From a virus (taxonomy: Duplodnaviria > Heunggongvirae > Uroviricota > Caudoviricetes > Crassvirales): a DNA stretch of 64,000 nucleotides. The notes below the pieces were generated by a model. That model had not been told where the DNA came from and did no database searches. It saw only the letters and a program-made list of their open reading frames with translations. The stretch covers positions 1-64,000 of IMG/VR virus record IMGVR_UViG_3300042448_001903, one strand, 5' to 3'. How positions within the stretch are numbered: position 1 is the stretch's first letter; every line of letters starts with the position of its first letter. Of this stretch, positions 1-64,000 are shown one piece after another. The translations under genes and the position numbers were made by a program.

Positions 1-189
1 AAGATCTGATAAAATAACTATTCCTGGTACCCAGCCAAAAACAACTGTTACCATAAGTACTCCTCCAGATGTACAAGCTTCTTTAAAGCTTATATCTAAA
101 TTTGTAAATAAATAATTTAATAAGCCTAAAAATAACCAGGTTAATAAAATACTTGCTATAAAAGCTAGCATCATAATTGTGTTTTTCAT
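1..189 (-). CDS. partial CDS (5-prime part only, runs off window start); hydrophobic N-terminus, probable membrane protein
   Basis: ATG at complement 189-187 opens a 63-codon frame with no stops to position 1 (MKNTIMMLAFIASILLTWLFLGLL...). It is not in the supplied ORF track because it is truncated. It lies downstream of the minus-strand gene 269..505. Confidence 0.3.
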   Translation of the reverse strand, partial: MKNTIMMLAFIASILLTWLFLGLLNYLFTNLDISFKEACTSGGVLMVTVVFGWVPGIVILSDL

Positions 190-268
190 ATAATTGATTT
201 AATTGATGATGTATGAAAAATCCATCATTAACCCCTAAAAAAGAGAATAATGATGGATATAAACGACA

Positions 269-505
269 TTAACAGCATATACTGTTAATGAATTCCTGAG
301 CTTCTTCCCAAGGATCATTCTCATCCTCAGAGTAATAAGGGAAAAACTCTAACTTTTCTTTTACACCAGCTCCATCATTCTCATCAAAAGAATGAAGAAT
401 AGCAATTTCCACTCCCCATCCTGGAGATGTAGAAATACCCTCTGTGTGTAAAATTGCATCTGAATGATAAGAAATCATTTCTTTAGCGAATTCTAAGTTG
501 CTCAT
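269..505 (-). CDS. hypothetical small acidic protein (78 aa)
   Basis: The ORF is in the supplied track. Its composition is coherent (acidic, D/E-rich C-terminal half). It is on the same strand as the neighbouring minus-strand genes. Confidence 0.4.
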   Translation of the reverse strand: MSNLEFAKEMISYHSDAILHTEGISTSPGWGVEIAILHSFDENDGAGVKEKLEFFPYYSEDENDPWEEAQEFINSICC

Positions 506-1032
506 ATAATTGATTTTAATTGGTGACCTCTATAGATATAGCTGTTATCTTACAACCTGATGTCAGCTAGTTTAAAGGTGTATATCTATAGAACGCACAA
601 GGCCTAACACCACCTTGCTAAAAACAAAACATTAATATCCTATACAAAGGAATATAATATATATATAAGAGAGAATAATAAATATATATGTATATTAATG
701 CTATAAATAATCAATACAACCATTAAAATAGGCTTTCAAAAAGAACAAATAAAACCAAAAGAGGGTAACACACCATTCCTCACACTCCAAAAAAACATAT
801 AAATCTTTCATAACTCATTGATTATCAATAGAACATTATAATAAATTTATATATATTAGCCGTAAAACTTTTTCATACATATATATATGTAACAAAAATA
901 TTTTCTTCTATATATATATAGGAAATAAATTTCTTTATATATATAGACAAAAAAGTTTTTATCTAAGCCCACCCTTTAATTCTTTTCCCCCACCCTATAT
1001 ATAAAAGAAGAGAGCCCGAAGGCTCTCATTCT
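506..1032. other. 527-bp AT-rich non-coding region with multiple (TA)n tracts and inverted repeats; candidate origin, DNA-unwinding element or genome terminus
   Basis: No ORF of at least 60 aa is present. (TA)5-6 tracts lie at about 653-668, 683-694, 849-857, 880-890, 908-918 and 938-946. There is a palindrome ACATATATATATGT at about 878-891. A 12-bp inverted repeat TCTATAGATATA/TATATCTATAGA lies at 529-540 and 581-592. Confidence 0.5.
1007..1026 (-). terminator. stem-loop GAGAGCC-CGAA-GGCTCTC immediately 3-prime of the minus-strand gene 1033..1464, followed on the minus strand by a T-rich run
   Basis: There is a perfect 7-bp stem with a 4-nt loop, directly read from the sequence. On the minus strand it is followed by TTCTTTTATATATA. 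Confidence 0.5.
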
Positions 1033-1464
1033 TTAGCTTGCCTTAATAAGGTCTTCCAAGCTCAAACCAGACGGTTTGAAATCCTGCACCTTAATGGTCT
1101 TCACTTCAATCCAGCCAGAAGCAGGTAATGCAGCATAGAAGCCACCATTTTCTGCTTTGATTACTTGGAACCCCATCACTTGTGGGATGGTAAGCTTTCC
1201 AGCTCTAAAAAGCTCATTAACACTTTTGGACATTACAACGTTAGCAACCTTTCCGTCTTTCTTGAACATTAAAGTGGCACGCTTGTCAAGGTTCTTGGTA
1301 ACAGGTAAAAGTTCACAATCGTGAAATAGTTCTTTTACAGTGCCTAAGGTGTTAAGATTTCCATTAGAGGTAAGTTCATCTCTCCAAACAATTTCTTCAA
1401 ATTTTACTGACATGATTTTTGATTTAAGATTAATAATGATGGGGAGGTATGTCGGTTTCCCCAA
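1033..1464 (-). CDS. hypothetical protein (143 aa as given; the ATG at complement 1413 giving MSVKFEEIV... is an equally plausible start)
   Basis: The ORF is in the supplied track. It has non-repetitive, globular-looking composition and is followed by the hairpin at 1007-1026. Confidence 0.5.
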   Translation of the reverse strand: MGKPTYLPIIINLKSKIMSVKFEEIVWRDELTSNGNLNTLGTVKELFHDCELLPVTKNLDKRATLMFKKDGKVANVVMSKSVNELFRAGKLTIPQVMGFQVIKAENGGFYAALPASGWIEVKTIKVQDFKPSGLSLEDLIKAS

Positions 1465-1627
1465 TTATAGGTGGGGTGGCTGATGGGGAGTGGTCTCCTC
1501 AGGGGGGCATATTATAAGTTTTTTGATTTTGAAAAAAATTTTAGCCCCCCCCCTCCACGAAAAAAATTTTTTATCACCCTGTTTAAAGCAAAATTGTGTT
1601 TTTTACACACCCCTGTGTAATATAATA

Positions 1628-1660
1628 TTTGGAATATATATAAATTCTTGTCTATCTTTG
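1628..1660 (+). promoter_or_regulatory. Bacteroidetes sigma-A type promoter TTTG-N21-TATCTTTG upstream of the + strand block
   Basis: TTTG lies at 1628-1631 and TATCTTTG at 1653-1660. This matches the Bacteroides/Flavobacterium -33 TTTG and -7 TAnnTTTG consensus. The identical -7 octamer recurs at three other gene starts in the window. Confidence 0.45.
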
Positions 1661-1732
1661 GGGTGGATTGGGTGGGGAAGGATGTATAAACATTCCTAGA
1701 TAAAGGTTCCTTCATAAACAAAACAAATAAAT

Positions 1733-1978
1733 ATGGAATACATTGGTCTTTTTGTGTTAGTAATAATAATAGGATCTATTATTAGTGGAATACATAATAT
1801 GAGAAGGTTAGAACTAGCTATAGAATTTAATCTTTTCACTTCTCCTTGTTTTAATTTAGGTGTTTCTTTTAATGAGTATTACGTTCCTGAATATATAGAA
1901 CAAGAATTGTTAATAGGGCTATTTTTTATAAATATTTCTCTTATATTTTATAAGGATGGAGAAGAAAGTGGGGTATAA
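1733..1978 (+). CDS. small hydrophobic protein (81 aa), possible membrane protein
   Basis: This is the first + strand ORF downstream of the promoter-like motif at 1628-1660. It has an N-terminal hydrophobic stretch (LFVLVIIIGSIISGI). Confidence 0.3.
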   Translation: MEYIGLFVLVIIIGSIISGIHNMRRLELAIEFNLFTSPCFNLGVSFNEYYVPEYIEQELLIGLFFINISLIFYKDGEESGV

Positions 1979-2014
1979 TATAGCAATACGTATAACAAAT
2001 AATAATAATTATTA

Positions 2015-2045
2015 TTTGATGTTGGATGAACATGTTCTATCTTTG
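2015..2045 (+). promoter_or_regulatory. Bacteroidetes sigma-A type promoter TTTG-N19-TATCTTTG
   Basis: TTTG lies at 2015-2018 and TATCTTTG at 2038-2045, 13 nt upstream of the ATG at 2058. Confidence 0.45.
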
Positions 2046-2057
2046 CATTAATTAAAT

Positions 2058-2411
2058 ATGGAAAACAATAAGTTTATATTACAGAAGTTGAGAAAGTCTT
2101 TTAAGGACGAGTACGAAAAGGCAGAGATGTATTATAATTTTATATCAAGTCTTAATAAGTTAGGATTGACAGAAAGGGAAATACAGCTTGTAGCTTTTAC
2201 AGCTATTAAGGGGAATATTTCTTATGCTAATATACGAGAGGAATTTTGTACAAAGTATAATACAACAGCTCCTACAATAAACAATATTATTTCTAAATTG
2301 AAGAAGGTGGGGGTGTTAGTTAAAGAGGGAACAAAGGTGAAGGTGAATCCAGCTATTGTTCTTAAGTTTGATAATGATATTACATTAGAAATAAAACTAA
2401 TAAATGGATAA
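2058..2411 (+). CDS. putative winged-helix DNA-binding regulator (117 aa)
   Basis: The C-terminal half (TAPTINNIISKLKKVGVLVKEGTKVKVN) resembles an HTH recognition helix plus a beta-hairpin wing of MarR/PadR-like wHTH proteins. It is the first gene after a promoter-like motif. Confidence 0.45.
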   Translation: MENNKFILQKLRKSFKDEYEKAEMYYNFISSLNKLGLTEREIQLVAFTAIKGNISYANIREEFCTKYNTTAPTINNIISKLKKVGVLVKEGTKVKVNPAIVLKFDNDITLEIKLING

Positions 2412-2763
2412 GCCAGTTTCAATGTCTGTCAAAGACTATTTAATTAGAATATTAGCAGTGAAGTCAATGACGTCTGAAAAAGTGATAGAGGCTGTTGTAG
2501 CACATCAATTTCAATCTGCTAATGAGGCTTTGCAAAAAAACAATACAGTGGAGATTTCTGGGTTTGGAAAATTTATATTTAATGTAAATAAAGCAAATAA
2601 AAAGCTAGAGATGTTTGCAAATGTACAACGGATACAAAATGCAGTGTTGGCAGATGAGGCCGCTACAGAAGCAAAGAAACAAAAGGCAATGAGGATTTTA
2701 AATGATGTACAGAATTCTGTACAATTAATAAAAGACAAATTAAAAGAGGGTGATGAAGCTTAA
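2404..2763 (+). CDS. HU/IHF-like DNA-binding protein (divergent, 119 aa)
   Basis: The N-terminal 60 aa align with HU, for example ...NNTVEISGFGKFIF versus HupA ...GDAVQLVGFGTFKV. The GFG(K/T)F motif is characteristic. The DNA-binding arm is divergent. Confidence 0.55.
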   Translation: MDKPVSMSVKDYLIRILAVKSMTSEKVIEAVVAHQFQSANEALQKNNTVEISGFGKFIFNVNKANKKLEMFANVQRIQNAVLADEAATEAKKQKAMRILNDVQNSVQLIKDKLKEGDEA

Positions 2764-3058
2764 TTTTTCCCAGATATTTGAAGGATGGAGAAACGATCTT
2801 TTTCCTCCCGAAGAGCTTAAGAGCATAATTTTGAGTGTTAGTGAGGAGCGAATAAATATATGTGAGCAGTGCCCAGCACATTCTAAGCATCATAAAACAA
2901 TAAGAAAGGATGTTCATTGTACAGCTTGTGGATGTCCTTTAGCTAAAAAAACAAAGTGTCTGTCCTGTGAATGTCCCTTGAAAAAGTGGATGGCCTTGAT
3001 GGATGAAGACAAAGAATCTGAAATATTAAAATCTTTTGATGATGTCCCAGGAGAATAA
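2750..3058 (+). CDS. Cys-rich Zn-ribbon-like small protein (102 aa)
   Basis: There are eight Cys and several His arranged as CEQCP...H..HH...C.ACGC.......C.SCEC, a treble-clef/zinc-ribbon-like spacing. Confidence 0.45.
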   Translation: MMKLNFSQIFEGWRNDLFPPEELKSIILSVSEERINICEQCPAHSKHHKTIRKDVHCTACGCPLAKKTKCLSCECPLKKWMALMDEDKESEILKSFDDVPGE

Positions 3059-3275
3059 CCAATTTGTATTAAGAAAAGTGCCTTTATTAGAATTAGTGAA
3101 TACATTAATTTCTATTTATAATAGAGGAGTGGATTTTGTTGATGTAATAGGGGTGTTAGACGGGAAACAAGATCAGATAGGTATTGCTTATAATGATGAT
3201 TATATTAATACAGAGGAAGAGAAACCAATAACCAATATAAAATTGTCCGATGAGGACTTAAATGAATTAACATGA
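3036..3275 (+). CDS. hypothetical protein (79 aa)
   Basis: The ORF is in the track. It is same-strand and tightly packed with its neighbours. Confidence 0.35.
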   Translation: MMMSQENNQFVLRKVPLLELVNTLISIYNRGVDFVDVIGVLDGKQDQIGIAYNDDYINTEEEKPITNIKLSDEDLNELT

Positions 3276-3454
3276 ACCCAACAGTAGAAGCGTGGATTGT
3301 AATAGAAAAATTAGGAGCATTGTGTGCCACCCCAGGAATATCTGCGGATGTACAGAAAGTTGCAAACGAGCAAATTGAGAAATTATTAAAAGATGTTGTA
3401 TCTCCAGGACTAGCAAAGCTAACAGCTTCAGCTTCTGGTATTATTACAAAATAA
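3272..3454 (+). CDS. hypothetical protein (60 aa)
   Basis: The ORF is in the track. It has an ATGA-type overlap with the upstream gene. Confidence 0.3.
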   Translation: MNPTVEAWIVIEKLGALCATPGISADVQKVANEQIEKLLKDVVSPGLAKLTASASGIITK

Positions 3455-3460
3455 CGTAAT

Positions 3461-3748
3461 ATGAGTGTAAAGAAAAACCATTATTTCCAGGCTATTCATA
3501 TTCTACAGGAATTACATAAAGAGTTTCCCATGTATAATATGGGAAGACATCTTTCAACAGCCTTAGAAGGATATGGTGATATGTGGGGAATAACAGATAA
3601 AGAGCTTGTCTATGCTCTAGAGAAATATAAGGAACAAATAGAGATGGATGTTCCTCATACAGAAGAGTCAGAGATAGATAGGATAATTAAAGAAGGAATG
3701 GATCTTGGCCTCTTGTTTAGAGGAGAAGAGTATGAAGAAGAGACGTAA
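3461..3748 (+). CDS. hypothetical protein (95 aa)
   Basis: The ORF is in the track. Its composition is coherent. Confidence 0.4.
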   Translation: MSVKKNHYFQAIHILQELHKEFPMYNMGRHLSTALEGYGDMWGITDKELVYALEKYKEQIEMDVPHTEESEIDRIIKEGMDLGLLFRGEEYEEET

Positions 3749-3757
3749 ATAAAAAAT

Positions 3758-4090
3758 ATGGCTACACTTAAAAAAACTACATACATAAATGCTGAGTTAG
3801 ATTGGTCTGAACAGCAGCTGCAGTCTTGGAAAGCTTATGTGGATGCAAATCCTTTGCATGAGCTTAAAGATAGGATTGAGTGGAAACCAACATCAAAAGG
3901 AGGAATGCTTCCTATGGTGATAGCCTCTATTGAGGCCCAGGGAAAATTCATCCAAGAAACAATGAAGAATTATTTAGCTTTATTAGAAGTGGTGGAGAAG
4001 CTGAGAGAAAAAGAAGAGGCTAAAGTGGAAGTGAGGGGGAAAGGAGAACTCTCTGGAGCTGCTGCTGAATTCCTAGCAAATAGAAAATAA
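3758..4090 (+). CDS. hypothetical protein (110 aa); position immediately upstream of TerL makes a small terminase subunit role possible
   Basis: Its stop overlaps the TerL start (TAATG at 4088-4092). It is predicted helical with a K/E-rich C-terminus. The call is by position only. Confidence 0.35.
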   Translation: MATLKKTTYINAELDWSEQQLQSWKAYVDANPLHELKDRIEWKPTSKGGMLPMVIASIEAQGKFIQETMKNYLALLEVVEKLREKEEAKVEVRGKGELSGAAAEFLANRK

Positions 4091-6111
4091 TGGAATTACA
4101 AAATATAGATTATAAAGATTGGTTTATAAATCAAAAACGAATTCCAGACAGAGATTCTGTAGAATGTAAACAATTCTTTGATTTCCATAAAGATGTTTGT
4201 TTAAATGGAGCTATGATGGATGGGGTGTATATCAACCCCTTTTTATATTGGCACTTAAACATCTGGCATACAGAAGTGGATGTAATTGATAGCTATGGAA
4301 GAATAGCTCAAAAATATGCCAATCCATTCTTAAGAGATAATGAGTGGTTGGTGTCTAATGAAATTGATAGAGCCCAAGGAGAAAAGAAAGGCCTGGTTAT
4401 TTTAGGAATTAGACGTTTTGCCAAGAGTGTTTTAGAGGCAAGTTATATTGCATGGGGTGCTACATTTGATGAGAATTCTCAAAATATTATTGCTGGATTG
4501 AACGCTCCAGATATAAAACTGATTACAGATAAGATTGATAAGGGGTTAAATTTTATTCCTGAATATTGGAGATGGCAGAGGATTGAGGATAATTGGAAAA
4601 ATCAAGTGACCCTCGGTATCAAAACTAAGAGTGGAGAACGTATTCCTTTTTCTTCTATTCTTATTCGTAACTTAGATGAGGGTAATAATGAAGAAGCAAT
4701 TGCTGGTACAAAACCCCGTAAACTAATTATTGATGAGATAGGAAAAGGATCTTTTCTTAGAGGACTGCAGGCAGCTGTTCCTGGTTTTACAACACCATTT
4801 GGTTGGGGATGTTCTCCAATTCTTACAGGAACAGGGGGAGATATGAAGAAATTTCTTGATGCTAAATCTCTAATGTTTGATGTAGATAATTTTAACTTCC
4901 TTACATATAATAATAGTAAGGATGATAAACGTATTCATGGGTTGTTTATTTCCCATAAATATAGAATGGAAGCAAAAGAGTCTTCTACATTAGGAGCTTT
5001 TTTGGAACAGCCTGCATCAAGTGATCTCCATAATATACAGATGTTAGTGTCTAATGAGGAGAAAGCTACAGAGATTACCAACTCAAACTTAGAAAAGCTT
5101 AAAAAGGCAGGAGACAGAATTGCCTATTTAAAAGAAAAGATGTACTATCCCCAGGAAGTGGATGATATATTCTTAAATGAAGATACAAATATATTTGATA
5201 TAGAGGGGGCTAAAAGACAAAAGGCCAGACTTTTACAGCAAGAAAGAACAGGCACTCCTGTCATATTATTTAATGACGGAGAAAAAATAGCCCATGAATT
5301 TACAGATAAAAGACCTATTTCAAATTTTCCATTAAAGAATAGTGATCTTAAAGACGCTCCTGTAGTGATATATGAGTTTCCTGTAGAAAATCCTCCTTAT
5401 GGATTGTATGTTGCTGGGGTGGACCCATATAGACAAGGTAAATCAGCATACAGTTCTTCTTTAGGATCTGTATATGTTTATAAAAGAATGCACGATCTTA
5501 CAGGGGAAAAATATCAAGATATGTTTGTTGCTTCCTATTGTGCACGTCCTGATAAAAAGGAAATATGGGAAGAGCAGGCCAGGATGTTGATTAAATTCTA
5601 TAATGCTCGTACGTTGTGTGAGAATGATGATATATCATTTATTGAGTATATGAAAGCTAAGGGAGATGCTCATTATTTAGAGAAGCAGCCCGAATGGTTA
5701 AAAGAGATTGTTCCTAATACAACAGTGAAGAGAGACTATGGAATACACCGTTCCAGTGAAAAGATAATTGACTATTTGCACAACTGTTTAAAAAAATACA
5801 CAGAAAGTGTTATATACAAAGAAACCAATGAACAGGGAGATGTTATAAAGGAAGTGCTGGGAATAAGTAAGATATTTGATCCTGTCTTGTTAGAAGAAAT
5901 GATACAATATAATGATTCAGGAAACTTTGACCGAATTATTGCTGCAGAACTAGCCATAGCACAAGCTATGAAAATGGATCCTATAATGGGAAAAATAGGC
6001 GGATCAGGAGATGATAGAGTGCAAGCATTATATTCTAAAAAACCAAAGAATACATTATTTTCACAATCTAATGGATTGTTTAATACTAAAAAACGTAAAT
6101 TGTTTACATAA
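4090..6111 (+). CDS. terL: terminase large subunit (ATPase + nuclease), 673 aa
   Basis: It has a Walker A-like motif GIRRFAKS and a Walker B-like motif KLIIDEIG. A C-terminal RNase-H-like nuclease signature VYVAGVDPYRQG is followed by further acidic residues. The size is typical for TerL and a portal-sized gene follows it. Confidence 0.8.
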   Translation: MELQNIDYKDWFINQKRIPDRDSVECKQFFDFHKDVCLNGAMMDGVYINPFLYWHLNIWHTEVDVIDSYGRIAQKYANPFLRDNEWLVSNEIDRAQGEKKGLVILGIRRFAKSVLEASYIAWGATFDENSQNIIAGLNAPDIKLITDKIDKGLNFIPEYWRWQRIEDNWKNQVTLGIKTKSGERIPFSSILIRNLDEGNNEEAIAGTKPRKLIIDEIGKGSFLRGLQAAVPGFTTPFGWGCSPILTGTGGDMKKFLDAKSLMFDVDNFNFLTYNNSKDDKRIHGLFISHKYRMEAKESSTLGAFLEQPASSDLHNIQMLVSNEEKATEITNSNLEKLKKAGDRIAYLKEKMYYPQEVDDIFLNEDTNIFDIEGAKRQKARLLQQERTGTPVILFNDGEKIAHEFTDKRPISNFPLKNSDLKDAPVVIYEFPVENPPYGLYVAGVDPYRQGKSAYSSSLGSVYVYKRMHDLTGEKYQDMFVASYCARPDKKEIWEEQARMLIKFYNARTLCENDDISFIEYMKAKGDAHYLEKQPEWLKEIVPNTTVKRDYGIHRSSEKIIDYLHNCLKKYTESVIYKETNEQGDVIKEVLGISKIFDPVLLEEMIQYNDSGNFDRIIAAELAIAQAMKMDPIMGKIGGSGDDRVQALYSKKPKNTLFSQSNGLFNTKKRKLFT

Positions 6112-8696
6112 TGGCAATAATAAGATATACAAAAGATGCTACCATAAGGTATGCCTATTTAAACATATTTCCAGATCAGTTTAAAACTGATAAAGAGAAG
6201 GAAGATGAAAGTTGGGTGAAAAACACAATGGACTATTTTGCTAACAAGGCCTATGCTGAATATGTAAAAAACAGAGATACATTTGTTAAAAACTACGATC
6301 TTATTAAGGGTATTTTAAGAATGGAAGATTTTTATCAGGAGCCTCAGGTGAAGAGTTTTACAGAAATGCTAACAACAGATCTTGAACTTCCTGCATATGT
6401 AAAACATTATTCTATTCTCACTACACCAATTAATGAGCTTGTAGGAGAAATTTCTAAAAGACCAGATGCATTTAGAGTGAAAGCTTTTGATGAAGATAGT
6501 CAGTCTGAAGAGTTAGAATTTAAAACTAAGATATTACAAGATTTTGTAATTAGTCAGGCTAAACAAAAGATAATGGAACAAGCCTCCCTCCAAGGACAAG
6601 AACTTGGGGAAGAGGAGCTTCAACAAATGACAATGGATGATGTAAAGGATGAACTTGATAATTACACATCTATAGCTGAAAAATGGGCCAATCATATTCT
6701 TACATGCCAAAAAGCCGAGTTTGTTCTAAAAGAAAAAAGTGAAGATGCTTTTAGAGATATGCTTATATCTGCTAGAGAATTCTATCATATATATGAGGAT
6801 AATTCAAAACTTGGGTTTAATATAGAAGTGGCCAATCCTAAAAATACATGGTTTCTTACCACTCCAGATAGAAAATATATATCAGATCCTACAGGAAGAG
6901 CGCAGGGAGCATATGCTGCTGGTATAGTGCAGGTGATGGAACTCTCCGAAATAATTGAAAGTATTCCAGATCTTACTAAGGAAGAGATAGATCATTTACG
7001 TTCATCTCTCCAAGATTACGGATTAATTAATGTGCGTGAATCCAACCTTGGAAATCCTGATGCTGCTCCAGGTATAGATTCTGTTCAATATGACACTTAT
7101 GATCCTGCTGTTCTTCAGACACGTATGATTATAGAAAGTGAAATGAAAGAAAACAATGATGGATTAAAAGATTTCTTAGGCCTTACATCAAATGTGTCTT
7201 CTTTTGGATACAAATATGTGGTGGTTAGGGCATATTGGATTTCTAAAAAGAAAATAGGTAAGTTGATTTATTTGGATGAGATGGGAAATGAGCAATCTAT
7301 GCTTGTAGACGAAAATTATAAATCAAACACAATTCCTACACAGCAGTCTTTAGAATGGGGATGGATTAATCAATGGTATCAAGGAATAAAGATAGGACCA
7401 GACATCTACCATATAAAACCTTACAAATTATTAAATTATTGTCCTATAATAGGAACTATTCATGAGGTGAAAAATACAGAGGCTAAATCTTTAGTAGACC
7501 TTATGAAACCTTTCCAAGTGCTGTACAATGTTTGTATGAACCAGCTTTATAAACTTCTTGAAAAGGAAGTGGGTAAAGTGTATTTAACATCCATAAGACA
7601 CGTTCCTATTCCAAAAGATGGGGATGCGCAGGATGCTTTAGATGTTTGGGAAATGGAAGCAAGAAACAGGGGTATAGTTTTTATAGATGATAGTCCTGAG
7701 AATTTAAAATCTCCTAGCTCTTTTAACCAGTTTAGAGATATAGATCTTACACGTACACAGGAAATTCAATCTCGTTATCAGCTTGCTATGCAACTTAAAA
7801 CTGAGTGTTGGGAATTAATCGGTATGTCTAGACAAAGAATGGGTTCTATATCTGCAAGTGAATCTGCTACAGGAACTAATGCAGCACTTACTCAATCTTA
7901 TTCCCAGACAGAGCCATTATTTGTAGCCCATGAATATGTATTGGGCCAACTATATCAAGCAATCATTGACGCAGCTTTATATGTAGAAAGTAAAAAACCA
8001 CAATCCACCCTATCATACATCACTTCTGAAGGAGAATCTGCTTTTGTTCAGGTGAATGGATCCGATCTTAAGTTTAGAGATATTAAAGTGTTTTTAACTA
8101 ACAGACCAGAAGATCAGAAGTTGTTTAATGAGATTAGAAGTCTTTCTCAAGCTGCTCTTCAAAATGGTGCCAGTCTTCATGATGTTATTGAGTTGTATTC
8201 TACAAACTCTGTTAGACAGATGAAGAAAGTGTTTAAGACGCTTAAAGAAAGACAGGAACAAATGCAAGACCAACAAATGCAACAGCAGCAGCAGCAAATG
8301 GAACAACAGCAAGAACAAGCTCAAGCTGCCCTTCAACAGGCCCAACAGCAGCATGAAGAAAAACTTGCTCACGATGATTACCAAAAAGAACTTGATAGAC
8401 TATCTAAAGAGAAAATTGCTATCATTTCTGCTACAGGATATGGTAAAGTGGAGAGCGAAGATGTAAATCAAAATGCTGTACCAGATGTTTTAGAGATGAG
8501 TAGACTGGCTGCAGAACAAGTGAGAACCACTAAAGACTACGAAACTAAAATGGCAGATATAAATGCTAAGAACAGATTGGCTAACCAAAAACTTCAAGTG
8601 GAAAGAGAAAAACTTCAAGTGGCCAGGGAAAATCAAGCAAACGATCTTGCTATTGCAAAAGAAAATGCAAAAGGTAGAGCAAAAACTAAAAAATAA
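6111..8696 (+). CDS. putative portal protein (861 aa) with Q-rich coiled-coil C-terminal tail
   Basis: It lies immediately downstream of and overlapping TerL (TAATG). The size fits the large portals of crAss-like phages. The C-terminus is Q/E/K-rich low complexity (QQMQQQQQQMEQQQEQAQAALQQAQQQHEE...). No diagnostic motif was recognised, so the call is by synteny. Confidence 0.55.
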   Translation: MAIIRYTKDATIRYAYLNIFPDQFKTDKEKEDESWVKNTMDYFANKAYAEYVKNRDTFVKNYDLIKGILRMEDFYQEPQVKSFTEMLTTDLELPAYVKHYSILTTPINELVGEISKRPDAFRVKAFDEDSQSEELEFKTKILQDFVISQAKQKIMEQASLQGQELGEEELQQMTMDDVKDELDNYTSIAEKWANHILTCQKAEFVLKEKSEDAFRDMLISAREFYHIYEDNSKLGFNIEVANPKNTWFLTTPDRKYISDPTGRAQGAYAAGIVQVMELSEIIESIPDLTKEEIDHLRSSLQDYGLINVRESNLGNPDAAPGIDSVQYDTYDPAVLQTRMIIESEMKENNDGLKDFLGLTSNVSSFGYKYVVVRAYWISKKKIGKLIYLDEMGNEQSMLVDENYKSNTIPTQQSLEWGWINQWYQGIKIGPDIYHIKPYKLLNYCPIIGTIHEVKNTEAKSLVDLMKPFQVLYNVCMNQLYKLLEKEVGKVYLTSIRHVPIPKDGDAQDALDVWEMEARNRGIVFIDDSPENLKSPSSFNQFRDIDLTRTQEIQSRYQLAMQLKTECWELIGMSRQRMGSISASESATGTNAALTQSYSQTEPLFVAHEYVLGQLYQAIIDAALYVESKKPQSTLSYITSEGESAFVQVNGSDLKFRDIKVFLTNRPEDQKLFNEIRSLSQAALQNGASLHDVIELYSTNSVRQMKKVFKTLKERQEQMQDQQMQQQQQQMEQQQEQAQAALQQAQQQHEEKLAHDDYQKELDRLSKEKIAIISATGYGKVESEDVNQNAVPDVLEMSRLAAEQVRTTKDYETKMADINAKNRLANQKLQVEREKLQVARENQANDLAIAKENAKGRAKTKK

Positions 8697-9226
8697 TGTT
8701 TGATAAATTAATAGACCTTCTTACACAATGGTGGCTGGAAATATCCCCAGCCATCATTATTAGGGACTATGAAGAAGCTGTCCTTTTAAGACTTGGTAAA
8801 TATAGAAAAAATCTATATCCAGGATTTTATTTTAAAATACCTATAGTGGATGAAGTGATTGTACAGCATGTTGTTGTCACCACATTAAGCCTCTCTGCCC
8901 AGTCTTTATATACTAAGGACAAACAAAACATTGTTGTCAAGGGGGTGATTAAATATAAAATAGCAGATGTAAAGACATTTTTATTAGAAGTGTTTGATGC
9001 TCAAGATGCTATAGCAGATATGTCACAAAGTATTATAAAAAATGTTATTATGTCTATGACTCTTGATGAATGCACAGATGTTGAATTAGATAATATTCTC
9101 ACTAAAAAAATGAGAGTGGAAGCAAAGAAGTGGGGAGTGGAAATACAACAAGTGACACTAACAGACCTTGCTCCTATCAGAAGTTTTAGAATATTAAATG
9201 ATACAATAACAAATAAACTTGATTAG
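8696..9226 (+). CDS. SPFH/band-7 (stomatin/prohibitin/HflKC-like) domain protein, minimal 176-aa form without TM anchor
   Basis: It aligns along its whole length with the stomatin/HflC core. EEAVLLRLGKYRKNLYPGFYFKIPIVDEV matches ERAVIFRLGR...GPGL.F.IPF.D.V, and TKDKQNIVVKGVIKYKIADV matches TKDNV.V.V.AVV.YRV.DP. A C-terminal ...KWGVEIQQVTLTDLAP matches ...WGI.V..V.I.D...P. Confidence 0.75.
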   Translation: MFDKLIDLLTQWWLEISPAIIIRDYEEAVLLRLGKYRKNLYPGFYFKIPIVDEVIVQHVVVTTLSLSAQSLYTKDKQNIVVKGVIKYKIADVKTFLLEVFDAQDAIADMSQSIIKNVIMSMTLDECTDVELDNILTKKMRVEAKKWGVEIQQVTLTDLAPIRSFRILNDTITNKLD

Positions 9227-9343
9227 AGTAAAAATGATTAATGCTATATTATCAGCAAAAATGGTCCATATACATCATATAGTCTTTGATATTAAGTTTA
9301 TATAATATACTTTTACATCTGAAAACCAACTAAAAAACTACAT

Positions 9344-10594
9344 ATGGCTGAAAATCTAGATAGTCCATCTTTTAATTTTGGGATTGAGAACACTATGGAA
9401 ATGGGATTGGGTAATGCAGAATTACTTAATGATCTTATGGGTGCAGAAACTTCCACTAGTAATCCTGATGATATTAAAGATATTAAAGAGGAAGATCCAA
9501 AACCTGCTTCCCCCAAAACTACTGTAGATAAACCTAAACAAGAATCTCCTAAAGAAGACACAGAAGAAAAGACTAAAAAGTCTTTACAGGATTTTTTATT
9601 AGGTGGAGATGATGATGAAGAAGAAACAGATAGTGATGAGCCTCCTACTAAGGCTCCTGCAAAACCAGAAGAGGCTGACAACAATGATGGAGAAGAGTCT
9701 GAAGAGGTTAGTCAATTTACAGCATTATCTAATGACTTATTCAAACTTGGTGTATTTACTAAGGAAGATGGAGAAGATGATGATGTAACAATTTCTACCC
9801 CAGAAGAATTCTTAGAAAGGTTTAATGCAGAGAAAAAGAAAGGTGCTATTGAAGTGGTAAATAACTTCATTGGTCAATTTGGTGAAGACTATCAACAAGC
9901 ATTTGATGCCATATTTGTAAAAGGAGTGGATCCTAAAGAATATTTTGGTGTTTATAATAATATACAAAATTTTGCTGAACTAGATCTTTCAGAGGAAGCT
10001 AATCAAGTGGCAGTGATTAAACAAGCATTAGCTGATCAAGGATTTGATCCTGAAGATGTTACAACAGAAGTGGAGCGTTTAAAGAACTATGGTGATCTTG
10101 AGACTGTAGCTGCAAAACACCACAAAGTACTAGTAAAAAAAGAATCAGCAAAGCTTCAACAAATGGAGCAAGAGAACGAAAAAAGATTACAACAACAACA
10201 AGCGGTTAAACAACAATATTATAATAACGTTCAAACTATTTTGCAAGATAAAGTGAAAACAAAAGAGTTTGACGGTATTCCAATTAACCCAAAACTGGCT
10301 GGTGAACTACAAGATTTCCTATTAGTAGATAAGTATAAAACAACTTCTGGCGAAACTTTAACAGATTTTGACAGAACAATTCTAGAATTAAAAAGACCAG
10401 AAAACCACGAAATGAAAGTTAAAGTGGGTCTTTTATTAAAAATTTTAGAAAAAGATCCTATGTTATCTACAATACAAAAAACAGGCCTCACCAAAAAGTC
10501 TAATGAATTGTTTGGTGAAGTGGCTAGACAGGTGACAAAATCTGCTGTTAAAACAGGGAAATCAGCCAGTGCTACAACATCATGGTTTCAATAA
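9344..10594 (+). CDS. acidic, partly disordered and coiled-coil protein (416 aa); candidate scaffolding protein
   Basis: The N-terminal ~130 aa are extremely D/E/K/P-rich. The C-terminal half is helical with a Q-rich coiled-coil. It sits between portal and putative MCP, the canonical scaffold position. Confidence 0.45.
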   Translation: MAENLDSPSFNFGIENTMEMGLGNAELLNDLMGAETSTSNPDDIKDIKEEDPKPASPKTTVDKPKQESPKEDTEEKTKKSLQDFLLGGDDDEEETDSDEPPTKAPAKPEEADNNDGEESEEVSQFTALSNDLFKLGVFTKEDGEDDDVTISTPEEFLERFNAEKKKGAIEVVNNFIGQFGEDYQQAFDAIFVKGVDPKEYFGVYNNIQNFAELDLSEEANQVAVIKQALADQGFDPEDVTTEVERLKNYGDLETVAAKHHKVLVKKESAKLQQMEQENEKRLQQQQAVKQQYYNNVQTILQDKVKTKEFDGIPINPKLAGELQDFLLVDKYKTTSGETLTDFDRTILELKRPENHEMKVKVGLLLKILEKDPMLSTIQKTGLTKKSNELFGEVARQVTKSAVKTGKSASATTSWFQ

Positions 10595-10628
10595 ACAATT
10601 TATACATTTAAATTAAAAAATAACACAA

Positions 10629-12182
10629 ATGGCAATTCAAACTATTCCAGGTTTAACTGGATTTACTTATGCTCGTGTGGCCTCTATGGACAAACGTGCT
10701 GTTGGTAAATTAACAGATTCTAACCACTTGGAAAGCTTTCACTCAACTGAGCCTGCTGATTATGATAAAAAAATCATCAGCTTATACACTCAGAGCTCAT
10801 TGTACAGCAATGACTTTTTGGATATGATTAATAAGAGCACTCCTTATTACATCGACAATAACAGTGATGCTTGGAAGTGGCAAGTACAAGTTCCTTACAA
10901 ATTTCCTAAAATCATTGATGTTCCAGATAGCACAATCAATTTGAGCAAGCCTGGTATTGATGGCCAAGAGTTTTCTCTTGTATTAGACACAAATGAGTTC
11001 TCTAAGAACGCTATTGTTTCTGTAGGATCTCGTCAGTATGGACCTCGTTTCTACGTAATTAAAGATCCTGTTCCTTGGAACATGGGCTACCTTTACACTT
11101 TCACTTTAGTAACTGACAACCCAACAGTTGATTTCGTAAGCTCTACCTTCTTACAGACTGGTATTGAATTGGAATTAGTTGATGCAGCTATTGGTGAATT
11201 TGATCAAGATCTTTTAGGTCTTCCTCGTTTAGGTGAGCAAATCACTATGTTTGAATCTTTAGGTTCTGCATATGGTTATGAGCACAAAATCACTGAGTGG
11301 GCTGATGACAAAATGATGAGAGATGCTTCTGGTAAGCCTCTAGACATTTTAGTATATGCTCCTCAACGTAGAAATCAACTTCCTTTAACTCGTAATGATG
11401 TTAAATGGGAACCATTTATTGAATTCTGGATGCGTAAATCTATGCTTGAGTTGAAAGTTAAGCGTATGATTTGGAGCAAACCAGGTACAGTGAAAACAAA
11501 CGGTTCTAAGCAAGAGTTGAAGCGTACATCTGCAGGTGTTTACCACAGAATGCGTAACAACGGTAACTTAGTACAATACAACCGTGGTGAGTTCTCTGCT
11601 AACTTAATCCGTTCAGTTTTTGGAGATCTTTTCTACAGACGTGTGGATGTTAAAGACCGTAAGGTTAAAATGTACACTAACGAAGCTGGTTTTGATGTAT
11701 TCCAACAAGCTTTAAAGAATGACGCTTTGAATAGTGGTCTTACTTTCATGGCTGATTCTGGAAATCGTTATATGCAAGGAGAAGGTCAACACATCACTTA
11801 CAACTTTGCTTTCGATGCAATGGTTACTCGTGAGACTGGTCGTGTTGAACTAATTCACTTAAAAGAGTTAGATCTTCCTCAATCAAACTTAGAATTTGGT
11901 CAGAACAAAAAGAGCACTCCAGTATTCATGGTGTTTGATGTGTCTCCAATGTCTGATGGTTCTATGATTAATAATATTCGTGAAGTGAGAATGAAGGGTG
12001 CACCTTCTATGACTTGGGGATATATTGATGGTACTCGTCACCACTTAGGTTTTGCTAAGTCTCAAGGTATGAGTTCTGCAAACAAATTCCCTGGTTACGA
12101 AATCTGGATGAAAGATCGTTGTGATGTATTCATCGAAGATTTATCTCGTACCGTTTTAATTGAGGAAATACCACAATTCTAG
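10629..12182 (+). CDS. putative major capsid protein (517 aa)
   Basis: It is in the canonical position after the scaffold. It shows strongly optimised codon choice (CGT for Arg, GGT, CTT, AAC) unlike most other genes here. A strong hairpin terminator follows directly. The size matches crAss-like MCPs. No database confirmation was possible. Confidence 0.6.
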   Translation: MAIQTIPGLTGFTYARVASMDKRAVGKLTDSNHLESFHSTEPADYDKKIISLYTQSSLYSNDFLDMINKSTPYYIDNNSDAWKWQVQVPYKFPKIIDVPDSTINLSKPGIDGQEFSLVLDTNEFSKNAIVSVGSRQYGPRFYVIKDPVPWNMGYLYTFTLVTDNPTVDFVSSTFLQTGIELELVDAAIGEFDQDLLGLPRLGEQITMFESLGSAYGYEHKITEWADDKMMRDASGKPLDILVYAPQRRNQLPLTRNDVKWEPFIEFWMRKSMLELKVKRMIWSKPGTVKTNGSKQELKRTSAGVYHRMRNNGNLVQYNRGEFSANLIRSVFGDLFYRRVDVKDRKVKMYTNEAGFDVFQQALKNDALNSGLTFMADSGNRYMQGEGQHITYNFAFDAMVTRETGRVELIHLKELDLPQSNLEFGQNKKSTPVFMVFDVSPMSDGSMINNIREVRMKGAPSMTWGYIDGTRHHLGFAKSQGMSSANKFPGYEIWMKDRCDVFIEDLSRTVLIEEIPQF

Positions 12183-12190
12183 ATTCCTCC

Positions 12191-12211
12191 TCTAAGAATA
12201 GTATTCTTAGA
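12191..12211. repeat. perfect 10-bp inverted repeat TCTAAGAATA-G-TATTCTTAGA just after MCP stop
   Basis: Read directly from the sequence. Confidence 0.5.
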
Positions 12212-12250
12212 CCGCTTCCAAAAGAAGCTCATAAATTCAAGAAGAGAATG

Positions 12251-12280
12251 CCCCCCACTTCAGGGTGGGGGAGCTCTTCT
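12251..12280 (+). terminator. GC hairpin CCCCCAC-TTCAGG-GTGGGGG followed by a T-rich stretch; probable (partial) terminator downstream of MCP
   Basis: It has a 7-bp G/C stem in an AT-rich genome followed by CTCTTCTT. This is the typical arrangement for keeping MCP mRNA in excess. Confidence 0.5.
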
Positions 12281-12368
12281 TAAAATACAGATGGATGTGT
12301 TGGGGTGTCTCCCAGCAGCATACTCTTCGATGAGAACCATCTGCTAAAAAACCAAATAAAAACTACAT

Positions 12369-13337
12369 ATGGGTAAGATAGGCAAAATTTCAACTATTAA
12401 GAAAGACTACAACAACTCTCAATTGCAAACAATGCAGGGAGGGCTTTCTCAAAAAGGTATGACAAGGATTCCTGGTACAGGTGTATTTAAGTATCCTTAT
12501 AAGGAACTTGATGGACAATATAGAACAGGGCTTGATCCTAATGCTGCTTATATTCGTAGAATTTCTGATCCTTTAGAAAGAGAGATGGAAGTTGAACGTG
12601 TAACAGCTCTTAAGACAAAACTTGAAGCAGCTCTTGGAGATGTTAATCTAGGGTCTAGATCTAGTTTCTGGAACTATGGATTGTCTACATCTACAGATGA
12701 CACTTTACATGTTCAACCTGTAAAATTGTTAGATGGAGATAACTATTTTGATTTAGCACAACCTTTACAAGAATTAGCTTTCTCATGGTTAAGAGTACAT
12801 CCTACAATTGCATCCTCTTATCAAGCATGGGAAAGAGGAGAATTTGCTGCAGAAACACAATTTTATGTAGCAGATGATGAGATTGAAAATGCTGTTATAT
12901 TCAAAAAGAAACAACTTATCAACAAAGCAATTGTTAAGTTTGACTCTATGACACCAGATAAAAAGAAAAAGGTGGCTAGATTGTTAGGACTTCCAGTTAC
13001 AGATGATACCAAAGAAGAAGTGGTATATAATCTTGTAGATAATGTTTTAAAACAAACAGAGTTCAAAACAGGTAAATACCAAGGATTAACACCAGTTGAA
13101 GTTTTTAATAGATTTGCAGATATGAAGGAAAATCTTCTTCACATTAAAGATCTTGTTAAACAGGCCCTTACCCATTCGATTTATAGAGCAAAGGCAAATG
13201 GAAAAATTTACGAAGGTGAATTTGAGGTGGCAAAAGATGAAGACGATTTAGTTAAATTCCTTGCTGATGACGATAATCAAGATGAATTGATTACACTAGA
13301 ACAAAAAGTAAAAACTAAAAAATTAGCTTCTGTATGA
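12369..13337 (+). CDS. hypothetical virion-module protein (322 aa)
   Basis: The ORF is in the track. It is on the same strand within the structural block. Confidence 0.45.
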   Translation: MGKIGKISTIKKDYNNSQLQTMQGGLSQKGMTRIPGTGVFKYPYKELDGQYRTGLDPNAAYIRRISDPLEREMEVERVTALKTKLEAALGDVNLGSRSSFWNYGLSTSTDDTLHVQPVKLLDGDNYFDLAQPLQELAFSWLRVHPTIASSYQAWERGEFAAETQFYVADDEIENAVIFKKKQLINKAIVKFDSMTPDKKKKVARLLGLPVTDDTKEEVVYNLVDNVLKQTEFKTGKYQGLTPVEVFNRFADMKENLLHIKDLVKQALTHSIYRAKANGKIYEGEFEVAKDEDDLVKFLADDDNQDELITLEQKVKTKKLASV

Positions 13338-14065
13338 TACCCGTAGATAGTTTATTATATAAAATTGATCAGAAACTAAATAAACTATCAACAAATGATC
13401 ATCAGGAGATTCCTTTAGAAGATAAAATATTAGCTTTAAATGAAGCTCAAATAAAGCTGATTAAACAAAAGGTTGATGGATTTAGTACTGTTTCTGGACT
13501 TGGATTAGATTCTTTTAAAAAGAGATATGAAGATTTACAGAGTCTTATAGTACCTTATAACAAGGGCAAACTTGATGTAAAAATCAAAAATATTGAACTA
13601 AATCAATGGTCAGCTGATATTCATAAATTAGATCCAAAATACATGTTCTATGTTGATAGTTATGTCATAGCTGACAAGGGAATATGTAAAGATAGAAAAA
13701 TATGGATTAATAGAGATCTTGCTAAACACGGAGACCTTTCTTTAATTTTAAACAATGATCACTATAAACCATCTTTTGAATATCAGGAAACTTTTAATTT
13801 TTTATCCTCTGATGAGATTTCTATATTCACAGACGGAACATTTACACCAAAGGATATATACATTTCTTATATGAGATACCCAGTGTATATTGATAAAGAA
13901 GGATATATAAAATTTGATGGCCAAGAATCAATAAATCAAGATTGCGAACTTGAGACTTATCTGGAGGATGAACTTCTAGATCTTACAGTACAAAATCTTG
14001 CTATGTACACAGAAAATGCTGCAGCAATGCAGAGTGCTCAATATAGAATACAAACAAACGAATAG
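13334..14065 (+). CDS. hypothetical virion-module protein (243 aa)
   Basis: The ORF is in the track. It has an ATGA overlap with the upstream gene. Confidence 0.45.
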   Translation: MIPVDSLLYKIDQKLNKLSTNDHQEIPLEDKILALNEAQIKLIKQKVDGFSTVSGLGLDSFKKRYEDLQSLIVPYNKGKLDVKIKNIELNQWSADIHKLDPKYMFYVDSYVIADKGICKDRKIWINRDLAKHGDLSLILNNDHYKPSFEYQETFNFLSSDEISIFTDGTFTPKDIYISYMRYPVYIDKEGYIKFDGQESINQDCELETYLEDELLDLTVQNLAMYTENAAAMQSAQYRIQTNE

Positions 14066-14088
14066 TCAACAATTTAAATTAAAATAAA

Positions 14089-15240
14089 ATGGCGGATTTT
14101 TCATTAACTACGCTCTTTGTGGTTCCAGTAGGAAATACACTACCTAGCCCTGGTACATCCACACAAGATTTGACCGCAGGTCAATTTGGTATCTTTAGAA
14201 GCGATTACAGTGTTGCAAATGCTGGAAATATTGCTGATAAACCTTATTTTTATCTAGCTCAAGGTAGAGTGAATACTTACCTTCAGGGCAGTAAACGTTC
14301 AGACAAAATTGCTGGTTGCTTAGAAGGTTCTTGTAGAACCAATGTAACAGAATGGTACAAAGTATCAGGATGTCCTACTCCAGCAACTCAGATCACTGAT
14401 GTTACTGATTTTAATGTAAAATGTGGTGATGTTGTAACGCTTACATTGCGTGCACATTCTAGCTACATTGATACATTATATTTCAATGGTTTCACTCGTT
14501 CAGTGACTGTACAAGCTCCTTGTTGTGATTGTGGTGCTGATCCTTGTGATACAGTGGATACATCAGCTTTAATTGATCAGTTTATTGTGAAATTAACTGC
14601 ATCTGCTCCTGGTATCAACCCTGATAACATTAGCTTCAACACTTTCTACACATTTGAGAATGTAGGTGGAACTGTTTTACGCATCTCTGCTAAGCCTCTT
14701 ACTAAGTATGGCCAGCCTTGTGATGTTGCTGCATTTCCTTTTGAATATGACAGAATGTACTTCCGTACTTTCGTTTATTCTGGTCCTGCTACCACTGCTG
14801 ACTTTATTGTTGCAGACAATTGTAACATTGTAGCAAATGCTGTTGTTGTTCAACGTGCTTCTTACGCTACAGGAACTTCTGAAGAGATTAAACAACTTGA
14901 AAAGAATTTCTATAGCTACCAAGCTGGATACTTGAAGCATTTATACAGAATGGTTGGTTACAACGAAAACTTTGAAAGCTGGGTTGTAGATGGTACAAAC
15001 TATAATACCTACTACATTAAGTTTAATGAGTTTGATAAATCAGGATACACTTGGGGTGATTACATCCATGAAGATAACATGGTAATAATTGCTGCTGGTC
15101 CTGGTGAAAGTGCTGGAATCGAAACAATTCTTGAAGCTGCTTTAGGACTTGTTGTAGATAACAACACTTGTATCACAACTACAAGTACTACCACTGTAGC
15201 TCCTTCAACAACTACAACTACTACCACTTTAACTCCTTAG
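14089..15240 (+). CDS. Cys-rich structural protein (383 aa) with C-terminal poly-Thr tail; codon-optimised (abundant virion component, for example a capsid decoration or auxiliary protein)
   Basis: Its codon bias resembles that of the putative MCP. It has 14 Cys. It ends ...TTTSTTTVAPSTTTTTTTLTP. Confidence 0.45.
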   Translation: MADFSLTTLFVVPVGNTLPSPGTSTQDLTAGQFGIFRSDYSVANAGNIADKPYFYLAQGRVNTYLQGSKRSDKIAGCLEGSCRTNVTEWYKVSGCPTPATQITDVTDFNVKCGDVVTLTLRAHSSYIDTLYFNGFTRSVTVQAPCCDCGADPCDTVDTSALIDQFIVKLTASAPGINPDNISFNTFYTFENVGGTVLRISAKPLTKYGQPCDVAAFPFEYDRMYFRTFVYSGPATTADFIVADNCNIVANAVVVQRASYATGTSEEIKQLEKNFYSYQAGYLKHLYRMVGYNENFESWVVDGTNYNTYYIKFNEFDKSGYTWGDYIHEDNMVIIAAGPGESAGIETILEAALGLVVDNNTCITTTSTTTVAPSTTTTTTTLTP

Positions 15241-15278
15241 TAAGTAGAATCATATAACCTGTGCCAGAGGGTGAGAGG

Positions 15279-15884
15279 ATGAATCTCAAATCCTCTGGCA
15301 CTATTTATTTTAAGAATATGCCAGATTTAAAATTAGATATATTAGTTATTCCAACATACAATACACTAACTCTTGGTGTTGCGGATGCTTCAACATATCC
15401 CACCGATCCTCCTAATGTAACTGCACCCACTATTGAAATAACAGTGCCTGGGTTTGGTATAGTTTCTTTACCGTTTAATGTAAATGATTTTAATGTATTT
15501 AATTCAGCTTCTTTAGGACTTAGCGTTGTAGGAGATCCTCTTTTACCTATTCCTGATGGTATTTACACTTTAACATATTCGGTGGCTCCTGCGTATGAAA
15601 ACAATGTCACAAGAACAATTATTCGTGTAGAACAGTTACAGGAGAAATTTGATAGTGCTTTTATGAAGTTGGATATGATGGAATGTGATCTTGCTATTAA
15701 AACACAATCAAAAGTGCAATTAAATAGTATATATTATTTTATACAGGGGGCTATAGCTGCTGCTAACAATTGTGCTGTAGATGTAGCAAATAAATTATAT
15801 CGTCAGGCTGACAAAATGTTAAACAATTTTATTAAATCAAATTGTGGTTGTTCTGGTAATAATTACATAAATAATTTTTATTAA
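15279..15884 (+). CDS. hypothetical virion protein (about 201 aa; the track starts it at GTG 15261)
   Basis: The ATG at 15279 (MNLKSSGTIY...) is preferred over the GTG that the track translated as M. The protein is Cys-containing. Confidence 0.4.
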   Translation: MNLKSSGTIYFKNMPDLKLDILVIPTYNTLTLGVADASTYPTDPPNVTAPTIEITVPGFGIVSLPFNVNDFNVFNSASLGLSVVGDPLLPIPDGIYTLTYSVAPAYENNVTRTIIRVEQLQEKFDSAFMKLDMMECDLAIKTQSKVQLNSIYYFIQGAIAAANNCAVDVANKLYRQADKMLNNFIKSNCGCSGNNYINNFY

Positions 15885-15885
15885 A

Positions 15886-16038
15886 ATGGCTAATTGTCGT
15901 AATTGTGGATTAAAAGTGGGGTGTGGCTGTCAATTAATAAATGGATTGTGTTCAGCCTGTAACAATAAACTTAAAACAGTCACTAAAAGAATAAAAAATG
16001 TTATCTCCAAGATTAACCAATTGTATTGATTGTACAAC
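15886..16038 (+). CDS. unannotated 50-aa Cys-rich ORF (MANCRNCGLKVGCGCQLINGLCSACNN...)
   Basis: It has 8 Cys in the first 27 residues in CxxC...CGC...CxxC spacing. It is below the 60-aa cut-off of the track. It overlaps the start of the track ORF 15998..16264 in another frame. Confidence 0.25.
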
Positions 16039-16264
16039 TATACCAGTACTTTTAACTGATATTGATTGTAAACTAACAGATTTAGCAAAAGATCAATATA
16101 ATAATATTGTTTTTTCTTTAAACAATAGTATCCCAGAAGTTGCTATAGGGGATCTTTTAAATTATAAAAGAATTTTAACATATAAGTTTTGCAATCCTGA
16201 TTATGCAAGCAAATATACAGTGGCTATGATAGCTAGTAAAATAAAAATATTAATTCATAAATAA
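15998..16264 (+). CDS. hypothetical small protein (88 aa)
   Basis: The ORF is in the track. It is Cys-containing. Its true start is uncertain because of the overlap with the 15886 ORF. Confidence 0.3.
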   Translation: MLSPRLTNCIDCTTIPVLLTDIDCKLTDLAKDQYNNIVFSLNNSIPEVAIGDLLNYKRILTYKFCNPDYASKYTVAMIASKIKILIHK

Positions 16265-16272
16265 ATCAAATA

Positions 16273-17412
16273 ATGAGTTGCTCAAATTGTTATAACGGTT
16301 GTGTAGAAACAATTTCCGACAGATGTGTTAGATACACAGGAGAAAATGTTCCTATTTTAGCTATAGAAACAGGAGATACACTTCTTTCTGTAGAACAAAT
16401 TTTAATTGATAAAATAATATCTTTTTTAGATGGAACAGGTATAAATATTACAGTGGATCCAAGTGCTTATTGCATCTTAGTCACTAAGTATTTAGCCCCT
16501 TGTTTCCCAGAATGCGGTACTCCTACTATTGTAGATCTTTTTACAGCTTTAGTAAAAGCAGCATGTGACTTACAATCTCAGGTGGATGTAATTAATACAG
16601 CACTTATTCCCCCTACATATGATGTAGATTGTTTATCTGGAGTGACTTCTAGTTCAACCACTGCTCAAGTGTTACAAGCTGTAATAACAAAACTATGTGA
16701 ATTCGGTGTTGATCTTGAAGCATTAGCTCTTGACGTAGATACAAATTATGTAAAACTTGCAGATCTTAATAGTCTTATAGCTGCTTATCTAGCCAGCCAA
16801 ACTGGAAGTACACAGCAATATGTAAAAATGGTTCCTTATACTATGATGCAGTATTTTGGGCCACTAAGCTATTTCGATTCTACAGGAGCTGGTTTTGAAG
16901 CACAAGGGTGGGATAAAGTGTATTTATGTAATGGATTAAATGGTACACCAGATATGAGAGGAAGAGTTCCTGTTGGAGCAATTGCCTTAGTTCCTGGAGG
17001 TGCTTTAGATCCTGCTGTAAGCCCTGCTTATCCAGATAATCCAAATTATGGTTTAGGAGACGCAACAGGTGATAACACTATTGCACTTTCTACATCACAG
17101 CTTCCTATCCATACTCATTCTACTACTGTTAATACAGTGGTAACAGATCCAGGCCACTTTACAGATATTAAAGTGGGTGTGTCTGATTACACACAATGGG
17201 ATGACAATAGTACAAACGAGGGAAGACCTATTACAAGAGTAGAAAATGTTCAAGGAACTGGTTCTATTTTATCTACAGCTACCACCACTCAAAAAGCTTA
17301 TACAGATATTGAAGTTGAAACAACTGTATCAGTAGGAAATACAGGAAGTGGAAATGGGCATAGAAATATTCAGCCTGTAAGAGCTTGTTATTATATTATG
17401 TACATTCCTTAA
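16273..17412 (+). CDS. Cys-rich hypothetical tail/virion protein (379 aa)
   Basis: The ORF is in the track. The N-terminus MSCSNCYNGCVETISDRCVRY is Cys-rich. Confidence 0.45.
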   Translation: MSCSNCYNGCVETISDRCVRYTGENVPILAIETGDTLLSVEQILIDKIISFLDGTGINITVDPSAYCILVTKYLAPCFPECGTPTIVDLFTALVKAACDLQSQVDVINTALIPPTYDVDCLSGVTSSSTTAQVLQAVITKLCEFGVDLEALALDVDTNYVKLADLNSLIAAYLASQTGSTQQYVKMVPYTMMQYFGPLSYFDSTGAGFEAQGWDKVYLCNGLNGTPDMRGRVPVGAIALVPGGALDPAVSPAYPDNPNYGLGDATGDNTIALSTSQLPIHTHSTTVNTVVTDPGHFTDIKVGVSDYTQWDDNSTNEGRPITRVENVQGTGSILSTATTTQKAYTDIEVETTVSVGNTGSGNGHRNIQPVRACYYIMYIP

Positions 17413-17431
17413 TATTTTAAATTATTAATAT

Positions 17432-17758
17432 ATGTCTTGTTTACCAGGCACACCTTGTTTTGAAAATACAGTGAATGCTTTCTATCCAAAAAAATGTGAT
17501 AATGGATGGTTTAAAGGCTATCCAATAGCTGCCACTGATGTTAAATATAATGGCCCTAATTTACCAAATTCAGGGGTGGATACAGGAGATAGTCTTGTTG
17601 TAGCTTTGGAAAAACTAGATAATACCTTAGATCCTTATACAATAGCACGACAAACTTTATATATGATTTTTCAAAATACAGATCTTATAGAGAGTTTTTG
17701 TACATTAACAGGATTTTGTGTACCTACAACTACCACATCTACAACCCTTCCATTATAA
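17432..17758 (+). CDS. hypothetical protein (108 aa) with C-terminal poly-Thr tail
   Basis: It ends ...PTTTTSTTLPL. It is the last gene before a rho-independent terminator. Confidence 0.4.
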   Translation: MSCLPGTPCFENTVNAFYPKKCDNGWFKGYPIAATDVKYNGPNLPNSGVDTGDSLVVALEKLDNTLDPYTIARQTLYMIFQNTDLIESFCTLTGFCVPTTTTSTTLPL

Positions 17759-17793
17759 ATTGTTAAAAGTCTCGTTTATTGGTTTTCGGGACT

Positions 17794-17828
17794 CCCCTCA
17801 AGATTTTTCTTGGGGGGTTTTATTTTAT
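17794..17828 (+). terminator. rho-independent terminator: CCCCTCAAGA-TTTTT-CTTGGGGGG followed by TTTTATTTT
   Basis: It has a 9-10-bp stem with one mismatch and a 5-nt loop, and a T-run starts at 17818. Confidence 0.6.
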
Positions 17829-17870
17829 AACCATTTTAGTTAAACTATATAACTAGATTAGTTAAATTAA

Positions 17871-17903
17871 TTTGGTAAATATAAAAATAAATCCCTATCT
17901 TTA
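17871..17903 (+). promoter_or_regulatory. candidate promoter TTTG-N21-TATCTTTA (one mismatch to TAnnTTTG) upstream of 17929 gene
   Basis: TTTG lies at 17871-17874 and TATCTTTA at 17896-17903, within a 170-bp intergenic gap after a terminator. Confidence 0.35.
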
Positions 17904-17928
17904 CACTAATTTTAACTAATTATTACTT

Positions 17929-19152
17929 ATGATAGAAAATCAAAATCTGTTATTTCAATTAGAAAAACTTTTAAGTTGGAAAAAATCCAAAGCTTTTTAT
18001 GCGGATAAACTAGGAATTACAGAAGAAGAAGTGGCAGAATTGTTAAAAGAATTAAAAGAAAAAGAGTCTGTTCCTCAAGTTTTGACAGACGCTAATGAAA
18101 AATATGAGGCTTTTAGAAAGGTTAATATAGAAAAAGGGACAGCAGAAAGTACAATAGTTGTAGATTTTGAGCCTAAGAATGATATAGAACTTGCCAAATT
18201 ACATAAAATTAATCTAGACAAATATGTAATAACCAACTATTGGTCTAAAAGACTTCCTAATGGAAAATTTACATCTTCTGTTTTTTCCAAAATAAAAGCA
18301 CCAAAAGATTACACTCCAGAAGATTTTGCAAAGTTTTTAAATAATTATAAACCATCTTACGTTCCTTTAGATAAATCTAATCATGTACATCTTTTTGATA
18401 TTGATGTAGAAATTTCTATTGCAGATTTTCATTTGGCCAAACAAGTGATAGATGGTCCAAATTGTTTAAAAGAGAGAAAAAATCTTTTTTTAAGAATGGT
18501 AAAGAATTTGATAGGGAAAGTGAGAGCAGTTTCAACTATAGATAGAATAGTACTTCCTATTGGTAATGATTTTTTCCACACAGATAATTATCAAAACCAA
18601 ACTACAAACGGTACTCCCCAAGATGTGATAGCAGATTATGCTAGTGAATATGAGGCTGGATTTGATGTTCTTGTAGAAGCAATATCTTTTTTAAATGAAA
18701 ATGCGAAGGAAGTGCATGTTGTTCTTGTTCAAGGGAACCATGATAGAACTAAAGATTTTTATCTTGCCCACGCACTAGAAGTATTTTTTAAAAAAGACTC
18801 TAATATACATTTTCAAAGAAACCACTCAACAACAAAAAGTATTGTTTTAGGAAACACATTTATAGGATACCATCATGGAAATTGTAAGATAGATGATCTT
18901 CCTTTGTTATTTGCTACAGGAAAAGATGCTTACAGTTTTGGAAATGCTAAATATAGAGAGGTTCATACAGGAGATAAACACTTCTATATGGCTAAAGAAA
19001 TTAAAGGAGTGAGAATACAACAAATGCCTTCTTTATCTGGAGCAGATAGATGGCATGCTGACAATAATTATGTAAACAATATCAGATCTGCTATTGCTAC
19101 CATGTATGACACTGAAACAGGTAGAATAGGTGAATTTGAAGAAAGAATATAA
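17929..19152 (+). CDS. calcineurin-like metallophosphoesterase (Mre11/SbcD-like motif set), 407 aa
   Basis: Its motifs are in canonical order: D-x-H (IADFHL), GD-x-F-like (IGNDFFH), GNHD (VLVQGNHDRTK), HHG (GYHHGN) and GD-x-H (HTGDKHF). Confidence 0.55.
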   Translation: MIENQNLLFQLEKLLSWKKSKAFYADKLGITEEEVAELLKELKEKESVPQVLTDANEKYEAFRKVNIEKGTAESTIVVDFEPKNDIELAKLHKINLDKYVITNYWSKRLPNGKFTSSVFSKIKAPKDYTPEDFAKFLNNYKPSYVPLDKSNHVHLFDIDVEISIADFHLAKQVIDGPNCLKERKNLFLRMVKNLIGKVRAVSTIDRIVLPIGNDFFHTDNYQNQTTNGTPQDVIADYASEYEAGFDVLVEAISFLNENAKEVHVVLVQGNHDRTKDFYLAHALEVFFKKDSNIHFQRNHSTTKSIVLGNTFIGYHHGNCKIDDLPLLFATGKDAYSFGNAKYREVHTGDKHFYMAKEIKGVRIQQMPSLSGADRWHADNNYVNNIRSAIATMYDTETGRIGEFEERI

Positions 19153-19154
19153 AA

Positions 19155-19880
19155 ATGGCTACATTAAGAAAATTAGTTTCTGACGTAAGAAGTATGCACA
19201 GATTGTTATCAACGGATAGTTTGATAACAGATCGTGCTATTGCTTCTGAGATAAAAAACAACACTATTCTTCTTGTTAAAAGAGAGACTAATCTTAGAAA
19301 ACTTTGGGCTACAGATACACTATTCACCACTATTCCTTGTTTAGAGTTAGTGGAGGTGCCCATTTCTGAATGTTGTGATTTCCAAGATCCTTGCACCGTA
19401 GCTAGAACAAAATTTAAACTTCCTCGTATTTCTGAAGGAAATTATCAATATTTAATTCAAGGAGTTTGGTCTATAAATGCTTTGGGAGGAAAAGGAAAAA
19501 GATTTAAAGAGATAACTATAAATAGATATTTAAATCTATTAAAACTACGTATTGTTAAAAATGAACAATATTATTGGATAGCTAACGGTTATTTATATAT
19601 AAACAATCCTCTTTTAGAGGCTATAAGAATTGCTGCTTTTTTTGAAGAAGATGTTCCAAATGAAATAATGTTTTCCGAATGTGCTTGTAGAAATAACATT
19701 AACACAGAAGATTTCTGTAAAAATCCATTAGATAAAGAATATGGTTGTCCTGGTTATTTGGAAAAACAAGTACTAGAACTTACGTCTCAAAAATTATTAG
19801 GTACATACTTTAGAATTAAAACAGATCTTACAGATGATAATGTAGATGGCCAAGCAGTTAATGCACCAAATGGAAAATAA
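19155..19880 (+). CDS. hypothetical protein (241 aa)
   Basis: The ORF is in the track. Confidence 0.4.
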   Translation: MATLRKLVSDVRSMHRLLSTDSLITDRAIASEIKNNTILLVKRETNLRKLWATDTLFTTIPCLELVEVPISECCDFQDPCTVARTKFKLPRISEGNYQYLIQGVWSINALGGKGKRFKEITINRYLNLLKLRIVKNEQYYWIANGYLYINNPLLEAIRIAAFFEEDVPNEIMFSECACRNNINTEDFCKNPLDKEYGCPGYLEKQVLELTSQKLLGTYFRIKTDLTDDNVDGQAVNAPNGK

Positions 19881-20359
19881 TGCCAAGAGTAAAAGTAGAA
19901 TGGAGAAGTGCTAGTAAAGAAAATTATGTTGATTTTTGTAAAAAAAACTCTGACATAAAAATATCTTTTGATAAATGGAGGAATATTATTTATTCTTTTA
20001 ACGAGTCTTTTAAAATATATATTTTAGAAACAGGGGATAAAGGGAGACTTCCTTCAGGATTTGGTGAATTCTCAATTAACAAAAAGAAAAGAAAAAAGGT
20101 TAGTATTTATAATGGTAAAGAATATATAAATCTTCCTATTGATTGGCAAAAGACAAAAGAAAAAGGGAAGAAAATTTATAATTTTAATTATCACACAGAA
20201 GGTTATTTTTTTGGATGGGTGTGGTTTAAAGAATCGACAAGACTAAAACATTCATATCTCTGGTATTTCAAACCCACAAGAGTCACCTCAAGATTGTTGT
20301 CTCATTACTTAAAAACTGACGAAAAATATCAACATATTTACAAATCATGGAAAATTTAA
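19880..20359 (+). CDS. hypothetical basic, Trp/Tyr-rich protein (159 aa)
   Basis: The ORF is in the track. It has a K-rich segment KKKRKKV. Confidence 0.4.
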   Translation: MPRVKVEWRSASKENYVDFCKKNSDIKISFDKWRNIIYSFNESFKIYILETGDKGRLPSGFGEFSINKKKRKKVSIYNGKEYINLPIDWQKTKEKGKKIYNFNYHTEGYFFGWVWFKESTRLKHSYLWYFKPTRVTSRLLSHYLKTDEKYQHIYKSWKI

Positions 20360-20364
20360 AATAA

Positions 20365-21294
20365 ATGTCTTATTATTATAAATATAATTTTATATCTCCA
20401 GAATCTGTTTATTCCACTGTAAAAGAGGAATTAAAAAGTTATTTTGATACTGGGGCTGTAGATGATCTTTTATTTCCTACATATTTAGATAAATGTCTAA
20501 GAAAATTAGGAAGAACAACTTATGTAATAACTCCTCAACTATTACATATACATGATTTTGAGACAAGACTACCTGATAATTTTTATGCTGTTAGAGAAGC
20601 TTGGTTATGTACAGAAATTCCTGGCTACCCTTATCAATCAGCTAATTCATTCTATTCTCAAGCTGCTTCTCAAACCACTATTCAAGTGAGTCCTGTTACA
20701 CACGGAGGAGCTGGTTGTACAAATGTTGATTGTAATAATCAAGATTGTACAGGAGAGTGCATGCCTGAATTAATTCAAGCTGTATACAAAACAAATAATC
20801 AGGTGGCTGTTTCCTACCACAAACAATATTTATTAAAACCAGGAAATATCTCTGTTAAAGAACATTGTTCTCTGGATTGTAGAAATATTGGGGCTTCTTC
20901 TGCAGATTCGTTTGATATTAGGGATAACAAATTTGTTACCAATTTTAGAAATGGTGTAGTTTATTTATTGTTTTATGCAACAGAATATGATAATAATGGA
21001 AATCAAATGATTCCAGATAACTATCGTATATTAGAATACGTTGAGGCTTTTATTAAATACAAAGTGTTTGAAATGTTATCTAATCAGTTAACCGATGAAA
21101 CATTCCAACAGATTCAATCTAAACTTGTTTATTACAAACAACTGTCTGATGAAGCATTTATAATGGCAGATATTGAAATAAAAAAGCAAGATGTTTATGC
21201 TAAACAGAGAAGAATAAAACAAGATTTAAATAGATTCAATATGTATGAGTTACCTAATAGGGTGACTAGATATGGTTGGAGAAGAAATGGGTAA
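20365..21294 (+). CDS. hypothetical Cys-rich protein (309 aa)
   Basis: The ORF is in the track. It has a CTNVDCNNQDCTGEC cluster. Confidence 0.4.
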   Translation: MSYYYKYNFISPESVYSTVKEELKSYFDTGAVDDLLFPTYLDKCLRKLGRTTYVITPQLLHIHDFETRLPDNFYAVREAWLCTEIPGYPYQSANSFYSQAASQTTIQVSPVTHGGAGCTNVDCNNQDCTGECMPELIQAVYKTNNQVAVSYHKQYLLKPGNISVKEHCSLDCRNIGASSADSFDIRDNKFVTNFRNGVVYLLFYATEYDNNGNQMIPDNYRILEYVEAFIKYKVFEMLSNQLTDETFQQIQSKLVYYKQLSDEAFIMADIEIKKQDVYAKQRRIKQDLNRFNMYELPNRVTRYGWRRNG

Positions 21295-21319
21295 AAATCT
21301 AAACAGAAAAGTTTAATAA

Positions 21320-24300
21320 ATGGCTGAAAATAATCAATCCGCTGGTAATATAAGAGAAGAGTATAACTTAGCAAGAATTGGTCTTGATATGGATAGCTCT
21401 GCTAATCAAATAGCAAAGGGTAAGCTTTCTTATGCTCTTAATGCTACTATAGAGAATTTTGATAGTGACAGTGTTAACTATCAAAATGAACCAGGAAATG
21501 AACTATGCTTAAACTTTCCCCAAGACTATCATCTTATTGGGACACATTTTATTCCAGAAAAAAATAAACATATATTCTTTCTTACAAATCCATCTTCAGG
21601 AGCTTCTGAGATTGGGTATATGAATAATAATGATTGTACCTACCATACATTAGTATCTGCCACTTGTCTAAATTTTAATATAGACAACCCTATTCATAAA
21701 GTGGTACATAAAATAACTAATTGTACCACTGAAATTTATTGGACGGATGGTTTAAATCCAAGAAGATATTTAGATATTGAAAACATACCATATATTTTAT
21801 CCTACCCAATAGCTTTAGGTGGAAATATTAATTTATGTGGAATAACAGAAACAAAAGAACTAGATTGTAATAAATTAAATGTTCAACCCAACTTTGAAAT
21901 TCCACAACTAGAAGTGGTGGATATTAATACAGGTGGAGAGTTGCAAGCTGGAACATATCAATTTGCAATACAATATTGTGATGCTAATGGGAATTCATAT
22001 ACATCATATTATTCTGTTACTAATCCAACACCTATTTTTGATGCAGCTAAAACTACATTAAATTTTAACTATACGGTGGGAAGATCTATTGTAATTAATG
22101 TCTCTAATTTAGATATATCAGGACTGTTTAAATATTTTAATTTAGCAGTGATAAAAACCGTTAATGCTATTTCTTCCGTAGAATTAGTTGGAACATATTT
22201 TATAAATAATGTTAGTAGAGAGATTACCTACACTGGTCAAAATGTAACACAAATTAGACTTACAATTAATGACATTTTTGAAAAATTTCCTTATTATGAA
22301 ATAGCAGAAGATCTTACAACAGTGCAGGATGTACTAGTGTGGGACGGTCTTACATCTATTGATAGAATTAACTATCAACAAATTGCTAATCAAATAGATC
22401 TTAAATGGCAATCTTATAGAATTCCTAACACTGAAACATACGCTGATGAGTTAAATGCCACTAATTATAGAGGATATTTAAGGGATGAAGTGTATGCATT
22501 TGAAATTGTTTTTTTATTAAAAAATGGAAAACAAACAGATGGGTTTCATATTCCTGGAAGAGCTATTACATTTAATGAAACTTCTGAACCATTAGTGCCT
22601 ACAACAAACCCTGATTTTGTTGGAGACCCTGAATTTGAATCTGGTGGTGTAGGATATAGTGCTTATTGGAAAATTTATAATACAGCATCTGTTACAGGTT
22701 TTAATCCTGAATACTTAGCAGCTTTAAATAAAATTACATATAAAGGTCCATATCAATATGGAGAGTTTGCTTATTGGGAATCTACAGAAAAATATCCTTG
22801 TAATATAGATGTATGGGGTGAATTAGCAGATCAACCAATTAGGCACCATAAGTTTCCTGATGTATTAGTTAGTCCTATATTTGAAAGTCCTGTTTATTCA
22901 TTAGGACCAGGTTTTTCACCAGTGATGCAAAATGATGCTATATTCCCAATAGGAGTGAGGATAGATATTCAACAAGTTTCTCAATTAATATATACATCTA
23001 ATTTAACAAAAGAACAAAAAGAAAGTATTGTTGCTTTTAAAATTGTTAGAGGAGATAGAAGTACAAACAAATCCATTATATCTAAAGGGATATTAAGGAA
23101 TGTAGGGAAATACAATAGAGAGGGGACAGACTATTATTATCCAAACTACCCATATAACGATCTTAGAAAAGATCCTTTTATACTTTCAAAAAGTAATGCC
23201 TACAAAGATGAGTGTAAGGTGTATACAGGCACACCTAGTGTAAGTGGTACATATCAATATACAGATTGTTACACAAATACACCTATTACAGCTAACATGA
23301 CTGCTGGTACTCTTATTACAATTACATCTCTATCCACCCCAATAGCTTTAACAGGCACTGTAACATTTACAGAGTCTACCACTATACCATTATCAGATTA
23401 TTACATTACACCTGAATTAGAGGGATTTTCTTCTGATGATTCTAAATACAGACATGTGTTTAATTCTCCAGAAACTTTATTTGGACAACCTTATTTAGGG
23501 AATGTCCTTAAATTAGAAAATATTATTCTTGGTGGCGGAAAGGCTCATTTTGTACAAGTTAGAGAACATGCTTTATATAAATTATTAACAAAAGAGGCTC
23601 AAAAGGATGCATTAAACTCTAGTACAGAAATAGCTTCTATAACAGGAACATTAGATCCTTTAGTTTTATTCACTGCTTATCAGGCTTATCTACAAATTTA
23701 TATTAACGGTATTACAAGAAGAAATTACGCATATTCTTTTAACTCTATTGCTAGCTATGATTATAGTGCTGATATAATCAATAATGTAGGAGTGAAACAA
23801 AGACCTCTGGCGGTTGCTCAGTATATTTTTGAGGGAGTACAGGCTATAGGAGAAACTAATGGTATAAATATAAATAATTATAATAGAGAGTCTTCTGTAT
23901 TTTTAAAAACTATAGAAACTAGAAATGGTAATGTTGTAACACCTCTTCCATTTCCAGATAAAAGTCCTTCTATTGCTCCTGTAGGGGTGAGTCTTTTTAC
24001 AGATAATTCTAGATTTGTAGCTTCTGATGATGATAAATGTTCCACTCCTAGCGAGGAAAGGCATATTGATGTTATCTCTTATTACGGATCAATGAAAAAT
24101 ATATTTGTTAACCAATGGGGACAAATATATTCATATGACACAATTGATACAGGTTTCCAAAGAAATATAGAAATAGATAATATTCTTAATGGGCAGCCTT
24201 CAATAGATACAGTTTTTGGTGGGGACACTTTTATAGGAAAGTTTGCTTTTAAAACTAAACTTCCTTTATTTATAGATGATAGAGTGAATGCTCCAGATGA

Positions 24301-27300
24301 TTCAGATATATTTTATGATGAGGTGGGAAATATAGCCTACCCTAAATATTGGTTTTCTTCTAGATCTATTCTTAGTGACTACACTCCAACAGGAGGCACT
24401 GTAATGAAGAATATTATATCTATTAAAGCTCACAATTTTGATTGCCCTAATAGTCAACTTCCTGCACCAACACCTGGGCCTCCTGTTGTTGTAAATCCTA
24501 ATAGAACTTATTATGATGGAAAAATGTATTTATATGCTTATGGTATTCCATACTTTTATGTGGAATCTTCTATTAACGTAGACCTTAGACAAGCATTTAA
24601 CAACCAAGAAGGAGATTTTTATCCACATGTAAGTACAGGTATTCCTGATAACTGGCTACAAGAGTCAGTTGTACCTATTGCTCAAGATAATACATATTAT
24701 TACAACGTAACATATTCAAAACAAAACAAGGAAAATCTTTTTTCGCATCTTCCTAATAACTGGGAACCTAAAGTGTGTTTTACAACTTTTCCTTTCAGGG
24801 CAATATATTCTGATCAACAGGAGAGTTTTACAAACTCAGGAGTGAATAACTGGTTGAACTATAGTGCAACTTCTTATTTTGATTTTCCACAAAATTTTGG
24901 TAAACTAACATCATTAGATGGTATTCAAAATAAAGCTGTATTAGCAAGATTTGAAAACAAGTCTTTGCTTTACAATACAATGCTTACTGTACAAACAAGC
25001 AATCCACAAGCAGCTTATTTAGGTAATGATACATTATTTAAATCAGCTCCTCCAATTGATTTTGCTGAAACAGATCTTGGATATGTAGGAAGTCAAAATA
25101 AATTTTTATTAAAAATTCCTCAAGGACAAATTACTGTTGATGCTAAAAGAGGACAAATATTTTTAATTACTGGTAACCAGGCATCAGATCTTTCTGCTTT
25201 TGGGCTTGGAATGAATAAGTTTTTTACGGATCATTTAGCTTTTGAAATACTCAGATACTATCCAACAGTAGACACAGACAATCACTTTAATGGAATTGGG
25301 TTACATGGAGTGTATGATAGTAAGTTTGATAGAGTGATTATATCAAAATTTGATTATATTCCTCAAAGTTCAAATATTAAATATGACGAAGCAACAAAAG
25401 ATTTTTATGTAGAAAGAGTTGTAAATGGTGTTACATTTAAAGATGTAGTGAGTCTGTCTGATACAAATTATTTCTGTAATAAATCTTGGACACTTTCTTT
25501 TAACATGAACACCAAAAGTTGGGTAAGCTTTCACAGTTATATTCCAAACTTTTACATAGCAGAAAATAATTTCTTTTATTCAGGAATAAATGGAGGATGC
25601 GATCTTGAAGCTCTTGCTTTTGAAGAACTTCCTCCTACAACCACTACTACTACAACAGTTCCAATACCAATTGATTTTTCTTTTGTTTACACTTGTATAT
25701 GTGTAGGAAATGGTTGTGGAAGAATCTCAGTGGGCCCTACAGGAGTTTATCCAGAAGGATATATTACTGGCGGTAGTGGAGAATATGATATAAACTCTTT
25801 CCCTTATTCTAGTGAAAGTGGAGCAATAAATGGAGTGTTTAGTCTTAATGTCACTCATTTACAAAACGATGAGGTGGATAATGGAACTTGGTATATTGCT
25901 GTTAGAGACCATAACAATCCTTCTAACATAACGGTAAAATCTATAGAAATTAATTGTAGTAACTATCCTGTAGTATTAGGACCTTCAGGTGGAACAGAGT
26001 TTGAAGCTTGTTCTTTATATCCTGAAGGCCCAACAACAACATATTATACCACTACATCTAGTTTAACAGTAGATCTCACTATTTTTTATACTGATCCAGC
26101 ATGTACAATTCCTTTTAACGGTGGTACATTATATTATAGCGATGGTACAAATTATTATTTAATTGGACCAGAAGGAATGTTGTATAATTTCTTTACATGT
26201 CCTCCTCCTTCTACAATAAATTGGTCTTTATCTGAAGCAGATTTAGCAGGGGAATATTTTGTTGATGGTCGTTTATACATAGATTACACAGATGTTAGTG
26301 GTAACCTTCAAACTTTAGATGTTGATACACCATCAAGTGGTAGTTTAGCAGTGAAAGAGAATACTACATTCACTGCGTGGAATACTTCAAATTTTAGGGG
26401 TTTTAATGTTCCTGTTGATAGTTCAACTATTACAATAACAGTTGATGGTATATCTACAAATGTTAGCGGTGGAACAATTACTGATTTTTCAATAATAACA
26501 GCTACAGCAGCTCCTGTAACCACTGTATTAAGCGGTGTTTATACAGTTGCAGCAACTACTTCAGTGGTTGTAACAGATCTTAGTAACTGTATTTGTGTTG
26601 GTTATGGTGGACAGGACACTTGTTGTGAAGCAATAGCTGGATATAATGAAGGTTGTATTCCAGATCCTGGATGTTATGGTTCATCATTAACTGTTTATAG
26701 TAGTTGTGGAAGTAGTTTTGGAATAGGATGTACAGTTTATTATGATCCAGCATTAGAATTTCCTGTATTGCTATTTAATAATAAATGGATATATGACGGA
26801 ACTACTTGCTGGCATGTTGGCCCAGACACTGTAATAGATGGTGAAGGAAGTTGCACTACAACTACTACCACTACATTACCAGCTGAAATACTCACTAGTT
26901 TTAACAGTGGTACAGGATTAAATAATGACGCATGGACAGTGGATTATGATTCTAATAATAATTATGTTGTTGGTGGAGATTTCACTGCTTACAATGGTGT
27001 TACATATAATAGAATAATTAGATTTAATTCTTCAGGGGTTCCTGACCCAACATTCACTGGATTAACAAGTGGATTTAATGGAAGAGTGTATAAAGTTAAA
27101 ATACAATCAGATAATAAAATTTTAGTTGGAGGAGCTTTTACAAGTTATAATGGTACTGTTGCCAATAGTATAATTAGATTAAATTCTGACGGTACAATAG
27201 ATTCTTCTTTTGTATATGGTACAGGATTTACAGGACAAGTGAGAGATATTGATATTCAAACTGACGGTAAAATAGTAATAGTAGGAGCATTTACTAATTA

Positions 27301-28009
27301 TAATGGTTCTTCTGCCAATCGTATTGTTAGAGTGGATACAAATGGAGGTATAGATACCACTTTAGTAACAGGCACTGGGATTAATAACGAGGCTGGTTCA
27401 GTAGAAGTTTTAAATAATGGAGATATTATAATTACTGGGGCCAATATTAATAACTATAATGGAACAGTAATATCAAAAATATTTAAGATAAGTTCCACAG
27501 GAAGTTTTATAGTGAATTATAATTTAGACCCTAGTACAAGTGCTTACCCAACAGTTACACATCAAACTATTGATAATTCAGTGATAACGGTAGGAGAAAA
27601 TAATACTGGCTCCCCAAATTATTGGATTGTTCCTGTTAAAATTAATACAGATAACACAATTAATAATACATTTAAAACTAATGCTGGATCTGGATTTGGT
27701 TCTTATCTATCCACTTCTAATTTAGGATATGCATTAAGTGGGGAGTCTAATGGTAAAATAGTTATAGGAGGTAAGTTTACAAGTTACAATGGCAACACTT
27801 CTGGAGGAATTGTAAAAATAAATTCAAACGGAACATATGATAACTCTTGGCCTATTTCCACTGGATTTTACACAGATTCTTCAACTTTTGTTAGGAGTAT
27901 AAAAATAAATGAAGCACAGAATTTAGTGTACGTTGTAGGTTCTTTTACACAGTTTAACGGACAAACTAGACAAAGAGTGGCAGTCTTACATTTAAATGTT
28001 GCCCCTTAA
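21320..28009 (+). CDS. giant virion protein (2229 aa) with internal poly-Thr linkers and a C-terminal beta-propeller-like repeat domain (about 7 x ~50-aa repeats); candidate tail/muzzle or receptor-binding protein
   Basis: The C-terminal ~350 aa hold tandem repeats with the motif GG.FT.YNG.....I.R.N..G..D..F, resembling the delta-60 repeat beta-propeller family of Bacteroidota. There are two T7 runs, at nt 25637-25657 and 26855-26875. Confidence 0.55.
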   Translation: MAENNQSAGNIREEYNLARIGLDMDSSANQIAKGKLSYALNATIENFDSDSVNYQNEPGNELCLNFPQDYHLIGTHFIPEKNKHIFFLTNPSSGASEIGYMNNNDCTYHTLVSATCLNFNIDNPIHKVVHKITNCTTEIYWTDGLNPRRYLDIENIPYILSYPIALGGNINLCGITETKELDCNKLNVQPNFEIPQLEVVDINTGGELQAGTYQFAIQYCDANGNSYTSYYSVTNPTPIFDAAKTTLNFNYTVGRSIVINVSNLDISGLFKYFNLAVIKTVNAISSVELVGTYFINNVSREITYTGQNVTQIRLTINDIFEKFPYYEIAEDLTTVQDVLVWDGLTSIDRINYQQIANQIDLKWQSYRIPNTETYADELNATNYRGYLRDEVYAFEIVFLLKNGKQTDGFHIPGRAITFNETSEPLVPTTNPDFVGDPEFESGGVGYSAYWKIYNTASVTGFNPEYLAALNKITYKGPYQYGEFAYWESTEKYPCNIDVWGELADQPIRHHKFPDVLVSPIFESPVYSLGPGFSPVMQNDAIFPIGVRIDIQQVSQLIYTSNLTKEQKESIVAFKIVRGDRSTNKSIISKGILRNVGKYNREGTDYYYPNYPYNDLRKDPFILSKSNAYKDECKVYTGTPSVSGTYQYTDCYTNTPITANMTAGTLITITSLSTPIALTGTVTFTESTTIPLSDYYITPELEGFSSDDSKYRHVFNSPETLFGQPYLGNVLKLENIILGGGKAHFVQVREHALYKLLTKEAQKDALNSSTEIASITGTLDPLVLFTAYQAYLQIYINGITRRNYAYSFNSIASYDYSADIINNVGVKQRPLAVAQYIFEGVQAIGETNGININNYNRESSVFLKTIETRNGNVVTPLPFPDKSPSIAPVGVSLFTDNSRFVASDDDKCSTPSEERHIDVISYYGSMKNIFVNQWGQIYSYDTIDTGFQRNIEIDNILNGQPSIDTVFGGDTFIGKFAFKTKLPLFIDDRVNAPDDSDIFYDEVGNIAYPKYWFSSRSILSDYTPTGGTVMKNIISIKAHNFDCPNSQLPAPTPGPPVVVNPNRTYYDGKMYLYAYGIPYFYVESSINVDLRQAFNNQEGDFYPHVSTGIPDNWLQESVVPIAQDNTYYYNVTYSKQNKENLFSHLPNNWEPKVCFTTFPFRAIYSDQQESFTNSGVNNWLNYSATSYFDFPQNFGKLTSLDGIQNKAVLARFENKSLLYNTMLTVQTSNPQAAYLGNDTLFKSAPPIDFAETDLGYVGSQNKFLLKIPQGQITVDAKRGQIFLITGNQASDLSAFGLGMNKFFTDHLAFEILRYYPTVDTDNHFNGIGLHGVYDSKFDRVIISKFDYIPQSSNIKYDEATKDFYVERVVNGVTFKDVVSLSDTNYFCNKSWTLSFNMNTKSWVSFHSYIPNFYIAENNFFYSGINGGCDLEALAFEELPPTTTTTTTVPIPIDFSFVYTCICVGNGCGRISVGPTGVYPEGYITGGSGEYDINSFPYSSESGAINGVFSLNVTHLQNDEVDNGTWYIAVRDHNNPSNITVKSIEINCSNYPVVLGPSGGTEFEACSLYPEGPTTTYYTTTSSLTVDLTIFYTDPACTIPFNGGTLYYSDGTNYYLIGPEGMLYNFFTCPPPSTINWSLSEADLAGEYFVDGRLYIDYTDVSGNLQTLDVDTPSSGSLAVKENTTFTAWNTSNFRGFNVPVDSSTITITVDGISTNVSGGTITDFSIITATAAPVTTVLSGVYTVAATTSVVVTDLSNCICVGYGGQDTCCEAIAGYNEGCIPDPGCYGSSLTVYSSCGSSFGIGCTVYYDPALEFPVLLFNNKWIYDGTTCWHVGPDTVIDGEGSCTTTTTTTLPAEILTSFNSGTGLNNDAWTVDYDSNNNYVVGGDFTAYNGVTYNRIIRFNSSGVPDPTFTGLTSGFNGRVYKVKIQSDNKILVGGAFTSYNGTVANSIIRLNSDGTIDSSFVYGTGFTGQVRDIDIQTDGKIVIVGAFTNYNGSSANRIVRVDTNGGIDTTLVTGTGINNEAGSVEVLNNGDIIITGANINNYNGTVISKIFKISSTGSFIVNYNLDPSTSAYPTVTHQTIDNSVITVGENNTGSPNYWIVPVKINTDNTINNTFKTNAGSGFGSYLSTSNLGYALSGESNGKIVIGGKFTSYNGNTSGGIVKINSNGTYDNSWPISTGFYTDSSTFVRSIKINEAQNLVYVVGSFTQFNGQTRQRVAVLHLNVAP

Positions 28010-28035
28010 TTTAAATAAAAGTTTAATATATATAA

Positions 28036-28902
28036 ATGTCTAAAACAATACTCATAAAATTAACAAAGGCTGGTACTAGAACAGGTCCTTTTACAATCTC
28101 AGATAACTATGGGAATGTATTGGGAACTGATGTTTCTAAGGACAATCTTATTGCAGGGTTTCCAGCAAGTGTTGATGATGCTGTTACTGTTATTGTAATA
28201 CAATCCACAGGAAAATGTAAAGCAAGAATTAATATTCCTGTTAAACAGCTTTATTTGGATGAGGTGGCTAATATAAAATTTACAAATACAAACACAGCTT
28301 CTTTATGGAGACATTTAACTAATACATTAATTTATAATATTTACTACGGAGATATACAACCGTATGTAATTGAATATCCATTTTCTTATCAATTTCAAGA
28401 TGAGATATTACAGAATGTTAAGGATTATACAAAAGTGTATCAATATCTTCCTATTCCAGATGGGGTGTTTAATAACAATGCTAAAATAGAAATAAACAAT
28501 ATTTATTTTAATAAAGCTGTTTTATACAATGGTCAACAGAGCACAGGACTTTTAGAACTAGTGCCTAAACCAAAAAACAACTTAAAAGAGTATTTAAAAT
28601 ATCCTTTATATAATGCAGAAAGTAAAACTATAACTTTTACTAAGTCTGATAACTTCTACCAATACAATACATTTTGGTCTTTAGTGAAGAATAAATCTAT
28701 ACCTTTGTTCTCAACAGGATGTGAGTCTTTATCAGTGGATAAAATAATTAACCAACCTAATATGGACTATTCTAAGAGAAGCTTTAAAAAGGAACCATTA
28801 AGAGCTAAAGAATTAAAAATAAGACATATATTAGATGATAGAGCTGATGCTCATTTAATCTCTCAATTTATTGTGGCACCTGCTCAAATTAGTTATAAAT
28901 AA
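28036..28902 (+). CDS. hypothetical virion protein (288 aa)
   Basis: The ORF is in the track. Confidence 0.45.
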   Translation: MSKTILIKLTKAGTRTGPFTISDNYGNVLGTDVSKDNLIAGFPASVDDAVTVIVIQSTGKCKARINIPVKQLYLDEVANIKFTNTNTASLWRHLTNTLIYNIYYGDIQPYVIEYPFSYQFQDEILQNVKDYTKVYQYLPIPDGVFNNNAKIEINNIYFNKAVLYNGQQSTGLLELVPKPKNNLKEYLKYPLYNAESKTITFTKSDNFYQYNTFWSLVKNKSIPLFSTGCESLSVDKIINQPNMDYSKRSFKKEPLRAKELKIRHILDDRADAHLISQFIVAPAQISYK

Positions 28903-31900
28903 TGGCAAAGAAACCTATACAAAAGAAAGTAAAAAAGGATAAAGAGTTAAACTATAACGATTATTCTATTAACCTATCTCCAAATTTTGTAGGAGATGGG
29001 TATAACACTATTGGACGTAATTATTCTCCTGCATGGGGGGGACAGTTTCAAATGGGTGGCAATCTTCCTGGTTCTGTAGGAATGATGTATGCACGTACAA
29101 ATAGTCCTGCTCCTAGTAATGGTCCTTATGCTAAGAAAACAAAAGCTAGTGCGCAGAATGGTAAGGAAATGAAATTCTATCAAGAAGGTCTTGATTTCAG
29201 ACCAAAAACTATAAGCAAGAAAGGCTCTAAAATAATAAAAGACCCAAGAGGACAATGGGCTCATCCAGGAAAAATAACAGAAATACCTTCCAATGAAATA
29301 ACCATGCAAGGTGTAAACTATCCTGTTTTAGGTGTAAGCAATACAGGAGATACACAAATGATGTATCCAAACCAAGATTATGTATATGAAGGAGATTCTG
29401 TAATAGAATATCCAATGATGCAAAAAGGAGGTCGCACTCCTATATTTACAGACAATCCTAATGATTCAAGACTTAGAGCTTATACTGATAGTTTAAATCT
29501 ATATAATAGAGGTAAAAAAGCTTTTGTTGAGTATAATAGTGATGAGTATGATGTAAAAGATTATAAACCTGATAAAAATTGGGGAAAGACAAAAGTCTCT
29601 AAAAAAGATATAATAGAAGCTATAAATAGTACTAAGGAGATGTCTGGGTATTCATATGGTTCTCCTAAGAACTTTAAAGAAAGAGTTAATCTTTTAAACA
29701 AATCATTGAATACTGGTATATATCCTACAAATATGATATATCCTCAAAGAGAAGACCCTAACTTAATCTATAAAAAACCATTACAACCTATTATCTATAA
29801 AAAATCTGAACCAAAAAAAGACATTAAAAAGGAAGAAACTAAACAAGAGTCTTTACCAGTTGTTCAATCAACAATTTCTACTCCCCAAACTAATTATAAT
29901 CAAGGAACTCCTGTATATGCCTCAACACCTTATGCTAATGGTCCTGGAGCTTTTGTTGGATATGAAACACCTCAAGGAGACACTGTATTTATTAAACCAG
30001 AAGATTATGGAAGAATGGGTGTTCCTTATTATGGAAAAGAATTTATACAAAAGAATTCTAAAAAGAAAATGGAAGACGGTGGATCTATTCAAGACAGAGG
30101 TCAACTAAAAAAATTAGACCAATTAACAAACTTTACAAATTATAATGATATGGCCAAGGCTAAAACAGGTAAGAAAATAAAAAAAGCCCAAATGGGAATG
30201 AATGCCTTAACAGGTATAGGAAGTTCTTTATTAGGAGCTAAAGGAGGAACTGATAATCAACAAGCAGGTCAAATAGGAAATATTCTAGGTGGACTTGGTA
30301 GTATATTTACAGGAGGGTCTGGAAATTTTGGTGGAATGAGTGGTAATCAATTGGGTAGTCAAGCATTAGATCTTTTTGGAGGATCTGGAACAGCTGGAAA
30401 AATTATGAATGTAGGACCTGCAGGAGCTTTAGGAAAAGGTGGCGCAGGATTTGCAAAAGGGCTTGGTGCAGCAGGGCTTGGCCTTGTTGATTCTGCAGGA
30501 GATATAATGAAAGGTTTTGGTGAAATGAAACAGCAGAAACAAAATATTAAAAAAGCTGATCAATATGCTCAAGTGACAGGTCTTACAGCACAAGCTGCTG
30601 AAATGCGTCCAGAAAAAGTGAGACGTAAATATGTTAGACCTGAAGATACTATTTTACAACCAGAACAAATGGCTCCTAGTTATGGTGGCGGAAGTAATTT
30701 CTTAGCGGCTGAGTTTGGTGCACAAATTGGTGGTAACCAAACAGAGATACAAAACATGTACAATCCTGGTACTCTTTATGATGATCTTGGATATGAGCCT
30801 TTAAATGATACAGATGTAAAACAATTTAGACATGGTGGACATATTCCTACAGCAGAGTTTGGAGATTATTTCCAAAGTTCTGGCCAAGCTTCTATAGGTA
30901 AAGGTGTAGGATCTGCAATAGGAACAGCGTTTTTTGGGCCCGTTGGTGGAATGGTGGGGGGACTTTTAGGAGGTGTTGCTGGAAATGCTTTAGGTGGAGC
31001 ACAAGATGCAGAAAAACTTAGAGGATTTCAAAAACAAGCTGAAGATAATACACTAAGAGCTGCTTACCAACAAACAGGACAAAATATTCAAAACCAATAT
31101 TCTTCTTTCATGGAAGATGGAGGATATGTATCAAATGATTGGCAACCACAAGTCTTAGCTAAATTTGGTGAATATGATGTTAAAGATCTTTTTGCTCCAG
31201 ATAGAACAATGAATACATTACGCTCTGGAGGACATATTACACAAAATTATACATTCCCTCAAGATCAGTTTCAAATGGGAGGTGAGCTTCAAACCCATTG
31301 GGGTGGGTATGCAGAACCCATTTCTCAAAATCCATATCTCCCTGGAACAGGAGAAACTGTGATGTTCAGAGGACAATCACATGAGGAAACAAATGGAAAA
31401 GGACAATCTGGTATAGGGGTGACATATGGCGATAACCCTGTAGAAGTGGAAAGAGGTGAACCAGCTATTAAGATGGAAGATGGTGGTGAACAAAGCATGG
31501 TGGTATATGGAAATATGCAAATCCCTAAATATGGTGTAGAAGCTTTACAAGATCCAAAAGCTAAAGGGAAGAAGTTTAAGAATTACATTAATGATATTTC
31601 CAAAACAGAAGCTAAACAAAATAAAATTATAGATAAGTCTACAGAAAGAGTGAACAATTTAGATGTTTACACTCCTTTTGACGGATTAGAAATGAATGCT
31701 TTACAAGCAAATTTAATTGGTGCAGATATGAAATTAAAAAATATAGCTCAGAAAAAACAAACAGCAGCTCAAGTGCAAAATGCAATTCTTGATACAGCAG
31801 AAGAATTAGGACTGGAGTCTGATGCTCTTGCTAAAGGACAAATTAAAAAAGCTAAGTTTGGAGCTAAACTACAGACAGCTCAAGATGGTACAGAAGAGTT

Positions 31901-33068
31901 TTTAATAAGAGCAAAACAACCAGGATATATTGATTATAATGCAATGCCTGTTTCTGGAAATGAGCTTTGGAATAAAGATAGTTATTCTTCTAAATGGATT
32001 CCTAAAGTAAAAGAAGCTTTTAACAACCCTACTAAAGCTAGAGATCTTATTTCTCGTTTAGAAAACTATGGTGGACAAGATGCAGAGGATGTAAAAAATG
32101 CTTTGAAAAAAGGCAAAACTTTTGAGGAAAAAAAGAATATTGCTATGAGATTGGCTACTGATAAGAAAGTGGGCCCATATCATAAAATAATGAACGATCT
32201 TATTGATATAAAAAGAACTCCTGCAGAAACTATTATTGATAGACAAAGACCAACATTAGGAGGGTTTGAACCAAAAGGAGGACCAATAGATTTTAGAAAA
32301 GCAGTTCCTGAAGAAAAGCAAAAAGGAAAATTTAACTGGAGAGGGTTGGCAGAGTCAGCAATATCTAATTTAAATCCTTTGTTTAGACCAACAGACCAAG
32401 AACCATTAGATCCTTCTCAATTAATGGCAGAGCAATATGCTTTAGCAACAAATCAATTAGAACCTGTTCAGGCCCAGTCTTACAAACCACTACTAGAACA
32501 ACCATTTGATATTTCTCTACAGGATCAATTAAATGCTAATCAAGCAGATTTTAATGCAATTCAAAGGACAGTGAGAAATAATCCAGCTGCTCTATCAGCT
32601 TTAGCTGCTCAAAAATACGGAGCTAATTCTGGTGTATTAGGCAATCAATTTAGAATGAACCAAGCGGAAAGAGCAGGTGTTTATAATAGGAACAGAGGAA
32701 CACTAAATGATGCTCAGTTAAAAAATCTAACTCTTTACGATCAACAATACACTAGACAAGCTCAAGCAAAAACAAATACAAAACAACAAGCTCAAGCAGC
32801 TCTTAGTTCTATTTCTGACAAAATGGCTAAAAACAGATTAGAAAACAAAACATTAGGCATATACGAAAATCTATATAATTATAGATTTGGACCTAAAGGG
32901 CAGGCTATTAATTACAATGATCCTGCACAGTTTAATTTAGAAGGAAACCCTTTTGCTAGACCCACTACTGTGGACACTAAAAAATCTTCAAAAGAGGACA
33001 CTGGGAAATATGGGGCTAAAATAAAATCTAGAAATGGATCTATTGTAAAAGCTATTAAAAACCTATAA
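28902..33068 (+). CDS. giant virion protein (1388 aa) with central Gly-rich low-complexity segment and recurring (M)EDGG / QMGG / GGHI motifs; candidate internal/ejection (cargo) protein
   Basis: There is a Gly/Ala/Ser-rich stretch of about 100 aa encoded around nt 30200-30520. Motifs such as WGGQFQMGG, MQKGGRTP, KMEDGGSIQ, RHGGHIP, FMEDGGYVS, RSGGHIT, FQMGGELQ and KMEDGGEQS are repeated. Confidence 0.5.
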   Translation: MAKKPIQKKVKKDKELNYNDYSINLSPNFVGDGYNTIGRNYSPAWGGQFQMGGNLPGSVGMMYARTNSPAPSNGPYAKKTKASAQNGKEMKFYQEGLDFRPKTISKKGSKIIKDPRGQWAHPGKITEIPSNEITMQGVNYPVLGVSNTGDTQMMYPNQDYVYEGDSVIEYPMMQKGGRTPIFTDNPNDSRLRAYTDSLNLYNRGKKAFVEYNSDEYDVKDYKPDKNWGKTKVSKKDIIEAINSTKEMSGYSYGSPKNFKERVNLLNKSLNTGIYPTNMIYPQREDPNLIYKKPLQPIIYKKSEPKKDIKKEETKQESLPVVQSTISTPQTNYNQGTPVYASTPYANGPGAFVGYETPQGDTVFIKPEDYGRMGVPYYGKEFIQKNSKKKMEDGGSIQDRGQLKKLDQLTNFTNYNDMAKAKTGKKIKKAQMGMNALTGIGSSLLGAKGGTDNQQAGQIGNILGGLGSIFTGGSGNFGGMSGNQLGSQALDLFGGSGTAGKIMNVGPAGALGKGGAGFAKGLGAAGLGLVDSAGDIMKGFGEMKQQKQNIKKADQYAQVTGLTAQAAEMRPEKVRRKYVRPEDTILQPEQMAPSYGGGSNFLAAEFGAQIGGNQTEIQNMYNPGTLYDDLGYEPLNDTDVKQFRHGGHIPTAEFGDYFQSSGQASIGKGVGSAIGTAFFGPVGGMVGGLLGGVAGNALGGAQDAEKLRGFQKQAEDNTLRAAYQQTGQNIQNQYSSFMEDGGYVSNDWQPQVLAKFGEYDVKDLFAPDRTMNTLRSGGHITQNYTFPQDQFQMGGELQTHWGGYAEPISQNPYLPGTGETVMFRGQSHEETNGKGQSGIGVTYGDNPVEVERGEPAIKMEDGGEQSMVVYGNMQIPKYGVEALQDPKAKGKKFKNYINDISKTEAKQNKIIDKSTERVNNLDVYTPFDGLEMNALQANLIGADMKLKNIAQKKQTAAQVQNAILDTAEELGLESDALAKGQIKKAKFGAKLQTAQDGTEEFLIRAKQPGYIDYNAMPVSGNELWNKDSYSSKWIPKVKEAFNNPTKARDLISRLENYGGQDAEDVKNALKKGKTFEEKKNIAMRLATDKKVGPYHKIMNDLIDIKRTPAETIIDRQRPTLGGFEPKGGPIDFRKAVPEEKQKGKFNWRGLAESAISNLNPLFRPTDQEPLDPSQLMAEQYALATNQLEPVQAQSYKPLLEQPFDISLQDQLNANQADFNAIQRTVRNNPAALSALAAQKYGANSGVLGNQFRMNQAERAGVYNRNRGTLNDAQLKNLTLYDQQYTRQAQAKTNTKQQAQAALSSISDKMAKNRLENKTLGIYENLYNYRFGPKGQAINYNDPAQFNLEGNPFARPTTVDTKKSSKEDTGKYGAKIKSRNGSIVKAIKNL

Positions 33069-33154
33069 TTAATTCGATTATACCAGATTAATAAAAACTG
33101 TTATATCTTTTGGTATATAAAATATTTTAAATTACTTTTGTTAATTCTTATAAT

Positions 33155-35914
33155 ATGGCCTCATTTACCGATACACAGATACAACCATTTAACCCCTATG
33201 TGCAACAACTTCCTGTTGATGCTATGGTTAAAGTGGGCATGGCTAAACAGCAACAATATGACCAAGGAGTACAAAAAATCCAGGGATATATTGATAATAT
33301 TGCTGGTATGGACGTTTCTAGGGATGTAGATAAAGAACATTTAAAGTCTAAGTTAAATGAACTTGGTGGAAAATTAAGAACCGTAGCTTCGGGGGATTTT
33401 TCTAACCAACAATTGGTTAATTCTGTAGGGGGAATGGCTACACAAATTGTTAAAGATCCATTTGTTCAAGCAGCTGTATATTCAACAGCTAATGACAGAG
33501 AACAGAACAAACAAATGGAAGCTGATGAAAAAGCTGGTAAACTAACCCCACAAGCAAGATATTATTATGACCTTAAAAGGAATGCTTATTTATCAAACCC
33601 CAATTTAAAAGATCAGTCTGGAAAACCAATAAAATTTTCAGGGCAATATACACCTTCTTGGGATATTGAAAAAAATCTTATAGAGGCTGTAAAGGCTGTA
33701 GGGGATAGTAAATATGAAGCACAGCAGGTATTTAAAACAGATCCTGCTGGTAAAATATTATACGATAAAGCAGGAGCTCCTATACTTTCTGAATATGCTG
33801 TAGAAGAAATAAAACAAGGGAAGTTCAGTGAAAAAATTGCTGCAGCTATTGACACTGTTTTGAGTAGACCAGAAGCTAAGCAAGAAATGGCTATGCGTGG
33901 TGTTTATAATTATAGAGGATATAATAAATTAGATGATTTTGTTCGCCAATATGAGGAAGAAAAGAACAAAGGAGTTTCTATTTTAGAATCTAAGAGATTA
34001 GATCTTCTATCTAAAGGAGCTTCTGAAACAGATCCTGAAAAGAAAAAATTAATACAAAGTCTTATAGACAAAACAGATAATGATATTTCCACTTTAAAAC
34101 AATATGGCGATGAAAAAATACAGAGAGCCAGACAAGTGGGTGATCTTGATACATGGAAATCATTAGTGTACGAACAAGGATTAAAAAATAAATTCACAGA
34201 AGCTTATACAACAGAAACAATAAGTAGAAAATATGTTGAAAGTGCTCCTTGGAAAGCTGAAAGACAACGTATTAAAGATGAAAGAGATTGGTGGGCAGAC
34301 CAACAAAATATTAAACAGGGATGGTCTAGAATAGATATTTCTAAACAACAACTTGCTTTAGATAAAGAAAAATGGAAAAACGATCCTAATAATCCAGATA
34401 AACCTTTAACCCCTGGTTCAGACTATTTAACAAAATCATTAAATGATGTAGAAGTTTTTTCTAATTGGATAGAAAAAGGACAAAAAATAGAAGAAAGTGC
34501 TAAGAAAACAAAAGATCAATTTGTCTTTAATTATGTTAAAGCAATAAATTTTGCAAATGGTAAATCTGTTTCTGATGAAGATATAAGAAAAAATATTACT
34601 GAGTGGGAAAAAAATGCTCCTGGATATATAGATAGGACTTATGATAGGGCTAAAGATGATATTCAAAAAAATCCCAAAAATCCATATTATACACCTCTTC
34701 TTACACAATTACCTGTAGCAGAAGCTAATCAAAGAGCTTTAAGTGATTATTCAAATGAAGTGAAAGACTTGAATAAACATCCCGATGTTTTAAGTGCAGG
34801 TTCTGGAGAAAATTTAGATTTTACTAAATTAGGGAAAGGCCTACCTTCTTTTAATATATCATTAAGTGAAGATGATGTTTTATTAGGAGGAACTAGGATG
34901 CCTTTTCAAGAGAAAAAACATTTTAATTTTCAAATAACACCTAAAGATATTCTTAATGCTAGTTTGGTTTATAATAATGATTTTTTAAAAAATCAGGAAT
35001 ATTCTGCATTTGCTAAACAGGCTAAAGAAGAATTAGAAAAAAAATTTGGTAGCCAAGCGTATAGAATACCTGGTTTAATTGGTTCTCCTGTTGTTAGACT
35101 TTATGCAAAAGATGCGGGGGTTAGTGAAGAAGGGATAGAAAGGATTTTTAATACTAGTAAATTAATTACATCTAGTGTAGGTCAAAATGTTTTATCTGCT
35201 AAAGCAAAAGTGTTAAAACAAAAAATGTTAGGCAATGAGCCTCTAGTTGTTTCGTTATATCCTGAGGATGCTAAGGAGCCCCAAATTAAATCTGTCAATC
35301 AACGACTTAATGAAGTGATTGATAATTATAAAGGAACAATAGATGTTGACAAATTTACTAACTTTTTAGCAGGAAAAGATAGAGACAAGTATAATGTTTC
35401 TATTGGTGTTGATAGAGGAACTCCTGGAAGTTATGGAGAAACTTTTACATTAGACCTTTATGATGGAAACACTTTAGTACAACAATTACCTATTGATAAA
35501 AGATCAGCAAATTATATAAAAGGAGCAGTTATTAATCTTCCTGCCCCTGTTTCAGATGTTAATAGAAAAATTGCATGGAGTGAAAACAACAGAACAACAA
35601 ATTCTATAACAGGAGATCCAAACAACCCTGTTGCATATACAGGTGCTTATTATCCACCATCATTCTTTCATCAAAGACAAGAAACAGATATTTTAGGAGC
35701 AGATATAAAAGTTAATGATCTTGGTCAACATAATATTTACTTTTATATAAAAGATGGAGAAGGTAATGTAAGAGGTATTGCTGATAAAAATCCAGGAGAT
35801 ATATACCCTGTTGCATATCCATCTGCTGATGCAGCACAGTCTTTTATAAATAGCTTAACTCCAGGTAGACTTCAAACAATTAAAACACTTAGTGGATTAA
35901 ACTTTAAAAAATGA
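33155..35914 (+). CDS. large virion protein (919 aa), function unknown
   Basis: The ORF is in the track. Its stop overlaps the start of the 4157-aa gene. Confidence 0.5.
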   Translation: MASFTDTQIQPFNPYVQQLPVDAMVKVGMAKQQQYDQGVQKIQGYIDNIAGMDVSRDVDKEHLKSKLNELGGKLRTVASGDFSNQQLVNSVGGMATQIVKDPFVQAAVYSTANDREQNKQMEADEKAGKLTPQARYYYDLKRNAYLSNPNLKDQSGKPIKFSGQYTPSWDIEKNLIEAVKAVGDSKYEAQQVFKTDPAGKILYDKAGAPILSEYAVEEIKQGKFSEKIAAAIDTVLSRPEAKQEMAMRGVYNYRGYNKLDDFVRQYEEEKNKGVSILESKRLDLLSKGASETDPEKKKLIQSLIDKTDNDISTLKQYGDEKIQRARQVGDLDTWKSLVYEQGLKNKFTEAYTTETISRKYVESAPWKAERQRIKDERDWWADQQNIKQGWSRIDISKQQLALDKEKWKNDPNNPDKPLTPGSDYLTKSLNDVEVFSNWIEKGQKIEESAKKTKDQFVFNYVKAINFANGKSVSDEDIRKNITEWEKNAPGYIDRTYDRAKDDIQKNPKNPYYTPLLTQLPVAEANQRALSDYSNEVKDLNKHPDVLSAGSGENLDFTKLGKGLPSFNISLSEDDVLLGGTRMPFQEKKHFNFQITPKDILNASLVYNNDFLKNQEYSAFAKQAKEELEKKFGSQAYRIPGLIGSPVVRLYAKDAGVSEEGIERIFNTSKLITSSVGQNVLSAKAKVLKQKMLGNEPLVVSLYPEDAKEPQIKSVNQRLNEVIDNYKGTIDVDKFTNFLAGKDRDKYNVSIGVDRGTPGSYGETFTLDLYDGNTLVQQLPIDKRSANYIKGAVINLPAPVSDVNRKIAWSENNRTTNSITGDPNNPVAYTGAYYPPSFFHQRQETDILGADIKVNDLGQHNIYFYIKDGEGNVRGIADKNPGDIYPVAYPSADAAQSFINSLTPGRLQTIKTLSGLNFKK

Positions 35915-38900
35915 GTGATCAAAACTTCTTAGATTGGGCAAATAATATTAAAAATGAAGGTCTAGCTAGATTGGATGAGGGTATTCCTCAAGGAGTGGGA
36001 CCTAGTGGGTCTGGTGGAGAGAATAGAAACAATCCTTTAGAAGATCTTCAGAGAGCTAGAATGGAAGCTTTCGGTATGGAAGATACAAGCAAATATGCTT
36101 ATTCCACCCAAGAAACTTCCAAGAGATACCCTAAAACATTTAGGAATGTTGATAATGAAGAGTTATATGCCCAAGGACAAGCTTGGACAAACAAAATGAT
36201 TAATGGTGTAGGCAAAGGACTTGCTTTAACAGGAACCACATTTTTACAGTCTACAGCTGGATTGGTTAATGGTGTGGCTAATTGGGCCCAAACAGGAAAG
36301 TTTTCATCATTTTATGATAATGATTTTAATAGAAGTCTAGATGAATTTAATCAAGATCTTGAAGATAAATGGGCTAACTATTATACAAAAGAAGAAAAAG
36401 ACGCAGATTGGTACTCTCCTAAGAAATGGTTTACAGCTAATTTCTTCTGGGATGGCATTATTAAAAATATGGGATTTTCAGCAGGAGCTGCTTTATCTGG
36501 AGGTGTGTATGCTTCTGTTTTAAAAGCTCTTCCTCTTACATCAAAACTATTTGCAGCAGGTAAATCTGCAGAAGCTTTAGTGGCTACAGAAGAGGCTCTT
36601 CTTGCTGCTGATAAAGGAGCTAGCATGTTTGGTAAGATAAAAAGTATTTCTGATAAATACCTATCTACATATAATAGTCTTAATGCTGGTGGTAGAGCTG
36701 TTGTTGCAGGACTTGCTACAACAGGAGAGGCAGGATTTGAAGCTTATAATAATTCTAATGAATTTAGAAAAAAGAAAATAGAGGAATATAAAGCACAAAA
36801 CTTTGGACTTGCTCCAACAGGTGAAGATCTTGAAAAAATTAATAATGAGGCAGAAAATGTAGGTACATCTTCTTTCCTTCTTAACACTGCTCTATTAACA
36901 GCTACTAACTATATTCAGTTTCCTAAAATACTAGGAGCTTCGTATAAGGCTGAAAAAGGGATTGTTAATGGTCTTACAAAAGAAGTGGCAGATGTTACTA
37001 AAGATGCTGCTGGTAATTTAGTAAAGGCCCCTTCATTCTTTAAAAACAGAGTTTTATCTACATTAAATAATATAAGGCCTTACACATTTTCTATATCTGA
37101 AGCTTTTGAAGAAGGCGCACAATTTGCTATTCAATCAGGCACACAAGATTATTATAATAAAAAATACAGAGGAGCTTCAGCTGATTTTATTGATAGTCTT
37201 AAAGAAGGAGTTAAACAAACCCTCACTACTAACGAGGGAATGGAAAATGTCCTTATTGGTGGTTTATCTGGGGCCTTAATGATGGCTAAAGGGAAAATAC
37301 AAGAGAGTAGAGAAAAAGCAAAAGATACAGCAGAATTTATTAAAAAAGCCAATGAATGGAAATTCTCTGATTTTACAAAGGAAACAATATCTGCTGTTAA
37401 TAGAGGCACTGCTATTCAAGAGGATAGAGAAAAAGCTTTAAGACAAGGAGATGTTTTAGAGAGTAAAGATCTTGAACAAGATTATATTATCAACTACCTA
37501 ACACCTAGAATTAAATATGGCAGAATGGATCTTGTTCGTTCTGACATAGAAGATTATAGAAAATTAGCAATGACTGAAGAAGGATTTGCACAATTAAAGG
37601 CGGAGGGTAAAGCATTAGAGGGAGACACTAGAGAGCAATATTTACAGAGAATAGAAAATCTTGAACAAACTGCTGATAGCATAAAATCTTTATACCAATC
37701 TATTAATTTAAGATATGGTAATCTTATCACCAAAGATGGTAAACCTGTATACTCTCCAGAGACAATAAATAAAATGATTTATGCTGCTACTAAAGTGGCA
37801 GATTATGATAAAAGAATACCACAACTATCTGGTTCTTTGGAGGCTATAAATATAGATGTTGATACAGTTATTAATGATGTTGTAGCTGGAAGTAGTGATT
37901 CTTTTAATGCTGCTATGGCAGAAATTGATGCTCTTGGTAAAAATTTATTACCAGAAAAAGTGGCAGATCTTAAAATAGCTTTAGAAGATGTGGCTGAATT
38001 ATCTGCACGTAGAGCTAAGTTTTTAGATGAATATAATGATATTAAAAACAATCCAGAGAAATATACAGAAGAGGAAGAAGAAGAATTTGCTCCTGATACA
38101 AAAATTAAAGAAAAGCAGATTGTTAAAATTAAGACAAAAGATGGGGAAGAAGATATTGAAGTGGGTACAGAGTATTATTTAGGTAGTGTTGTCTCTTATA
38201 GTAAAGATGGTAAAGAAGTTCATAACTTTCCTAAGTTAACAATTCTTGGTGAAAATGAGGATGGCACAATAAGAATAAAAGGGTCTACAGGAATTATTAA
38301 AAATATATCTAAGGAAGAACTGGCTAGTTATAAGTTGGGGAAGGTGAGTGATACAGAAAAAAATAAAAAAGCTAAGTTTTACATGGATAATATTAATACC
38401 GTATATGAACATTACGGTATTAAAGTGAATGGACAGCCTGCAAAAGGAAGACTTCAATATTCTCCTAAAGAAGGAATTTTATTATTTGTATACAAAGATG
38501 CAAAAGGAAAAATAAGAACAAAAGAAATTGTAGGACAAGACTTTAAAGCTAAAGAAGGCTACCAACATGGAATGATAAAAGCTTTTGGTACTCTTACAGC
38601 TGTTCAACAAAAATCAGAAGAAGAGTTTGCTGCTGAAAGAGACGCAAGAATAGAAGCAAGAAGAGCTAGTAGACTTGAAATACTTACTAATTTATTTGAC
38701 AATCTTTCTGCTAAGCTAGACAAAACTAATACACTTATTGCTCAGAAAAAAGAGCAAGTGGATAGGATTGTTGAGGAGATGAAAGTATTAGAAGAAAAAA
38801 TTAGTAGTGGTGCTATCACTAAGAAAAACAATTTTAAATCTTCTACAAATAAAGCAATTAAAGCTGCTAATAGACTTTCTAGAATGAAGGAAGACCTTCG

Positions 38901-41900
38901 TTTAGAAATAGAAGCATTAGAAGCTGAAAGAGATGAGATAGAGTTTAATCAGTCTTATGTAGCTGATATGGCTCAAAATATTGATGAGTTTCCTGAGGAA
39001 GGAAAAGATTTATTAGAAGATCTTAATGAGCAAGCTTTAAATTTAAACCTATTACAAGAAAGTGTAGGAAAACAAATTAATGCTTTGTCTAAATTAATGG
39101 ATCAAGTGGACGGTGCATTAAAAACAGCTGTTGATTTTGCATTAGATCTTATTAAAAAGTTTGAAGCAAAATATCCAAATCTTCCATATACACCATTAGG
39201 ACTTGTAGAGTTTTTAAATAAAGATCTTTCTGCTAAAGGTGTCTATCCAGATTATCAATCTTACTTACAGGCAAACCCAAATCTATTATCAGATCTTTCT
39301 GAATTTGAAAGAGATATTGCTGATATAGATGAACTTGACGTCATTCCTAATGAAAGATCTTTAGAAGAACTTAGGAAAGAAATGGAGGGGTTACAAAATC
39401 AGCTTAAAGAGGTAGAAAAAGAAATTAAAGCAAAAGAATTAATTTTAAATACATTTGAGGAAGTAGCTAAAAAACATAAACAACAAAAAGAACAGGAAGC
39501 TAGACTGGCTAAAAATGAAGAGTTTAAACAAGCTATTTTAGGAACAATGGTAGCTGATCAACAAACTCTTCAGTATGATGAAACTTATGAGCCTGATGCT
39601 AAAAAGGATGACATTTCTATTGTCACTAGTACAAAGGTGCCTTCAAAGTCAGACAAGCCTCATCATATAAGAGCTAATAAGTTTGGTAACAATTTCCCCA
39701 CTCTTCCTAATAAAGCAAATATCCGTGGTGTATTAGTTACAATTAACAACCAAGCTAGTCTTATACCTGGATTAATAGATAGACTTTTTGGAGAAGGCAC
39801 ACCAGAGCAAAAAGCAGGAGTGATAGCTCTTGTTATGGTTAATACAGATGGAGAACTTGTTGATGTTAATGGAGAAGTTATTCCTGAAGGAGTAGATAAA
39901 TTAGATAATGCAATATATCAGGTGATGCCTGATGAGGGATTAGAATGGAGTGCTGAATATAGTAAGAGTGGTAAGCCATCTTCTATGTTTAGAAGTACCA
40001 CTCCAGATAATGTTAAAAAGGCATTAATAGAGCAGTATAAAACATGGAGAGATGGTATATTATCAACTGTTGACCTTGTACAATATAGAATAGACGCTTC
40101 ATTTGGTATTTTACAAAATGAAAAATATACAGATGATAAAGGAGTTGAACAGACTAACTACCGAGCTAAAAACTCTGTAGAAGAGGCTGGACTTGTTCCA
40201 AAAGGATTAGAAAACAATAATGTAATTGTTCTTCGTACTACAGAAGGTGCGGAAGAAAATGGTAGCGTTACATTTACTAATGCTAAAGGTAGACCATTAT
40301 TAAAGACAGCAAATGGTCTTGTTAAACTAAACAATAGAAAGTTTAATGAGAAAGAAGCTTCTTTAATATATAATATGATTTTAAGACTTTCTAGAAATGT
40401 AGAAAAAGATGGTAATGCTAAATCAGCAGATTCTTTAGTTATATTAGATTGGCTCAAATCTGTTGTATATTGGGGAGTTCCTAAAGTGGTTGATGGTAAC
40501 AGAAAGAATCCAGGATATAACAGTATATGGTTTGAAAAAGATGCAGATGGAATATTAAAATTATTCTTATCTGGAAAAGGAGGAAACATTCCTTTTGGTC
40601 CATTATCCATTCAAGAAAACCAAGATAATTTAATGTCTCTTATACAGGACATGTATAATAATGTTAATGCCACTATTATAAATAAATCTTGGAATGAACC
40701 TTATTCTGAAATTATTGGTGTTAAAAAAGATGGATCTTTAGAAATAAAAACATGGCCTAACTACCAATCTTATCTACTATCTAATAAAGATGCGGATGGT
40801 AATAAAAGAAATGCAGAGAATATTCCTCTTACAACAATAGCTCGTCCTTTAAAAAATGAGGAAGATGTTAATAGAGAAGGGGTTTATTTTACAATCACTG
40901 ATAATGCGGATAAGTTTGTTATTCCAAAAACAGTGGTAACAACACCGAAGGTGCTAACCCCAACAGCCCCAGCAGCTCCTGTAGCTCCTACACCAGCAGC
41001 TAAAATAGTTGTTGATGGCTATACATTTGATGGAGAGGCAAAAAATAACATTACCCTTTTAGGTAAATATAATATTAATTTTTCATATGATGCTATAAAA
41101 GGAGTGTTTCAAGGAGAACTGTCTGGAGATGGTATCGAAAAAGCAATAGCTGATCTTAACGCACCAGAAGAACAAATTAAAGATGCTTTTGCAGGATCAA
41201 TTGTAAAAACTTTAGCTCCACAGATAGAAGAATATAAAAAGAAAGTGGCTGAACAAACAGCTCCTGTAGCAGCAGAAATTATAAGTGAGGAAGCTAAAAC
41301 AGAAATTGCATCTGAAGGAATGACAGAGTCAGATCTTGACAAAATAAGAAGACAAATGATGGAATCTTCTGATGAAGATGGTCCTGTGTTTAGAGAGAAA
41401 ATTGCTAAAGAAATAGAAAAATTTGAGGGAGAGAATTGGCAGAAGGTGGAAAAGTGGTTAAAAGAAAACTTTCCAAATGTTCCTGTATATAGAGTGAAGA
41501 ATGTAATACAAGCTACTAATGGTAGACAAGCTTGGGGTATGTTTCAAGACGGTGCTATATACATATATGAGAATGCGGAAGTGGGCACTGTTTACCATGA
41601 GGTTTTTGAAGCTGTATGGAAAATGTTTTCTGATGCTGAAGAACAAGCTAATGTATTAGCTGAGTTTAAAGCTAGAAAAGGTTCTTTTATAGACAGACCT
41701 ACAGGAAAAGAAGTTAAATATTCTGAGGCCACTAATCAAGAAGCTAAAGAACAACTAGCAGAAGAGTTTAGAGATTATGTAATGTATAAAAAAATTCCAG
41801 GTAAACCAACTTCTGGAAGACCATTTATATTAAAATTATTTGCAGACCTCGTTAGTTTTATTAAGGAATTTTTTACAGGAAATAAGGCTGGAAGTAATAC

Positions 41901-44900
41901 AGAAAAACTATTCTCTAAAATAGGAAATGGATATTACAAACAATATTCTCCATATCACTCAGCACTTTCTTTCGCTAAAGAAGGAGTGATTGATATAGAA
42001 GAAGCTATTGCAAATGCTGGGGCAGAGTTTAGTATAATTGGAATGAATGGTCAGGAAAGACATGATGTTATACAAAACATGACCTACCTCACTTTAAAGA
42101 ATATTTTCAGAGATAATAAAAGCTTTTTTACTATTCCAAATATTAACAAAACGGAATTATATATAAAATTAAAAGACCAAGTTCAAAAAGACATTCTTAA
42201 AACTGTAAGTTCTACAAAAGCTTTAATTGAGAAAGGTACATTTACAGAAAAACAAGGGGCTCCTCACATAGAAAAATCTCTTGCTTTATGGAAGGCTGTA
42301 GAAGATAATTGGGATGAGTTTAAATTTAAACACGAGGAATATTTAAGAGGATATTCAATAGAATTTGATGAGAATGATAATGCAACATTAACAGATGAGA
42401 ACAATTCTGGAAAATCAGATTATCAAGATGCTAGAAAAATTGACAATTTTAAAAAGGCTAATGCAGCTATAAAAATGTTATTATCCACTGTTGCTAGAGT
42501 GGATAGAGATGGTAATATGGACCGTTCTACAGTGAATGGTGCTAAGTTAATTCCTACTAGTGAGGTTTTTATGAAAGTAATGAACCAAGTTCATAGTGCC
42601 AAGACTATAGAAGAAATGTTACAAGGACTTAAAGAATTAGGTTTAAAAGATAATAATTATAAAACATTATATGAAAGACTTACTAAATCTGCTATAACTG
42701 TTAAAGGAATTGATTATTCTAATTTAACAGAACCACATGAGGCCCAATTACTTGCTTCATTCTGGAAAACATTTAAGAAAATGAATGCTGATGTAAAAGC
42801 AGTGTTTATTCTTTCTAATGATGATGTTGTAATAGGAGATTCAAATCTTTCTTCTGCAGCAAGACAATTAAGATCAGATTTTATTTCTCAAATAGTTGAT
42901 GCAATAAAAACTAAGAAAAGTTCTTATTTTGTATATGATGATAAGACTAGAAGATTTAAAGGAGAGCCTAAATCTGTTCCTAAAACTCTTTTAAGTGCAT
43001 CAGCAAGAATAGCGTTTTTAGAAAAATTAGGAATATCTTTTACAGAGGAAGAATTAAAATCTCTTAACAGTGATAAATTAAAAGTATTTAACACAGCTGT
43101 AGATGGTATTAGAACAAGTATTGAGCAAGCTAAAGAAATAGCCACTATATCTGGTAAGGTGTTAGATATTGAGGGCCAGCTATTAAAACTAGCTACAATA
43201 AAAGCAATAATTACCACTCCAGAATTTGACAGTACATATTTCAATCTTAATGGAGAAAGAGTGCAGTCTTTTATAGGAACCAATCCTGGTAGTGATCTTT
43301 ACGATGTACTTTCTCAGGTTAACAATTTAAATGATGTTCCCGCTCAATATCAGTATTTATTAACAGATTCTTTTGTTAAGAATTCTGTTATATTAAACAA
43401 AATGTTTAATTTAGAGACAGGGGAAAAAAGAGAAGATATTGAAAACTATTTATCTATAGGATATGTAGATGGTACAATTAATGAACAGAGTGGTAAGAAA
43501 AAAGAATCTTCTAAGTTAACCTATAGAGAAAGATTAATACAAGAAATTAATTTAAATCTTAATGGATATTATATGAATCTTGTCCCTGGAGATGCTTCTA
43601 TGGAATGGATGGCATATATGGGTAATCATGTTTCTGTAAAAAGATTAAGAGCTACAGGAATGGAAGATGTTAATAAAATATTTAAAGGATATTTTATTTC
43701 AGAATTACTATTATCTAGAGATGTAAATAGAAACACAAAAGAGACAAAAACTAGAAAAAGTACAGATCTTAGATTCTTTAAACCTATTCTTGGAGAGAAG
43801 TTGCATAATGATATTGTGAAAGAAACTGGAACTCCAGAAGAAGTTTATAAAAAATATGAGTCAAAAATTAATGCTGCTCTAAAGAGTTTTATTGAGGAAG
43901 ATGTAAATAAATTTAGAAATAATTTACTTTCTTATGGTATTATAAATAAAACAGATTTAGGCTGGGAAGTGGAAAACATAGCACTTTCAGAGTCTGTGTT
44001 TGAAAATATTGATGATTTAAACAGAGAGTTGACAGCTTTGAATATCAACTTTATGATTAACAATATAGAACTTCATAAGTTATTATATTCAGATCCTTAT
44101 CAATACAGCGATGAATTAAAACGTATTAAAAACTTTCTCTCTCCTAGACAACGTTTATTAGGATCAGACAATATAAATTCACTATTAAATAATGTTTGGA
44201 ATAAAGGCTTTAAAAAAGGAGATTTAGGGTATACAGATTTTAATAAAAATTACTTTAAGACCACAACACTAGCTGATATTGTAGGAGTGATTGATCTTCC
44301 TGGATATAAAGAATATGAAGAAACGGATGGTAGTGGTATAATTTCTTTTAAAGCGTATAGAAATTTTAGAATTCGTTCTGGAGAATGGAATGAAAACGAA
44401 GAGCTTCAATATAAGTTTGATATTAAATTTGAAGAAGCTGCTAAATCAGGAGCCTCTAAGGAAGAGTTACAAAAGCTTCTTAATAAGAATCCTGCTGCAA
44501 AGAGTGCTTATACACCAGTTAAACCTATTGTAGCTGGAAATAAAGATAATGGTAAAAATTACAATGATGTAATGCTAGACAAGTTTGCATTATATCCATT
44601 ATCATATAGAGTGATGTATGAGATAAATGCTTCTTCCAACGCATTAAAGCTTTATGATAAAATGCAGGAAGAAAACATTGATTATGTAGTGTTTAAGAGT
44701 GCTAGAAAAGTGGGAGCTGAAAAAACTAATTCTGTATATAACGAGGATGGTAGTTTTAACACTAATGAGTTTGAAGGAGTGTTCAATGTTCCTTTTGACA
44801 TAATGAGTGTTCAATCTGAAGTGCCTTCTAAAGACACTCCTTTGGTAACTAGAGGATCCCAGGTGACAAAACTCATCACTATGGATTATATGGAAGCAGG

Positions 44901-47900
44901 AGTTCCTGTAGACTTTGAAGAAACAAAAACATTTCCAGAAAGGTATAAAGCTTGGTATGCATTAGACGAAGAAGGTAGAATAAAAGAATCTACTCTTTAT
45001 AAAGAAATAAAAAACAATCAAAATCTTTTAGAAGCTATTGCTACAGAAGGATATAACTCTTTATTGAATAAATTGCATATAACAGAAACTACTGATGGAT
45101 ATGTTATTGAACCAGATAATGTTGAAAAAGTTGCAGAGTTTTTAAGACAAGAGTTATTAAAAAGAGAGGTTAATGATAATATAAGTGAGGCTGTAAGAAA
45201 TTATGCACAAGGTTCTGTAATATTAGAGGCCACACCTGCCTACCAACAAATAAGAAATATTTTATATTCCATAGCAGATAAGGAAGTAATTTCTCCTAAA
45301 ATTTCTGGTGGATTAAAAGTACAAATTCCTGCTGCTTTATTAGAATCTACAAAAACAGAATTAAGAGAAATTAACGGAAAACTAGGATATACATCTGACA
45401 CTCTTGAGTTTTATAAGGATGAGGATGGTAAACGTGTGTGTGAAATAATGGTGGGTAGATGGTTTAAGAGTGATTTGTCTGACGAAGAGCTTTTAAAATA
45501 TTTAAATGAAACTCCAGAAGGACAAAAAATTCTATCTGGACTTGCATACCGTATTCCTACACAAAAGCAAAACTCTATTGATGTTTTTAAAATTAAAAGA
45601 TTTCTTCCTAAGGAATTTGGAGACTCTGTTGTAATTCCCTCAGCATTGGTTCAGAAAGTGGGATCTGACTTTGATATAGATAAACTTTCTATATACTTTA
45701 AAAACGTATTTAAAAATGCTAAAGGAAATATAGAGATTGTACCATTTTTTGGTATAGATCCTAATAACAAAAATAAATATGAAGATATTTTCTTTGATAT
45801 TTTACAAAGCAAAATAGATAAAGCAGAAGCTAAAAAAATATCTACAGCTGATTTACAGTCTTTATTCAGTGATATTTCTTTGGGAATATCTAGTGACAAA
45901 ACAGCTAATAAATGGATTCCTATTTTTAAACAAATGTTTGAAAAAGAAACTGAAGACGGTAAATTATTAGTTGCTGATATTGAGGAAATTTTTATAAAAA
46001 GATTAGAAAAACTTGGTAAAAAACTTTCTGAATTAACTAATTGGGATGTACAGCAGATTTTATTAGAAGAGTTTAAAGACAAAATGTACAAAGAGTCTTT
46101 AGAAAATGAATATATAGAGTCTTGTGAAAAACTTGTTTCTCATCCTAAAAATTTCAAAAGACTTACTTCTCCAAACTCCGCAGATCAACTTAAAGATTTA
46201 TCTAAAAAAATCTCTGATAAATTAGGAGTGGGGGCTTTTAACTATGATTCTACAGGAAACATGCTAAACAGGGTGTTTATGTCAAGACTTAGACAAGCAT
46301 TTGTTAGTGGTAAATATGCTATTGGTATTGCTGCTGTAAGTCAAACTAATCACTCATTAAATCAGAGATCTCCTATTTACATAGATAAAAATAAATTAGC
46401 AATACAGGATGCTGCTGACAGAGAGTGGTTGGGTGATGCAGAAATTAACTTTGAACAGTATAACAGTATAGAAGTGGATGGAGAAAAAGTTCCTACACTT
46501 TCTATGATAGAAAATGCAGAAGGCCAAGATATATCAGATATAAATGGACAGTTTATTGATGGATATGTGGATATATCTAAAGGACCCTGGATTATGGAAT
46601 TAGGAGCCACTCCTAATGTAGCTAGTACATGGTTGTTTTTAGCTAAGATAGGTGTACCAATCGACACTATTGCTTATTTCATGAACCAACCCATTGTGAG
46701 AGATTATTTAAAATCCATAGAAAGGTCTGGGTATTCTTGGTTATTTATTGGGGACATATTTGAAGATGTTATTTCTAAATATGATTCATCTATTACAAAG
46801 CCCACTAAAATACCTAGCAAGAGTAAATTATGGGATATGATTGGAGAAGGAGAAAATTTATCTCCAGAGCAGAAAGCAGATCAAAGATTTATCCTATCTG
46901 AGTTTGTTAAGTATGCTAAGATGGCTAATCAGCTATACTTAGTTACACAGGGTTCTAATTTTGATACAGCTTCTTTTAATGATCCATTTTTAGTATTTAA
47001 GAAAATGGAACAACTTAAAAAAGCAAAAACATCTATTATATCTTCTGTAGATGATATATTAGAAAATTCTTTCATAGGAAATTTAAGTGATTTATTGCTT
47101 AAATTAAGAAATGCTCTTTCTACAATACTTGTTTCTGACCAAACTAATGTTAGAGGAGTTATGGAAAAAGTGTTACTTCCGTATATAAATGAATCGGATA
47201 GGGATTTTGTTAAAATTTCTCAAAAGGCAGTGAATGATCTTTTTGATTGGGCAGTGCAGAATGATAGAGATCTTAATACAATGGTACAAAGAATTCTTTT
47301 AGAAAATAACAATGTGGCTAAACAAATGTCAGATTTTATTGTAGATGTTAAAAAATCTAGCAAACATCCTTTAAAAGATAATATTTTAATAAATAGTCTT
47401 GTTCCTGTATTTTCTCAAAAACTAGAAAACGGAACAAACAATTTAAAGATTGTTGGTAGAGATAATAAAGTGTATGATCAAAATCAAATTATCTATGCTT
47501 TTGAAGAACTAAAACAATACTTTAAAGGTATAAAAAGTCCTTTATATGGAAACTTAGTTAGGCTCGCTGTTTTGCAATCTGGATTAAATAGGTCTCCAAT
47601 ATCATTTACATCTCTTATTCCTTATGAAGATTTTAAAGAAATCTACAATAAGACCCTATCAAAGCTTGAGACAATTCCAAATCTTAATGATTTTTATAAA
47701 TTAGGAGTTTTTCAAAGAAATAATTGGAATGATGGAGATGTTGTTCCTAGTAGAAGACTAGTTAAAAAACAAGATCAATTTGGTAATTGGAGATATAAAA
47801 ATTTTGATTTTTTTAGAAATTTATCTGGGTTTAATAAACCTATGGAAACTGGAGATATTCCTCAATTGATTAAGTTTAATACAAAATCCAGGGAAGCAGA

Positions 47901-48384
47901 CTCTGACTATGTTGTGTTTACATGGGAAGTGGGAAATAAATATGAGAAAGAAGCTATGAGAAAGAAGGGTGATTATTCTTATATTAAAAAAGGACTTTTC
48001 AAAAAAATATATAGCGGAGATATACCATTTACTAATGAATATACAATGAATAAAGATGGACAAAATATTGTTATTACTGAATATATTTATAAAATGGTTA
48101 ATGCTTGGGGAGACTCTTTCAGGGCTGTAGAAATGTATGATGTAGCTAAAAAATCTAAGATAGATAATGGATTTTTAAAAGTGGAACAAGAAAAAGAAGA
48201 TGATGAAATTTTATCATATTTAGATGAAAATTTAGTATCTTTGGAGTCTACAACTACTGAAAAAACAGTGTCTCTTAAAGATGGAAAAACATATTCATCT
48301 GAGCAATTAAACACAAAAATGCTTGTAGACATGGGCTACACATTGGCTGAAGCAGGAACAATAATTAAAAATAATAAATGTTAA
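35911..48384 (+). CDS. giant protein (4157 aa) carrying a candidate RNA-polymerase catalytic motif DFDID (aa 3253-3257); putative virion-packaged crAss-like RNA polymerase fused to an N-terminal ~1900-aa extension
   Basis: GSDFDIDKLSIYF is encoded at nt 45661-45699. DFDID is, to my recollection, the variant of the universal DxDGD metal-binding motif in gp66, the 2180-aa virion RNAP of crAss-like Cellulophaga phage phi14:2. The context (a block of giant ORFs next to tail genes in a Bacteroidota phage) matches crAss-like cargo and RNAP genes. Confidence 0.55.
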   Translation: MSDQNFLDWANNIKNEGLARLDEGIPQGVGPSGSGGENRNNPLEDLQRARMEAFGMEDTSKYAYSTQETSKRYPKTFRNVDNEELYAQGQAWTNKMINGVGKGLALTGTTFLQSTAGLVNGVANWAQTGKFSSFYDNDFNRSLDEFNQDLEDKWANYYTKEEKDADWYSPKKWFTANFFWDGIIKNMGFSAGAALSGGVYASVLKALPLTSKLFAAGKSAEALVATEEALLAADKGASMFGKIKSISDKYLSTYNSLNAGGRAVVAGLATTGEAGFEAYNNSNEFRKKKIEEYKAQNFGLAPTGEDLEKINNEAENVGTSSFLLNTALLTATNYIQFPKILGASYKAEKGIVNGLTKEVADVTKDAAGNLVKAPSFFKNRVLSTLNNIRPYTFSISEAFEEGAQFAIQSGTQDYYNKKYRGASADFIDSLKEGVKQTLTTNEGMENVLIGGLSGALMMAKGKIQESREKAKDTAEFIKKANEWKFSDFTKETISAVNRGTAIQEDREKALRQGDVLESKDLEQDYIINYLTPRIKYGRMDLVRSDIEDYRKLAMTEEGFAQLKAEGKALEGDTREQYLQRIENLEQTADSIKSLYQSINLRYGNLITKDGKPVYSPETINKMIYAATKVADYDKRIPQLSGSLEAINIDVDTVINDVVAGSSDSFNAAMAEIDALGKNLLPEKVADLKIALEDVAELSARRAKFLDEYNDIKNNPEKYTEEEEEEFAPDTKIKEKQIVKIKTKDGEEDIEVGTEYYLGSVVSYSKDGKEVHNFPKLTILGENEDGTIRIKGSTGIIKNISKEELASYKLGKVSDTEKNKKAKFYMDNINTVYEHYGIKVNGQPAKGRLQYSPKEGILLFVYKDAKGKIRTKEIVGQDFKAKEGYQHGMIKAFGTLTAVQQKSEEEFAAERDARIEARRASRLEILTNLFDNLSAKLDKTNTLIAQKKEQVDRIVEEMKVLEEKISSGAITKKNNFKSSTNKAIKAANRLSRMKEDLRLEIEALEAERDEIEFNQSYVADMAQNIDEFPEEGKDLLEDLNEQALNLNLLQESVGKQINALSKLMDQVDGALKTAVDFALDLIKKFEAKYPNLPYTPLGLVEFLNKDLSAKGVYPDYQSYLQANPNLLSDLSEFERDIADIDELDVIPNERSLEELRKEMEGLQNQLKEVEKEIKAKELILNTFEEVAKKHKQQKEQEARLAKNEEFKQAILGTMVADQQTLQYDETYEPDAKKDDISIVTSTKVPSKSDKPHHIRANKFGNNFPTLPNKANIRGVLVTINNQASLIPGLIDRLFGEGTPEQKAGVIALVMVNTDGELVDVNGEVIPEGVDKLDNAIYQVMPDEGLEWSAEYSKSGKPSSMFRSTTPDNVKKALIEQYKTWRDGILSTVDLVQYRIDASFGILQNEKYTDDKGVEQTNYRAKNSVEEAGLVPKGLENNNVIVLRTTEGAEENGSVTFTNAKGRPLLKTANGLVKLNNRKFNEKEASLIYNMILRLSRNVEKDGNAKSADSLVILDWLKSVVYWGVPKVVDGNRKNPGYNSIWFEKDADGILKLFLSGKGGNIPFGPLSIQENQDNLMSLIQDMYNNVNATIINKSWNEPYSEIIGVKKDGSLEIKTWPNYQSYLLSNKDADGNKRNAENIPLTTIARPLKNEEDVNREGVYFTITDNADKFVIPKTVVTTPKVLTPTAPAAPVAPTPAAKIVVDGYTFDGEAKNNITLLGKYNINFSYDAIKGVFQGELSGDGIEKAIADLNAPEEQIKDAFAGSIVKTLAPQIEEYKKKVAEQTAPVAAEIISEEAKTEIASEGMTESDLDKIRRQMMESSDEDGPVFREKIAKEIEKFEGENWQKVEKWLKENFPNVPVYRVKNVIQATNGRQAWGMFQDGAIYIYENAEVGTVYHEVFEAVWKMFSDAEEQANVLAEFKARKGSFIDRPTGKEVKYSEATNQEAKEQLAEEFRDYVMYKKIPGKPTSGRPFILKLFADLVSFIKEFFTGNKAGSNTEKLFSKIGNGYYKQYSPYHSALSFAKEGVIDIEEAIANAGAEFSIIGMNGQERHDVIQNMTYLTLKNIFRDNKSFFTIPNINKTELYIKLKDQVQKDILKTVSSTKALIEKGTFTEKQGAPHIEKSLALWKAVEDNWDEFKFKHEEYLRGYSIEFDENDNATLTDENNSGKSDYQDARKIDNFKKANAAIKMLLSTVARVDRDGNMDRSTVNGAKLIPTSEVFMKVMNQVHSAKTIEEMLQGLKELGLKDNNYKTLYERLTKSAITVKGIDYSNLTEPHEAQLLASFWKTFKKMNADVKAVFILSNDDVVIGDSNLSSAARQLRSDFISQIVDAIKTKKSSYFVYDDKTRRFKGEPKSVPKTLLSASARIAFLEKLGISFTEEELKSLNSDKLKVFNTAVDGIRTSIEQAKEIATISGKVLDIEGQLLKLATIKAIITTPEFDSTYFNLNGERVQSFIGTNPGSDLYDVLSQVNNLNDVPAQYQYLLTDSFVKNSVILNKMFNLETGEKREDIENYLSIGYVDGTINEQSGKKKESSKLTYRERLIQEINLNLNGYYMNLVPGDASMEWMAYMGNHVSVKRLRATGMEDVNKIFKGYFISELLLSRDVNRNTKETKTRKSTDLRFFKPILGEKLHNDIVKETGTPEEVYKKYESKINAALKSFIEEDVNKFRNNLLSYGIINKTDLGWEVENIALSESVFENIDDLNRELTALNINFMINNIELHKLLYSDPYQYSDELKRIKNFLSPRQRLLGSDNINSLLNNVWNKGFKKGDLGYTDFNKNYFKTTTLADIVGVIDLPGYKEYEETDGSGIISFKAYRNFRIRSGEWNENEELQYKFDIKFEEAAKSGASKEELQKLLNKNPAAKSAYTPVKPIVAGNKDNGKNYNDVMLDKFALYPLSYRVMYEINASSNALKLYDKMQEENIDYVVFKSARKVGAEKTNSVYNEDGSFNTNEFEGVFNVPFDIMSVQSEVPSKDTPLVTRGSQVTKLITMDYMEAGVPVDFEETKTFPERYKAWYALDEEGRIKESTLYKEIKNNQNLLEAIATEGYNSLLNKLHITETTDGYVIEPDNVEKVAEFLRQELLKREVNDNISEAVRNYAQGSVILEATPAYQQIRNILYSIADKEVISPKISGGLKVQIPAALLESTKTELREINGKLGYTSDTLEFYKDEDGKRVCEIMVGRWFKSDLSDEELLKYLNETPEGQKILSGLAYRIPTQKQNSIDVFKIKRFLPKEFGDSVVIPSALVQKVGSDFDIDKLSIYFKNVFKNAKGNIEIVPFFGIDPNNKNKYEDIFFDILQSKIDKAEAKKISTADLQSLFSDISLGISSDKTANKWIPIFKQMFEKETEDGKLLVADIEEIFIKRLEKLGKKLSELTNWDVQQILLEEFKDKMYKESLENEYIESCEKLVSHPKNFKRLTSPNSADQLKDLSKKISDKLGVGAFNYDSTGNMLNRVFMSRLRQAFVSGKYAIGIAAVSQTNHSLNQRSPIYIDKNKLAIQDAADREWLGDAEINFEQYNSIEVDGEKVPTLSMIENAEGQDISDINGQFIDGYVDISKGPWIMELGATPNVASTWLFLAKIGVPIDTIAYFMNQPIVRDYLKSIERSGYSWLFIGDIFEDVISKYDSSITKPTKIPSKSKLWDMIGEGENLSPEQKADQRFILSEFVKYAKMANQLYLVTQGSNFDTASFNDPFLVFKKMEQLKKAKTSIISSVDDILENSFIGNLSDLLLKLRNALSTILVSDQTNVRGVMEKVLLPYINESDRDFVKISQKAVNDLFDWAVQNDRDLNTMVQRILLENNNVAKQMSDFIVDVKKSSKHPLKDNILINSLVPVFSQKLENGTNNLKIVGRDNKVYDQNQIIYAFEELKQYFKGIKSPLYGNLVRLAVLQSGLNRSPISFTSLIPYEDFKEIYNKTLSKLETIPNLNDFYKLGVFQRNNWNDGDVVPSRRLVKKQDQFGNWRYKNFDFFRNLSGFNKPMETGDIPQLIKFNTKSREADSDYVVFTWEVGNKYEKEAMRKKGDYSYIKKGLFKKIYSGDIPFTNEYTMNKDGQNIVITEYIYKMVNAWGDSFRAVEMYDVAKKSKIDNGFLKVEQEKEDDEILSYLDENLVSLESTTTEKTVSLKDGKTYSSEQLNTKMLVDMGYTLAEAGTIIKNNKC

Positions 48385-48387
48385 AAT

Positions 48388-51300
48388 ATGGCATGTCCTA
48401 ATATAAATCTTGATTCTTGGAAATTGTTAGTAGCAGCTAGAGGAGAGAATGTTGCTTATGCTTTATGGGATCTTTATGAAGGAAATGTTCCTGAAAGTGA
48501 GAGTAAAAGTTCTATTGTTAAAGCTGGATTAAAATCTGTAGATGCTTTACAATCTGAGAAGGCTATTAAACTTTTTTCTTCCTTAGAAAAGAATAGAGTG
48601 AAAGGAGATGCTTTTTGGAACAAGGTACAATCTGATCTTAGTATTCCTAAAGACCAAATAGAACTTCTCAAATCATTTAATACAACAGATCGTAATGAGT
48701 TGATTACCAACATGTTAGCTAATTATAGTTATGCTATTGAGATTAATGTTGCTAAAAATAAAATAGGTTCTGATATTTATGGTAAAAGTTCTGAACCTAA
48801 ACAAATAACCGATGAAAATTCTGCTATGGCTTTAGGAGCTGAAGTTGGGGATTATTTTATTGAATATATTACAGAAGATGGGGATCCTGATATAGCAATT
48901 TTTAAAACATTAGAAGAGGCTAACAGAGCTTTTAATACTCAAAGAGCTGCTAATAATAGTTCTGTATATTCTAACCTAACAGTTCCAGGAGGAACCAATT
49001 ATACAGAAAATGAAATAGCTACACCAGCTATTACTCCTTCTATTAAAGGACATGCTCAGTTTGCTACAGATCAAGGTATTGGTTGGTTTAGAAGTGATGA
49101 TTCTATAGTTGGTATTCAAAATAGAAAAGCACTACCTCAAGAAATAGAAGAAGTTAGAGATACTGAAGGTGCTCAAGCAGCTAAAGAATTAGAAAAAAAT
49201 GGCATTCCTGGTGTTGGAGGTACACCTACTACAACTCGTAGAATACTAGAAGTACAATCTGATCTTTTTCAGAAGGGTAGAGATAGTAAAGTTCTTTCTA
49301 AAAAGCTTGATATTAAAAAAGTAGGAGATACATTTATATCTAATGGTGAAAAGTTTACAGTTACAAATATTGACACAGATTCTAATCTTTATGAATTAAT
49401 TACAATTTCAAATCAAGAAGGTAAAACAGCTACTTTAAGAAGAAGTGCGTTAGAAAAAAGATTTGATGAAAGAGGAGATAATAGTTCAGATAATCAATTC
49501 CTCCAACTTCTAAACAAAAACTCTAACTGGGTTACATTCTTTATTAAATCTATTCTACAAGATAGTGCTAAAAAAGGATATGAGAAAGTGTTATTCCCTT
49601 CTGGTAATACAGCTAGTAAAGTAGAAGGACATACAACATTAGAAGAGTTTAAGAAACAAAAAGAAAATAGAATTAAAGAACTTGAAGAATCTAGTATTTT
49701 AAAAAATAAAAATGTTGATGGATTTTATTATATTCAAAGATATTTAGAAGATGAAAATGGTAATGAGGTTTTAACTTGGAGAAAAGTAAGCAATGAAACA
49801 GGTAGAGAAAAAACAGCTACTAAAGAAGAAATTGAATCTTTAAAAAGTAAGTTTTCAGAAGAAACTAAAAATGAAATAAATCAACTTAAAAAAGAGCTTG
49901 AAGATGTTGAAAAAAATGGTTTTGGTGCTTTAAAACCTATATACAACTTCTATGAGAACACTGTAAAGAATATTTTAAATAAACAATACGGAAAGGATAA
50001 TGTAAAACAAATTACAGATGAATATGGTAATACATGGAATGAAGTAGAAATTGTTCCTGAAAGAGAACAGAAACAAATTCTTTTACAAAAAGAAGGAATG
50101 CCTGCTTCTAAGGCTTCTGCTGAAACACTTTCTAAGGTGAAGGAAGCTGCTAAAAAAATGGGTATTAGTATTCAGCAGCTTTCTGATTATTTAAAAGGTA
50201 ATAAAGACGTAACAACAAAAGGAATAAATGGACTGGCAGATCTTGTTAGAGGGATAATTGCTGTAGCAGAGGGGAAAGAAGATGTTGCTCTCACAGAAGA
50301 AATGGTACACGTAGCAACAGCTATTTTAGAACAAATGGACCCAAGACTTGTTACAGAAATGATTTCTAAAATAGATAGATTTAAGATATATAAACAAGTC
50401 TATGATCAATATAAAGATGTATATAAACTTCCTAATGGAAAACCAGATATACGTAAAATAAAGAAAGAAGCTGTAGATAAACTTTTAGTGGAAGTAATTA
50501 TTAATAAAGCAGGAGCTACAGAAGCCTATCCTGAATTAATGGAGGAAGCCACTCAATCATTATTTAGAAACTTTTGGAATAAAATATTAGATCTTATAAG
50601 AGGTGTATATAGAAAATCCAACATATCTATATTTGAAGAAGTGGGAGCTAGAGTGATTGAAGGTGAGGTGGGAGGAACCATTTCTGATATTTCTGAAGGA
50701 GGAATATTTTACCAACTATCTGATGCACAAAAGAAAGTGCAAGAAAAAATACAGGAAACAAGAAATTCTATTAACAAAGTGGTTAGTGATGAAAAGTCTG
50801 ATGAAGTGTTAGCAGATTCAGATGAGTCTACCAACTGGTATGAAATATCTCTTCCTGATGGTACAAAACAAAAAATAACCAAAAGGGTGACAGATCTTGT
50901 TAAAGAGTGGTATAAGAAAAGATTTAAAGATAAAAAATTCACTCCAGAAGAAAAGGCTTTTAACGAGATGAAAAGAAAATATGGGGTGGAGGGGCATGCT
51001 GATTTTGAAGAAATACATAATAGATATTATAATAAAGATGGTACAAAAAAGACCACTCCTGATCCAAGACCTGTAAAATTCAATCTTCCTTCTGAAGAAA
51101 TGTATAATATGTTGGAAAACTATTATGTAAGTCTTTTACAAACATTAGATAAAGATGCATTAGTTTTCTCGGAAGTTATAGTTTACAATCCTAAAGATAA
51201 AAGAGCTGGTACAATAGACTTCTTAGCTGTAGATCCTTCGGGGAAAGGACATATTCTTGATTGGAAGTTTATGCAAATAAACGGTGAAGATGTTGCATGG

Positions 51301-54300
51301 TTTAAACAAGGAGCCTTTGATATTCAGCTTGGTACATATAAAAATATTCTTAAAGACTTTTATGGAATAAAAGAATTTGGAATGAATAGAGCTATTCCAA
51401 TAGCTATGGATTTTGGGTATAAAGAAAAAGGCAATAAGAGTTCTGGCCTTGAATTAAAAGGAATAGCTATAGGTTCTATAGATAAAACTAAAATACAAGA
51501 TCTTAGACTTGTGCCTGTTTCTGAACAAACAGAATCTACAGGATATGAAGATCTTGATAATATTATTAAAAAACTAAATTCCATGCTTAAACAAATAGGC
51601 AAGGAAGAAGTAACAGATGATGATGAGCGTTTATTTAAAATAGAGCGTTTAAACACTATTAGAAAAGCTGTTCGTCTTTTACAGGGACAAAATAATATTG
51701 CTTCTTTAATTGATGTTGTAGGTATTATGAGAGAAGAGGGTGACCAGCTATTAAATGATTATAACACTATTTATAAAAATAGACCAGCTTCTTCTAACGA
51801 TTCAAATAATAAAGAACTTTCAGATTTTGCAGAGAAGATGAGAGTGCACTTAAGAATTATTGATGTTTTTGAAAATATAGGAAGAGACATAGGCCACCTT
51901 GTGTATACAAAGGATATGTTGGAAAATGCTAAGACAGAAGAAGAAAGAGAAGATGTAGCAAGAAGAAAAGATATACATGATCAGTTGATGGCCCAATCTA
52001 ATGCTATTTACAGATCAAAAGAACAATTAACGAAAGCTGCTCAGGATTTTGCAGATAAACATGTAGGGCAAAGAAACCTTGTATTTGGACTTCTATCCCC
52101 CGAAGCTGTTATTAAAGGACTTTCTTCTAATTTTAGAGGTATATCAGAACTTCCTTCTAAAGCATTACAATTGTTATACAAAGTGGTGAGAGGTGCCCAA
52201 GGAGAAGCTTCTAAAGCATCGTTAGAAAGAGTACAAAAACTAATGGATATTAGGAAGAAATTAGCAGAACAGGGGGGAGATCTTAGAACAATAGTGCAAC
52301 AGATATATCAAAAGGATGATAAAGGAGGTATTGTTAATAAACTTATTCATAGATATAGCAGAAAATTCCATGAAGAAGTGGATGCAAAAGCTAAAGAAGG
52401 TGGAGATAAACAATGGCTTTTAGACAATATTGATGTAGAGGAGTATAAAAAAGAAGCTAATAAACGTCTTGAAGATCAAATTAAAAAAATAGAAAGACAG
52501 ATATATACAAGTGATAAAAATGAGAATGAGGCTATAAGAGTTAAAAATATTAAAGAAGCTCAAGAGATGTGGGATATTGATAATAAAAACTTTAATGGTT
52601 GGAATAACTATATCATTAAAAGACATCCTCTCCCAAAATGGTATTCAGAAGAATACAAAAACATTCTTAAAAATCCAATTCTTTTAGAACTTTATAATTT
52701 CATAGGTAGTATAAATGAAGAAGCTAAAGAGGCTGGATATATCACTAATAAAGTGATGAAAACATTCCTACCGTTTGTTAGGAAAGGAGCTGCTGAAGAA
52801 CTAGCTTGGGATCATAGTATTTCTCCTTTAAAGAATTTTTCAGAGAGTCTTAAAATGCAAACAGATGATGTAGGATTTGGAAGTTTTAATGAGCTTACAG
52901 GTGAACTAGAAAATTCTGTTCCTAAGTATTACACATATGATTTTACTAGAAAAGATGGTGTAAATGATTATTCTGACGTAAGCGAAGATCTTTTTAAGAA
53001 TATGATTTTATACATCCAACAAATGGAAAAGTATAAATATCTTTCTGCTGTAGAAGGACAATTACAATTAGTAAAAACTGTAGAGCAATTTAAAGGGCAT
53101 TTAGCTACAGATAGATCAGCAAATGTTGTTAAACAAGGTGGTAAAATAATAGAAATACCAGGAAATGAAGAAAACACTAAAATGTATGATGACTTTTTAA
53201 GAGTGTTGTTATACGGACAAAAGTATGTTCTTTCTGATACAGACACTCCTTTAAATGTAGGTAAAGTGTTAAACTTTGTAAAAAATGGTGTAAACACTAT
53301 TACAGGCAGAGAAGTATTTAAAATAGATGAGGAGCCTTCTGCTACATCTTTAGTAAAAACTATGGACGCAGCAAATAGAGCATTCCAATTAAAAGCTTTA
53401 GGGTTTGAATTTATATCTGGAGCTGTAAATATGTTTGGAGGTAATATACAGGTGGCTACACAAGCTGGTGATTATTTTAAAGCAAGAGACTTTCTTAAAA
53501 ATCAAGCTAAATTAGCTGTACAAAGATTTGATAATGAAGAAGATAGAGAAATATTTGTACAATTAGTTAATACATTCATGCCTCTAAAAGATGATCCATC
53601 TACAGATATATATAAATATGAAGCAGGGATGACTGCTCTCACTAGAAAAAATTTAGGGGATATGCTAATGGTTTTTATGAGAAAACCAGAACAACTTATT
53701 GAAAAGTCTATTTTTGTCACACTTTTGGAAAACATGATGGTGGATAATGGTAGAATTGTTAATATTAATGATTTTGTAAAAAACAAATACAAAAATAGAT
53801 ATAAATCCTCTTCAGAATATAAACAGTCTAAAGAAGCTATAAAAGCAGAGGTGGAAGAACTTAAGAAAACAAAGTCTATAGCTGTAACTAAAAAACTTGT
53901 AAACGGTAAATTAGAAATTCCTGGATTAGATCTTTCAAATCAAAGGGAGTTACAAAGATTGACAGAACTAACTAGAAGAATTTCTAGAAATGCAACAGGA
54001 GGTATGTCTGACGGAGATATTAACAGAATGTCAATGTCTGTTTGGACAAATAGTATGATGCTATTTAAAAGCTGGATACCAAAACTTGCTGATACACGTT
54101 TCTCAGAATTTAGAAAAGTGAGCGATGATTTTTCTGTAACAGTGGATGAAGATGGTGTTAAAGGGGAGAAATATGATATAGGAAGAATTAGACTTTTGGC
54201 TTATGTTTTAGGAACATCTATTCGTGATAAATCAGCAAATATTACGAATTTAATTCAAATGAATGACAAGGGAATTGCTTTGATAGATAAAATGTATGAG

Positions 54301-54840
54301 GATTTTGCTGAAAAATACGAAAAAAGAACAGGTGAAACTCTTAACATGACTAAAGAAGATTTTGCTGATATGATTAGAACCAATCTAAGAAACGAGATTA
54401 AAGAATTAGCTATTCTTGGGGCTTTATTAGGTGTGATGATTTCTCTAGGATTTATGGCTCCTGATGATGAAGAAGATAAAGCAACCAAAAATTTCTTTAG
54501 GTATTCACAAAGAGTGGTAGATAAATTTGTTGGAGAGCTTTCTTTCTTCTATAATCCTGTCAATTTTGAAAGTCTTTTGAGTGGAAGTATGTTCCCAGCT
54601 ATAGGACTTATAACAGATTATACTAGGTTTACTAGTCACTTTGTTAGAGAAGTGACAGGATTTGATATTACAGATCCTACATTATCTGCTGAAGAGGTGA
54701 GGAAAAAAGCTATGCCTATTAAATATGCTGCAAAAGCTTTACCTGTAGCAAAGTCTGCTTTAACATATGGAGCAATTTTAAATAATGAGTTTGCCAAAGA
54801 ATTTGATATAACTATACAAAAAGAAAGTAGTATGAAATAA
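48388..54840 (+). CDS. giant virion protein (2150 aa), function unknown; candidate cargo/ejection protein
   Basis: The ORF is in the track, 3 nt after the stop of the 4157-aa gene. A possible PD-(D/E)xK-like element (FLAVD...ILDWK) lies around nt 51216-51270. This is weak evidence. Confidence 0.5.
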   Translation: MACPNINLDSWKLLVAARGENVAYALWDLYEGNVPESESKSSIVKAGLKSVDALQSEKAIKLFSSLEKNRVKGDAFWNKVQSDLSIPKDQIELLKSFNTTDRNELITNMLANYSYAIEINVAKNKIGSDIYGKSSEPKQITDENSAMALGAEVGDYFIEYITEDGDPDIAIFKTLEEANRAFNTQRAANNSSVYSNLTVPGGTNYTENEIATPAITPSIKGHAQFATDQGIGWFRSDDSIVGIQNRKALPQEIEEVRDTEGAQAAKELEKNGIPGVGGTPTTTRRILEVQSDLFQKGRDSKVLSKKLDIKKVGDTFISNGEKFTVTNIDTDSNLYELITISNQEGKTATLRRSALEKRFDERGDNSSDNQFLQLLNKNSNWVTFFIKSILQDSAKKGYEKVLFPSGNTASKVEGHTTLEEFKKQKENRIKELEESSILKNKNVDGFYYIQRYLEDENGNEVLTWRKVSNETGREKTATKEEIESLKSKFSEETKNEINQLKKELEDVEKNGFGALKPIYNFYENTVKNILNKQYGKDNVKQITDEYGNTWNEVEIVPEREQKQILLQKEGMPASKASAETLSKVKEAAKKMGISIQQLSDYLKGNKDVTTKGINGLADLVRGIIAVAEGKEDVALTEEMVHVATAILEQMDPRLVTEMISKIDRFKIYKQVYDQYKDVYKLPNGKPDIRKIKKEAVDKLLVEVIINKAGATEAYPELMEEATQSLFRNFWNKILDLIRGVYRKSNISIFEEVGARVIEGEVGGTISDISEGGIFYQLSDAQKKVQEKIQETRNSINKVVSDEKSDEVLADSDESTNWYEISLPDGTKQKITKRVTDLVKEWYKKRFKDKKFTPEEKAFNEMKRKYGVEGHADFEEIHNRYYNKDGTKKTTPDPRPVKFNLPSEEMYNMLENYYVSLLQTLDKDALVFSEVIVYNPKDKRAGTIDFLAVDPSGKGHILDWKFMQINGEDVAWFKQGAFDIQLGTYKNILKDFYGIKEFGMNRAIPIAMDFGYKEKGNKSSGLELKGIAIGSIDKTKIQDLRLVPVSEQTESTGYEDLDNIIKKLNSMLKQIGKEEVTDDDERLFKIERLNTIRKAVRLLQGQNNIASLIDVVGIMREEGDQLLNDYNTIYKNRPASSNDSNNKELSDFAEKMRVHLRIIDVFENIGRDIGHLVYTKDMLENAKTEEEREDVARRKDIHDQLMAQSNAIYRSKEQLTKAAQDFADKHVGQRNLVFGLLSPEAVIKGLSSNFRGISELPSKALQLLYKVVRGAQGEASKASLERVQKLMDIRKKLAEQGGDLRTIVQQIYQKDDKGGIVNKLIHRYSRKFHEEVDAKAKEGGDKQWLLDNIDVEEYKKEANKRLEDQIKKIERQIYTSDKNENEAIRVKNIKEAQEMWDIDNKNFNGWNNYIIKRHPLPKWYSEEYKNILKNPILLELYNFIGSINEEAKEAGYITNKVMKTFLPFVRKGAAEELAWDHSISPLKNFSESLKMQTDDVGFGSFNELTGELENSVPKYYTYDFTRKDGVNDYSDVSEDLFKNMILYIQQMEKYKYLSAVEGQLQLVKTVEQFKGHLATDRSANVVKQGGKIIEIPGNEENTKMYDDFLRVLLYGQKYVLSDTDTPLNVGKVLNFVKNGVNTITGREVFKIDEEPSATSLVKTMDAANRAFQLKALGFEFISGAVNMFGGNIQVATQAGDYFKARDFLKNQAKLAVQRFDNEEDREIFVQLVNTFMPLKDDPSTDIYKYEAGMTALTRKNLGDMLMVFMRKPEQLIEKSIFVTLLENMMVDNGRIVNINDFVKNKYKNRYKSSSEYKQSKEAIKAEVEELKKTKSIAVTKKLVNGKLEIPGLDLSNQRELQRLTELTRRISRNATGGMSDGDINRMSMSVWTNSMMLFKSWIPKLADTRFSEFRKVSDDFSVTVDEDGVKGEKYDIGRIRLLAYVLGTSIRDKSANITNLIQMNDKGIALIDKMYEDFAEKYEKRTGETLNMTKEDFADMIRTNLRNEIKELAILGALLGVMISLGFMAPDDEEDKATKNFFRYSQRVVDKFVGELSFFYNPVNFESLLSGSMFPAIGLITDYTRFTSHFVREVTGFDITDPTLSAEEVRKKAMPIKYAAKALPVAKSALTYGAILNNEFAKEFDITIQKESSMK

Positions 54841-54884
54841 GGAGTTGTATTGCTATATTATATCTGAATATTTTATGTAATGTA

Positions 54885-54913
54885 TTGATAATAAAGAGAA
54901 AAAGGTATCTTTG
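54885..54913 (+). promoter_or_regulatory. Bacteroidetes sigma-A type promoter TTG-N18-TATCTTTG upstream of tail-fibre gene
   Basis: TATCTTTG lies at 54906-54913 and overlaps the ATG at 54911 that the track used. This argues that the real start is the ATG at 54944. Confidence 0.45.
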
Positions 54914-54943
54914 CATCTTAATCTCGCCTTAATATATTTAATT

Positions 54944-57900
54944 ATGAACGTTACTTGTTCTGCTGAAGTGTGTCCAGTGATACTATCTAGCACCTGCGTT
55001 TTTTACGAAGGTGCTAATTTAATATACACTTCTATAAATACAAATGACACGTTAGAGGATGCTCTACAAAAAATAGATGCTAAGTTTGGTGATATTACAG
55101 CAGGCTATGCTTTTAATAACGGTATTTATCAACTTTCCCCAGGAAATATAGTACAATTAGGCGGATCTTTATTACAAGACACCACTATTGGTGGTAATTA
55201 TACATTATCTTTTACAGGATTTTTAGAAGCATCTAAATTTATTACAACTGGGGGAACATCTTCTGATTTTGTAAAAGGAGATGGATCTTTAGATAGCACC
55301 ACTTACCAACCAGCTGGAGACTATATTACTGATCTTTATGGTGATGGAGTGGCTTCTGGCCCAGGTAATAGTCAATTTACGCTATCTACCGTGAACACCA
55401 ATCCTGGTATTTATGGGTCTGATATATCAGTACCTGTAATCACCGTAAATGCAAAAGGACTTGTAACTAATATCACTCCTCAATTAATAGCACTTCCATC
55501 AGCCTCATTAAGCTTTGTGGGAGATGTAACAGGATCTGGATCTACAGGATCCCCTGTAACACTTACATTAAAAACTGTAAACACTAATGTTTATGGGAGC
55601 AATACTTTCTTAAAATTCGCTGTAAATGGTAAAGGATTAGTCACATCAGCCACTCCAGTGGTTTATGGGGACATCACTTCTGCATTAGGATTTGTTCCTG
55701 TTCCAGAAAGTAGAACACTCACTATTAATGGTGTTACATACGATCTTTCAGCCAATAGAAGCTGGTCTATTGTAGCAGGTGTTTCTAGTGTAGTGGGAAC
55801 AGCACCTATATCTGCATCTAATTTATTAGGCACTGTTACAGTGTCTATTTCAAAGGCTGATATTGCTACAGATGGATATTTATCTTTTTCAGATTGGAAC
55901 ACTTTTAATAATAAACTTTCCACAATTTCAGGAATTGCAGCAGGTGGTGAGCTTAGTGGAACATATCCAAATCCATCTTTAGTTAATTCTGCTGTTATAG
56001 GTAAAGTGTTAACAGGCCTTAATTTAACAGGTGGAGGAACAATAGTCTCCACTGATACTATTTTACAAGCTTTTGGTAAAGTGCAGAATCAAATAAGTGC
56101 TTTATTAGGTAGTGTTAGTTACCAAGGAATTTGGAACGCAAATACTAATACCCCTACATTAACTTCAGGTGTAGGAACAAAAGGATATTATTATGTTGTA
56201 AATGCAGCAGGTAGTACAAATCTTGATGGTATTACAGACTGGAAGGTGGGGGATTGGGCTATATTCAACGGTACTGCGTGGGATAAAGTGGATAATACAG
56301 ATGCAGTGAGTTCTGTAAATGGATATACAGGACCAGTTAGTCTTGTAACAGGAGATGTATTTGAGGGAGCTGGTAGTCTTCCAGGTAGACCTTCTCAATT
56401 ATATTTTACAAATTCAAGAGCAAGAACTGCTATTAGTCTTACTACTACTGGTACAAGTGGTGCTTCCACTTATGATCCATTAACAGGTATATTTAACATA
56501 CCAAATTATACACCAGATTTAAGTGGGTATGTTACTTTGGCAAATACTCAAACAATAACAGGAGTAAAGAATTTTGATTTAGGTATAAATATTAAGAATG
56601 GAACTTTCCCCATAGCTAATGGATATACAGGAATAGGTTCTCAAACAAATGGTTTAATTATTAATGTAACAGGTGGGGGATTTGGAGTAGCACATAATCT
56701 ACTATTTAATACTGCATTACCATATTCATATACATTCCCTTCAGCAACAGGAACTTTGGCATTAACAAGTGATCTATCTACTTATGTTCCTACATCAAGA
56801 ACATTGACAATTAATGGAACTACTTATGACTTATCAGCAGATAGAAGCTGGAGTGTAGGTACAGTTACATCAGTTGGGCTTACAATGCCTTCAGCATTTA
56901 CAGTGTCTTTATCTCCAATAACTTCCTCAGGAAGTATTGTTGTAACAGGCGCAGGATTATCAAGTCAATATGTACGTGGTGATGGGACACTAGGTGTATT
57001 CCCAACAGTGGGTGGTGGTGGTGGAGGTAGTGTATATTATTTAAATGGAAACACATCCCAAGGTAGTATAGCAGGTACAACAATGTATCAGTTAAGTAAA
57101 TTATCTGCCAGTGGAACATCTGCTAATTTTACAAGCAGTACAATAGGAACAATTGCTTCGTTTATTACTGACATAGGAGACCCTAATCAATTAAGTGTTC
57201 CTGGAGGTATTTGGGTATTTGAATGTTATTTCTCTGTAGCTGGTATTGGTGCAAGTCCCGCAACCATTCAAGCTGTTGTTAAGAAATGGGATGGAGCCTC
57301 ACTCACTCTAATTAGTAGTGGTACCATTGAAGAATTAACTAATGGTGCTACTAAAGACCTATATACATTAGGAGTTAGTATACCAAGCGGAGTTACATTA
57401 GCTCTTACAGATAGAATTGTAATTGAGATTCAAATAGTTAATCCTAATGGTAAAACAGTAACTTTATACACGGAGAATGGAAATATATCAAGCGTAACAA
57501 CAACATTTGCAAACGGTATTTCCTCAATAAATGGATTGACGACAGCAGCACAAACTTTAGGTGTAGGTACAAGTGGAGCTGATTTTGGTATAAGCTCCGT
57601 TGGTTCTTCTCACACTTTTAACCTACCGACAGCAAGTGCAATAAACAGAGGTGCCTTATCTTCAGCTGACTGGACAACTTTTAATAGTAAGCAAAACACC
57701 ATTACTCTCACTACAACAGGAACAAGTGGAGCTGCTACATTAATTGGAAGTACATTAAATATTCCTCAATATCAAGCTGTTCTTACAAATCCTATCACAG
57801 GTACAGGTACAACTAATTTTGTACCAAAATTTACAGGTTCAACAACTTTAGGTGATAGTCTTATATATGATAATGGCTCAACAGTAGGTATAAATACAAC

Positions 57901-58858
57901 CATTCCATCAGTTTCTTATAAATTAGATGTAAATGGTGCTGTTAGAGTGTCTAGTACATTAAATTTAGGATCATTTGTTAATTTAACCACAGCCAATGCT
58001 TTTGGCTTAAATTACTTTCAAGTGGGTGCAGCGACATCAGGTAATGGTATTGCAGCAAGTTTTTCTCCTAACGGCAACCCATCTGGATATGGATATAATT
58101 TCCAATTTAGTACATCACAAACAAGTTCTAACAATAGTAATTTATTAATTATTGGCGGTAATAATTTAGCAGGAACGGGGGCTACTAATAAACATGTAAT
58201 AGCTGTAGACAATAGTGCTGTAACAAGTAGACCTTTAATTTTTAAAGTTGCGCCTACTAATACTGGGTGGGGAAGCACTAACGAACACATGACATTGTTT
58301 GGAACAGGTAACTTAGTTTTACAAAATAGTACTGCTACTGCAACAGATGCTGGATATAGATTAGATGTTAATGGTACTTCTAATTTCTACACTTCAACAG
58401 TTGGAGCAACAGTTTTAACAGTTCAAGGGTCTACAGGTCAATTATTTACTGTTTCAGATATAACCACTGGTAATTTATTACAAGTGAATGATGTTTCAGG
58501 ACTTCCTTTAATGGCTGTAAATGCTAATGGAGCAATGTATATGTATTCAGCTACATTAACAGGTATAACAGCTTCACCTACAACAGCTTATTCAATAGAT
58601 GAATCAACTGGAACAGCCGCATATTTTGATTACAGAGTTACAAATACAGTTAATAATGGATGGAGAGCAGGAACAGTGATGGCAGTTTGGAATCCAACAG
58701 CTAATGTGGTTGAATTTACAGACACTTCCACTGCAGACCTTACAGCAACAACAGCAGGCCTTTCATGGTCTGTAAGTATAAGTGGAACAAGTGTTCAATT
58801 AATAGCAACAATTACTTCTGGTACATGGAATATTAAAATAGGAGCAAGAGTGATATGA
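54944..58858 (+). CDS. tail fibre protein with internal repeated modules (track ORF 54911..58858; start at 54944 favoured)
   Basis: It is Ser/Thr/Gly/Asn-rich. Repeated modules include SRTLTINGVTYDLSANRSWS / SRTLTINGTTYDLSADRSWS, LSFSDWNTFNNK / LSSADWTTFNSK and TVNTNPGIYGS / TVNTNVYGS. It has a Gly7 run. Its stop overlaps the next gene (ATGA). Confidence 0.6.
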   Translation: MNVTCSAEVCPVILSSTCVFYEGANLIYTSINTNDTLEDALQKIDAKFGDITAGYAFNNGIYQLSPGNIVQLGGSLLQDTTIGGNYTLSFTGFLEASKFITTGGTSSDFVKGDGSLDSTTYQPAGDYITDLYGDGVASGPGNSQFTLSTVNTNPGIYGSDISVPVITVNAKGLVTNITPQLIALPSASLSFVGDVTGSGSTGSPVTLTLKTVNTNVYGSNTFLKFAVNGKGLVTSATPVVYGDITSALGFVPVPESRTLTINGVTYDLSANRSWSIVAGVSSVVGTAPISASNLLGTVTVSISKADIATDGYLSFSDWNTFNNKLSTISGIAAGGELSGTYPNPSLVNSAVIGKVLTGLNLTGGGTIVSTDTILQAFGKVQNQISALLGSVSYQGIWNANTNTPTLTSGVGTKGYYYVVNAAGSTNLDGITDWKVGDWAIFNGTAWDKVDNTDAVSSVNGYTGPVSLVTGDVFEGAGSLPGRPSQLYFTNSRARTAISLTTTGTSGASTYDPLTGIFNIPNYTPDLSGYVTLANTQTITGVKNFDLGINIKNGTFPIANGYTGIGSQTNGLIINVTGGGFGVAHNLLFNTALPYSYTFPSATGTLALTSDLSTYVPTSRTLTINGTTYDLSADRSWSVGTVTSVGLTMPSAFTVSLSPITSSGSIVVTGAGLSSQYVRGDGTLGVFPTVGGGGGGSVYYLNGNTSQGSIAGTTMYQLSKLSASGTSANFTSSTIGTIASFITDIGDPNQLSVPGGIWVFECYFSVAGIGASPATIQAVVKKWDGASLTLISSGTIEELTNGATKDLYTLGVSIPSGVTLALTDRIVIEIQIVNPNGKTVTLYTENGNISSVTTTFANGISSINGLTTAAQTLGVGTSGADFGISSVGSSHTFNLPTASAINRGALSSADWTTFNSKQNTITLTTTGTSGAATLIGSTLNIPQYQAVLTNPITGTGTTNFVPKFTGSTTLGDSLIYDNGSTVGINTTIPSVSYKLDVNGAVRVSSTLNLGSFVNLTTANAFGLNYFQVGAATSGNGIAASFSPNGNPSGYGYNFQFSTSQTSSNNSNLLIIGGNNLAGTGATNKHVIAVDNSAVTSRPLIFKVAPTNTGWGSTNEHMTLFGTGNLVLQNSTATATDAGYRLDVNGTSNFYTSTVGATVLTVQGSTGQLFTVSDITTGNLLQVNDVSGLPLMAVNANGAMYMYSATLTGITASPTTAYSIDESTGTAAYFDYRVTNTVNNGWRAGTVMAVWNPTANVVEFTDTSTADLTATTAGLSWSVSISGTSVQLIATITSGTWNIKIGARVI

Positions 58859-59559
58859 GTAGGATAACAATTAAAGGACAAACAGTTTATGGAGTTAAAC
58901 CTATTGTAACAGATGGGCTTGTTTTATATTTAGATGCAGCTAATACTAAAAGTTATCCTGGTACAGGTACAACATGGACTGATTTAAGTGGTTACAATAG
59001 TAACGGCACATTAACAAATGGACCAACATTTAATCCTTCTAATGGGGGCAGTATTGTGTTTGATGGAACAAACGATTTTGTGTTATTAAAAAGTGGAGCG
59101 GCTTTATTAACACAAACTTCCAATATAACTATGGAAATTTGGTTTTATAAAACAGGTACAGGATTAAACTATAGATTATTTTATAATGGAAATAGTGGTG
59201 CAAATGGATATGGATTTTATACAGGAGTGTGTAGTACACCTACAACATTATTAGGAATACTTTTTGGTGGTGTGGCTTGTAATGTCGTATCAACAACAGT
59301 AGCTATAAATACATGGTATCACGCTGTTTTCACTAATGCACCAGGTAATATTAACACTTTATACTTAAATGGAGTGGCTGTTAGTACAGCAAATCAATCT
59401 TTTGTAGCACCAACAACTGAGACAACAATAGGTGCTGCTACAAATGCTTCTAATGCTTATGCTGGTAGAATAGCAATAGCAAAATTATACAATCGTGCTT
59501 TATCAGCATCAGAAGTACTACAAAATTATAATGCTTTAAAAAGTAGGTTTGGATTATGA
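58855..59559 (+). CDS. LamG/concanavalin-like lectin-fold tail fibre accessory protein (234 aa), paralog 1
   Basis: The motif LYLDAAN...G.GT.W.DLSG...NGTLTNGP......GG.IVFDGTND is typical of Laminin_G_3-type phage fibre domains. The C-terminus NYNALKSRFGL is shared with paralog 2. Confidence 0.55.
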   Translation: MSRITIKGQTVYGVKPIVTDGLVLYLDAANTKSYPGTGTTWTDLSGYNSNGTLTNGPTFNPSNGGSIVFDGTNDFVLLKSGAALLTQTSNITMEIWFYKTGTGLNYRLFYNGNSGANGYGFYTGVCSTPTTLLGILFGGVACNVVSTTVAINTWYHAVFTNAPGNINTLYLNGVAVSTANQSFVAPTTETTIGAATNASNAYAGRIAIAKLYNRALSASEVLQNYNALKSRFGL

Positions 59560-60269
59560 GCAGTTTAATAGGAGCAAATAATATTATAACAGATGGATTA
59601 GTTATGTATTTGGATGCAGCTAATATTAATTCTTATTCAGGAACAGGAACAGTATGGAATGATTTAAGTCCTTATAAAACAAATGCTACACTAGTTAATG
59701 GTCCTGCGTACACTTCAGCTAATGCTGGTGGTATTGTATTTGATGGTACTAATGATGGAGTCACTTTGCAAGCTTCAACACTTTGGAATGTTGGTGCTGC
59801 TGATTTTACTATTGAATTCTGGTTTAGAAGGACTGGCACTAGTCAAGCTTATGGTAGATATTTTCAATTAAGTAATGGTGATACTTTTAGTGCATTTAGT
59901 TTAGCTGTAAAAGGGACAAACCAAGATCAATTATCATTTTCTATGGCTTCTGCAAATGGTAGTTGGGGTGTTTTAAATGATGCTACAATAGGTACTTTAA
60001 CAGCAGGACGATTCAATCATGTTGTTATTTCAAGAATAGGGACAAATTTTTATCTATATTTAAACACAGTTCAAAGTCTGATTACTACTAGTGCAGCATC
60101 ATTGTATTATGCAGCAGGAGGAGTACCTATAATTGGAGGTCAAACAATTGGTACAACTAGATCTTTATCTGGTATAATTTCTTTGTTTAAATTTTATAAA
60201 GGAAAAGGGCTTACATTAGCCGAAGTAACACAAAATTATAATGCATTAAAAGGAAGATTTGGACTGTAA
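59556..60269 (+). CDS. LamG/concanavalin-like lectin-fold tail fibre accessory protein (237 aa), paralog 2
   Basis: It is collinear with paralog 1 (ITDGLVMYLDAAN...GTGTVWNDLS...NATLVNGP...GGIVFDGTNDGV...NYNALKGRFGL). It has an ATGA overlap with paralog 1. Confidence 0.55.
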   Translation: MSSLIGANNIITDGLVMYLDAANINSYSGTGTVWNDLSPYKTNATLVNGPAYTSANAGGIVFDGTNDGVTLQASTLWNVGAADFTIEFWFRRTGTSQAYGRYFQLSNGDTFSAFSLAVKGTNQDQLSFSMASANGSWGVLNDATIGTLTAGRFNHVVISRIGTNFYLYLNTVQSLITTSAASLYYAAGGVPIIGGQTIGTTRSLSGIISLFKFYKGKGLTLAEVTQNYNALKGRFGL

Positions 60270-60391
60270 ATAATATGAGAGTAGACAGTTTATGATATTT
60301 GATGTTACAGAATTAGATACACCAGAGTGGCAAAACATTCATATAACAATTTAAAAACTTTACCTATTGGATAGTGAAAATAGGATAAAAA

Positions 60392-62809
60392 ATGGCACAA
60401 GAGTTTGTAGCAAGGAAAGGTCTTTTAGTTCCAAGTGGTAATGTAGGTATAGGAGTTACTCCGAGTGCGTGGGATGGAACATTAGTCAAAGCTATTCAAT
60501 TAGCAGATAATGGGGCTTCATTATCAAGTTTTTCAACAGGAAATACAAGTGGTAAATTTGCGATATTATCAAACAATGCTTATTATGATAGTGGTGGCTG
60601 GAAATATTTACAAAGTTCTGCATCTGCTCAATACAGAATAGCTAATCAGGAACATCAATGGTTCACCGCCCCTTCAGGCACAGCAGGTAACGCTATCAGC
60701 TTTACACAAGTAATGACCTTAGATGCAAGTGGAAGGTTATTAATTGGAACTACAAGTAGTACTGGTGTTGATAAGGTTAGAATAAATAATGACGGCACAA
60801 CATCTTATTCAACTGTAAATATTACAAATGCTAACTCAACAGCTAATATGTATGTTGGTGTTGGAGGTAATAGTGTTGCAAATGTCAATTTAAGAGATAA
60901 TGCTTATATATGGAATGCAGCAGCATCCGCATTAGCTTTTGGAACTAGTGATACCGAACGTATGCGCATCACCTCATCAGGTAACGTAGGTATAGGTACT
61001 ACTTCACCTTCGACTAAACTAGATGTAACAGGTACAGTAACAGCTACATCATTTAGTGGTGCTGGAACAGGTTTAACAGGAACAGCATCAAGTTTAAGTA
61101 TTGGTGGTACAGCAGCATCAGTTTCTACTTCTACAACAACAGGTATTGTTTCAAGTTTTTCTACAACAATTAATACTACCACACCTGGTACTGGAACCTA
61201 TGGTATAAGCTTTGCTGGAAGTAGTATCTCAGACAACGCTTCTGGAATTACTTGGGCTTGGTCTGGAAATACAGCACAAGCAGGTATTTATGTACAATCA
61301 AGTGGAAATTATGGTACAAAGATGTATATTGCAACAACAGATTCTTTTGCTACAGGAGCAAAAACTGCTATTAGTATTGGTGAAACTGGTATTGTAAATT
61401 TTGTTAGGAGTAGACCTACATCTTTAGGTAATATTATTTTAGATGCAGGTAACTATAGTTCCTATGCTTTACCATTAACTGGTGGAACATTATCTGGTAA
61501 TATCTCTGCAGCAAATATTACTACAGGTGTTAATGTAAATCATATTGTACAACGTGATGCTAGTGGATATATTTATGCTAATTATATTAACTTTAATATA
61601 TCTGAAAGTGAGAATCCTACTATTAATAGTTTTTTTGTTTCTAATGGTGATGGATGGTCACGTAAAGCCTCGGTAGCTCATGTTAAAAATACTATTCGAG
61701 GAGTTGCTGATGGAACCTGGGGAATAAATGTTACTGGAACTGCAGGCGGTGTAGCTTGGGGTAACGTGTCAAGCAAACCTTCTCACATAATGTATTATCA
61801 AGGTTTTACTCTTGACGCTAATACAATGGATGTTAATGCTACAGGTTTTACATATTCAGCTAATGCACCATTTACAGGTCCTATTGTTAGATTTAGTGCT
61901 GGTGGAAGTTATGATATGTGGTTAAATGCTACTTATAGTGGAGGAGGAAATTCTATTGCATTTAGAACTAGAAATGGTGATGCTGGAACTTTTAATCCTT
62001 GGAGAGCTATTTTACATGACGGAAACTACACATTATACTCACCAACATTAACAGGTGGAGGAGCTAGTGGAACTTGGAGTATTAACGTTACAGGTAACGC
62101 TGGTACTGCAACAACCGCAACTAACTTATCAGGATTTGATAAAACTAATCCTACATTCGGTGCTGTATATTCAACTAACTGGTTTAGGTCTTATGGAGAT
62201 ACTGGGTTATATAATCAAGATTATGCTTGTCATTTTAGACGTAGTACATCAGCTAGTTTTGGTACATGGGAAATGTTTGGCTATAATAAAGGCGGATATG
62301 GTGGATTAAATATTATAGATCCTAGTGGATATTGGAATAATTTTATGTTTGAAAATGGTAATGGGGGTTTATATCAACAAAACGGTAGTGGTTGGGTTTG
62401 GCTTCATAATAGAACCTATGGATCTTTTGCTATAGGCCCAAGTGGTACTGTATCAGCTTCTTATAGATTATATGTTGAAGGAAATATATATGCAACGGGT
62501 GTAGTGGATTGGGCGTCAGATGTTAGAAAAAAAGAAAATATAGTTACAATAGATAGTTCATTGGAAAAAGTAACTAAATTAAGAGGAGTTTATTTTAACA
62601 GAATTGATGATCCGAAGAAAAAAACACAAACAGGTGTAATTGCTCAAGAAGTTAAAGAGATAATGCCAGAGCTAGTAAACTATGACGATATGAATGATAG
62701 TTATAGTGTAACCTATGGTAATTTTGCTGGGCTATTTATAGAAGCGATAAAAGAGCAACAAAAAGAAATAAATGAGCTTAAATTAATTATTAATAATCTT
62801 AACAAATAA
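60392..62809 (+). CDS. tail fibre/tail spike (805 aa) with C-terminal intramolecular chaperone (peptidase S74-like) auto-cleaving domain
   Basis: The C-terminus ...DWASDVRKKENIVTIDSSLEKVTKLRGVYFNRIDDPKKKTQTGVIAQEVKEIMPELV... matches the conserved S-D-x-R-x-K-x-N-I ... L..V..L..V.Y block of endosialidase/T5 L-shaped tail fibre chaperone domains. The N-terminal NVGIGTTSPSTKLDV motif is typical of phage fibres. Confidence 0.7.
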   Translation: MAQEFVARKGLLVPSGNVGIGVTPSAWDGTLVKAIQLADNGASLSSFSTGNTSGKFAILSNNAYYDSGGWKYLQSSASAQYRIANQEHQWFTAPSGTAGNAISFTQVMTLDASGRLLIGTTSSTGVDKVRINNDGTTSYSTVNITNANSTANMYVGVGGNSVANVNLRDNAYIWNAAASALAFGTSDTERMRITSSGNVGIGTTSPSTKLDVTGTVTATSFSGAGTGLTGTASSLSIGGTAASVSTSTTTGIVSSFSTTINTTTPGTGTYGISFAGSSISDNASGITWAWSGNTAQAGIYVQSSGNYGTKMYIATTDSFATGAKTAISIGETGIVNFVRSRPTSLGNIILDAGNYSSYALPLTGGTLSGNISAANITTGVNVNHIVQRDASGYIYANYINFNISESENPTINSFFVSNGDGWSRKASVAHVKNTIRGVADGTWGINVTGTAGGVAWGNVSSKPSHIMYYQGFTLDANTMDVNATGFTYSANAPFTGPIVRFSAGGSYDMWLNATYSGGGNSIAFRTRNGDAGTFNPWRAILHDGNYTLYSPTLTGGGASGTWSINVTGNAGTATTATNLSGFDKTNPTFGAVYSTNWFRSYGDTGLYNQDYACHFRRSTSASFGTWEMFGYNKGGYGGLNIIDPSGYWNNFMFENGNGGLYQQNGSGWVWLHNRTYGSFAIGPSGTVSASYRLYVEGNIYATGVVDWASDVRKKENIVTIDSSLEKVTKLRGVYFNRIDDPKKKTQTGVIAQEVKEIMPELVNYDDMNDSYSVTYGNFAGLFIEAIKEQQKEINELKLIINNLNK

Positions 62810-62820
62810 AAGAATAAAAT

Positions 62821-63216
62821 ATGGAAACAACTTATACATGGATCATAGAACAGATGCAATGTAAACAACAAGAGGGTGAGTTAACAGATGTTGTAATCAA
62901 AGTAAACTGGATAAGAAAGGCTAGTGCTACAAAAGATGGCATAGAATATAGCGTAACAATACCTGGAATTCAAGATTTTACTCAGCCAGATCCTGAAAAC
63001 TTTATACCGTATGATGAATTAACATATGAACAAATATGTGGTTGGTTAGAAGAGTCTATGAATATGACTATGATTGATACACCTCTATATAACCAATTAA
63101 ACCTTATAGTTAATCCACCGTTGATAGTGTTACCGTTGCCTTGGGAAACAACTACTACCACTACTACAGAGTCTCCCACCACTACTACCACCACAACAAC
63201 AGAAATTCCTGTATAA
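62821..63216 (+). CDS. hypothetical protein (131 aa) with C-terminal poly-Thr tail
   Basis: It ends WETTTTTTTESPTTTTTTTTEIPV. Confidence 0.4.
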   Translation: METTYTWIIEQMQCKQQEGELTDVVIKVNWIRKASATKDGIEYSVTIPGIQDFTQPDPENFIPYDELTYEQICGWLEESMNMTMIDTPLYNQLNLIVNPPLIVLPLPWETTTTTTTESPTTTTTTTTEIPV

Positions 63217-63263
63217 TTAGAAAATTATACTTATTTTTGTAAAATAACTAAAATTTTAAACCA

Positions 63264-63677
63264 ATGAAATTAAAAATGGAAGAGATACTTCAACTTAATT
63301 ATGAGTTGAATGGTATGGTCATAACTAAAGATGGTGTACAAGAAGAGCTTTCTAAAGGACTTTTAAAGCAAAAAACTTCGATGAAGAATAAGCTTTACTT
63401 CCAAAGACTAAATAAATTAGTACAAGGAGAAGTGAAGATTTTTGAAGATGCTCAAAAGGAACTATTTAAAAGTTTTGGAGAGGAAAAAGATGGGGAAGTT
63501 GTAATTCCTACAGAAAAGATAGAAGAATTTAACAAAGAATATAAAGAGGTTTTGGCTTCTGAGATAGAAATAAATCCTTCCACTTTGTGGAGTTCTAATT
63601 TAACTATAGAAGATCTTAGTTCCATTGAAACAGAGGAAATATACCCTGTTTTTATGAAGCTTGTAGATCAAGAATAA
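63264..63677 (+). CDS. hypothetical acidic protein (137 aa)
   Basis: The ORF is in the track and is followed by a terminator hairpin. Confidence 0.4.
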   Translation: MKLKMEEILQLNYELNGMVITKDGVQEELSKGLLKQKTSMKNKLYFQRLNKLVQGEVKIFEDAQKELFKSFGEEKDGEVVIPTEKIEEFNKEYKEVLASEIEINPSTLWSSNLTIEDLSSIETEEIYPVFMKLVDQE

Positions 63678-63705
63678 TTAAATAGCTTTTTAAGCGTAAA
63701 TGGTT

Positions 63706-63741
63706 AGGAGCTTGTATAAATGAGCTCCTGGCCATTTTTTG
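63706..63741 (+). terminator. rho-independent terminator AGGAGCT-(10 nt loop)-AGCTCCT followed by GGCCATTTTTT
   Basis: It has a 7-bp perfect stem, and a T-run lies at 63735-63740. Confidence 0.5.
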
Positions 63742-63757
63742 CTTGTACAAAAATAAA

Positions 63758-63789
63758 TTTGGCTATTATATATTTATTACATATCTTTG
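63758..63789 (+). promoter_or_regulatory. Bacteroidetes sigma-A type promoter TTTG-N20-TATCTTTG
   Basis: TTTG lies at 63758-63761 and TATCTTTG at 63782-63789, upstream of the ATG at 63848. Confidence 0.45.
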
Positions 63790-63847
63790 GCCTCCCTCTT
63801 TGTTCCTTCCCCAGGAACTTTTATTAACTTATATTAATTTAAACTCT

Positions 63848-64000
63848 AATGGATTCTGAACAAATTAAGTTAGAATTTACAAACATGGACCAAAGATTAA
63901 CAGAAATGGAAGAAAAAATTGATTCAATTGATAAAAAATTGAATCAAGTGGTTGATGCAATATTAGGGAACCCCTTAACAAAGGAAGGTGGGTTTATAAA
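63848..64000 (+). CDS. partial CDS (51 codons, runs off window end), small coiled-coil-like protein
   Basis: It reads MDSEQIKLEFTNMDQRLTEMEEKIDSIDKKLNQVV... It is not in the track because it is truncated at the window edge. Confidence 0.3.

Follow-up and report, generated by a model that had tools for sequence, protein, structure and literature searches.

The giant ORF and its setting

The window, the whole stretch of 64,000 nucleotides analysed here, comes from a phage of the Crassvirales and contains an open reading frame (ORF) of 4157 aa with a DFDID motif. It raises the question of whether this ORF encodes a virion-packaged crAss-like RNA polymerase, and what its long N-terminal part would then be. 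The ORF listing reproduced the frame at 35911..48384 (+), with an ATG start codon that shares the sequence ATGA with the stop codon of the ORF before it, and with a single GSDFDIDKLSIYF at aa 3251-3263. In the translation of positions 45601-45760, which contains VGSDFDIDKLSIYF, G3251 corresponds to nt 45661 and DFDID (aa 3253-3257) to nt 45667-45681. This is the sole DFDxD among the window ORFs of at least 500 aa. The chance of such an occurrence had been put below 1 percent, which is roughly right: the expected count, computed from the giant ORF's own composition, is 0.0035 in the giant ORF and ~0.018 in the ~21,000 aa of window ORFs. Moreover, the distance from the motif to the C-terminus, said earlier to resemble that of gp66 of phage phi14:2, is 900 aa here and 815 aa in gp66, where DFDID occupies residues 1361-1365 of 2180.

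The surroundings are also as originally described, AT-rich and with giant ORFs beside tail genes: GC is 32.8%, and TerL, portal, major head protein and tail proteins are encoded upstream. The muzzle gene is the end of the tail module and lies just 5' of the cargo genes; ORFs of 1388, 919, 4157, 2150 and 1315 aa come after it. The 919-aa product is probably a smaller cargo protein.

21320..28009, plus strand: muzzle protein, 2229 aa (Pfam PF25731 crAss_MUZ, E=1.8e-37; PHROG virion structural protein)
33155..35914, plus strand: upstream gene, 919 aa, no cysteine (BLASTP to an 845-aa protein in the same position in Lbo-JY46, E=1e-19)
35911..48384, plus strand: giant ORF, 4157 aa, very probably an in-frame fusion of a cargo protein of the gp47/gp67 type with a virion RNA polymerase of the gp66/gp50 type

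With megablast, 20 kb of the window found no match in the phage collection, and neither the whole giant ORF nor five of its sub-segments matched a family in PHROGs or Pfam. The same single ORF is present in six IMG/VR relatives (L003-L008) on independent contigs, with 47-84% identity, and a further relative, L012, is also one open frame throughout. We then searched a library of 1.84 billion proteins with the single sequence and took the best 150 representatives, among which 120 of the 141 newly returned matches have the same layout and are 3500-5167 aa long.

The polymerase moiety

Comparisons of sequences and profiles supported the crAss-like RNA polymerase candidate. BLASTP aligned aa 2658-3760 of the giant ORF with phi14:2 gp66 (E=9e-26), GSDFDIDK being identical residue by residue, and tblastn gave matches to phi14:2 g066 (E=1e-17), crAss001 gp50 and cr108_1. 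The profile comparison that had been suggested for this moiety yielded hhalign values of 99.2% (gp66) and also 99.0%. However, crAss001 gp47 had been named there as the counterpart of gp66, which was wrong, as the gp66 orthologue is gp50 (2412 aa, with DFDVD, matched by giant ORF aa 2892-3624) whereas the N-terminal partner has its orthologue in gp47. The DFDxD metal-binding motif takes Ile or Val in its fourth position, and the giant ORF has Ile; its DFDID aligns to gp66 1361-1365, and D, F, D, I, D and K are invariant in 62 aligned sequences. The parts of this moiety were placed as follows.

43858..47310, plus strand: RNA polymerase core (aa 2650-3800), gp66-type two-barrel fold
44524..44850, plus strand: first beta-rich domain (aa ~2872-2980), assigned DPBB1 from strands in the predicted model, limits approximate
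44932..45291, plus strand: helical connector between the barrels (aa ~3008-3127), from model helices 359-478 and the BLASTP register
45298..45738, plus strand: second beta-rich domain (aa ~3130-3276), assigned DPBB2 from the predicted model and alignment, carries DFDID
46270..46650, plus strand: bridge helix (aa 3454-3484) and trigger-loop region (aa ~3540-3578), from alignment to gp66 and model helix 805-835
47311..48384, plus strand: C-terminal domain, then a variable tail with ...NNKC at its end, the final residue being Cys4157 (codon 48379-48381)

Two double-psi beta-barrels, a ~140-residue helical connector, a bridge helix and a trigger loop are thus predicted in one chain. DPBB1 holds the basic motif R2932-K2933-V-G-A, invariant in the clade, with G2982-S-Q just past the domain, and K-V-G and G-(S/T)-Q are common to the giant ORF, gp66, gp50, cr85_1 and cr108_1. 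The connector corresponds to gp66 residues 1095-1238, taking the gp66 domain limits from the published paper. The bridge helix has 31 residues, as in gp66 1529-1559, and together with the trigger loop it forms the most conserved block of the clade in the conservation profile of A1, a 7-sequence profile. The marks of a multisubunit beta-prime, namely a DFDGD motif and barrels on two polypeptides, were not found in the giant ORF. We propose that the last ~1800-2000 aa would form a single-chain two-barrel DNA-dependent RNA polymerase of the gp66/gp50 type, with DFDID as its Mg-binding site.

The likeness to gp66 (PDB 6VR4) is remote, with identity of only 19-21%. Moreover, gp66 is a free-standing protein of 2180 aa that starts MAC..., whereas the polymerase of the giant ORF lacks a separate N-terminus, its chain continuing from a gp67-type protein. 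In BLASTP and hhalign no counterpart was aligned for gp66 residues 1-794 (~800 aa) or for the self-inhibiting cleft-blocking domain (gp66 196-233), although at such divergence either may escape detection. Searches of PDB sequences with the whole ORF (phmmer) and with A1 (hmmsearch) returned only actin and keratin at chance level and missed 6VR4 though it is in the library; the polymerase homology needed BLAST, hhalign and structure comparison, not HMMER. In Foldseek the N4 virion polymerase appeared only among weak matches (3c3l_A, E=0.4, probability 0.03). Phage N4 gp50 (3500 aa) is a functional analogue, a giant capsid-packed polymerase ejected to transcribe early genes, but it has a T7-like single-subunit fold and not the two-barrel one.

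The N-terminal cargo moiety

The original prediction had proposed an N-terminal fusion partner, perhaps a cargo protein that is separate in other phages, and the first ~2100-2300 aa are in fact colinear with crAss001 gp47 and phi14:2 gp67. This part would represent the gp67/gp47 "RNA-polymerase-associated" protein, in which a conserved N-terminal domain bearing hydrophobic helices rich in Gly and Ala is followed by a long charged region and then by a putative zincin-like domain.

36088..38160, plus strand: N-terminal conserved cargo domain (aa ~60-750), several Gly/Ala-rich moderately hydrophobic helices
38308..40950, plus strand: charged, indel-rich, probably coiled-coil stretch (aa ~800-1200), then a clade-only conserved domain (aa ~1201-1680)
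40951..41400, plus strand: Pro/Ala/Thr-rich variable linker (aa ~1681-1830), the most indel-rich place of the giant ORF
41407..41940, plus strand: putative zincin-like domain (aa ~1833-2010), YHEVFEAVW with H1896, E1897 and E1900 (nt 41596-41610)
41941..43857, plus strand: conserved helical region (aa ~2011-2649) holding the junction of the gp47-like part and the polymerase, no cysteine, no variable linker

The N-terminal domain, conserved over ~650 aa as in proteins of the gp47/gp67 type, is common to phi14:2 gp67, crAss001 gp47, a 1552-aa protein of Leptolyngbya phage Lbo-JY46 and, from tblastn, a 2208-aa protein of csAssE-Sib. With this domain hhalign gave 99.9% for gp47 (aa 90-746), 99.5% for JY46 and 96.3% for gp67, and BLASTP to gp67 gave E=3e-11. 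The whole of gp47 has 2341 aa and is colinear with giant ORF aa 90-746 and 1833-1995. No segment of the giant ORF reaches a Kyte-Doolittle mean of 1.5 over 19 residues. The charged stretch and the domain at aa ~1201-1680 found only chance-level matches in PDB and Pfam, and relatives insert ~96 residues at aa 1651-1700. The free C-terminus with a sole cysteine that belongs to the gp47/gp67 type is missing, there being no cysteine before aa 3177 in the giant ORF; the cargo moiety runs on into the polymerase, and it is the polymerase end of the fused chain that carries the terminal cysteine.

The HEVFE of the putative zincin-like domain aligns with the canonical HEAFH of crAss001 gp47 at aa 2157 (hhalign 95.3%, aa 1833-1995 to gp47 2087-2236), and the aligned motif is HEAFH in cr85_1 and HESFH in cr108_1. 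The motif of the giant ORF is invariant in 7 of 7 relatives, and a conserved LAEEFRDY follows ~55 aa downstream. Possibly, then, the fused product is a polyprotein that is cut, perhaps by its own zincin-like domain, at maturation or after ejection to release free polymerase and cargo. We hold this to be doubtful; it would refine the main explanation and does not contradict it. Drobysheva et al. called fused polyproteins "likely cleaved" and suggested that a zincin-like protease in a neighbouring protein might activate the polymerase. The conserved H-E-x-x-(H/E) lies about 1360 aa upstream of DFDID, a distance fixed in the whole clade (1306-1470 aa), and the secondary structure predicted for the motif region, three strands and then the motif helix, fits a zincin. 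However, the second metal ligand is Glu and not the His of a canonical HExxH, both in the giant ORF and in 80 of the 120 fused representatives from the best 150 library matches (HExFE, with HExFH in 30). Neither the model (pLDDT 72.7), nor Foldseek of aa 1828-2340 against PDB (no match with E below 0.1), nor Pfam (nothing significant) confirmed a zincin fold, and the junction shows no variable linker or recognisable cleavage site. An hhalign comparison of the zincin-like region to the HEIMH region of gp65 gave no match, and Pfam on gp65 gave only a sub-threshold SprT-like match.

The junction and the fused form

In the A1 profile conservation is unbroken from aa 1840 to 3290, across the junction. 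This continuity would suit a much larger polymerase of which the N-terminal half is an inseparable part, built in for instance to initiate transcription or to handle the template. The names given to gp47-type proteins would suit it too: GenBank calls them "RNA-polymerase subunit", and the crAss001 paper "RNA polymerase-associated". We consider such an architecture improbable, as gp66 alone is an active polymerase in vitro according to the literature, and phi14:2, crAss001 and cr85_1 each encode the partner in a gene of its own, which in the latter two lies on the opposite strand from the polymerase gene. The N-terminal domain is also found in csAssE-Sib, called epsilon from its name alone, the epsilon group being without the transcription block (Yutin 2021), and in Lbo-JY46, whose adjacent giant gene has no DFDxD.

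That the long ORF is an artefact, two genes run together by a mistake in assembly or sequencing that deleted a stop codon or changed the frame, is very hard to believe, because although the frame changes near the junction in L009 (aa ~2296) and L010 (aa ~2333) and the P0050 contig has one in-frame stop, homology runs straight across both frame changes, the ORF is single in the six independent IMG/VR contigs, L012 and the 120 representatives among the best 150 matches, and the three breaks lie at different places and look like exceptions. A conserved gene boundary at aa ~2300, considered from database matches of ~1850 aa and the two-gene calls of L009 and L010, was rejected for the same continuity of homology, for the open frame of L012 and because the N-termini of the matches scatter over aa 2190-3082.

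Judged from sequence comparison, the giant ORF very probably encodes a real crAss-type virion RNA polymerase joined in frame to a cargo protein that is separately encoded elsewhere. Since giant fusions of this kind are frequent and have been reported before, the 4157-aa gene is nothing unusual within a known class, and the fusion itself adds little. Fused polyproteins of crAss-like phages were described by Yutin 2018, as cited by Drobysheva et al., and a review (PMC10136315) gives an RNAP gene of up to ~6000 aa. In the polyproteins as so cited all three proteins are fused, whereas the giant ORF fuses two and the gp49/gp65-type gene is separate: phi14:2 g067-g066-g065 corresponds to ORF4157-ORF2150, and orthologues of gp67, gp66 and gp65 do not stand in one ORF here.

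The classified crassvirus cr108_1 (uncultured phage, MT774385, Steigviridae, Pipoluvirus rarus) also carries the fusion, present in GenBank as CDS QOR58986 and QOR58987, both annotated as hypothetical protein. It has a gp47-like N-terminus, the canonical HESFH at aa 1525 and the polymerase core from aa ~2143, and its polymerase gene has an interruption of ~290 nt exactly inside the catalytic motif, between GSD and YDIDK. In crAss001, on the other hand, each of the three proteins has its own gene; gp49 and gp50 share one strand, and gp47 lies on the other. A virion RNA polymerase is also part of a fusion in gp96 of Thermus phage P23-45, from an unrelated lineage of phages, but there it occupies the N-terminus and its partner is a tape-measure protein.

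The domain map locates the two barrels, the connector, the bridge helix and the junction zone and allows a confident annotation of the gene. The fused form is the majority in public metagenomes, judged by the 120 of 141 newly returned sequences among the best 150 matches, whereas both phages studied by experiment encode the two proteins separately; what has been concluded from those two about stoichiometry or ejection order may not carry over.

Proposed function

According to the literature, gp66 of phi14:2 travels in the virion, is injected into the host, where it transcribes early genes, and depends on every Asp of its DFDID, and gp47, gp49 and gp50 are present in crAss001 virions (crAss001 paper). 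From these two phages and the position in the cargo block, we infer packaging, ejection and early transcription for the protein of the giant ORF as well. By homology, the capsid would hold the fused protein together with the giant proteins encoded next to it. From there the fused protein would thread its way down the tail and into the host, either before the DNA or along with it, and would then refold and transcribe early phage genes.

The downstream partner and terminal cysteines

48388..54840, plus strand: 2150-aa gene, gp49/gp65-type partner, starts MAC..., only cysteine at residue 3

The 2150-aa gene begins three bases past the stop of the giant ORF. It matches gp65 (E=0.004) and gp49 (hhalign 57% and 49%) weakly, and the HExxH found in gp65 is absent from it.

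The giant cargo proteins are almost free of cysteine, with ~1-3 per 1300-4800 residues, apart from conserved ones at the ends. A single cysteine within the last 4 residues is found in gp67, gp47, the gp47-like protein of cr85_1, the 1552-aa protein of JY46 and the 2208-aa protein of csAssE-Sib. The gp66, gp50 and cr85_1 polymerases have one cysteine at residues 3-5 and one in the last 9 residues, and gp65, gp49 and the 2150-aa ORF have a single one at residues 3-5. The individual positions are C1797 in gp67, C2339 in gp47, C3 and C2179 in gp66, C5 and C2404 in gp50, C3 in gp65 and C5 in gp49. In the fused proteins only the C-terminal cysteine is kept: it lies in the last 8 residues in 71 of 72 database relatives of the giant ORF and in 117 of the 120 fused representatives among the best 150 matches, none of these 120 having a cysteine in the first 8 residues.

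As a tentative idea, the giant ejected proteins might be linked head to tail via single terminal cysteines, by a disulfide or metal bridge, in the order gp47/67-type, polymerase, gp49/65-type; they might then come out of the capsid as a single thread that falls apart once in the reducing cytoplasm, and in the fused form a peptide bond might have made this link permanent. No mention of this pattern or linkage was found in the literature searched. It offers a simple testable idea for cargo order and tail threading, a question left by the crAss001 structural work. The fused protein of cr108_1 likewise has a cysteine one residue from its end, and the next gene of that phage, which encodes 1714 aa and starts MANVC, is colinear with the 2150-aa ORF (E=1e-13).

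A giant ORF carrying DFDID

The crAss-type structural block of the window (GC content 32.8%), with TerL, portal, major head protein, tail proteins and a muzzle protein (Pfam PF25731), is followed by a run of giant ORFs. One of them is the reading frame in which a virion-packaged crAss-like RNA polymerase had been predicted from the sequence.

35911..48384, + strand: giant ORF, 4157 aa, ATG start
45667-45681, + strand: DFDID, aa 3253-3257 in the translation of the giant ORF

Both coordinates and translation agree with the original prediction; the observation is confirmed and its interpretation is supported. Positions 45601-45760 translate as VGSDFDIDKLSIYF. The motif is the sole DFDxD among the window's large ORFs, and the composition of the giant ORF leads one to expect 0.0035 copies of DFDID in the ORF itself and about 0.018 across all window ORFs. 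The giant ORF starts in an ATGA overlap with the stop of the 919-aa ORF before it, and three bases separate its own stop from the start of the next gene.

The C-terminal polymerase moiety

In gp66 of Cellulophaga phage phi14:2 the motif reads 1361-DFDID-1365, as had been stated with the prediction, and every aspartate is required for activity (Drobysheva et al., bioRxiv version). A tblastn search of 50,697 phage records with aa 2201-4157 matched phage cr108_1 (E=6e-26), phi14:2 g066, annotated as 'Catalytic RNA polymerase subunit' (E=1e-17), and a 'putative RNA polymerase' of Bacteroides phage crAss001 (E=1e-12). The last is gp50, not gp47, which had been named as the crAss001 polymerase reference. 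In the BLASTP alignment aa 2658-3760 pair with gp66 817-1788 (E=9e-26), and GSDFDIDK is identical at every position.

The expected kinship of the C-terminal half with gp66 also held in profile comparison (99.2% against gp66, 99.0% against gp50) and in structure. A model of aa 2650-3800, built from an alignment of 61 homologues, reached a mean pLDDT of 84.6 and a pTM of 0.85, and in the structural check against gp66 (Foldseek, PDB) 6vr4_A was the lone significant match (E=7.5e-29; runner-up E=0.4). Helices at aa ~3008-3127 part two beta-rich blocks in the model, the first at aa ~2872-2980 and the second, which holds DFDID, at aa ~3130-3276. The first block contains R2932-K2933-V-G-A, of which K-V-G is common to gp66, gp50, cr85_1 and cr108_1, and a 31-residue helix (aa 3454-3484) lines up with the gp66 bridge helix. 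Given the gp66 homology, the 6vr4_A match and the place of DFDID, therefore, neither a C-terminal half unlike gp66-type polymerases nor a DFDID in a foreign fold was found. Judged by sequence and model, the C-terminal part is a gp66-type polymerase.

The N-terminal cargo moiety

The N-terminal partner, suspected earlier to be a cargo protein, matches separate proteins in both reference phages. Residues 64-474 align with aa 45-416 of phi14:2 gp67 (E=3e-11), a 1797-aa virion protein whose gene lies immediately ahead of g066. A profile of seven fused relatives matched crAss001 gp47 in two colinear stretches, aa 90-746 with 92-848 (99.9%) and aa 1833-1995 with 2087-2236 (95.3%). On these alignments, the N-terminal part corresponds to the gp67/gp47 cargo protein. 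Downstream, the 2150-aa ORF runs colinear with the gene after the cr108_1 polymerase (E=1e-13), while its matches to gp65 of phi14:2 and gp49 of crAss001 are weak. Together with the gp67-like N-terminus, this means that the phi14:2 order gp67-gp66-gp65 is retained, except that the first two share a single reading frame. The literature counts gp65, gp66 and gp67 among virion proteins and assigns gp47, gp49 and gp50 to the cargo of the crAss001 capsid.

The N-terminal domain is shared by a 1552-aa protein of a cyanophage, Leptolyngbya phage Lbo-JY46 (L011:17746-22404; 99.5%), and, by tblastn, by a 2208-aa protein of csAssE-Sib (L015:19620-26246). In both phages no crAss DFDxD polymerase was found in the adjoining giant gene; the neighbour in Lbo-JY46 (2748 aa) is without DFDxD. 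csAssE-Sib, going by name alone, probably belongs to the epsilon group, which is without the transcription block (Yutin 2021). Because the domain occurs in phages in which no crAss polymerase was seen beside it, the data favour a cargo or ejection role that would be independent of the polymerase. Helices at aa ~100-460 that are rich in Gly and Ala and moderately hydrophobic, and are kept in gp67, gp47 and Lbo-JY46, suggest a possible membrane-active role.

Conservation apart from the active site is highest at aa 1840-2010, where alignment with gp47, cr85_1 and cr108_1 places a zincin-like motif.

41596-41610, + strand: HEVFE motif, aa 1896-1900

YHEVFEAVW lines up with TTYHEAFHVV (gp47), HEAFH (cr85_1) and HESFH (cr108_1), so that these three have canonical HExxH, whereas the clade of the giant ORF has HExxE (7/7 close relatives). 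Among 120 fused representatives from the best 150 of 1928 relatives, 80 have HExFE and 30 HExFH. A model of aa 1828-2340 of modest quality (pLDDT 72.7) places three strands ahead of the motif helix; Foldseek and Pfam gave no confirmation of a zincin-like fold. This putative domain may cut the polyprotein or have another role.

The fusion in relatives

Six IMG/VR contigs (protein identity 47-84%) each carry DFDID in one ORF, 3945-4809 aa long, and phmmer returned 1928 relatives from 1.84 billion representative proteins. The best 150 included 141 newly returned sequences, 120 of them 3500-5167 aa long. In these 120 the polymerase core lies at about residues 2300-4200, GSD(F/Y)D(I/V)DK is present in 114, and the zincin-like motif precedes DFDID by 1306-1470 aa (1358 aa in the giant ORF). 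The fusion of cargo and polymerase is thus real and common. The classified phage cr108_1 (Steigviridae) has the same fusion, entered in GenBank as two hypothetical proteins. Unlike the giant ORF, its polymerase gene has about 290 nt, with stops in every frame, inserted precisely between GSD and YDIDK (L013:16479-16768, MT774385), which looks like an intron inside the catalytic motif.

A 2023 review (PMC10136315) describes the RNA polymerase gene as 'up to ~6000 aa', and predicted protein boundaries differ within clades (Yutin 2021). The giant ORF thus belongs to a kind already known; it is typical of a large family of genes in which cargo protein and polymerase are fused, and little in it is new.

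Some relatives carry extra enzyme domains, which are possible injected effectors: NADAR/YbiA-like (PF08719) on polymerase proteins P0009, P0025, P0044 and P0074, histidine phosphatase (PF00300) on P0010, and ART-PolyVal ADP-ribosyltransferase (PF18760) in the gene after P0050.

Junction and frame breaks

Homology to gp47 stops at aa ~1995, where about 105 residues of that protein are still to come, and homology to cr108_1 and gp66 begins at aa 2488 and ~2650; the junction can therefore be narrowed only to about aa 2100-2350. By the conservation profile, aa ~1680-1830 form a variable linker rich in Pro, Ala and Thr, after which conservation is uninterrupted from aa 1840 to 3290.

Three relatives have breaks: frame changes at aa ~2296 in L009 (L009:~9900-10050) and aa ~2333 in L010 (L010:~9990-10030), both read in the DNA and with homology carrying on past the break, and, in the P0050 contig, a stop codon in frame at aa ~2677. 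A conserved gene boundary was rejected, since the positions differ among the three and the fused gene of L012 is open from end to end. The breaks could be sequencing errors, recent mutations, programmed frameshifting or stop-codon recoding.

Terminal cysteines

The giant cargo proteins are nearly without cysteine, and the few present are at the ends.

Cysteine positions in cargo proteins
phi14:2 gp67, 1797 aa: 1797 (last residue)
phi14:2 gp66, 2180 aa: 3, 2179
phi14:2 gp65, 1421 aa: 3
crAss001 gp47, 2341 aa: 2339
crAss001 gp50, 2412 aa: 5, 1334, 2404
crAss001 gp49, 1349 aa: 5
giant ORF (window), 4157 aa: 3177, 3405, 4157 (last residue)
downstream ORF (window), 2150 aa: 3

Terminal cysteines are found at the C-terminus only in gp47/67-type proteins, at both ends in polymerases and at the N-terminus only in gp49/65-type proteins; cr85_1 has the crAss001 layout. 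The Lbo-JY46 1552-aa and csAssE-Sib 2208-aa proteins have one cysteine each, at the last residue, and the junction zone of the giant ORF has none. The pattern was read at window 48379-48396, where the giant ORF ends and the next gene starts, and at relatives' loci L001, L002, L011, L013, L014 and L015. A cysteine lies within the last eight residues in 71/72 database relatives with intact C-terminus (0.25 expected) and in 117 of the 120 fused representatives (best 150 of 1928), none of which has one within the first eight.

Because the gp47 gene is not beside the polymerase gene in crAss001 and cr85_1, the pattern is unlikely to arise at the nucleotide level where genes meet. Our hypothesis is a head-to-tail linkage of ejected cargo proteins, in which terminal cysteines would join gp47-type protein to polymerase and polymerase to gp49-type protein; the fusion would take the place of the first link. 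Disulfides are present in the crAss001 virion according to the literature, and no mention of cargo cysteines was found in the literature searched. This pattern is the sole lead here that deserves experiment.

Host, habitat and other features of the window

Relatives of the giant ORF come from sources labelled Tara, GOS and Delaware coast, which suggests aquatic habitats.

4090-6111: TerL

The window TerL is closest to that of Lbo-JY46 (41%), and the Cellulophaga phages phi17:2 and phi4:1 come next (33%); identity reaches 30.6% with unclassified csAssE-Sib and at most 27-28% with classified gut crassviruses. Given these labels and the nearness of Lbo-JY46, a Bacteroidota host is therefore an assumption.

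The third giant ORF (54911-58858) begins with MNVTCSAEVCPV, counting from the ATG at 54944; its cysteines are residues 5, 10 and 18, and a similar N-terminal C-x4-C occurs in relatives. Further downstream in L009, a large gene (1009 aa, extending past the locus end), which may or may not correspond to the third giant ORF, carries a Peptidase_S74 domain; this would hint at a tail fibre or spike. An antisense ORF of 150 aa within the giant gene (40158-40610, - strand) is most likely spurious. Inside the structural block, a DNA repair exonuclease homologue (17929-19152; PHROG 704, E=1e-49) has tail genes on one side and the muzzle gene on the other.
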